NCBI GenBank assembly: GCA_043822785.1
Contig: JBDRBN010000003.1
Span: 1 to 34,530 of the forward strand
Length of the DNA: 34,530 nucleotides
Source: Pseudomonadota bacterium
GTDB taxonomy: Bacteria > UBA10199 > 2-02-FULL-44-16 > JAAZCA01
Reading direction: 5' to 3'
Shown piece after piece: positions 1-34,530 of this stretch (positions within the stretch are counted from its first letter, which is position 1; each line of letters opens with the position of its first letter). The notes beneath the pieces were generated by a model. It was not told where the DNA came from. It saw nothing but the letters and a program-made list of their open reading frames with translations, and made no database searches. The translations under genes and the position numbers were made by a program.

Positions 1-15
1 CTTGATTTGTGTGGA

Positions 16-128
16 TGTCATTGCGAGCGAAGCCATGTACCGTATGGTACATGGCGAAGCGAAGCAATCCCCTTATAACCTGTCTTTGCAGGAGATTGCT
101 TCGTCGCTAAACGCTCCTCGCAATGACA
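16..128. repeat. Palindromic REP/RPE-like element (TGTCATTGCGAG...GAAGCAATC / GATTGCTTCG...CTCGCAATGACA), copy 1
   Basis: Terminal TGTCATTGCGAG pairs with CTCGCAATGACA; inner GAAGCAATC/GATTGCTTC arms; nested hairpin GCCATGTACC-GTAT-GGTACATGGC at 32-55; related copies elsewhere in the window. Confidence 0.9.
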
Positions 129-225
129 CCTCGACATGAGAAAAATGAATTCTTATATATCAATTAGTTAAGACCTCTACGGCGACAGCAGTGAGAATTT
201 ATTGTTAAAACTACGAGTATTGCAC

Positions 226-696
226 ATGATCACTTTTAAAATTATATCTATTAATATAAGTAAGAAAAAGGGTGAAAAGAAGAAGCCGGTGGCAAGTGCC
301 ATTCTTTTGGAAGGAGTTGGTATAGCGGGTGATGCTCACGCAGGTTTCAAACACAGGCAGGTGAGCCTGCTTGCCACAGAGAGCATTGCAAAAATTACGA
401 AACTCGGCCTCAATGCAGGGCCAGGCGATTTTGCCGAAAATATTACAACTGAAGGGATTGGACTTTCCTCCTTACCCATAGGAACCAAGATCCAGTTAGG
501 CGATTGCATTTTGCTAGAAGTTACGCAGATAGGAAAAGAATGCCACGACAGATGTGCGATCTTCAAACAAGTGGGCGACTGCGTGATGCCGCGCGAGGGA
601 ATATTCGCCCGCGTGCTAGAGGGTGGTATGCTAAACATAGGCGACATTGGAAAGGTGTTGAGCTGTCATTGCGAGCAAAGCGAAGCAATCCCCTGA
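226..696 (+). CDS. MOSC domain-containing protein (Moco-related)
   Basis: GDAHAG..HRQVSLL, PGDFAENITT and TQIGKECH..C..CVMPREGIF motifs; ATG at 226 preferred over TTG at 202; last ~10 codons and the stop lie inside a palindromic repeat. Confidence 0.9.
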   Translation: MITFKIISINISKKKGEKKKPVASAILLEGVGIAGDAHAGFKHRQVSLLATESIAKITKLGLNAGPGDFAENITTEGIGLSSLPIGTKIQLGDCILLEVTQIGKECHDRCAIFKQVGDCVMPREGIFARVLEGGMLNIGDIGKVLSCHCEQSEAIP

Positions 697-739
697 AGTC
701 AGGAGATCGCCACGCTCATTACATTCGCTCGCGATGACA
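664..739. repeat. Palindromic REP/RPE-like element, copy 2 (overlaps the MOSC 3' end)
   Basis: TGTCATTGCGAG...GAAGCAATC...GAGATCGCCACG...CTCGCGATGACA. Confidence 0.85.
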
Positions 740-753
740 AATAAGGAATCATA

Positions 754-1257
754 ATGAAAGAGAAGCTACATTTAAACGTTGCCATAATAACAGTAAGCGA
801 CAGAGCTGCATCCGGCACATATGATGATCTAAGCGGCCCGGCTGCCAAGGAAACACTTGCACGCAAGTTTGACGAGGGCGATGTGAAGTTCGATCTCAAG
901 ATAGTGCCTGATGAGCCCTTGCGTCTGCATGAATCAATTAAGAAATTCGTTAATGATAAATATGATCTTGTCATCACCACAGGCGGAACGGGAATTGGTC
1001 CCCGCGATATCACGCCGGAAGTTACAAAAAAACTCATCGACAAAGAAATCCCTGGCATTGGCGAAGCCATGCGTTCTTATTCCATGAGTATTACAAAAAA
1101 CGCCATGCTCTCTAGAGGATGTGCTGGCGTTGCAAAAGAGACGCTCATCGTAAACCTACCTGGCAGTCCAAAAGCGGTGAGCGAGATATTGGATTATTTG
1201 AGCGACACGATCAAACATGCATATTACATGATTAGGGACATAGATGTTCATAGCTGA
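754..1257 (+). CDS. mog: Molybdopterin adenylyltransferase (MogA/MoaB family)
   Basis: ITVSDRA..D.SGP, TTGGTGIGPRDITPE, AMLSR and NLPGSPKA motifs. Confidence 0.92.
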   Translation: MKEKLHLNVAIITVSDRAASGTYDDLSGPAAKETLARKFDEGDVKFDLKIVPDEPLRLHESIKKFVNDKYDLVITTGGTGIGPRDITPEVTKKLIDKEIPGIGEAMRSYSMSITKNAMLSRGCAGVAKETLIVNLPGSPKAVSEILDYLSDTIKHAYYMIRDIDVHS

Positions 1258-2470
1258 TCTGCACATACATTCAAAATACTCCAGAGCAACAGCTAAAACG
1301 TGCGATCTGGAAAATCTTAGCCTTTGGGCGCAGAAAAAAGGCATAGACGTGGTTGCAACCGGCGACTTCACCCACCCTGCGTGGCGCAAAGAATTAAAAG
1401 AAAAGCTCATCCCAGAAGACAACGGTTTATTCAAATTCCGCGATGTGCGCTTTATGCTCTCTGTAGAGATATCCACCATCTATAAGAAGGGAGATCGCAC
1501 CCGCAAAGTACATCACGTTGTATATGTGCCAGGCCTTGAGGCGGCGGATAGGTTTTCTTCGGCATTGGAAAAGATCGGCAACATTCGATCAGACGGCAGG
1601 CCCATACTGGGTCTTGATTCCAGAGATCTTCTGGAAATTGTTTTGGAATCGGATCCCCACTCGTATCTCATACCCGCGCACATCTGGACGCCATGGTTTT
1701 CTGCGCTGGGTTCAAAGTCCGGCTTTGATTCTATAGAGGATTGCTACGGCGATTTAGCACGGCATATCTTTGCTGTGGAAACAGGTCTCTCTTCCGACCC
1801 AGAGATGAACTGGCGCGTATCTTCACTGGATAAATATCGATTAGTGTCAAATTCAGATGCGCATTCGCCCCAGAAGTTGGGCCGCGAAGCATGCCTCTTT
1901 GATACAGAAGTGAATTATTATTCCATGCGCAAAGCCTTAGAAACCGGAAAGGGCTATGTGGGCACGGTGGAATTCTTTCCTGAAGAAGGCAAATACCATT
2001 TGGACGGGCACAGAAAATGCAATGTGCGATTTGATCCGAAACAGACGCGCGAAAACAAAGGCCTGTGTTCTGTATGCGGCAAGCCAGTAACAGTCGGAGT
2101 TATGCATCGAGTTGAGGAGCTGACTGATAAAGATGAAGCATCCCCTCCTCCGCCTACAGCAGGCAAGGTAGTAAGCCTTATTCCACTTACTGAAATACTC
2201 TCTGAGATACTTGGCGTGGGTGCAGCAAGCAAAAGAGTAGCAAAAACATATGAAGAGCTGATCACCAAGCTTGGACCTGAGCTTTCAATACTCATGGATG
2301 TGCCGCCTGAGGAAATAAGCAAGATTGGTAACTCTACTCTCACAGAGGCGATCTCTCGCCTGCGCAAGGGCACTGTGATTCGCGAAGCAGGATATGATGG
2401 TGAGTATGGCAATATAAAGCTCTTTGCTGCAGATGAGCTCACAGGCCATAACAGGGAGCACAACCTATGA
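1244..2470 (+). CDS. Endonuclease Q family PHP-domain protein (TIGR00375-like), stand-alone
   Basis: ADLHIHSKYSRA, GDFTHP, PAHIWTPW, ETGLSSD, SNSDAHS, GKYHLDGHRKC, CxxC zinc finger and C-terminal GYDGEYG. Confidence 0.88.
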   Translation: MFIADLHIHSKYSRATAKTCDLENLSLWAQKKGIDVVATGDFTHPAWRKELKEKLIPEDNGLFKFRDVRFMLSVEISTIYKKGDRTRKVHHVVYVPGLEAADRFSSALEKIGNIRSDGRPILGLDSRDLLEIVLESDPHSYLIPAHIWTPWFSALGSKSGFDSIEDCYGDLARHIFAVETGLSSDPEMNWRVSSLDKYRLVSNSDAHSPQKLGREACLFDTEVNYYSMRKALETGKGYVGTVEFFPEEGKYHLDGHRKCNVRFDPKQTRENKGLCSVCGKPVTVGVMHRVEELTDKDEASPPPPTAGKVVSLIPLTEILSEILGVGAASKRVAKTYEELITKLGPELSILMDVPPEEISKIGNSTLTEAISRLRKGTVIREAGYDGEYGNIKLFAADELTGHNREHNL

Positions 2471-3468
2471 AGCTAAAAATATCTTATATATTGATGATAG
2501 CACTCCTGATGAGTTTAAACCTTGCGAGTTGCAAACCATCCACAGTTCAAGAAACAATAACCACTAAAGAGATTGCCGTTGATGCCAAATCAGACGAAAT
2601 AAAGCTCCTCTTAAATGACCTCACAACTCCGGCCAAAATCGATAACATCGTCAACAAAGCAATTCAGATTCCATTTGATATAAAGTGCGGCGGAATTCAC
2701 GAAACCGTCATGTACACTTTTAATAGGTACGGCTTCTACCCTGAAGATTATAAAGACTTCCTTCTGCAAACATTAAAATCCATAGAATACCCGGGAACCG
2801 ACAACAGGGCCTACGAAATAATCAAATATATCTCAGACGACGGAAGCGTTAATAAGAAGGAGTGGGAAGTAAGCTTAAGGACCGTTCAAAGGAGCACCAA
2901 GCATTATCTCTCAAGATTTCTGCGCTCTCTTTTTTACGGCTCAGAGAACGACAAATTGCCGGCTGACGAGAAAGTGATATATGAACGCGTAGATGAGTTC
3001 TTTGAACTTGCAAAAAAAGGAAAGGTGGGCTTGCCCATAGCATTTCCCTTTGATTTTGTTTTCTTTGAGATGCTGGATGCAGGCTACCCTCGCCAGCTTA
3101 ATTTTACTGACACGCGCGTGTTAAGATATGTGTATGAGAAGTATAATAACACCGTGCCTGACGATAAGCGCCCAAAGCTATATAATATTTTAAAAAATAT
3201 TTATTTGAGAGAGAAGGATCCGGGCATAAAGGAAAAGATATTAAACTGGATATTTGAGCATTTTAAATCAAGGAAGATAGATAAGGAATTATCTTTGGAT
3301 ATGATCAATTTCGCAAATCTGTTTTCCTCTAAGTCTCATCTGGGCGAAGGTAGAGTATCTAATTCTCATCTCAAAAAATATATCGCAGAATGCAGCGAGC
3401 TGATTGCCAAGGATAAAAAGCTAAAACACGCCATCGATGATGCTTTGGCAAGAGCTGAACAGAATTAA
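2467..3468 (+). CDS. Hypothetical lipoprotein
   Basis: 333-aa ORF with ATGA overlap to the previous gene; K-rich N-terminus, hydrophobic stretch and lipobox LASC. Confidence 0.7.
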   Translation: MKLKISYILMIALLMSLNLASCKPSTVQETITTKEIAVDAKSDEIKLLLNDLTTPAKIDNIVNKAIQIPFDIKCGGIHETVMYTFNRYGFYPEDYKDFLLQTLKSIEYPGTDNRAYEIIKYISDDGSVNKKEWEVSLRTVQRSTKHYLSRFLRSLFYGSENDKLPADEKVIYERVDEFFELAKKGKVGLPIAFPFDFVFFEMLDAGYPRQLNFTDTRVLRYVYEKYNNTVPDDKRPKLYNILKNIYLREKDPGIKEKILNWIFEHFKSRKIDKELSLDMINFANLFSSKSHLGEGRVSNSHLKKYIAECSELIAKDKKLKHAIDDALARAEQN

Positions 3469-3479
3469 AACCGGGAGTA

Positions 3480-4271
3480 ATGATGCTAGATGAAGCCCGT
3501 CTAGAAGCAATAGAAACATGGTACTGCACATACGTGGAATCCTTTGATCATAATGACAAGGTTTGCGTTCAAGGCATTGACATGAAAAAGGAACATACAA
3601 GACAGGTGCGCAATAATATCCTTGATCTTGGCGAATCGTTATCGCTTAGCGCAGAGGAACTCAGACTGGCAGACACCATTGCCATGTTGCATGATATTGG
3701 CCGGTTCGAGCAGTGCATCAGATATAAAACATTTTCAGACCTTAAATCAGCAGATCACGGCAAACTAGGCATACAGGTGATTCACGATAACGGCGTGCTC
3801 GACGGCATTGCAGATCATGTGAAACAAATAATCCTTTATGCGATCTCGCACCACAATCGCAGGCTATTACCAAAAGACGGCGCTGATGATTGCATGCTAT
3901 TTTTGAAATTATTAAGAGATGCAGACAAACTCGATATATGGAGATTCTTTAGAGAATACTTTGAAGGATCGATCTACGACGCTAATCATGTAATTGTGCA
4001 TGGCCTACCAGATGAACCTGGCTATTCCTCAGAAATCGCAGACGATGTTTTGGCAGGCAAAATGGCAAAGGTAAAATATTTTAAAAACCTAAACGATCTT
4101 AAGCTCGCATATATCGGTCTTATCTATGATGTTAACTTCAAGCGCACGTATCAGATCTTATATGATAATAAATATCTGGAGGCGTTCTATAGCTTCTTGC
4201 CACAAACTCCGAAGACTGCTCAAATTTATCATAGAGCAAAGAATTATTTGGCAAATAGGCTTTCTAATTGA
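3480..4271 (+). CDS. HD-domain metal-dependent phosphohydrolase
   Basis: KKEHT, LHDIGRF, DHG, HHN and DADKLD motifs; GGGAG RBS. Confidence 0.88.
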   Translation: MMLDEARLEAIETWYCTYVESFDHNDKVCVQGIDMKKEHTRQVRNNILDLGESLSLSAEELRLADTIAMLHDIGRFEQCIRYKTFSDLKSADHGKLGIQVIHDNGVLDGIADHVKQIILYAISHHNRRLLPKDGADDCMLFLKLLRDADKLDIWRFFREYFEGSIYDANHVIVHGLPDEPGYSSEIADDVLAGKMAKVKYFKNLNDLKLAYIGLIYDVNFKRTYQILYDNKYLEAFYSFLPQTPKTAQIYHRAKNYLANRLSN

Positions 4272-4393
4272 TTTCAGCCCAACCTAACCCGCCTAACTCT
4301 TTGATATTTAAAGCTTTATAAATTGCTCCGTCATACTCCCTTTATAAATAAAAATGTTTTATGTCGGATAATGTTATGTTAATAGCCCACGTT

Positions 4394-5500
4394 ATGACAT
4401 TTAGCAGACCCATAACAAATCCGTGTGCATTCACCGAAACATACAGCGTGTTTCTGAGCACTGGAGTTACCCCCTTTTATTGGGAATCAAATAGCATGGG
4501 CAGTTTGCTCTTTACGCCCCATTTGCCTGAACCGAATCGGAATCAGCTAGATAAATTAGTATATCATGCATCAGACAAAAGGAGAGCTACCGATAGGTAC
4601 ATGGCAAGCCTTGGACTGAGCAGGTTTCGCACAGAGTGGCTTTTGGTTCAGTATGTAATACACGCTGCTATGGCAAACCTTGGAATTAATTTAGAACTAA
4701 GTAAGCACGCTGAGCAAGATGTGGCTTCTCTCAGATCTAGGATAACCAGTCGCACAAATATCTTAGAGTCTATTGAAAAAGCTGAGTTCCACATTACCTC
4801 TGGTATCATACATGCATCTTCACATGATACAGAAGATTGGGTTTTAGCCATACAAGACTTCAGAGAAGCATCGGCTATCTACGATAGAGAGGGCCTTTAT
4901 TCAGCTGCAGCCATGGTATGGGAGCTGGCATGCCAGACTGGCAAAAAATATTTTAAGGAAAAGACTATTATAAATATAACAAAAGAGGCGCTGTGCCAAA
5001 CTGGCGGCGAATATTTTCAAGACGAAATAGATGATCATACATTGCAAACGCAAATAGCATCTGATCATTACGCTGCCACGTCATGCTGGCACAAAACATT
5101 GGTTCATGCCCCACTAGATTCAGTGAGCCATGGAATGCGAATCTTCCGAGGCATCAATAACGGCTTGCGGGCAGAAAATTTTGATGGTGTTGTAAATCCT
5201 GGTGATGGCATCATAAACAGCCTTCTTGTATTGTCTGCAGACTGGTATAGCAAAAAAAGCGATCCACAACTAGAAAAGGAGCTGCAGAGCTTATTATATT
5301 ACCATTGGAGAAGGTTACAGCTGGCAGAAAATGGAACTGAATTAACATCGGACGATTGGGAAGATATAGCAAAGACATTGCATAGAACCAGTAAAATATT
5401 CGAAGGCAAAAAACGAAGAGATGTTACCGAGAATGCTGAGTGGCTGGCTAACTCAGCGTATTATTTTGCAACGTTATTGCTTGCTAAATCTAAAAGATAG
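4394..5500 (+). CDS. Hypothetical alpha-helical protein, paralog of 19674-20684
   Basis: Long ORF; start uncertain (4361, 4376 or 4394); collinear similarity blocks with the 19674 protein. Confidence 0.65.
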   Translation: MTFSRPITNPCAFTETYSVFLSTGVTPFYWESNSMGSLLFTPHLPEPNRNQLDKLVYHASDKRRATDRYMASLGLSRFRTEWLLVQYVIHAAMANLGINLELSKHAEQDVASLRSRITSRTNILESIEKAEFHITSGIIHASSHDTEDWVLAIQDFREASAIYDREGLYSAAAMVWELACQTGKKYFKEKTIINITKEALCQTGGEYFQDEIDDHTLQTQIASDHYAATSCWHKTLVHAPLDSVSHGMRIFRGINNGLRAENFDGVVNPGDGIINSLLVLSADWYSKKSDPQLEKELQSLLYYHWRRLQLAENGTELTSDDWEDIAKTLHRTSKIFEGKKRRDVTENAEWLANSAYYFATLLLAKSKR

Positions 5501-5503
5501 TAT

Positions 5504-6688
5504 TTAAAACTTAAAAGTGTTTACCCTCTCGCCATCCTTAACTTCACCCCTCCCAATGGGCACGATCATGAAACCGCAGGCCTTGCTTAGCGCGTAAAGA
5601 TCACCTGAACCTTGATACTCAACAGATCTGACGCCGTCATTCCCATCAAAGATCACCGGTAGATATAGCTCACGCTCAGTTCTATCGCGTTTGAATACGC
5701 CCTTGAAAATGCGCGTTTCCTTCGAACGCTTAAAATCCATACCCATCATCTTATAAAGGGCTGGAAGCGCAAAAAGATTATATGTAACAAATACAGACAC
5801 AGGGTTTCCGGGAAGCGCGAAAACAGGCTTGTTCTCACAGGTCGCAAAAGTAAACGGTTTGCCAGGTTGAATGGCTACCCTGCTAATATGTATTTTTGCA
5901 CCACACTCATGCATGGTCTCATAAACCAGATCATAATCTCCCACAGATATGCCACCAGAGATAAATATGACATCTGATCTTTTTAGAAGTTTTTTAAAAG
6001 CGCTCTTTAGAGAAGAGCGCGTATCTTTTGCTGATAGTTCCATGCTCACATCTATGCCTTGCTGTGCGAGCATAGAACGCAACATAGGCCCGTTGCTATT
6101 ATATATCTTTCCGGCCTCGTACTTGCTTCCTGGCACAAGAAGCTCGCTCCCTGTCACTAAAATTCCCGCCTTAGGTTTACGATAAACAGAAACATCGCCA
6201 ATTCCCAACGAAGCGATATTGGCAAGCACAACTGGTGTAATGAGTTCTCCGGCCAAATATAGCTTATCACCTTTTCCCACCGCCTCGCCTTTTAACCGCA
6301 GATTTATGCGATCATCATCGATTGCTATTTTAATTCTGCTCGCGCCTATTTCTTCAACGTGCTCCTTCATGATCACTTTGCCGGCCCCTGCGGGCAGTTT
6401 AGCTCCTGTCATGATCTTTACTGTACAACCTGGCCTGAGCTTACTCTTATACACCTGGCCTGCGCAAACCTCGCCTATAACCTTAAACTCATTGCCTTCA
6501 TCGCCTTCTGCAATTGCATAGCCATCCATGGCCGACCTGTTAAACGGCGGTAGATCCCTTGGAGCTTTGATCTCCCTGGCCAACACATGGCCCAGCGCTT
6601 GAACCGTTGCTATGCGCTCTGCAGGCAGTCTCTTTATAATGCGCATTACAATATTAAACGCATCCCGGCTTTTAGTCATAGGCAGCAT
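5504..6688 (-). CDS. moeA: Molybdopterin molybdotransferase MoeA
   Basis: PPFNRSAMDGYA, IMTGA, TGSEL, YNSN, SGGISVGDYD, QPGKP and LPGNPVS motifs. Confidence 0.95.
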   Translation of the reverse strand: MLPMTKSRDAFNIVMRIIKRLPAERIATVQALGHVLAREIKAPRDLPPFNRSAMDGYAIAEGDEGNEFKVIGEVCAGQVYKSKLRPGCTVKIMTGAKLPAGAGKVIMKEHVEEIGASRIKIAIDDDRINLRLKGEAVGKGDKLYLAGELITPVVLANIASLGIGDVSVYRKPKAGILVTGSELLVPGSKYEAGKIYNSNGPMLRSMLAQQGIDVSMELSAKDTRSSLKSAFKKLLKRSDVIFISGGISVGDYDLVYETMHECGAKIHISRVAIQPGKPFTFATCENKPVFALPGNPVSVFVTYNLFALPALYKMMGMDFKRSKETRIFKGVFKRDRTERELYLPVIFDGNDGVRSVEYQGSGDLYALSKACGFMIVPIGRGEVKDGERVNTFKF

Positions 6689-7260
6689 ATTTTTAAATCT
6701 TCCGTGGTATTAAGGTTAACAAAGGATGACAATTCAGGGTCAAACTTTTTAATCACATCTTCAGCAATATAATTTGATCTTGCCATCTTAATAAGGCCTG
6801 TCAAACCAACTGTTGGCTCAGAGAGAACAGATTCTATGGATGGAATGAGATTCTTTGAATAAAAACCAAACAAAGGCTCTACCCTTCCGTCTATTTTTCC
6901 AACTACCGCATCAAATCCCGCGCTACTCTTTCTAAAGCAATCCAGCAATTCGTAACTGATAAAAGGCATATCCACAGCACAAACAAAATTCATATCGGCA
7001 TTAGCTGCCATAAGCCCGCAATACAAACCTCTTAGCGGCCCTTGGTATGCCATATCATCCGTAACGAGCCTAACTTCACAAGGAAGCTCTCTGTAGAGGT
7101 CAGGCATGTTGGTGACTACAATTATTTGAGTAAATCCGCCGGCAAGCTGACGCACCTTTCTTGCAATCAGACTCTCGCCTTTAAAAGGGATGAGCCCCTT
7201 TTCCCTAAACCCAAAGCGCTCTCCCCTGCCGCCGGATAATATGATGGCACCTATGTTCAT
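6676..7260 (-). CDS. mobA: Molybdenum cofactor guanylyltransferase
   Basis: ILSGGRGERFG..EKG, GPLRG, AVDMPF, EPL and FVNLNT motifs. Confidence 0.93.
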   Translation of the reverse strand: MNIGAIILSGGRGERFGFREKGLIPFKGESLIARKVRQLAGGFTQIIVVTNMPDLYRELPCEVRLVTDDMAYQGPLRGLYCGLMAANADMNFVCAVDMPFISYELLDCFRKSSAGFDAVVGKIDGRVEPLFGFYSKNLIPSIESVLSEPTVGLTGLIKMARSNYIAEDVIKKFDPELSSFVNLNTTEDLKICCL

Positions 7261-7292
7261 AATAAATTTACCAGCATAGCGAGAAACATAAT

Positions 7293-7364
7293 TGTCATTG
7301 CGAGCGAAAGCGAAGCAATCTCCTCAAGGGGATTGCTTCGTCGCATAGGCTCCTCGCAATGACA
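7293..7364. repeat. Palindromic REP/RPE-like element, copy 3
   Basis: TGTCATTGCGAGCG...GAAGCAATC...GATTGCTTCG...CTCGCAATGACA. Confidence 0.9.
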
Positions 7365-7376
7365 TACATTGCTTGC

Positions 7377-7835
7377 CTAGAAGCATCCAAGTTGGCACTT
7401 AGTTACTTTGACATCTATTTTATTCAAAAGTTTTCCAAACTCCTTTAGGCTTAGACCCGACTTCCCTGCCAGCCCAAATGCCTGTTTGCAATCAATCCTC
7501 TTGCCAACTATGAGATCGCATTTCTTTTTAAGCTCATCTGCATCAGGCCTTCTATCAGGACCATCTCCATCAACAAAGATGGATAGATCCGGATCAAATC
7601 TCTTTAAAATGGAGTTGCCCTCTATCAGAAGATAGGCTGGCTGCCTTGGAAGCGCATGTTTGATGCTATCTATGGAGCTGTCAGAAGGAAGAAGCAGTTC
7701 TTCTTTGTTTTTATCAAAAGCTTCAGACTTTCCCAGCTTAACCGATATGCTGTCAGAAAAGAAATCTCTAATCTTTCTGAGCACCGTGGTCTTGCCCACA
7801 TCGCTACAAGCGCCGGCAACTACGATTGTTTTCAT
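7377..7835 (-). CDS. MobB-like P-loop protein with a C-terminal Cys-motif (CQLGCF) domain
   Basis: VVAGACSDVGKTT Walker A and LLIEGNS Walker-B-like segment; C-terminus IDC..AF.LA...G...N..DVKVTKCQLGCF; lies upstream of mobA. Confidence 0.6.
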   Translation of the reverse strand: MKTIVVAGACSDVGKTTVLRKIRDFFSDSISVKLGKSEAFDKNKEELLLPSDSSIDSIKHALPRQPAYLLIEGNSILKRFDPDLSIFVDGDGPDRRPDADELKKKCDLIVGKRIDCKQAFGLAGKSGLSLKEFGKLLNKIDVKVTKCQLGCF

Positions 7836-7850
7836 CTATTAACCGCTACC

Positions 7851-7886
7851 TTTCTCGCCTGTCTCGCGTTTCTCGCTTGTCTCGCC
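7851..7886. repeat. 9-bp tandem repeat (TKTCTCGCN x4)
   Basis: tttctcgcc tgtctcgcg tttctcgct tgtctcgcc. Confidence 0.85.
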
Positions 7887-7890
7887 GCAT

Positions 7891-8937
7891 TTAAAACACA
7901 TGCACCGCCGACGTCTTAAACGTAACCCAAACTTTGGCTCCTTCTGACAGCTCCATCTCATGCAGGGATCTTTCGGTGATGAGAGCCACAATCTTCTCCC
8001 CAACATTGACTATCACTTCTTTGAGCCTGCCGCGAGGCATTATCTCTACCACCGTGCCTTTGAGACAGTTGCGCGCGCTGGATGCCAATTTTTCTTTTGA
8101 AAGCAGTATATCCTCGGCCGGTATAGAAATATTGCATGCGCCATCTAGATGTGTGCTCACTTGCAGCTTAAGATATTTATTTTCAAACCTTTTCAGTCCA
8201 TTGTGATCAGAAGATAAATTTCCCTGAAAGATATTTTTCACGCCAACAAACTCGGCGACAAAATCATCAACGGGACGGCGCATTATCTCATCTGGGCTGC
8301 CCACCTGAACGACCTTTCCCTCACGCATAACTGCGATTCGATCGGCCAAGAATACGGCCTCTTCAAAATCGTGAGTAACGTGAATAAAGGTGGTATTTGT
8401 CAAAGAGTGAATCCTCTTGAGTTCTTTTCTTAAGCGCTCTCTGAGCGGAGCATCCAAGGAGCTTAACGGTTCATCCAAAAGCACCATTTTAGGCTCCATC
8501 ACAAGAGCCCTTGCCAGCGCAATTCGCTGCTTTTCACCACCGCTGAGGTTATGAACAGAGCGATCCAGTATTCCCTCAATCTTAAGAAGATCGCTTATTT
8601 CCCCCACCTTGTGCGAAATAGAATCTTTGTGCAATTTTGCGATCCGCAAACCAAATGCAATATTTTCCCAAGCGTTTAGAAACGGAAACAACGCATTGTC
8701 CTGATAGACTAGGCCGATATTCCTTTGCTCTGGCGGGAGCTTAACAACAGAATGATTTTGCAACACTATATCGCCATCATCAGGATGGAGAAGTCCTGCT
8801 ATTACTTCAAGAAGCACTGTCTTGCCTGCACCGCTGGGGCCTAAGATCACAAAAAACTCGTTCTCACCTATCTCAAGATCTACTGACTTGAGTGAGAATC
8901 GATCAAATCTTTTGTTTATGTTAACTAATTTTAACAT
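7891..8937 (-). CDS. wtpC: Tungstate/molybdate ABC transporter ATP-binding protein
   Basis: GPSGAGKT, LSGGEKQR, LLDEP and HVTHD motifs; C-terminal TOBE domain (SSARN); start set at ATG 8937 because the upstream extension reads through a repeat. Confidence 0.88.
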   Translation of the reverse strand: MLKLVNINKRFDRFSLKSVDLEIGENEFFVILGPSGAGKTVLLEVIAGLLHPDDGDIVLQNHSVVKLPPEQRNIGLVYQDNALFPFLNAWENIAFGLRIAKLHKDSISHKVGEISDLLKIEGILDRSVHNLSGGEKQRIALARALVMEPKMVLLDEPLSSLDAPLRERLRKELKRIHSLTNTTFIHVTHDFEEAVFLADRIAVMREGKVVQVGSPDEIMRRPVDDFVAEFVGVKNIFQGNLSSDHNGLKRFENKYLKLQVSTHLDGACNISIPAEDILLSKEKLASSARNCLKGTVVEIMPRGRLKEVIVNVGEKIVALITERSLHEMELSEGAKVWVTFKTSAVHVF

Positions 8938-8951
8938 GATTAATTTCAAAC

Positions 8952-9051
8952 TGTCATTGCAAGCGACGCCATGTACCGTATGGTACATGGCGAAGCGAAG
9001 CAATCCCCAGAAATTCGGGGATTGCTTCGCCCTAGCGGGCTCGCAATGACA
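8952..9051. repeat. Palindromic REP/RPE-like element, copy 4
   Basis: Same termini as the family; contains the same 24-bp nested hairpin as copy 1 (8968-8991). Confidence 0.9.
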
Positions 9052-9065
9052 TTCTTTGCATATAC

Positions 9066-9851
9066 TTACGCGTTTCTATTTGATGCCCTCTCTCCAAACG
9101 CACGAAGCAATCCAAACACCAGCAGCGACACCACAAGAAGCAAAACAGCCACAGGCCGCGCCCAGGCCAAACCATATGCCTCAAACCTCTCGTAAATTAA
9201 AACTGGTGCTACCATTGGATGATAGGCCAAAATGATCACAGCGCCGAACTCGCTTATACCTCTGGCCCACATCATGATCATGCCAGAGAAGATCGCCTTG
9301 CGGCTGGCCGGCAAACACACCTTGCGAAACGCCTGCCATCTTGTAGCGCCCAGCGTTCTGGCTGCGTTTTCAAGCTTTGGATCAACCATGCGAAACGCTT
9401 CTTTTGCTGCATTTATGAGAAAAGGTGCGCTCACAAAGGCCATGGCTATGGCAATGCCTACCTGAGTGCCCACAACACTGATACCAACATCGCTTAGCAA
9501 TTTGCCTGCTAAAAATCTTTGACCAAAAACCGTAAGAAGTGCGATGCCAGCAGCTGTGTGCGGCACCACCACTGGCAGATCCACTATTGCCTCTAGGATG
9601 CGCTTGCCAAAAAAATCGTATCTGGCCAAAAGATATGCCAAAGGAATGCCGAATATGAGAGAAGCCAATGTGGCCCACAACGCACAGGTGATGGTAAGCC
9701 AGATCGCTTTCGTCACTTCGTGATCGTAAAGGGCCTCTGCAAGGCTGGAAAAGCTGCTCGACAGCATTAGCTTTGCCAAAGGCATGATGATAAAGCAAAG
9801 CATCACACCTGCAAGAAGCATAAATATCAGAGTTGTTCTATTAATTCGCAT
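9066..9851 (-). CDS. wtpB: Tungstate/molybdate ABC transporter permease
   Basis: DLPVVVPHTAAGIALL, ENAARTLGA (EAA loop) and WARGISEFGAVIILAYHP; start MRINR at 9851. Confidence 0.9.
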   Translation of the reverse strand: MRINRTTLIFMLLAGVMLCFIIMPLAKLMLSSSFSSLAEALYDHEVTKAIWLTITCALWATLASLIFGIPLAYLLARYDFFGKRILEAIVDLPVVVPHTAAGIALLTVFGQRFLAGKLLSDVGISVVGTQVGIAIAMAFVSAPFLINAAKEAFRMVDPKLENAARTLGATRWQAFRKVCLPASRKAIFSGMIMMWARGISEFGAVIILAYHPMVAPVLIYERFEAYGLAWARPVAVLLLVVSLLVFGLLRAFGERASNRNA

Positions 9852-9862
9852 CAGGATTCCAT

Positions 9863-9990
9863 GAGATCCTTCGACTCCGCCGAGCACTCAACTCGTTAAA
9901 TGCTCGGCATCGCTCAGGATGAGTGGTCGGGAAAAAAACTTCCCGACCACTCACATTTAAGGGGCACAACGTATTCGCTGTACCCCCTTA
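9863..9990. repeat. Cluster of three hairpins: a half REP-like element and two stem-loops (possible terminators)
   Basis: GAGATCCTTCG...CGCTCAGGATGA; TGAGTGGTCGGGAA/TTCCCGACCACTCA; TTAAGGGGCACA/TGTACCCCTTAA. Confidence 0.7.
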
Positions 9991-10017
9991 ACTTTCAAGT
10001 ATCAACTTTTAACCGCT

Positions 10018-10857
10018 TTATGCTGTCTTACACACAGGCTTTCCTTTGAGATAAGCCAGCGTGTATATGCCGCCCACAAAGAGAGCGCCGCCTACGATGT
10101 TGCCCAATGTAACCGGAACCAAGTTTGTGATAAAGAAACCCTTGTAAGTGAGGTTCGCTATCTGATCTGCAGCCAATCCAGAAGCTGTGACAACCGCCTC
10201 GTTGGCCTTAAGCACCATGCCTGCTGGGATGAAGTACATGTTGGCTATGCAGTGCTCAAATCCGGAAGCGACGAATGCCATGATCGGGAAGAAGATGGCA
10301 AAGATCTTTCCAACCACATCTTTGGCCGCAAATGCTAGCCACACTGCCAAGCATACCAGCCAGTTACAACCGATGGCGCGGAAGAATGCCTCGCCGAACG
10401 GCAGATTGACCTTTATCGTGGCGATCTTAAGCGCGGTAATTCCGACCTCTCCATTAACAAGCCCGCTGTTCGACATGATCCAGACCATGAGCAGAGAACC
10501 TGCGAGGTTTCCGATGTACACGATGATCCAGTTTCTTAGCATCTTTGCAAAGGAGACTTCGCCGACGAGAACGCCAGTGAAGATGAGGTTGTTGCCTGTG
10601 AAGAGTTCTGCGCCGCCGATGACCACAAGCATTAGTCCTACGCTAAACACGCCGCCTGCCATGAACTTTGTGAGACCAAAACCGACCTTGTCGCTAATAC
10701 CCGTGCTAACCAGCGTTGCCAGTTCCGCTCCGAAGGCGATGTATGCGCCAGCCAGAATTCCCAAGAAAAACATGGGAAGCCAGGCCAGATCCACCTTCTT
10801 TTTACATGCATTCACTACCGCTTCTGCGATTTCTGCAGGACTATTAAAACCACTCAT
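10018..10857 (-). CDS. fdhC: Formate/nitrite transporter (FNT, FdhC/FocA-like)
   Basis: LAGAYIAFG, GAELFTGN, GNLAGS, CNWLVCLAVW, GFEHCIANM and TLGNIVGG motifs; AGGAGG RBS. Confidence 0.92.
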   Translation of the reverse strand: MSGFNSPAEIAEAVVNACKKKVDLAWLPMFFLGILAGAYIAFGAELATLVSTGISDKVGFGLTKFMAGGVFSVGLMLVVIGGAELFTGNNLIFTGVLVGEVSFAKMLRNWIIVYIGNLAGSLLMVWIMSNSGLVNGEVGITALKIATIKVNLPFGEAFFRAIGCNWLVCLAVWLAFAAKDVVGKIFAIFFPIMAFVASGFEHCIANMYFIPAGMVLKANEAVVTASGLAADQIANLTYKGFFITNLVPVTLGNIVGGALFVGGIYTLAYLKGKPVCKTA

Positions 10858-11030
10858 TTACTACCTCCTTTATCGATTTTAGGGGCAATTGACGATTCTA
10901 GGTAAATTTTAAGCTGCGGATCTGAAGGCCCCAAACCCCCGATTCGCAACAATATTCTCTTTCAAAGTTCGCGAGCATTTACAGCACATTGGATTAAATG
11001 TCGAGGTAAAATTTCTCTTACAGAGCCCTT

Positions 11031-11087
11031 TGTCATCCCTGCGCAGGCAAGGATCCAGTCTGGATTCCCGCCTCCGCGGGAATGACA
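11031..11087. repeat. Palindromic REP/RPE-like element of a related subfamily
   Basis: TGTCATCCCTGCG...GGATCCAG / CTGGATTCC...CGCGGGAATGACA. Confidence 0.85.
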
Positions 11088-11114
11088 AACTACTCCTAAA
11101 CCGGTGGCAGGATC

Positions 11115-11891
11115 TTATGCTTTTATCCGATCCCCGTGCGTATAAACATTCATCCTGCTGCCCCTGGCAAAGCCCGCAACAGTAAGGCCTAGTTCTGCTG
11201 CAATCTTTAGGGCCATGTCAGTAGGCGCTGATCTAGATACAAAAATAGGTATGTCTGCAAACGCCACTTTACGAGCGATCTCAGAGGAAATGCGGCCCGA
11301 GCTGAGGAGCAATTTATCGTGCAGAGGAATGCGCTTCAAAATTAGGCTTCCTATCACGCGGTCCACAGCATTGTGTCGCCCAATGTCCTCTGAAAAGAAA
11401 AGTAGCTCAGAAACAGAGCATATTGCAGCGCTATGCACGCCACCTGTAGATTTAAAAACCTCGGATCTTTTTTGAAAATTGCTCATCAGCTTAAAGATCT
11501 GCTCTGCAGAAACTTTAAGACTTTTACCCTTCTCTTTGTTCTTAAGCTTTAAGGATTTTCGAGCAAGCTCAAAAGAGGCGCCCCTGCCGCAGCCGGAGGT
11601 AATATATCGTTGCACACTCGTTTCTTTTGAAAACCTCTCAGGGTCTATGGTGAAATAGAGGCTCTGTCCTTTTTGTTCAAAACCTAAGATATCATCCGCA
11701 CTGTCTATAAATCCCTCTGTAAACAAAAAACCTGTACCCAGCTCCCTTTCTTCGTAGGGAGAGCACAGAAGGGTTGCAAGTTCAGTATCGTTAAGATTGA
11801 TTTGCACTGCGCCCTCTGCAACCACCTCGTCTTCAAGCTTCTCAATATTATCAGAAGTGATTCTGACAATGGGATATTTTTTTGTAAGCAT
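11115..11891 (-). CDS. fdhD: Formate dehydrogenase accessory sulfurtransferase FdhD
   Basis: GFLFTEG, TSGCG, TGGVHSA, EDIGRHNAVD, SGRISSE, SAPT and GFAR motifs. Confidence 0.95.
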   Translation of the reverse strand: MLTKKYPIVRITSDNIEKLEDEVVAEGAVQINLNDTELATLLCSPYEERELGTGFLFTEGFIDSADDILGFEQKGQSLYFTIDPERFSKETSVQRYITSGCGRGASFELARKSLKLKNKEKGKSLKVSAEQIFKLMSNFQKRSEVFKSTGGVHSAAICSVSELLFFSEDIGRHNAVDRVIGSLILKRIPLHDKLLLSSGRISSEIARKVAFADIPIFVSRSAPTDMALKIAAELGLTVAGFARGSRMNVYTHGDRIKA

Positions 11892-11897
11892 AATATT

Positions 11898-11959
11898 AGC
11901 GAGACAAGCGAGAAACGCGAGACAGGTTTACGTTTCTCGCGTGTCTCGCGTGTCTCGCC
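11898..11959. repeat. Inverted array of 9-bp repeats (3 x NGCGAGAMA facing 3 x TKTCTCGCN)
   Basis: agcgagaca agcgagaaa cgcgagaca - ggtttacg - tttctcgcg tgtctcgcg tgtctcgcc. Confidence 0.88.
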
Positions 11960-13674
11960 TATTTTGTTTTTGCCTCAAACTCATGCTTAAACTTTGTGAG
12001 CATCGCTTCAATCGGTATGGCGAACGCATCGCCCGTAGGGCAAAGGGTTGAGCCTTTGATGGTCTTGCACATATTTAGAATCATGTCGAACTCCTGCATC
12101 GAGCCTTTACCATCAACAAACTTCTTTAGCATCGCCTCTATGGCGTGCGAACCCTCTGTGCATGGCACGCACTGGCCGCAAGATTCGTGCGCATAGAACT
12201 TGATGGTGCGTAAAGCCAAATCTGGAATGGAGATGGTATCGTTTATTACCATGATGCCGCCAGAGCCAAGCATGGTTCCGGCCTTAAGGCACGAATCAAA
12301 ATCCAGCTCTATGCCCCTGGCATCTTCTGCCGTGAGTATGGGAACTGACAGGCCGCCCACTATCACTGCTTTAAGCCTTCCTTTAACCTCACCCGCTGCT
12401 TTTAAAATCTTATCCAGCTTTGTTCCCATGGGAAACTCGTACACGCCGGGCCTCCCCACATCACCGCACACGCCATAGAGTTTGGGACCGTAGTTATTTG
12501 TGAAGCCAATGCTCTTAAAAGCATCTGCGCCATTTACTATAATGTAGGGAAGGCAGGCCAGGGTCTCAACGTTGTTTACGATGGTGGGGCAGCCGTAAAG
12601 CCCGATGTTAGCTGGGAAAGGTGGCTTAACCCTGGGATTGCCGCGCTTTCCTTCTATGGATTCGATTAGCGCAGTTTCTTCGCCGCACACATAGGAGCCT
12701 GCGCCTCTGTGCACGATGATATCGACGTGTTTAAGCTGCCCATCTTTTTTGGCCTGGGCAATTGCTTTTTCTAAAATGTCGGCGATCCATTTGAATTCGC
12801 CGCGTATATATATGAAAGCAATCTTTGAGTTTATGGCATGGCTAGCTATGGCAATGCCCTCGATGAGAAGGTGCGGATCATACTGCATGATCTGCCGATC
12901 TTTAAACGTGCCTGGCTCACCTTCATCTGCATTGCATATTAAATAAACTGGTCGTGAATCGTTCTTTGGCAAAAAGCCCCATTTCGTGCCTGCGGGAAAG
13001 CCGGCTCCACCTCTGCCGCGCAGCATGGACTCTTTGACTGTGCCCGTAACCTCTTCGGACTTCATCTTAAGGGCCTTTTCCAATGCCTTATATCCTCCGC
13101 CCTTTTTGTATTCTGATATTTCTGTGGCCTTTGGATTGCCGCGATTCTTTAAGAGGATATTACATTCTGTCGAGAAATTGGCTGTCATGTCCGGCTTCGG
13201 CTCCTTGCCCTCGCGCAGCGTGTCTATGAGCTCGTCTACTTTTTCTATGGTAAGGTTTTCGTAATAGGTATCATTCACCTGCATTACAGGGCAGGTACCG
13301 CAGGATGCTAGATCCTCTACAGTGGAGAGGGTGAACATTTTGTCTTTTGTGGTTTCGCCAACTTTTATGCCGAGCTTATTTTGCAAATGCGTAAGTATCT
13401 CATTTGATCCGCTTAGGAATGCCGGCACACAGTTATCGAGCTGCAGATGATATTTGCCAACAGGTTTGGTGTTGTACATGGTGTAATAGGTGGCCACACC
13501 AAAGGCCTTGCTGGCTGAGACACCTAGTGCATCTGCGACTGCATTGATATTCTCGGGAGAGAGGTAATTGTTGTTCTCTCTCTGGATCAGATCCAGCGCA
13601 GGCATGAGCGCTGACTCGGGATTGGGATATTTTTTTGCAATTTCAGCAACTTGTTCAGCGAGATTATTTTTCAT
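11959..13674 (-). CDS. nuoEF: NuoE-NuoF fusion (NADH-binding diaphorase module)
   Basis: N-terminal NuoE-like domain (ALMPALD, GVATYYTMY); NuoF motifs GRGGAGFP, NADEGEPGTFKDR, GAGSYVCGEETAL, GTMLGSG and ESCGQCVPC...LCP. Confidence 0.92.
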   Translation of the reverse strand: MKNNLAEQVAEIAKKYPNPESALMPALDLIQRENNNYLSPENINAVADALGVSASKAFGVATYYTMYNTKPVGKYHLQLDNCVPAFLSGSNEILTHLQNKLGIKVGETTKDKMFTLSTVEDLASCGTCPVMQVNDTYYENLTIEKVDELIDTLREGKEPKPDMTANFSTECNILLKNRGNPKATEISEYKKGGGYKALEKALKMKSEEVTGTVKESMLRGRGGAGFPAGTKWGFLPKNDSRPVYLICNADEGEPGTFKDRQIMQYDPHLLIEGIAIASHAINSKIAFIYIRGEFKWIADILEKAIAQAKKDGQLKHVDIIVHRGAGSYVCGEETALIESIEGKRGNPRVKPPFPANIGLYGCPTIVNNVETLACLPYIIVNGADAFKSIGFTNNYGPKLYGVCGDVGRPGVYEFPMGTKLDKILKAAGEVKGRLKAVIVGGLSVPILTAEDARGIELDFDSCLKAGTMLGSGGIMVINDTISIPDLALRTIKFYAHESCGQCVPCTEGSHAIEAMLKKFVDGKGSMQEFDMILNMCKTIKGSTLCPTGDAFAIPIEAMLTKFKHEFEAKTK

Positions 13675-13768
13675 TGAACCCCTCCTTAAAGAGGGGCTTT
13701 TTATTGTGTACTAAGCAAAAAAAGTCGAGGAAAAAAGGGCACCAGCAAGGCGAGAAATGCCACCTGTT

Positions 13769-13852
13769 TGTCATCGCTAGTCCGCGCTAGCGGGCGAAGC
13801 GATCTCCATGGCTTGAGGAGATTGCTTCGTCACTTCGCTCCTCGCAATGACA
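13769..13852. repeat. Palindromic REP/RPE-like element, copy 5
   Basis: TGTCATCGCTAG...GAAGCGATCTCC / GGAGATTGCTTCG...CTCGCAATGACA. Confidence 0.85.
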
Positions 13853-13861
13853 CATTAGAAC

Positions 13862-14974
13862 TCATTTTCTAGCTAAGACTTTTAACTTATCTGGCACTTT
13901 GCCCACAGTCTGTGCTGGCACGACCGGTGGTTGGCCGTTTTGGGTCATGATGGTCCTACCTTCTGGGCCAAGCACGAATTCAACAAACTTGATCGCGGTT
14001 TTGTAATTGGGCGCATCTTTAAGCACTGTAATGCCATACACCATGGGCTCGCCTGTTTGAGTGATCGTTTCGCCAGGCTTCTCTCCTGCTATCTTTATGC
14101 TCGCTGTTTTATAGAAATCAGCATGATCAGACGATTTCAAGTTGATCTCGTCTGGAAGGATCACAGACTTGCCATGATGCTGCTCTGCAACAGAGTGGTA
14201 TATAAATACATAATCCAGCTCGCCGGTTTCAAGAAGGGCTAGAAGATCGGTCTCCTTTGGCCTTATGTTTTTTCTGGGGCAGCTTTTGCGCAGGCTCTCG
14301 TATAGGCCAGGCTTCTTGTAATACTTTTCTGCCAACTGCCACACCAGCTGAGAGCGATAACCGCACGGATCAGTGTTGGGATCGCTGTGCCCATAACTTA
14401 CTCCCTCGCGCAAAAGGATTTCAGGCCAGTTCTGGGCGTTTATTTCATCATTATATTTGCTCTTGTCCGTGTACATTATGGCCATCTCGTTTGTGGCGAA
14501 CTTGGCATAGAAATCCGTGTACTTCGGCATAAGCAAATTCTCGATCACGGTATAATCGGCCGATGCCATGACATCAGCTTTTTTGTGCAGATCAGTAATC
14601 TTGCGCGCAGCTGTTACGCTGCCTGAGGCTTCGCGAATTACTTCGATGTTTGGGTATTTTTTTTGAAAGGCCTCTGCCATATCTTTAAGAGGCACAGAAA
14701 GACTGCCTGCATGGAAGATAATAAGCTGCTCTTTATTTTTGGCAGATGTGCAGCCAAAGGAAAAAGGCAGCACAATGACGAGGAATATAATGGGCACCTC
14801 TAAAAACCTTTGAGGTGTCATTGCGAGGAGGCGAAGCCGACGAAGCAATCTCCGTAGAATCACTGTTTGCGGGGAGATTGCTTCGCTCCCGTTGGTCGCT
14901 CGCAATGACAAACGGAAGGTTTTTAGAGGTGCCCTAATGATACTGAGTAAAGATCGTTTTGATATATGAAGCAT
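13862..14974 (-). CDS. wtpA: Tungstate ABC transporter substrate-binding lipoprotein, with a 49-codon in-frame insertion in the signal peptide
   Basis: IFHAGSLSVP, EASGS, ADVMASAD, DPNTDPCGYR, RPKET, YHSVA.QH and MVYGIT motifs; lipobox FSFGC; start uncertain. Confidence 0.9.
   Translation of the reverse strand: MLHISKRSLLSIIRAPLKTFRLSLRATNGSEAISPQTVILRRLLRRLRLLAMTPQRFLEVPIIFLVIVLPFSFGCTSAKNKEQLIIFHAGSLSVPLKDMAEAFQKKYPNIEVIREASGSVTAARKITDLHKKADVMASADYTVIENLLMPKYTDFYAKFATNEMAIMYTDKSKYNDEINAQNWPEILLREGVSYGHSDPNTDPCGYRSQLVWQLAEKYYKKPGLYESLRKSCPRKNIRPKETDLLALLETGELDYVFIYHSVAEQHHGKSVILPDEINLKSSDHADFYKTASIKIAGEKPGETITQTGEPMVYGITVLKDAPNYKTAIKFVEFVLGPEGRTIMTQNGQPPVVPAQTVGKVPDKLKVLARK
14792..14934. 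mobile_element. MITE-like element with 19-bp TIRs enclosing a palindromic REP copy; 4-bp TSD (TAAT)
   Basis: GGGCACCTCTAAAAACCTT (14792-14810) and its exact reverse complement (14916-14934); TAAT at 14788-14791 and 14935-14938; REP copy at 14816-14910. Confidence 0.9.
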
Positions 14975-14991
14975 ATTTCGTGCCCTAAACA

Positions 14992-15025
14992 TAAAAAAAC
15001 GCCCCGTGCAAGGGGCGTTTTTTTT
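14992..15025. terminator. Bidirectional intrinsic terminator
   Basis: AAAAAAACGCCCC-GTGCAA-GGGGCGTTTTTTTT, downstream of the 15044 gene. Confidence 0.88.
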
Positions 15026-15043
15026 CGATTTAACACACCGGAC

Positions 15044-16147
15044 TTAGGTTGGGTCTGGACAATCACCTGATAGACAATTTGGATCACCTATTATCACAAA
15101 AAAACCTCCAGCACCGTTTGCTAACGCGGTAGCTACCGGAGCTGCTCCTTCATAGAGAGCCGTACCTATAAGAAGCGTCGCAACCCCAATATCACGCACG
15201 AACGCGAAGTGATCATAAGGTTGTCGGGCTAACTCTAGGATCTCATCTCCTGTATTGTCTGGTTCACTATACTTCTCTTCCTCAACCTGAAACCTCTCCA
15301 TGGGCTGAATCGGTCGGGGATTGTCCACAGCCACAGGCTCTTTTCCATCACCACCAATTGGTGGGGCTGGTGGCCCCTTCTTGTCGTTGTCGTCTTTTCC
15401 ATTCTTTAAATACCGCACTATCTTTTTAAACGCAAATACTCCTCCTACAAGGAAACCTCCAAGAGCAAAACCAGTTCCAATAAGAAATCCATCCCATATT
15501 TTTTCAGCTGCATTAGGATCCTCTCGAGGAGTTTTACCGTAAATAAACTCCCTGAACACATCTATTCTTTCTTTATCTTTATCTCGGCCCTTATCAATGC
15601 ATTTTTCCACCAAATCAAAGTGCTCGAAGATTTTGTCATTTCTATCTATATTGTTTACGTTAATGCAAAAAGCACCCAGGACATTAGAAGAGGCATTAAG
15701 ATAAAAATCAAGTTTTGAAAGACCGATATTCTTAGCGAGAAACCCATCTCTTATGCATTGCATCTCCTCCGCATCTTCAAAGTAAGTACCCTCCACAGAA
15801 AGCGCAGAGCTATATTGGCCATTACAGAGATACGCACGCTCTGATTCAAATTCTTTGCCCTTGCCATCACCTGTAACAAAACTATCTTCGTTCACTGTAT
15901 AGAGGCCATTCAAAGTTTCTTCTCTCTTAGCACATTCCCAGTAGTCATCAGACTTAATATCGCAAACTAAATGTTTGTTATTTTCCCCTTGGGCTTCTCC
16001 ATCTTTACAAACCACTTTCTTCTCACCCTTAGGAGTACAAACTAAACCATCATTCTTTTTAGGCATATTAAGTGTGCATATAAGCTCGTTATTACCAGGA
16101 ATACAACGGGGTTCGACTTGAATTGTTTTTGTTTGTCCGCCTACCAT
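15044..16147 (-). CDS. Hypothetical membrane protein, paralog A (Cys-rich N-domain, TM helix, C-terminal hydrophobic tail)
   Basis: AAGGAGG RBS before ATG 16147 (MVGG...); similarity to 16372-17337. Confidence 0.8.
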   Translation of the reverse strand: MVGGQTKTIQVEPRCIPGNNELICTLNMPKKNDGLVCTPKGEKKVVCKDGEAQGENNKHLVCDIKSDDYWECAKREETLNGLYTVNEDSFVTGDGKGKEFESERAYLCNGQYSSALSVEGTYFEDAEEMQCIRDGFLAKNIGLSKLDFYLNASSNVLGAFCINVNNIDRNDKIFEHFDLVEKCIDKGRDKDKERIDVFREFIYGKTPREDPNAAEKIWDGFLIGTGFALGGFLVGGVFAFKKIVRYLKNGKDDNDKKGPPAPPIGGDGKEPVAVDNPRPIQPMERFQVEEEKYSEPDNTGDEILELARQPYDHFAFVRDIGVATLLIGTALYEGAAPVATALANGAGGFFVIIGDPNCLSGDCPDPT

Positions 16148-16157
16148 AAAATCCTCC

Positions 16158-16250
16158 TTACCGCCCACCCCTTTTAGTTGTTTTGGCAGCCCCCCTGCTT
16201 TCTGTTTTGCCTCTTCAAAACTATCCGTGCACTCTGCTCTAGGTGAAGAT
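16158..16250 (-). pseudogene. Degenerate copy of the 3' end of the 648-aa gene, now the 5' leader of paralog A
   Basis: Reads ...TESRGAAKTTKRGGR* versus ...TEKNRGAADTVKKGGR* at ~17350-17400; upstream in-frame stop and no start codon. Confidence 0.65.
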
Positions 16251-16263
16251 GGCTGCTATATTG

Positions 16264-16291
16264 TTATCGGCAAAAAAAAGGTCGAGTTGCG
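16264..16291 (-). promoter_or_regulatory. Sigma28-like promoter CGCAACT-N13-GCCGATAA
   Basis: The -10 matches the FliA consensus GCCGATAA; motif recurs three times with identical spacing. Confidence 0.7.
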
Positions 16292-16310
16292 TAAACGATA
16301 AAAAAACTCA

Positions 16311-16342
16311 TAAAAAAACGCCCCGTGCAAGGGGCGTTTTTT
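16311..16342. terminator. Bidirectional intrinsic terminator (same hairpin as 14992-15025)
   Basis: AAAAAAACGCCCC-GTGCAA-GGGGCGTTTTTT. Confidence 0.88.
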
Positions 16343-16371
16343 GTGCGCTATAGTATGTATGTGGTGGCGGT

Positions 16372-17337
16372 TTATGCCTCGGGAACGCCTTTGCCGCCAT
16401 TGGCCACACAACCAGGAGTTGATATGCACTCTGGATCAACTGCAAAGGATGGGATCAATGAAAACACAGCACCAGCCGCGCCGGCCGCAGCATTGCCGAA
16501 TCGCGCTGCACCATTGCCTATTACAGCCGCTGCCTTTGGCGCATTGTCAACAATATATGCACCCGCAACAAGTGCTGTAACTCCAACGTCGCGCGCAGCA
16601 TCCCAGAAGCCGTACTCCTCCTCAACCTGAAACCTCTCCATAGGCTGAATCGGATGGGGATTGTCCTTTTTCTCGTGCCGAGTTGCATCGCCGATTGGCG
16701 GCGGAGCTGGCGGGTCTTTGGGATCGTTGTCGTCATCCTTGTGATATTTCTTTCTAATCAAATTACCAATATCCGGACCAGGATAGATAAATACGAAAAA
16801 GATTCCACCCAGTCCTAGAACGCTACCAATACCATATTTACCGACCTCCCAGGCAAATTTTCCATACTGCCCTCTTTCGATATAGTCGAATATGCTCATA
16901 GCAGGCGGTGTATGGAGATCTATGAACTTTTCAAACGCCTCGATCCTTGCCTCGTCACTCTTCTTATCCTTGTCCGAACGACTTTCGTCTGAAAGACACT
17001 TTTTTACAACATTCATGTTTTTGAGGATGTCTAGATTTCTTGTTACATTAGATGCATTATAACATATTGCACCTTCGACATTGGACAAACTATCAAGATA
17101 CCAATCCGTCTTTGGAAGTGAGACTTTTTGCTTTTCAAGAGCATCTCTTACGCACTGCATCTCCTCTGCATTTCTCATGTAAAAACCTGAAATGCCCTTT
17201 GCCGGGCTCATGTTGGAGCTACAGGTTCCTGTCTGCTCACCTGCAAATTCGCTGCCCTTGCCGTCCTCTACTACATAATTAGACTTATCAACTGTGTAAA
17301 AACCATTCTGAGTTATAGTTGTTTCGCCGCCTACCAT
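16372..17337 (-). CDS. Hypothetical membrane protein, paralog B
   Basis: AAGGAGG RBS and MVGG start; shares GKG.EF, AEEMQC.RD, PPAPP.IG and PIQPMERFQVEEE with paralog A. Confidence 0.8.
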   Translation of the reverse strand: MVGGETTITQNGFYTVDKSNYVVEDGKGSEFAGEQTGTCSSNMSPAKGISGFYMRNAEEMQCVRDALEKQKVSLPKTDWYLDSLSNVEGAICYNASNVTRNLDILKNMNVVKKCLSDESRSDKDKKSDEARIEAFEKFIDLHTPPAMSIFDYIERGQYGKFAWEVGKYGIGSVLGLGGIFFVFIYPGPDIGNLIRKKYHKDDDNDPKDPPAPPPIGDATRHEKKDNPHPIQPMERFQVEEEYGFWDAARDVGVTALVAGAYIVDNAPKAAAVIGNGAARFGNAAAGAAGAVFSLIPSFAVDPECISTPGCVANGGKGVPEA

Positions 17338-17349
17338 ACAGCACCTCCT

Positions 17350-19296
17350 TTACCGCCCACCCTTTTTAACCGTATCGGCAGCCCCCCTGTTTTTTTCTGT
17401 TCCAGGCTCCACAGTATCGCTGTCTGCTCTGGGTGTATCTCTTCTTTCATCAGCCTTAGTCCGGCCAGGAGTGCCTCTTTGTGCTTGCCTCATGCTCGGA
17501 GGTCCGGATGAAGCTATTGTCATAACATGTTCAAACGCGGTCGGCTTAAAGGCATCGCCGTCCATGTGCAAAGCACTCAAACCCGGATCATTTTTCATAT
17601 CCATAAGCGCATTGATAATCTCTGTTTTAAGTGAGGGGGAGAAGAGACTCACCCGCAATTGAGGCACAACCGCTAGCGCTTCCTGAACTGCTTTTGAGTT
17701 CATAAACTGCTGCCAAAGCGCTTCGCGTTCTTGTGTCTGTGATGTTAGAAGAGTTCTTGCACCACCAGTACGAGGCTGATCAGGAATGAGAGTTGGGCGC
17801 TGATCGTCAGGTAACCCAGCTTGATCTAAATAACCTATAGATGGCGAGCCGCTTTTGGCTTCTGCCGCGCTCTGTGCATCAAGCCCAGCGCTAAGAGCAG
17901 CAACCTGTTCCATGCCCCCAGCCCTGCTATCAATCATGCTATCGTCCATGTGAACGTCAGTGCCCGAAAGGATACCTGGTATGGTCAAACGATCAGGTTG
18001 TCCGCTAAAAATAGAGTTTCTAAAATCTGCACCTATAAAAACGTTTAAAGGATCAGGCACTGTAGCAAAGCTGTTGGTTCCTTGCTGCTCTATAAATTTT
18101 ATCGTGCCATTGGCCTTAAAGTAACCAGCATTCAGTTCTCCACCTCTTCCAATGATCTTATCGTATTCAAAAAACAGAACCCGCCTTGCAAGGCTGGGTG
18201 TATCTATGCCCATTGATGCTGCATTCCTTAAGAGATCAGGATTTATGCGTAGATTTTGGCGCACAGCCCTGTAAGCCTTGCCCACGAGGCTCACATATTG
18301 GGCATCAACGCCCTTGTTCAGGTCGATCTTTACTGGAGCTGGGACAGAACCGTTTTCTGAGGTGATGGTAATTGAATTTGGTTTCGGCTTTTCTACAACA
18401 CAATTCACGCCTTTCACATCGAGCCTGAGATCCCCCGTGATAATCTTGGCTACCACATCCTGCCTCACATTATCGTCAAGTCTTTTGTACCAACTGATTT
18501 CTCCAAGCTTTTCACGAACTATTTCTTTGGCATTGTCTTTTGCAAGTTCGCCCTGCGTTATGATTACGCTCTCGCCTAAACTGAATATATATAGCCTTTT
18601 TTCAGGTTGATTTGGTTCAATTTTGATACCATCTATATCCAGATCAAAGTTTCCTTCAGCGAGAATCGAAAGCTTTTCCATCTTCACGTCATCTGAAAGT
18701 CTTCTGTACTCTTCAAAACGCAGAAGATCCTGATGAATGCGCAGCAAAGGTGCAAGCTTCTCGGCTTCCATTTGTGCCTCAGCTGCTAAAGCGCGAGAAA
18801 CCCTGATAGAATCGGCAAGGCTCCTTATGCCTGAACTAATATCTCTGACTGCTGCCGGAAGAACCTTGCGCAGGCCTTGGGCCAACGAGAGCAGCGGTCC
18901 GCGGCCTAAATAGACCGCAGTAGCGCCTCCTACAATAACACCAGCCAGTATGCCTGCTGATAGCAGCCAGTTGCTCTCTTGCTTGGGAGCTGTGGGTGAA
19001 GGCATGGCAATGGGTGCGGGCTCTACAGATGACTCCTCTTTGCCTGGTGTTGGATTCTCAATCTCATCGATCTCTCTGATCGTGTGCCAGGATTCAAAAG
19101 AGCGCCATATACCAGATCTTGCCCAACAGATTCCTCCCTGGGTATTGGCCTCTCTATTCTTTGCAAGCTTATCTACCGTTTCGCAGGTATTTGGCTGTTC
19201 ATCAAGATTCCTGACGCCATTCATTAGAATGTTGTCACATTCCGGCGGACAGGTCATATTCGGTGTGCTGCAAATGTTTGTTCTAGTACATGGCAT
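17350..19296 (-). CDS. Hypothetical single-pass membrane protein (648 aa)
   Basis: Long ORF; Cys-rich N-terminus, TM WLLSAGILAGVIVGGATAVYLG and low-complexity tail. Confidence 0.8.
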   Translation of the reverse strand: MPCTRTNICSTPNMTCPPECDNILMNGVRNLDEQPNTCETVDKLAKNREANTQGGICWARSGIWRSFESWHTIREIDEIENPTPGKEESSVEPAPIAMPSPTAPKQESNWLLSAGILAGVIVGGATAVYLGRGPLLSLAQGLRKVLPAAVRDISSGIRSLADSIRVSRALAAEAQMEAEKLAPLLRIHQDLLRFEEYRRLSDDVKMEKLSILAEGNFDLDIDGIKIEPNQPEKRLYIFSLGESVIITQGELAKDNAKEIVREKLGEISWYKRLDDNVRQDVVAKIITGDLRLDVKGVNCVVEKPKPNSITITSENGSVPAPVKIDLNKGVDAQYVSLVGKAYRAVRQNLRINPDLLRNAASMGIDTPSLARRVLFFEYDKIIGRGGELNAGYFKANGTIKFIEQQGTNSFATVPDPLNVFIGADFRNSIFSGQPDRLTIPGILSGTDVHMDDSMIDSRAGGMEQVAALSAGLDAQSAAEAKSGSPSIGYLDQAGLPDDQRPTLIPDQPRTGGARTLLTSQTQEREALWQQFMNSKAVQEALAVVPQLRVSLFSPSLKTEIINALMDMKNDPGLSALHMDGDAFKPTAFEHVMTIASSGPPSMRQAQRGTPGRTKADERRDTPRADSDTVEPGTEKNRGAADTVKKGGR

Positions 19297-19380
19297 ATGC
19301 TTATAGCCCCCGTTAGGTACCCCACCCTTTAAGGAAATATTCTAGACAACCTGATGTGTCTATCATGACCCTCTGTCTTA

Positions 19381-19408
19381 TTATCGACACATATTTGAAA
19401 AAGTTGCG
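19381..19408 (-). promoter_or_regulatory. Sigma28-like promoter CGCAACT-N13-GTCGATAA
   Basis: Same motif and spacing, ~85 bp upstream of the 648-aa gene. Confidence 0.68.
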
Positions 19409-19546
19409 AAAAAAATAAAGAAAATCTATCTTGATTTGAGGAAGCTAATGTCTTTATAATTCAACGAGTTAACCATCACCACTCGCATCCACCCACATAT
19501 GACGGAGCAAAATGAGATCGCTTGTGACCTCTGCGCATAGATTCTA

Positions 19547-19574
19547 CGCAACTTTTCTATCAAGGCGCCGATAA
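19547..19574 (+). promoter_or_regulatory. Sigma28-like promoter CGCAACT-N13-GCCGATAA
   Basis: Same motif and spacing, 100 bp upstream of the 19674 gene. Confidence 0.7.
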
Positions 19575-19673
19575 GAAAATAAGAAGATGGATGAAGCGGT
19601 TAACGCTTTGATAAATAAAGTTTTTTTGTGATTAGAAGTGTCGGACACTTTCTAGGCTGTAAGGAGGAATATT

Positions 19674-20684
19674 GTGTGTAATGCTGCAACCAGCATGCTC
19701 ACGAGCACCAGCTTTCCCCGCATCTTTCTAACATCTCTTACGCGCTGGGGCGTGGGGCTTTTTCCTACATGCATAGAAGGAATGGATGACCCTAGCACCT
19801 CGCCAACAATAGCATGGTCGTCTGATAAAAGGTTACTCCATAATCCACCCCGCCAAACCCTGCTCGATGTGCCAATAGTGCAGAGGCATAATTCATATCT
19901 TTCCAGGCAGATGTCCAAAGTAAGGGAGCTCTTTTATTCTGCACGCAAGGAGCAGAAGTCTTTTGACACAGTATATCGGGCATTACAGGCTGAGATAGAC
20001 CAAGCGCCTGCAATACTTAAGGAGATAAAGAATCCGTCTTTTCAAGTTCCCGAGTTAGCCGCGGCAGTTATCGGACGAGGTATTGGCGAAGATATGCTTC
20101 GCTCTGCTGTTTTACTATTGAACCTCGGCGATAACAAAAGCATTCAATGTGCCGCAGATATGTTCGTGGATTCAGCTGCATTGTATGTTGTCACTCACGG
20201 ACATGACGCTGATGCGCTATTAAAGGAGTTGGCCTATGCTGCATACGACACTTTATATTACAGAACTAATGAGTACGATGATTTGGATCATAGGCACCGG
20301 GAAAATTTGATGGCATTAAATGCTGAGGCGATTTGGGCATGGTCAAAGGCGCTATTGTCTGAACCAGATCCTGCATATGATGCTGTGCGAGTATTTTCTG
20401 GGCTGCGCGCTTGCTTTGCATCGCATATTCATTATGGGCACATGATTCCGTTTCTGCAACGATACAGCAAGCTACATCCCAAGGAGCAACATCCGGATAT
20501 TGCAGCCGAGAACAACCTGCGCACTGCCTGGGCACAGTTGGCTCAAACGAATTGGGAATCTGTTGCTAAAGAGATAGGTGCGGCTGCCTCTGTTTGGGAA
20601 CACCTGCCTCATCGTTCAAAGGATATCGAAAAATTGAAATGGTTCCTAGAGGGAGCGCAAAAGATTGCACGCTCAATGGGTTAG
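19674..20684 (+). CDS. Hypothetical alpha-helical protein, paralog of 4394-5500
   Basis: AAGGAGG RBS before GTG 19674; 336-aa ORF. Confidence 0.75.
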   Translation: MCNAATSMLTSTSFPRIFLTSLTRWGVGLFPTCIEGMDDPSTSPTIAWSSDKRLLHNPPRQTLLDVPIVQRHNSYLSRQMSKVRELFYSARKEQKSFDTVYRALQAEIDQAPAILKEIKNPSFQVPELAAAVIGRGIGEDMLRSAVLLLNLGDNKSIQCAADMFVDSAALYVVTHGHDADALLKELAYAAYDTLYYRTNEYDDLDHRHRENLMALNAEAIWAWSKALLSEPDPAYDAVRVFSGLRACFASHIHYGHMIPFLQRYSKLHPKEQHPDIAAENNLRTAWAQLAQTNWESVAKEIGAAASVWEHLPHRSKDIEKLKWFLEGAQKIARSMG

Positions 20685-23600
20685 CCTGCCTCTTGTGCAT
20701 TGGGCGCTGCTTCGACGGACTCAGCAGGGACTTCTACCTGAACAGTGAATTTCAGCACGCCGCCGGTGCGAACTTGGTTAGGTTGCCATGCCCGATCAGT
20801 TGCAGGCGCACCCCCTGACCCGCGCGTTTTTGGCAAGGGAAGGGTTACAGTGAGTTCTGTCGCATGATCACTCACGTCATTGCGAACGACTTTGATGCCC
20901 TTGCTCTGCATTTCGCTGATCAGCTCCTGGACTTGCTCTTGAGAAGTGACCTTAACATCTATCGTAACAAATTCTTGTATTGGAATGTTCTTAAATCCTC
21001 TAACCGGGACGCGCTCAAAAAGAGCAGTAGGTTGATAACCGTCGGGGTCGCGCCGTGGATCTCTGTTTAGGTCCCTCAGGGCATTCTCAAAAACATCAAG
21101 CGGAATGTTCTCAAGAACTTCAGGTCCATAATTAGAGGCTAATCTAGTCGCTAATTTCTGTCGATCAACTCTAAGCCTATAGACGGATGCAGACTTTTTA
21201 GTTATATCGCAATGCACGAATGCGTCTGCCAGAGGTCCTAGTTCGGCTACCAAGGACTCATTGTTCCATACACGGTAGGCTGTATCCATTTTGTAAAACG
21301 GCGATTGCTTGAGTGCCTCCATTTTCTCATATGTTTCTTTCAGATGTTCCTGCATACTTTGCTTCAAGCTTAGATTGGATGGATCCTTAATCAACTCATG
21401 ATACATCTTCTCATAAGCATCAGCTCGAGCTCTTAGAGCTTGCAGTCCGAGGCGGTATTGCTCTGCCAACGGTCTCCAATTCTTATCTCTAGTAAACGCA
21501 TCAAGGAAGGTCTCTGATTCCTGATTGCCAAGGAATGAATTTATCTCTAGCTCGTCAACGTACATTTTCGATGAATTCGTGGGGCGAGATTCAGACGACG
21601 CATCTGCAGCTGCTGCCCTCATGGCTTCAGCTGGCACATCCCTTGTTACAGATGATTCTGGAACCCTATCCGATACAGGCACGGACTGGCGAGGATTTTG
21701 CAAAGGGATCGGCACACTAGACTGCTCATTGCCAGATTCAGCAGGACTGAAGTTTCTCTCGTAATACTCCCTGACCTGCTGCATCTTACTGAGCGCTTGT
21801 CCCAGTTTTTTGCGCGCCAACTGTTGGCGGCCGAAATCTTCTGGAGCCTCGTCTGACAACCTGCGTGCATCATTGTATTGTTCAACGTAGTCTTTTAATG
21901 TGCCAAGATCTCGTAAGAAAATATCGGCTGCGTCTTTTAACTCCCCATTGCCTCTAGCAATAGAATCGAGTTTGTTCCTTGCCGGTGTTCCCTCATTGAA
22001 TCCACCGAGGAATTCTTGGAGTACGGACTCATCAAACGATTGATTCAGACTATGGCCCCTAGGAAGCGGCTTGTGGTTAGGATCATTTCTGAGTTCTGAA
22101 GGAGGAATGAATCCAACGTTAACAGGCTCTTGTGGTCTGGGAGGTATAACATCCTGTGCAGATGCTAAAGTAGGCTCATTGAGCTTCGTCTGGTAATAAT
22201 CTGATTGCTTGAGTTGATCCACTTTGTCGCTTGCCTCTTTCAGCATTCGATCAAGGTTTCTCTGCTGCGTTTTATTTGGTTTTTCGCCCGCTATCTTACG
22301 CAGTGCTTTGTATTCTCCAACAAGGCGTTCCAACGCACCTAGCCCATTGAGAAACCCTTCTGCTGCGGCTCTCTCTGAGTCATTGCTTCTGCCCATTTCA
22401 CCTTTTATGGCCTTCCTTGTCGACTCTTTGTACATATCGAGGAATTTATTAACGTCAGAAAGCTCGGGGAGTTCGGCCTCGGCCGCAGGTCGAGACCCAT
22501 TTGCAGCCCTGCGCTCAGTCGGCGCTGCGCCCAAAGAATCCCTTTCCGTACTAGGCACTTCTGTATCAGGCGCAGATCTGCTGGATTTTGGAGCTGATGC
22601 CGGCTCATCCATCACGATCGTATTTCCGACATCAGGATTCGACATCACGACTGTATCACCTACTCCTCCGCCGGCGGGTCTTGCGGCTTGTTGGATCTTT
22701 ATTGCCTGATTCAAGAGCCGATCGATATCGAACAACCGGTATTTGGTATCGGTGTTCGGATTATTTAGGGCGCCGCTTTTATCCAATGCATCGTACTGGA
22801 CTTTTGCTTCATTATATAGGCGCGCTACTTGATCCACTCCTGGAGTATTGGGGTTGTCCTTAATGAACTTGCCCAGCGCCTGTATCTTCGAAGGCAAATC
22901 AGCAGGAGAATTGACAGGCTGCATTCCGTCCACACGAACCCAGCCCTCGTGCCCCATAACGCCCGTAGTGTCCGGAGACGCATAGGGCTCACCAGGCCCT
23001 GGCCTTTTTACTGTAGGTGGATCCACTTCTGGAACTGTATCAGGCGGTGATTGTGACTCATTCGCTGCTTTTGTTTCCTCTCCTGCCAGTGTTTCGTGAT
23101 AATTCATCTCACGAACGCCATCTGCATCTAATACCAGTCCAAAGCGGCCCGCATATTGTTTTGCCTCCTTAATGCGCCCTCTTTTGAGTAAATCAGTTAA
23201 CTTATTGGAATTAAAATCCGGAATCTGAATTGAATACATGGTCAGCTTCAGATAAAGCGATTGAGCTGCCGGATCAGCATAGATGGGATCCCCTTCTGGA
23301 GTACGTGATTTGGGTGTATAACCAAGTCTCTTTACCGCACCTTCCGCCAGCATTGCAGCCTTAAGGCTTGCGAGTTTTGCGTGTTCAGCATGTTCCTTGG
23401 AAACGCCCTTTCCGCTGATTGCCTTTTGTGCAACAGCGTATTTCACATAAGTATAAACATCGATTGCAAGCCCGGCCTTCCAATCCTCAGATGCAGCCTG
23501 CCGCAAACCCAGATAATGGCTTGCCTGACTAGCAGTAAACATTGCGCCTATACCACCTGTGTGTCCGCCTGCCCAAGCAAGAACCTTTCCTGCTCCTGTC

Positions 23601-25549
23601 AATTCCAAACCACCATTCTTTACCATGCCTAAACCACGTGCAGCTCTTGCACTTAATGCGCCGATTCTGGGCGCTAGACCTTTGAGTAAACCAATCATTA
23701 TCAGATCCGCGCCATAATTTTGGGACATATGCCCAGCCGTATAGACCTGATTAACATCTTGAAAAGCCCCCTCTCGCACTTCGCCAATTCCCCATAGAAT
23801 GCTGGCTTCTGAAGTAACTCCCGCAGCCTCCGCCAAAATCACGCCCCTTCGTCCTACAACTCCTGCCTTCCCAAGCCCCTCTAAGGCACGAATAGTTGCT
23901 TTGGTTCCCACTGTACCTGCGGCTTTAAATGTCACGATGTCCAGCGCCATCATCTCCAATGACTCGGAGCGGTAGAGGCTTACTACTACATCTCCAAGAC
24001 CCTTTTCCTTTTCCAAGGATGCCATGTACGCCTTTGCATCTGCTTTTACTGTGGAATCTTTAGTGGTCTCGCCCACCAGAGAATAGATGGCTGCAGGAGT
24101 AGATATTGCAAAATATTGACTATCCAACATGGCACCCTCATCGAGTAGAGCGCGACCTGCTAAAGCGCTGGGATTAAGCTCTGAAGCATATGCGACGAGA
24201 TGAGGAAGTACGTATCCTGAGTCATTGGTATTTGTATGCTGCTCAGCCAAGATTTTGCGCGCACGGTCGCTAAATTCTGCCGGGCCGTTTTTCTCAATAT
24301 CTTTAAGCGCTTCTTGAATAGTATTTTGTTCGCCGGAGAGAATCCTTTCAACAACTACATTATGAAGATCTCTTTCCAATCCCCATCTCTTTGCCACCCG
24401 GTCCTCAATTGTCTCATCCTTGCCGCTCGCCATTTCATAAAATAGATACGTCTGTGCAACCCAGCCATTTGCCTCCCTGGATTCTACCGCTTCTCCCTCA
24501 TGGATATATGCTTTCCAGGCTTCCAGGGCGTAGAGGTTGATTCGCCTAAGTTGATTGTTTTCAATATTGCTGACAATTTCATTTGCCTCTTCAAAGCCTG
24601 GCGCATCTTTCCCGGCATCTCTGATCTTTTTGAATTTAACCAACGCGTCGTCGATATTTCCCTGCGCTAGGGATTTATAACCATCGTAGATAGGCGCACG
24701 CTGGGATATTTCCTTTGTCTTATCGTTGCTGCTGAAGTGAGACAATATTTCATATGTGTCGGCAGCCAAGCCACTCAGTTGCTTCCGAACAAATTCTGTG
24801 TCTTCTTTATCTGGATACTCTTGAGAACCCAGGACCAGATATTGATGCCCCATTCCCTCTACTGCACCGACAACTTCCTGCTTCTCCTCTGTGGGGGCGT
24901 CATGTAACTGCTCGAATACCTTTTTGATGTCTCCCAGACTTTTCTTTTCCTTCTTAGCTTCAACCGCCCAGTACATAGCCTGATCAGCATAAATCTGCTG
25001 AGAGATTTGTAATTGGCGCTTTTGCAGATAATCCCTTTCATCAGACGAGATCCCGTCAGTCTCCTCTCTTTGTTTTAGACCCTGCAGAACCTTTTGATTT
25101 GACTCCATCCTCAAACGACGGGCCTTTGAATCCCGTGACTGTGCATCTATCCGAATTGAGTAGGCGACACTTGCCTTCTCATAATCGCCGGACTCATAGT
25201 AAGATCTGCCCTTCTCAACTGCATTTTCAGGAGTGATGTCAGAGTATGGGAAGAAAAGATTGTTGATGCCGTCCCACATGTATCTCCATGCATCGTTATC
25301 ACTAATCTCTTCAGCTTCACTCTTAGATGATGGATTAGAAAGTACGGTGGGAACACGAAAGGAAGCATTATCAGGACCAGATGGAGGTGGTTTACCAAAG
25401 CTATCTTTGTTCGATGAGGTCTTTGTGCTGTCCTTTTTTGAGGAATCCTTGGCATCAGACGCAGACTTATCCGTAGAATCTGCTGACGCACTTTTTGAGA
25501 GTGCATAAGCAGCCTTAGCTAACAAGATTTCTAGTCCAAATATGGGCAT
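20681..25549 (-). CDS. Large hypothetical protein (~1622 aa): TPR-like N-region, Gly/Ala-rich hydrophobic core and repeated helical modules
   Basis: Uninterrupted 4.9-kb ORF; GGGAG RBS 7 nt before ATG 25549; TPR-like AVEKGRSYYESGDYEKASVAY. Confidence 0.85.
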   Translation of the reverse strand: MPIFGLEILLAKAAYALSKSASADSTDKSASDAKDSSKKDSTKTSSNKDSFGKPPPSGPDNASFRVPTVLSNPSSKSEAEEISDNDAWRYMWDGINNLFFPYSDITPENAVEKGRSYYESGDYEKASVAYSIRIDAQSRDSKARRLRMESNQKVLQGLKQREETDGISSDERDYLQKRQLQISQQIYADQAMYWAVEAKKEKKSLGDIKKVFEQLHDAPTEEKQEVVGAVEGMGHQYLVLGSQEYPDKEDTEFVRKQLSGLAADTYEILSHFSSNDKTKEISQRAPIYDGYKSLAQGNIDDALVKFKKIRDAGKDAPGFEEANEIVSNIENNQLRRINLYALEAWKAYIHEGEAVESREANGWVAQTYLFYEMASGKDETIEDRVAKRWGLERDLHNVVVERILSGEQNTIQEALKDIEKNGPAEFSDRARKILAEQHTNTNDSGYVLPHLVAYASELNPSALAGRALLDEGAMLDSQYFAISTPAAIYSLVGETTKDSTVKADAKAYMASLEKEKGLGDVVVSLYRSESLEMMALDIVTFKAAGTVGTKATIRALEGLGKAGVVGRRGVILAEAAGVTSEASILWGIGEVREGAFQDVNQVYTAGHMSQNYGADLIMIGLLKGLAPRIGALSARAARGLGMVKNGGLELTGAGKVLAWAGGHTGGIGAMFTASQASHYLGLRQAASEDWKAGLAIDVYTYVKYAVAQKAISGKGVSKEHAEHAKLASLKAAMLAEGAVKRLGYTPKSRTPEGDPIYADPAAQSLYLKLTMYSIQIPDFNSNKLTDLLKRGRIKEAKQYAGRFGLVLDADGVREMNYHETLAGEETKAANESQSPPDTVPEVDPPTVKRPGPGEPYASPDTTGVMGHEGWVRVDGMQPVNSPADLPSKIQALGKFIKDNPNTPGVDQVARLYNEAKVQYDALDKSGALNNPNTDTKYRLFDIDRLLNQAIKIQQAARPAGGGVGDTVVMSNPDVGNTIVMDEPASAPKSSRSAPDTEVPSTERDSLGAAPTERRAANGSRPAAEAELPELSDVNKFLDMYKESTRKAIKGEMGRSNDSERAAAEGFLNGLGALERLVGEYKALRKIAGEKPNKTQQRNLDRMLKEASDKVDQLKQSDYYQTKLNEPTLASAQDVIPPRPQEPVNVGFIPPSELRNDPNHKPLPRGHSLNQSFDESVLQEFLGGFNEGTPARNKLDSIARGNGELKDAADIFLRDLGTLKDYVEQYNDARRLSDEAPEDFGRQQLARKKLGQALSKMQQVREYYERNFSPAESGNEQSSVPIPLQNPRQSVPVSDRVPESSVTRDVPAEAMRAAAADASSESRPTNSSKMYVDELEINSFLGNQESETFLDAFTRDKNWRPLAEQYRLGLQALRARADAYEKMYHELIKDPSNLSLKQSMQEHLKETYEKMEALKQSPFYKMDTAYRVWNNESLVAELGPLADAFVHCDITKKSASVYRLRVDRQKLATRLASNYGPEVLENIPLDVFENALRDLNRDPRRDPDGYQPTALFERVPVRGFKNIPIQEFVTIDVKVTSQEQVQELISEMQSKGIKVVRNDVSDHATELTVTLPLPKTRGSGGAPATDRAWQPNQVRTGGVLKFTVQVEVPAESVEAAPNAQEAG

Positions 25550-25599
25550 CAACTAGCTCCCTGCACCCCCCAAATTGGGGGAGCTGCACTGCATATAGA

Positions 25600-25616
25600 A
25601 GCAAGTTATGTGCCAA
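25600..25616 (-). promoter_or_regulatory. Sigma54 (-24/-12) promoter
   Basis: Minus strand TTGGCAC-ATAAC-TTGCT matches TGGCAC-N5-TTGC, ~50 bp upstream of the 1622-aa gene. Confidence 0.8.
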
Positions 25617-25734
25617 TAAGCCGATTATGCCTTGCGATTAACTACTGGATATTATAATGGAATTAGTGGATAGAATTGATACTTAGAGAAGAGAGAACAT
25701 TATACGGCTTTATTGAGGACTTAAGTCACCACTC

Positions 25735-25780
25735 GGGGATTGCTTCGCCCGCCAAAAATCATGGCAAGCTCGCAATGACA
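25735..25780. repeat. Right half of a palindromic REP-like element
   Basis: GGGGATTGCTTCG...CTCGCAATGACA without a left arm. Confidence 0.8.
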
Positions 25781-25786
25781 TACTGA

Positions 25787-25926
25787 TCACTGATCACTGG
25801 TCACTGATCACTGATCACTGGTTACTGGTCACTGATCACTGATCACTGGTCACTGGTCACTGGTCACTGATCACTGGTCACTGATCACTGGTCACTGATC
25901 ACTGGTCACTGATCACTGGTCACTGA
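25787..25926. repeat. Heptamer tandem repeat (TCACTGR x20)
   Basis: 20 consecutive 7-bp units TCACTGA/TCACTGG, one of them TTACTGG. Confidence 0.97.
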
Positions 25927-25928
25927 AT

Positions 25929-27548
25929 TCACATCCTCTTCGGGATCCTTACTTTCTTGAGGCGGTTGTAGAGATACATATAGGCCTCCACTGGCTCACC
26001 TTCTTCTGCCCATGGATTGTAGAAGAGATCGCGGATAAGGGGTTTTTTCACGGCACCAGAAACAAGACCATAATAAAGCCTATCGCCAAGCATATACCCA
26101 AGAGCGTGAGTAAGCGACATAAACAGATCCATCCTGCTGTGAAAAATATCTGCATTAGCCAGGGCCATGCCGCGCTTCTCTAGCCTCTTGTATTCGGTAA
26201 CCAGGTGCGCGGTCTCGTATTCTAGCTTTCTCTCGCGAGTTACGCGCACGGTTTTAAAATAGGCCAAAAGGTTTGCAAAATCCTTTTCGTGATAACACTT
26301 GCGCTTGTGGTTGATGATCTTAGAGCCAAAAAAACCCAGCGCCTCGTGCAAGATGTTTGCATAAAACGCATCGATAGTCTCTCTCGGCTCCTCCTCGCCA
26401 GAACACAGGTTCTTAATGAAATGCGCAGCCTCCTCTGCTGCATGATTGAGCGACAGGTTTGCAAGGTAAACGAATTTGGTCTTTGCAATATAGTAGCTCT
26501 CGCTTGCCAAGATCTGGCGTTTTATGGTCTCGAACTCTTTTTTGGTAAACGAACCGCTCTGTTTAAGCTTCTTTAGAAAACTCAGATCCCCGCATGTGAA
26601 GACCTCTACGTTGTCGCGCTTTTTGCCAAGACGAATATTCAAAAACCCGCAGATGCGGTCGACTATCTCCATGAAGCTGGATTTTGCATCTGCATAATCT
26701 ATTTCGCCCTCTTCGTGCTCGAGCCAGTTTAGGTAGGAGCGCTGGCTCACCACTGGAGGAGTATGCATTCTGCAAAAGTTGCCGTCTGAGAGGCGCACCA
26801 CTTCTACGCTGTCATCGAGCCCGCATTCAGCTAGCTTCCAGAATATGGATTCGCTGTTCTGATATAGAATGAGCTCATTTAATTTAAGATCATACTTATT
26901 GAGTGCACACTTCATGTCCTTGGGCAAATGCTGGGGCGCAACGTGCAGATCGCCGATAAATACGAACATGCGCTTATTGGGATTTTCAGCTATAAAGCGG
27001 GTCACTACTTTTGCCGCTGCCTCATCGCGCTCGTGAACTTCAGAGCCCAATGGCGCTGCATCTATGGCCAGCATATGAATGTGAGGATACTTGCAGAAGT
27101 CAAAGAGCGGCTTAAAGTTGCTCCACAGATCAAACACCCAATGCTCCTGAAGGCAAATGCGCGCAAGAAACGTATTCTCACCTATCTTTCCTGAAAGATA
27201 CTGATCAAGGGTTTTCTGGTGCCGGCTGTGCAACAGCTCCATGCCGATGACGAAGTTTTTATCCCTCTTCACCACTGCCTTGAGGATTCTAAGAAAAGAG
27301 CGCTGGGATTGGTTGCAGGTATGATAGTCGCCTATATATATGATATCGGCCTTAAGTATGGCCTTTATCATCTCACTTTGGTCAGCTATGCGCTCATAAT
27401 CGCGCACTGCGTGCTTATAAGCCCGCTCGTAGCTTTTAAAGCCAGGCTCGCGCACCAAAATGGAGTGATCTATGAGGTCTTTGTTCCACCGCCACAGCTT
27501 CTTCTGTATGGCGAGGAGCTCAGCACGTGGAGAAGTGGAATTAGTCAC
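25929..27548 (-). CDS. ChaN (DUF399)-like domain protein with C-terminal extension
   Basis: IIYIGDYHT..Q, IGMEL, ERDE and FIGDLH resemble ChaN/EreA-superfamily motifs; C-terminal HAAEEAAH and HEALGFF. Confidence 0.65.
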   Translation of the reverse strand: MTNSTSPRAELLAIQKKLWRWNKDLIDHSILVREPGFKSYERAYKHAVRDYERIADQSEMIKAILKADIIYIGDYHTCNQSQRSFLRILKAVVKRDKNFVIGMELLHSRHQKTLDQYLSGKIGENTFLARICLQEHWVFDLWSNFKPLFDFCKYPHIHMLAIDAAPLGSEVHERDEAAAKVVTRFIAENPNKRMFVFIGDLHVAPQHLPKDMKCALNKYDLKLNELILYQNSESIFWKLAECGLDDSVEVVRLSDGNFCRMHTPPVVSQRSYLNWLEHEEGEIDYADAKSSFMEIVDRICGFLNIRLGKKRDNVEVFTCGDLSFLKKLKQSGSFTKKEFETIKRQILASESYYIAKTKFVYLANLSLNHAAEEAAHFIKNLCSGEEEPRETIDAFYANILHEALGFFGSKIINHKRKCYHEKDFANLLAYFKTVRVTRERKLEYETAHLVTEYKRLEKRGMALANADIFHSRMDLFMSLTHALGYMLGDRLYYGLVSGAVKKPLIRDLFYNPWAEEGEPVEAYMYLYNRLKKVRIPKRM

Positions 27549-27569
27549 AAAGCGTTTTTATCATAACGC

Positions 27570-29282
27570 TCAATTACGAGCAAAAGCAAAATAGCGATCA
27601 AGGTCGAGCTTGATCTCAAGACCACCAAGGTAGTTGTTGCGATCAACTCCTTGCTGAAAGTTAAGGTTACCCACCCGTTCGTAACCGAGCGTTAAGTGCA
27701 AGCCCAGATGCTTTTTCATCTGCCAGTCTATGTCAAAGAGCCCGCGAAGGCGCTGCTCGGTCGGGCCTGATGCAATCTTCACCACATCGCCAGCAGTGCC
27801 GTTTGGATTTACGAGTTCGGTGTAAGTATCCGACCTCCTATAATCCCAGCCAAAGGTGACGCCATACCATATTTTTGGCGAAATGGTTTTGCGAAACAGC
27901 GCATGTACTGCATCAGCATCAGGGCCTGCATCAGAACCGATGATTCTCCTATTGAGTGTCCAACCGTCGGAGTATAGACCGTGGCGATACTGAAGCGGAC
28001 TAGTTTTTACATATTCGATGCGAAGATCTGCAGAACCAGAGGGGTTTATAGCAGGCAAATAAATTCCCCACAAATATGAACACCCCTGCTTTAGGGTCTT
28101 TTTGATGGATTTCCATTTGTCTTCAATGGCTATGTTGCCATAGAGCATAACACCCCTTAGCTGGGGTATGCGCACCATGTAGTCTATCTCAAAGCTGTGG
28201 TTTGAGAGATTGGGCGAACTGGGGTCTGTGCCCGCAGGCCTAAATCCAAAGAACTCGCCGATCACATCTATGGCAGAAGGTGTAGGCATACCCTCACCGC
28301 CGATTTGTACTACATGGCCAAATCCCAGCTCCACATACTTTGCCGGCGCAAGGCTTAGCTTATAACCTGCAAGCCAGGCCCACTTTCTTGAATATCCAGG
28401 CCCAAAGTTGGCTGCATAGAGCGTGTAGCGCCATCTTCCTAAATATTTAAATACCCAAGGCAGACGCGCTGGCGTGGGATTGGTTAACCAAAAGCCGTCG
28501 AGCGGCCTTGCGTTAGTAGAATACAAAAGGCTACCCCGCTCGCCAAAGCCCCACAGCATGGAATCGCGCCCCACCTCCATGCTAAAGTTTCCTGCCTTGA
28601 ATGTTGCATAACCGTTTTGAAGATATGCATGTCCGGTCATGTCATCAGTGCGATACATATCCACTTCAAACCTGGACCGCGCATATCCTGAGATAAATCT
28701 GCCTGCTTGAAATCGACCAACCAACTCCTCGGCGTTGAGAAATCCATCTATCGGGTGTCTGCCAAGATCATAATCCTTAAGCGGATTGATCACTGCGTTG
28801 ATACTGCCTCTGCCGTTGTTTACCGGGATCGTCGTAGGAGGGCTGTTAAGATATGTTGCGTAGAAATTAATCTTCTCAAATGGATGAAGACGATACCTCA
28901 TTCTCTCGCCAGGGGCAGCGCCCATATCGATCAGCTCTTCTTGAAACTCGTCTTCCAGCCTTTCCAAAACGATCTTTGTCTCCCTGCTTCTCTTGCTTCT
29001 CTTTATGAACTCATCAAGCGATTCTGCGCGAGCTGCGTCTGCTTCATTCTTTTCAAAATTCCTTATGGCCTCGGCAGTCATCCTGGCAAACTCAGACCTG
29101 GGATAAGGGCGCTGGCCCACTATGGGCGGCTCCACCAAACCAAATGCCACGAGCTTATCAAGATCGCGATAGAGCGAATTGTCGCAAGGTACGTTTGATG
29201 TGCTTCTGGTCCACGCATGGGAAGAAACAGGCATGACCATACAAAAGATGAATATGAGCAGATATGTGAGATATGATCTCAT
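27570..29282 (-). CDS. Capsule assembly Wzi-family outer-membrane protein
   Basis: Signal peptide (MRSYL...SSHA), RPYPRSE, GRDSMLWGFG..GSLLYSTNARP and Y.HGLYSDGWT..RRIIG; ATGA overlap with the MMPL stop fixes the start at 29282. Confidence 0.78.
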   Translation of the reverse strand: MRSYLTYLLIFIFCMVMPVSSHAWTRSTSNVPCDNSLYRDLDKLVAFGLVEPPIVGQRPYPRSEFARMTAEAIRNFEKNEADAARAESLDEFIKRSKRSRETKIVLERLEDEFQEELIDMGAAPGERMRYRLHPFEKINFYATYLNSPPTTIPVNNGRGSINAVINPLKDYDLGRHPIDGFLNAEELVGRFQAGRFISGYARSRFEVDMYRTDDMTGHAYLQNGYATFKAGNFSMEVGRDSMLWGFGERGSLLYSTNARPLDGFWLTNPTPARLPWVFKYLGRWRYTLYAANFGPGYSRKWAWLAGYKLSLAPAKYVELGFGHVVQIGGEGMPTPSAIDVIGEFFGFRPAGTDPSSPNLSNHSFEIDYMVRIPQLRGVMLYGNIAIEDKWKSIKKTLKQGCSYLWGIYLPAINPSGSADLRIEYVKTSPLQYRHGLYSDGWTLNRRIIGSDAGPDADAVHALFRKTISPKIWYGVTFGWDYRRSDTYTELVNPNGTAGDVVKIASGPTEQRLRGLFDIDWQMKKHLGLHLTLGYERVGNLNFQQGVDRNNYLGGLEIKLDLDRYFAFARN

Positions 29283-31789
29283 GATTCCTCGCAGAGTTCG
29301 TTTGCATCTCTTTTTCGGCGCCCTGCCCTCTGCTCCTTTATACGCATCGCAAGTATGATGACCGCCGGCACCAGAAGCATAGCTGAGAAGATGCAAGCAA
29401 ATTCTCCTATCACAGCCATAAATCCGAACTGTGCAACAGCCTGATTCGTTGATTTTGTAAGAACAGAATAGCCTATGATGGTGGTAGAAGCGCAAAGCGC
29501 TACAGCACCGCCTGTGTGGCGTATGATATCGTAAGTCCTGCTTCTCTTCTTCTCATGAAATCGCGCAGCAATGTTTATGGCGTAATCCACGCCAACCCCA
29601 AAGGTAAGAGGCAATGCAATAAAATTGAAGAAGTTGATTCGAATGCCAAACAGCGACATCGCAGCAACCATCACAAAAACGACCCAGATCAGAGAGGCTA
29701 TGATCACATAGCCCTGGCTCATTTTTCTTGCTATGAAAAGAACGAATATCGAAACAGCAAAAAAGGACGCCAACATCAGAATGGGAGCTTCTTTCTTAAC
29801 TATCTTAACCAAATCTGAAAATATAAGTGACTCCCCTGTAGCATGAACTACCCGTCCGTCTGGCAGGTCGATGTCTCTAATCGTATCGGCAAACCTTATG
29901 AGATTGCGGCCATCGCTAAGGGGCATGCCGGATCTTGGATTGATAAATGCAAACGTACCAATGTTCCCATGAAGATCCTCAAAATTGCGCACAAGATCCT
30001 TTGGCAAATCATCAATGCCCAAAAATGTTTTCTTGAGCGACTTCTTCATCGCCTGCAGCTGGCGACCAAGCTGACCACCTACCTGGCCAATCCATTGCTC
30101 GCTCAAAAGTTTATCATATTGTTTCAGCACCACAGCTTTTTCGTCTTGATCCTTTGGCAAAAGATCATAGACGTTCACGCAGTTATCCACCATCCTCTCT
30201 GCTGGAGGGCGCATTGCATTCTGGCGCATCACTGCATTGCACACTACCGGGCCATCCTCTGGCTTATCCAGCAAAACCACTGCCGGTGTCATAGAGCCAA
30301 CCCAAAGCTTTGATACCCGCCTCTCCAACGCTTCAGTCCCGCTTATCGCAGATGTACTGTTTCTGAGCTTTGAAAAATCGTACTCTATGGAGTTGGGGAT
30401 ATAACGATGAACAATAATAATAGCCCCTATCGCAACGATCGTAAAGAAGGCCACTATGACTACAGGAGAGTGAGAAAGGATACGATCCACCTCTGGAAAG
30501 AGTGCGCTCTTGCGTTTAGGTGGAGAGAGTTTTCTAAAAAGGCCAACGACGCGCTCTGATATCACCACCATAAGGGGAAGGAATAACATGGTTGATAGCC
30601 AACAGAGCATAACGCCGACTGAGCCGATAAAACCAAACTGCGAAAGTCCGCGAACTTGGGCAATCATCAGGATGGAGAAAGACACAGCAGTTGTGGCGGC
30701 AGCTAAGAATGTGGGCACTGCAGTAGCAGCCAGCGCATGCTCCATCGCAGGCCTGGGTCCTGTGCCGGACTTTCTCTCTTCCAAGTATCTGCCCATGAGG
30801 ATGATGCCATAGTTGATACCGGTGCCGATTATGATCGAAGCCAAAAAAGCGGTCTGCGCGTTAAGATAACCGATCGTGATGCGCGTGACTGCAAACGTAA
30901 ATGTAATGCCTATGAGCAGGGTTGCACCGAGAAATGCAACTATGCGCAAGCGCAAAAAGTAAAGAGCTATGGCGCCGCATACAAGAAAGATACAAAGCCC
31001 AGCAGTTGAAAACATATCTTTCTTAAGCGTGTCGTATTCCTCAACTGTCGAGACTAAGTTTCCGCAATAGCCCACCTTCATGTCAGGCGAGTAAGATGTA
31101 GGATTAAGCCTGGCCACAATGCCCTTAACTTTTTTGATGAGCGCTCTGGCCTTATCAACAGCGATGGATGTGCCATGAGGCCGAACCATGAGCATGAGAA
31201 AATGCCCGTCCTCGCCACCATAGTAATCCTCATATACAGCGAGCGGCATCTTGACGTTCTTTCTGTTGCGCTCCTCTATATCTTGATACCTCAAACTCAG
31301 TGGCGGCTCTTCCATCTCCAGATCAAGAAAAAAAGGTGTGCGCTTGAACTTCTCATAATCGACAAGCTTCTTTATTCTCGAGTAAAGCGTCTTCAGATCA
31401 TCGTAGTTCACATAATGAAGCATGTTATCTTCATAGAACTTTTTAATCTCTGCGACCTTGGCGATCACATAACGCACATCATCCGTGGGCAGCTCTGCTA
31501 ACTTCTCATTCAGATCATCTATGAACTTCATGTTGGCAGCCACATCAGAGCTTTCCACAGCGACGGTCAAAACCGATATGCCCCCTACCCTATCCAGCAT
31601 ACGATCGAGATAGACGACGCTTGGAGAATTTTCTGGAAGAAGCTCTTTTAATGAGCTGCGAAGCTTAAGGCCAGATGCGAGATAAAGCGAAACCACGAAC
31701 AGAACTGCGATGACGATCGCGCATGCCAAGCGATGCTTGTTGGCAAAGCCCAGATAACGGCAAAAGATATTTTCAAGAAATGAGCTCAT
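29279..31789 (-). CDS. MMPL/RND family transporter
   Basis: Two repeats of (TM, periplasmic domain, five TM); IIGTGINYGI and TFGVGVDYAI motifs. Confidence 0.9.
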   Translation of the reverse strand: MSSFLENIFCRYLGFANKHRLACAIVIAVLFVVSLYLASGLKLRSSLKELLPENSPSVVYLDRMLDRVGGISVLTVAVESSDVAANMKFIDDLNEKLAELPTDDVRYVIAKVAEIKKFYEDNMLHYVNYDDLKTLYSRIKKLVDYEKFKRTPFFLDLEMEEPPLSLRYQDIEERNRKNVKMPLAVYEDYYGGEDGHFLMLMVRPHGTSIAVDKARALIKKVKGIVARLNPTSYSPDMKVGYCGNLVSTVEEYDTLKKDMFSTAGLCIFLVCGAIALYFLRLRIVAFLGATLLIGITFTFAVTRITIGYLNAQTAFLASIIIGTGINYGIILMGRYLEERKSGTGPRPAMEHALAATAVPTFLAAATTAVSFSILMIAQVRGLSQFGFIGSVGVMLCWLSTMLFLPLMVVISERVVGLFRKLSPPKRKSALFPEVDRILSHSPVVIVAFFTIVAIGAIIIVHRYIPNSIEYDFSKLRNSTSAISGTEALERRVSKLWVGSMTPAVVLLDKPEDGPVVCNAVMRQNAMRPPAERMVDNCVNVYDLLPKDQDEKAVVLKQYDKLLSEQWIGQVGGQLGRQLQAMKKSLKKTFLGIDDLPKDLVRNFEDLHGNIGTFAFINPRSGMPLSDGRNLIRFADTIRDIDLPDGRVVHATGESLIFSDLVKIVKKEAPILMLASFFAVSIFVLFIARKMSQGYVIIASLIWVVFVMVAAMSLFGIRINFFNFIALPLTFGVGVDYAINIAARFHEKKRSRTYDIIRHTGGAVALCASTTIIGYSVLTKSTNQAVAQFGFMAVIGEFACIFSAMLLVPAVIILAMRIKEQRAGRRKRDANELCEES

Positions 31790-32538
31790 CTTGTAACCTG
31801 AAATCTAAAAAGTCGTCGGGTTGCCCCTTTGATCATGAACAGTGCGACGAGCAGAAGATTCACCAGAACCTCAGCCTTATATACGATAAATCCATCTATA
31901 TTTTCCTGGGTGGATTTCTGGAATATGTATAGGGGATTGCCCAAAAATCTGCTTACGCAATCAGGGCGCTGAAAGAACTCGACCAGAGAAATGTTAAAAG
32001 GGCTTAAAGGCCAAAGCGGATAGATGCCGTAATCATATGTAATGGTATCTGCAAAAATGTGAAGAAAATAACCGAGCGCTAGAAAAAAATAGGCCTTTTT
32101 TACGCTTGGGCCCTTCATCAGAAAACGCACTATCGGGAGGGCGATGAGCGGTATGACGAGTGCGGCTATGGGTGTATGAAGGATGTTGTGCGGACGCCAC
32201 ATCCCTATTGGAACCTCACCAAGAATCTTGAGCGCTATCACATCGAACATGTGCGTATAAGCTGCCAATATCTGGCCGCCGATCATGATGCATACAAACG
32301 ATTGTCTGCGCTCATCCTTTCTTCCCCAATAGAGAAGAAAAAAGACAAGAGCTGCATTGCCGAACTGATCATGAAGGTACATGGCCCACGTGCCTGGCGC
32401 AAACAGATGAGAACAGATCCAAAACACGATCAGGAAGAATGCATAATATGCAAAGCAGAGATAGGTCTCCTTTTCGGTCGTAAGATCGATGTTTCCTGCT
32501 ACTGCTGCCTGGCACATGAAATGACCGATTGGAGTCAC
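31786..32538 (-). CDS. Membrane metal-dependent hydrolase (YdjM/DUF457-like)
   Basis: MTPIGH, HNILHT, HIFAD and PLWPLS motifs in a multi-TM protein. Confidence 0.65.
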   Translation of the reverse strand: MTPIGHFMCQAAVAGNIDLTTEKETYLCFAYYAFFLIVFWICSHLFAPGTWAMYLHDQFGNAALVFFLLYWGRKDERRQSFVCIMIGGQILAAYTHMFDVIALKILGEVPIGMWRPHNILHTPIAALVIPLIALPIVRFLMKGPSVKKAYFFLALGYFLHIFADTITYDYGIYPLWPLSPFNISLVEFFQRPDCVSRFLGNPLYIFQKSTQENIDGFIVYKAEVLVNLLLVALFMIKGATRRLFRFQVTR

Positions 32539-32547
32539 GATTGGATC

Positions 32548-33594
32548 CTAAAATGGAAGCCCGTACCGCGCACGCAGCCTCCCCCAGACGCGCATCAAAC
32601 TAGCTGCGCCCAAGTATGCGACAAAAGCCACAGCCCAGCCTGCGAAGATATCGATGGCCCAATGATGTCTTAAATAGATGGTGGAAAACCACAGGCTAGC
32701 GACCAGCGGCACATAAGCATACCAAATGAGCCGGCAAGTACGATTGAGTTTTCGATATTTAAACGCGTAGATCAGCGCCACCGCAGAAATGCCCACGTGC
32801 AGGCTTGGAAATGCACCGCCGCTTATCACAGAAAGCCCATCCCATGCGTCCTGAAGATGACCGAACAGAAACACGCCATGCAGTCGCACAGGATCAGTGA
32901 ACAGATGCTCTATGAAATATCTTGGCGGAGATGCGGGCAAAAATACATAACCGAGAAAACCAAGGATGAACGTTAACGTGAGGCATAGCGCCATATGGCG
33001 GAATTCTTTGCGCTTCTCCCACGTTGAGAGCAAAAACATTATGAACAGCGGCTCGGCAAAATAGAGTGCATAGGAAATGGAAAGAAGATCAGTAGCCAAG
33101 GGCGAGTGAATTTTCTGGGCCCAGATCGTTGGCTCTAAACCAAATAGCATTATATCCCATTTGTGAAGCAGGCCTGCGATGTCAAAATCCATAGCCTGAC
33201 CTGCCACGTCATGCATGTTCTCATAGATAAAAACGATGATGAGAAATGGCACCCAATCGCGCAATATGCGGGCAACCTCGCTGCGCCATTCGCCTGGTTT
33301 TTGGTGCGCCTTCACCACTATTGCAGCGGTCATGATGCTAAGGGGCAGTGCCACAGTTGCCTGCAAAAAACGGATGTGTCCGCCCATGGCCACGACCGTG
33401 GCAACGAGCAGAAGGGTCATGATCATGAGGATGATGAGGTCAAAGCCCAGCGTAGCCACGCGAAACAAGAAAAGCTCTTTGACCCATTTAAGTGCTGCAG
33501 AAAACGAAAAACCACACTCTTTTAGGTCTAAAATCGCTTTTTCTATATTGGGAGCCAAAGCAGGTGTATGAATCGATTCCCTCTTCGTTGCCAT
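32548..33594 (-). CDS. PAP2-superfamily protein, inositol phosphorylceramide synthase (Aur1/Ipt1)-like
   Basis: PASPPRY, GAFPSLHVG and STIYLRHHWAID motifs; multi-TM. Confidence 0.82.
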   Translation of the reverse strand: MATKRESIHTPALAPNIEKAILDLKECGFSFSAALKWVKELFLFRVATLGFDLIILMIMTLLLVATVVAMGGHIRFLQATVALPLSIMTAAIVVKAHQKPGEWRSEVARILRDWVPFLIIVFIYENMHDVAGQAMDFDIAGLLHKWDIMLFGLEPTIWAQKIHSPLATDLLSISYALYFAEPLFIMFLLSTWEKRKEFRHMALCLTLTFILGFLGYVFLPASPPRYFIEHLFTDPVRLHGVFLFGHLQDAWDGLSVISGGAFPSLHVGISAVALIYAFKYRKLNRTCRLIWYAYVPLVASLWFSTIYLRHHWAIDIFAGWAVAFVAYLGAASLMRVWGRLRARYGLPF

Positions 33595-33639
33595 AGTCGT
33601 GGATATGTATATCGATGAGATCCTTAAGACAATAAAAAA

Positions 33640-33710
33640 CGCGAGAAAGGCGAGAAAGGTATATTTTAAACACGTTTCTCGCTTGTCTCGCCTGTCTCGC
33701 TTGTCTCGCT
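33640..33710. repeat. Inverted array of 9-bp repeats (2 facing 4)
   Basis: cgcgagaaa ggcgagaaa ... tttctcgct tgtctcgcc tgtctcgct tgtctcgct. Confidence 0.85.
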
Positions 33711-33723
33711 GCCCTTGCGTTTG

Positions 33724-33752
33724 TTGACAAAGCCCATGATTTCACCGATAAC
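33724..33752 (+). promoter_or_regulatory. Possible sigma70 promoter
   Basis: TTGACA-N17-GATAAC just upstream of the GT4 start. Confidence 0.45.
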
Positions 33753-33766
33753 CCCCTGAATTATCA

Positions 33767-34530
33767 ATGAAGATAGGAATCGTCACAGAATACTTTTACC
33801 CCACGCTTGGAGGAATTACGGAGAACGTGTACCACTTCTCCAAGGAGCTTGTGCGGCAAGGCCATGATTTTCGCATAATCACTGGAAACGCAGGCAAAGT
33901 AGGGTGTGAGCCAGAAATAACCGATAGGATCATTACCATAGGCAGATCCGTGCCTGTGTTTTTCAATGGATCCTGCGGCAGGGTAACAATGGGTTTTGGG
34001 CTGACCCGGCGGATGAAAGAGGCGCTTGCTGCCGAGCAGTTTGATCTGTTGCATCTGCATTCGCCACTCTTTCCTACTCTTCCACTTCTTGCAAACATAC
34101 ACGCCACAGTGCCAGTAGTTGCTACGTTTCATACGTGCATGAGCGATGACCTGTATTACAGGGTGTATAAGCACGGTTGTAAGACGCAACTTAATCGCAT
34201 GGCAGGCCGAATCGCTGTGTCAGAGTGTTGTGCAACTGAAAACCAGTCTCAATTTGATGTTGAATTCGACGTCATTCCAAACGGCGTGGACGTGGACTGG
34301 TGGGTGGAAGATGCAAAGAAGATAGACAAGTTTGACGACGGAAAGTTCAACATCCTTTTTCTGGGCAGACCTGATACCAGAAATGGCTTGGATACTTTGA
34401 TTGCCGCGTTTGTTAAGACACACAAGCATTATCCCAACACCAGGCTTATCATAGTAGGCGATGGCCCTCTTCGCTTCTACTTCGAAACTCTTGTTCCTCG
34501 CGAAATCAACGATGCAGTGGTTTTTGAGGG
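33767..34530 (+). CDS. GT4 glycosyltransferase, PimA-like (partial, runs off the window; absent from the ORF track)
   Basis: Manual translation: MKIGIVTEYFYPTLGGITENV...SVPVFFNGS...LHLHSP...VATFHT...IPNGVD...ILFLGRPDTRNGL...IVGDGPL. Confidence 0.88.
   Translation, partial: MKIGIVTEYFYPTLGGITENVYHFSKELVRQGHDFRIITGNAGKVGCEPEITDRIITIGRSVPVFFNGSCGRVTMGFGLTRRMKEALAAEQFDLLHLHSPLFPTLPLLANIHATVPVVATFHTCMSDDLYYRVYKHGCKTQLNRMAGRIAVSECCATENQSQFDVEFDVIPNGVDVDWWVEDAKKIDKFDDGKFNILFLGRPDTRNGLDTLIAAFVKTHKHYPNTRLIIVGDGPLRFYFETLVPREINDAVVFE

Follow-up and report, generated by a model that had tools for sequence, protein, structure and literature searches.

The five genes described here, A to E, lie behind two classes of alternative-sigma promoter, and we give about an even chance to the view that they encode candidate cargo or partners of a type III secretion system that belongs to the Myxococcus kind (T3SS*), expressed in two alternative-sigma programmes of an uncultured, non-flagellate bacterium. 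If so, the island would provide candidate cargo or partners for a machine without known substrates. As judged from sequence comparisons, the genes appear to be lineage-restricted and fast-evolving, arranged in four transcription units (Table 1) within the window, i.e., the whole 34,530-nucleotide stretch of DNA that was analysed. The genome of the host comprises 2.3 Mb and is 87% complete, so that the absences reported below are provisional; among named relatives, MAGs labelled Deltaproteobacteria, Myxococcota or UBA10199 come nearest. An earlier sequence-only reading described this DNA as an orphan-protein island encoding a candidate effector/translocator system. Its observation was confirmed and its interpretation partly supported.

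Table 1. Genes, predicted promoters and other elements of the island (positions within the window)
Feature	Position	Strand	Remarks
Terminator-like hairpin after A	14990-15023	-	shares 100% identity with the hairpin after B
Gene A	15044-16147	-	367 aa from ATG 16147 (strong ribosome-binding site), not GTG 16168
Predicted sigma28-like promoter of A	16264-16291	-	CGCAACTCGACCTTTTTTTTGCCGATAA; ends 96 nt before the ORF
Intrinsic-terminator-like hairpin of the C-B unit	16313-16342	-	12-bp stem and T run
Gene B	16372-17337	-	321 aa; paralog of A
Gene C	17350-19296	-	648 aa
Predicted sigma28-like promoter of C-B	19381-19408	-	CGCAACTTTTTCAAATATGTGTCGATAA; ends 85 nt before C
Predicted sigma28-like promoter of D	19547-19574	+	CGCAACTTTTCTATCAAGGCGCCGATAA; ends 100 nt before D
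Gene D	19674-20684	+	336 aa; all-helical, no hydrophobic segment
Gene E	20681-25549	-	1622 aa from ATG 25549 (strong ribosome-binding site), not TTG 25552
Predicted sigma54 promoter of E	25600-25615	-	TGGCACATAACTTGCT; the E ORF follows after 47 nt
Tandem array of 20.7 heptamers (ACTGATC/ACTGGTC)	25782-25926	n/a	some 170 nt further upstream than the sigma54 site

All five ORFs were verified where they had first been placed. A Pfam scan (E ≤ 0.01) matched none of the five proteins and all nine of the flanking ones, and NCBIfam likewise gave 0/5, housekeeping families included; the five thus could not be assigned to a family, just as had been stated. The description of them as orphans holds in this sense only, since A and B are paralogs of each other and A/B, C and E have relatives elsewhere. 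Inspection of the N-termini found no Sec-like hydrophobic core in any of the five. The Gly/Ala-rich hydrophobic segments noticed in four of the proteins were seen again in A (226-248, a TM segment, and 320-363), B (164-188 and 255-302), C (107-136) and E (571-635). The Cys-rich or low-complexity N-termini were found as well, in A and C for the former and in E for the latter.

Proteins A and B are 35% identical over 317 residues (E 3e-43) and represent a rare family, which tblastn of the host's own genome found in the window only. The N-terminal half of A is Cys-rich, with 10 Cys before residue 190, and its sequence also contains a PPAPP motif; residues 1-145 of B are confidently predicted to fold into an alpha/beta domain, a model with no clear PDB match. 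The identical hairpins after A and B mark this unit as duplicated in tandem. Next to A lies a remnant of a C-type gene (its 3′ end), which agrees with such modules being duplicated and decaying. Protein C begins with a Cys-rich head of about 85 aa (6 Cys within residues 3-57), continues through a Pro-rich linker and the single TM segment into a variable domain of large size, and ends in basic KKGGR. Cys positions are conserved in the N-terminal domains of both A/B and C. Together with the TM segments, these would suit ordinary proteins of the producer's own membrane equally well.

Genes C and B are separated by only 12 nt, and the arrangement is conserved: in 6/6 relatives examined, the gene immediately behind an ORF of 478-891 aa belongs to the A/B family. 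A sigma28-like site lies ahead of the pair in four of the five relatives with a readable upstream region, and where such a site is present and the ORF start is readable (G012, G004 and G007), the ORF preceding the A/B gene has a Cys-rich N-terminus. The sequence data thus suggest a conserved two-gene module, in which the first gene encodes a variable protein whose head is Cys-rich and which has a single TM segment, and the second a conserved membrane partner with two such segments. Conserved co-occurrence in relatives was found for the C-type/A-B-type pair and for the E family with a sigma54 site.

The three copies of a shared sigma28-like motif reported by the sequence-only reading were all recovered: the units C-B, A and D each stand behind GCAACTTT-N11-GYCGATAA. 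The -10 element is GCCGATAA at the A and D promoters and GTCGATAA at the C-B promoter. The excerpted text of PMC2859248 gives the E. coli sigma28 consensus as TAAAGTTT-n11-GCCGATAA; the -35 octamer of the host, GCAACTTT or GCAACTCG, matches TAAAGTTT at 4-5 of 8 positions, the 11-nt spacing is kept, and the -35 variant is conserved in 40/41 relatives. In the host genome, CGCAACT-N13-GYCGATAA occurs 12 times, including the three island copies. A crude ORF map puts the coding share of the genome at about 88%, yet all 13 matches to GCAACT-N13-GYCGATAA are intergenic, with no match for the reversed control; for a looser motif, 35/43 matches are intergenic vs. 0/5 for the control. A broader pattern yields about 45 intergenic sites with 44 downstream ORFs in the 2.3-Mb genome, and its reversed control none. 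Furthermore, the sigma28-like pattern is present in 40 of 41 related genomes, with up to 38 sites per genome and a single match in total for the reversed control. One RNA library, available as assembled contigs, holds exact pieces of C, D and E; it covers the gap between the divergent promoters at low depth and could thus reflect DNA carry-over.

The consensus sigma54 promoter ascribed to E was also substantiated. The site matches TGGCAC-N5-TTGCT, with GG and GC 10 bases apart, and rpoN is present in the host genome (207 bits). Genome-wide, the pattern occurs at 18 sites, 14 of them intergenic (reversed control: one match, none intergenic), and a sigma54-like site precedes E homologs in 6/9 evaluable loci, so placed in six other genomes. 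Both promoter classes therefore mark genome-wide, mainly intergenic sets of sites, as expected from the alternative-sigma control first proposed. Protein E itself starts with a disordered, low-complexity Ser/Lys/Asp region, followed by a conserved ~700-aa module (residues ~110-810) with a TPR repeat and Gly/Ala-rich amphipathic segments, and by a variable helical-repeat C-terminal half. The N-terminal module belongs to a multi-copy family found across the class, whose members show TPR and HEAT repeats.

A search of the genome for the corresponding factors and export systems revealed rpoN, one FliA-family gene, a type III secretion system and a Tad-like locus. The sigma70-family genes found comprise one RpoD-like, one RpoH-like (275.8 bits, cut-off 241) and one FliA-like gene. 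The product of the latter, on contig C22, fits best the model TIGR02479 FliA_WhiG, with 141.7 bits below the NCBIfam cut-off of 189.6, and its nearest relatives come from Myxococcota and Deltaproteobacteria MAGs. This gene lies between SctJ and SctL in a non-flagellar T3SS cluster, which also encodes SctV (795 bits, cut-off 692), SctN, YscO-like, FliK/HpaP-like and FliM/N-like proteins, and the sigma gene remains within the cluster in 60/62 related loci, Myxococcaceae and Archangium records among them. With Pfam at E ≤ 1, the cluster yielded no FlgM-like anti-sigma factor. The motif precedes the small in-cluster genes u140 (6/9 lineage loci holding it) and u176 (3/5), and both of them in the host genome. 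The flagellar-type export invoked earlier stands insofar as a non-flagellar type III apparatus is present, while flagellin and rod proteins were not found in the 87% complete genome. Nor does the apparatus appear to be a classical injectisome, but rather one of the secretin-less Myxococcus type: the best score with the SctC model was 140.8 against a cut-off of 238.45, and the three secretins of the genome belong to T2SS-, PilQ- and Tad-like loci. The needle model gave no match in the host, and control genomes were silent as well.

The explanation that we prefer is as follows. The sole FliA-family sigma factor of the genome, to which we assign the motif by inference, would read the promoters of C-B, A and D. 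Because its gene is located inside the T3SS* cluster and small genes of this cluster carry the motif, the island would be switched on alongside the export machine. E, a giant TPR-containing protein, would be read from the sigma54 promoter. A, B, C and possibly D would be exported or inserted into membranes within an attack programme that depends on contact, whether for predation or with a host, and that T3SS* would serve, possibly along with the Tad-like pilus. The link between sigma factor and motif is documented for the host lineage only, since an Archangium-labelled 9.4-Mb record has no matches to the pattern and only 6/27 Myxococcaceae loci carry it. All five genes are situated outside the T3SS cluster, on a different contig, and no small chaperone gene adjoins any of them.

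The composition of the regulon bears on this explanation. No Pfam family was found for 24/40 scanned proteins encoded downstream of the motif; among the remainder are a transglutaminase core (in a C paralog), Fic, RelA/SpoT, HEAT, VWA, subtilase, CAP and peptidase M15 proteins. In the complete genome of a distant relative, six of eight downstream proteins were without a family, and one was an SLT transglycosylase. T3SS effectors typically have N-termini (25 residues) rich in Ser, Thr, Pro and Asn, with few acidic residues. When 30 regulon proteins lacking a hydrophobic N-terminus were compared over their first 25 residues with 1155 background proteins, the former proved richer in S/T/P/N/Q (0.317 vs. 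0.246, p=1.3e-4), whilst D/E were less frequent (0.073 vs. 0.110, p=0.005). The same bias is also expected of disordered, fast-evolving proteins and is not specific to T3SS signals. About 9/44 regulon ORFs start with Sec or lipoprotein-like signals, indicating that the regulon does not consist purely of T3SS substrates.

These data may also be viewed differently. A, B and C could be inner-membrane proteins of the producer itself, inserted via YidC/Sec with their Cys-rich domains in the periplasm, rather than T3SS* cargo, in a sigma28-type programme of envelope remodelling or contact where D and E would act as cytoplasmic scaffolds. We consider this rather unlikely, though several features are compatible with it: the TM segments and conserved Cys positions of A/B and C, the lipoproteins, subtilase, peptidase M15 and CAP protein of the regulon, which carry normal signal peptides, and the TPR/HEAT repeats of E-family relatives, typical of scaffolds. 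A short head followed by a single TM segment can insert without a signal peptide, and the head of C extends for about 100 aa before its only TM segment. However, A and B would need to move an N-terminal domain of 150-220 residues across the membrane without a signal peptide; the N-terminal bias toward S/T/P/N/Q also argues against this view, as does the combination of a conserved head with varied cargo in the C family, which is commoner in delivered proteins.

Alternatively, C-type proteins could be interbacterial polymorphic toxins, with a conserved N-terminal trafficking head and a variable toxic domain, and the downstream A/B membrane protein would confer immunity. The C paralogs, located on contigs C45 and C14, share an N-terminal part of 138 aa (81% identical) and diverge beyond it, one of them carrying a transglutaminase-like core; the conserved gene order in 6/6 relatives and the C-type remnant beside A, suggestive of module duplication and decay, fit as well. 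Still, we judge this option improbable, given that immunity normally varies along with the toxin, whereas here the downstream partner is conserved and the upstream one variable, that an A/B gene is missing behind the C-type genes on C45 and C14, and that neither C nor 10 related partner proteins yielded a known toxin domain.

Highly improbable is the original proposal of A, B, C and E as pore-forming T3SS translocators with D as their helical chaperone: internal hydrophobic segments, missing signal peptides, a T3SS in the genome and a helical D, whose predicted structure (pLDDT only 0.50) has weak TPR/HEAT-like neighbours at TM 0.30-0.41, speak for it, but Pfam and NCBIfam gave no match to a translocator (SctE/SctB type) or chaperone family, the island lies apart from a T3SS cluster that already encodes a 140-aa TPR chaperone of its own, neither a dedicated secretin nor a needle gene was found for the apparatus (the needle control being silent too), and D is twice as large as LcrH/SycD-type chaperones (TIGR02552, ~130-170 aa TPR), with no NCBIfam or Pfam match placing it among them. 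No finding supports a role of D as a chaperone. D is one of four paralogs, whose occurrence is limited to the host genome; the other three are scattered, each solitary beside housekeeping genes and away from A/B/C/E-like genes. With this distribution and its own promoter, D resembles another member of the regulon more than a partner or chaperone.

The reading of the island as T3SS* cargo or partners finds parallels in several known systems. The promoters share with those of E. coli sigma28, as presented in the excerpted text of PMC2859248, an identical -10 octamer, the 11-nt spacing and the A-A and TTT positions of the -35 element, and differ in that the host -35 begins with GCAAC instead of TAAAG. 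Just as in the FliA system, a type III export machine is encoded together with the sigma factor, whose targets would be expressed alongside this machine; unlike there, these targets are not flagellin and chemotaxis genes but about 45 genes, most of them unassignable, and no flagellar genes were found.

In Chlamydia, sigma54 has reportedly been linked to T3SS effectors by Soules et al. in 2020. PMC12282069 places late genes of Chlamydia under sigma28 and sigma54 and connects sigma54 with T3SS effectors. There, as would hold for the host, both sigma28 and sigma54 serve a T3SS-bearing, non-flagellate bacterium for stage-specific sets of membrane and secreted proteins, which are often lineage-specific (PMC12282069). 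The two organisms are nevertheless unrelated, their T3SS types differ, and the sigma28-like regulon of the host is far larger. In plant pathogens, the HrpL/hrp-box regulons allow effector candidates to be listed from a T3SS-cluster sigma factor and its promoter box. The host similarly has a sigma gene in the T3SS cluster and a recognisable box, although HrpL is an ECF sigma factor with another box and the host factor belongs to the FliA family.

The closest resemblance is to M. xanthus, whose needle-less T3SS* (mxan_2434-2464) is described in the excerpts of PMC10849154 and PMC12075869 as necessary for prey lysis and as working with a Tad-like (Kil/Tad) pilus in prey killing, with no substrate known. 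The same excerpts describe neither an effector nor a role for the sigma gene of the cluster. Host and M. xanthus share the synteny of the TPR chaperone, sigma, u165, SctJ, SctL and SctN, with 26-61% protein identity; the host has both the sorting platform and the export gate, no dedicated secretin was found in it, and a Tad-like locus is present in its genome. Despite this similarity, the host lineage has small genomes (2-3 Mb) and is probably anaerobic, and, in contrast to M. xanthus, the host possesses a large promoter-defined regulon that can be read from the sequence.

The five long ORFs A–E, whose positions are collected in the table, include two, D and E, whose 3′ ends share 4 nt. Judged by strong ribosome-binding sites of the AAGGAGG type, A starts preferably at ATG 16147 and D at GTG 19674, and E most likely begins at ATG 25549. 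None of the five proteins matched a Pfam family at E ≤ 0.01, while the same scan matched all nine flanking proteins; NCBIfam likewise gave no match for any of the five, and a Sec-like N-terminus was absent from all of them. Gly/Ala-rich hydrophobic stretches were found in A, B, C and E, and Cys-rich N-terminal parts in A and C. Taken together, the layout, the lack of family matches and of Sec-like N-termini, and the compositional features show that the sequence-only reading, which had described five ORFs without an assigned family or a clear Sec signal, four of them with Gly/Ala-rich hydrophobic segments, was accurate. Neither tRNA genes nor mobile-element ends were found around the island.

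Features of the island in window coordinates
Feature	Coordinates	Strand	Remark
Gene A	15044-16147	minus	long ORF
Terminator-like hairpin	16342-16313	minus	12-bp stem, between B and A
Gene B	16372-17337	minus	begins 12 nt past the end of C
Gene C	17350-19296	minus	long ORF
Gene D	19674-20684	plus	long ORF, divergent from C
Gene E	20681-25549	minus	long ORF

The same reading had placed the island behind alternative-sigma promoters, and these promoter sequences were confirmed. All three units (C-B, A and D) have the sequence CGCAACT-N13-GYCGATAA upstream, ending 85–100 nt 5′ of the start codon, and E has a sigma54 consensus site, TGGCACATAACTTGCT. The E. coli sigma28 promoter consensus is TAAAGTTT-n11-GCCGATAA according to PMC2859248; when compared to it, the window sequence GCAACTTT-n11-GCCGATAA has equal spacing and an exact -10 octamer, and its -35 element departs in the first five bases only. 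The strict motif GCAACT-N13-GYCGATAA has 13 matches in the genome, all intergenic even though a crude ORF map makes the genome about 88% coding, and 11 of them lie within 200 nt upstream of a same-strand ORF; the reversed pattern, used as a control, has none. A looser version gave 43 matches (35 intergenic) vs. 5 for its control (none intergenic), and the broadest one 45 intergenic sites genome-wide. These counts are far beyond chance. Sigma54 consensus sites number 18, of which 14 are intergenic, vs. one non-intergenic match of the control. A sigma70-type scan of the region stayed at chance level (17 sites vs. 15.6 ± 4.6 expected) and was thus uninformative. Both promoter types occur together upstream of a 190-aa ORF elsewhere in the genome (G000:C66:3898-4470), the sigma54-like one lying 6 nt and the sigma28-like one 216 nt before the ORF.

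The genome to which the window belongs (G000; 2.30 Mb in 148 contigs, 87% complete) contains rpoN, and three of its genes exceed the general cut-off for the sigma70 family. One is RpoD-like and another RpoH-like (NF005143, 275.8 bits vs. a cut-off of 241); the third has FliA/WhiG as its best model, at 141.7 bits and under the cut-off of 189.6. This FliA-like gene sits within a type III secretion cluster on contig C22, where its neighbours encode SctJ, a 140-aa TPR (LcrH/CdsG-like) chaperone, SctL, SctN, and FliG-like, YscO-like, FliK/HpaP-like and FliM/N-like proteins. The FliG-like neighbour (L011, 4744-5802) is a 352-aa protein with FliG_M (E 2e-5) and FliG_C (E 2e-8) domains encoded between the sigma gene and SctL; as u352, it is kept in the T3SS loci of the lineage, in a non-flagellar cluster. 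The sole FHIPEP protein scores 795 bits against a SctV cut-off of 692 and stays under that for FlhA. No flagellin, rod or hook proteins were found in the 87% complete genome, and no secretin reached the SctC cut-off, the three secretins present lying in T2SS-, PilQ- and Tad-like loci. A FlgM-like anti-sigma factor was not detected in the C22 cluster by Pfam at E ≤ 1. The genome search that had been proposed from the sequence thus yielded a FliA-like gene, rpoN, a non-flagellar T3SS and a Tad-like locus, and no flagellin, rod or hook genes.

When species-representative genomes were scanned with the sigma protein, 62 loci were obtained; in 60 of these the gene sits among T3SS genes. At 52–79% identity, 33 loci belong to MAGs labelled Deltaproteobacteria, Myxococcota, Pseudomonadota, UBA10199, Bdellovibrio, Victivallales or simply "bacterium", and at about 40–44% identity a further 27 come from Myxococcaceae or Archangium records. 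A chlamydial affinity, to which small genomes, a T3SS in nearly all relatives and the pairing of sigma28 with sigma54 could point, was rejected, since the nearest relatives of the sigma factor are found in MAGs labelled Deltaproteobacteria, Myxococcota, UBA10199 and Bdellovibrio.

Several observations connect this sigma factor with the motif. Two small genes of the T3SS cluster without known function are themselves preceded by it: u140 in six of the nine lineage T3SS loci where tblastn finds the gene, and u176 in three of five. In the window's own genome, GCAACTTT-N13-GGCCGATA precedes u176 and GCAACTTC-N12-ATCCGATAA precedes u140. Furthermore, 40 of 41 related genomes contain the strict motif, with up to 38 sites per genome, vs. 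a single match in total for the reversed control, and SctV is present in 40 of the same 41. We conclude that the FliA-like factor of the C22 cluster probably reads the sigma28-like promoters. An extension of the regulon to Myxococcaceae was rejected: the pattern had no match in a 9.4-Mb record labelled Archangium, and the strict motif in only 6 of 27 Myxococcaceae cluster loci is too little.

To describe the content of the regulon, 40 downstream proteins, drawn from 44 ORFs behind the 45 broad-pattern sites, were scanned with Pfam; the three window ORFs were scanned separately, four ORFs of 60–80 aa were left out, two very short calls were replaced by the long ORFs behind them, and three sites were added from another motif search. 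No Pfam family was assigned to 24 of the 40. Among the families found in others are a transglutaminase-like core (carried by a paralog of C; L095, G000:C45:764-2488), Fic (L101, C58:2612-3679), RelA/SpoT (in an 874-aa protein; L110, C97:22352-24976), HEAT, VWA, subtilase, CAP, peptidase M15 and DUF4258. The transglutaminase-like, RelA/SpoT and Fic domains are enzyme domains typical of delivered effectors; an SMC protein, a DEAD helicase and an AMP-binding enzyme behind weak motif variants are probably false positives. About nine regulon ORFs start with Sec or lipoprotein-like signals. In the 30 regulon proteins without a hydrophobic N-terminus, S/T/P/N/Q make up 0.317 of residues 2–26 vs. 0.246 in the background (n = 1155, p = 1.3e-4), and D/E 0.073 vs. 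0.110 (same background, p = 0.005). Type III signals are expected to be rich in S/T/P/N/Q and poor in D/E, so that the bias has the direction expected of such signals, to which it is not specific. In the complete genome of a distant relative, eight motif sites precede eight ORFs, six of which have no family; the other two encode an SLT lytic transglycosylase and an FGE-sulfatase domain.

The claim that the island proteins are orphans did not hold: A/B, C and E have relatives, and D has three paralogs. A and B are paralogs of each other (35% identity, E 3e-43), and their family was found by profile in 9 of the 93 genomes of the class, with 20 members among 1.84 billion representative proteins. 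Its members lack a signal peptide and share a domain about 130 aa long, in which as many as four Cys positions align and one is almost invariant (in at least 90% of rows), followed by a TM segment, a G-P-K-x-P-P-x-P-P stretch and a second Gly/Ala-rich hydrophobic segment. AlphaFold, run on B with 19 sequences, gave an alpha/beta domain at residues 1–145 with pLDDT above 90, the remainder being poor. No fold was assigned to this domain, as no convincing solved relative was found (best E 1.2 with Foldseek against the PDB, best Z 4.9 in a wide VIA-align search). Gene A arose from a tandem duplication of the B unit: its terminator and that of B show 100% identity over 34 nt, and a 44-nt stretch directly before A is similar to the 3′ end of C.

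C has three further copies in its genome, on C45 and C14; a Cys-rich head, a Pro-rich linker and one TM segment are common to them, and their middles differ. Full-length C had no match in 40 relatives; only the profile of its N-terminal head convincingly reached two genomes, both of a sister genus. A basic C-terminal end, [KR][KR]GG[KR], is present in C and both C14 copies. The short basic tails of C-type proteins, and of the large proteins upstream of A/B-family genes in relatives, read KKGGR (the end of C, at window 17350), KKGGK, RRGGK, ARRGK, VPGK and SRFSRK (L130, on G000:C14; L177-L182), and may be a sorting or interaction tag. The ESM Atlas offered no usable lead for C or D.

In all six relatives examined, an A/B-family gene lies directly 3′ of an ORF of 478–891 aa, which has a Cys-rich N-terminus in G012, G004 and G007 and a basic tail in five of the six (not in G018). 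Sigma28-like sites precede the pair in four of the five readable loci; in the sixth, the upstream ORF reaches the contig start and the region beyond is unreadable. In one relative, a gene with a C head and its own GCAACTT-N13-GTCGACAA site directly follows the pair. The constant order and the sigma28-like sites show that C-B is one instance of a conserved operon.

The E module, the N-terminal part of E of about 700 aa, was found in 16 of the 93 genomes, with up to eight copies per genome, in ORFs of 1100–3700 aa. Over the module, two database relatives are 72% and 39% identical to E, and their C-terminal halves are different. A canonical TPR repeat opens the module, and its relatives show TPR and HEAT repeats; this opening TPR repeat was all that sequence and profile searches of PDB chains returned with E, C, A5 (the E-module alignment), A4 and A3. 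A sigma54-like site precedes the E homolog in six of nine evaluable loci, and a sigma28-like site in one. Three new protein families (A/B, C head and E module) and one conserved operon were defined. D was returned alone by a word-indexed search, and a profile run over the 93 genomes found it in its own genome only, where its three paralogs adjoin housekeeping genes; the earlier proposal that it serves as a chaperone gained no support. An intergenic (GGCTAAC)n array lies upstream of a D paralog (L129 2063-2145, on G000:C2).

Another heptamer array, 20.7 copies of ACTGATC/ACTGGTC, occupies window 25782-25926, between a ChaN-like gene and the E promoter; in metagenome contigs the summed depth of the array stretch is far above that of its surroundings, which indicates that arrays of this kind are dispersed or are found in more than one organism. 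On the other side of the island, a 36-nt inverted repeat pair (window 14792-14934, 86% complementary) and loose ends at 13818/13852 and 14817/14850, where the contigs of all four runs break at fixed positions with very high summed depth, look like REP-type hairpin elements. The flank at 7891-14992 encodes a molybdate/tungstate-type ABC transporter, a formate/nitrite transporter, FdhD and a NuoF-like protein fused to a 2Fe-2S thioredoxin-like domain, which suggests anaerobic, formate-linked metabolism.

Exact contigs from a groundwater metatranscriptome cover segments of C, D and E and of the spacer between C and D (19074-19301, 19282-19493, 19702-19908, 20801-20957, 21606-21905 and 24174-24338); they prove presence in the RNA library only, with starts, strand and level unreadable and uncovered stretches uninformative. 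Since one of them bridges the spacer between the divergent promoters, the signal may stem from DNA carry-over.

The regulon as a whole would be of the sigma28 type, coupled to a type III machine and containing new protein families. It is possible, though less likely than not, that A–D are exported or delivered by the needle-less, secretin-less, Myxococcus-type system (T3SS*). The main rival is that the producer makes them, within the same programme, as proteins of its own membrane. C-B could also be read as a toxin with its immunity protein, a reading that is weakened since, of the two, the downstream partner is the conserved one, and since other C-type genes of the genome lack an A/B-family gene. 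Returning to delivery, we propose, with considerable doubt, a class-wide reading in which the FliA-type sigma factor encoded with T3SS* would be the central switch for a programme of contact-dependent attack in small-genome uncultured bacteria, the T3SS* cargo being readable from genomes through the conserved promoter. The island would encode such cargo, including a new two-gene delivery module (a variable, Cys-headed one-TM effector and a conserved A/B-family membrane partner) that inserts into the prey or host membrane, and the sigma54-driven giant TPR proteins of the E family would be a second, separately triggered arm.

Sequence alone thus provides a catalogue of co-regulated genes: this genome has about 45, and a relative has up to 38 sites with the exact pattern. 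Most of these genes are without an assignable family. If the link between sigma factor and motif holds, it supplies testable candidates for T3SS* cargo, a regulatory handle on T3SS* that can be checked in Myxococcus, and the first hint that a poorly known lineage with 2–3 Mb genomes lives by attacking other cells. In the titles and abstracts searched, we found no paper linking a FliA-family sigma factor to T3SS* or a T3SS to UBA10199-type genomes, and the titles and abstract openings on UBA10199 contained nothing about secretion; the word "sigma" does not occur in the text of PMC12075869.

The order in the Myxococcaceae and Archangium clusters, TPR chaperone, sigma factor, u165, SctJ, SctL and SctN, is that of the needle-less T3SS* of M. 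xanthus. As described in PMC10849154 and PMC12075869, that system lacks a secretin, a needle and a translocon, is recruited to contacts with prey along with the Kil/Tad pilus, and is required for prey lysis. The co-occurrence of T3SS* and Tad is stated in the former source, a review, to be confined to Cystobacterineae; the lineage studied here, with T3SS* and a Tad-like locus (L162, G000:C74:32000-46000: an RcpA-type secretin, RcpC/CpaB, TadE/G-like proteins, a 630-aa T2SSE ATPase and T2SSF) in one genome, would be an exception. According to both papers, the effectors of the M. xanthus T3SS* are unknown; the same kind of cluster here carries its own FliA-type sigma gene, together with a sharp motif conserved across the class.
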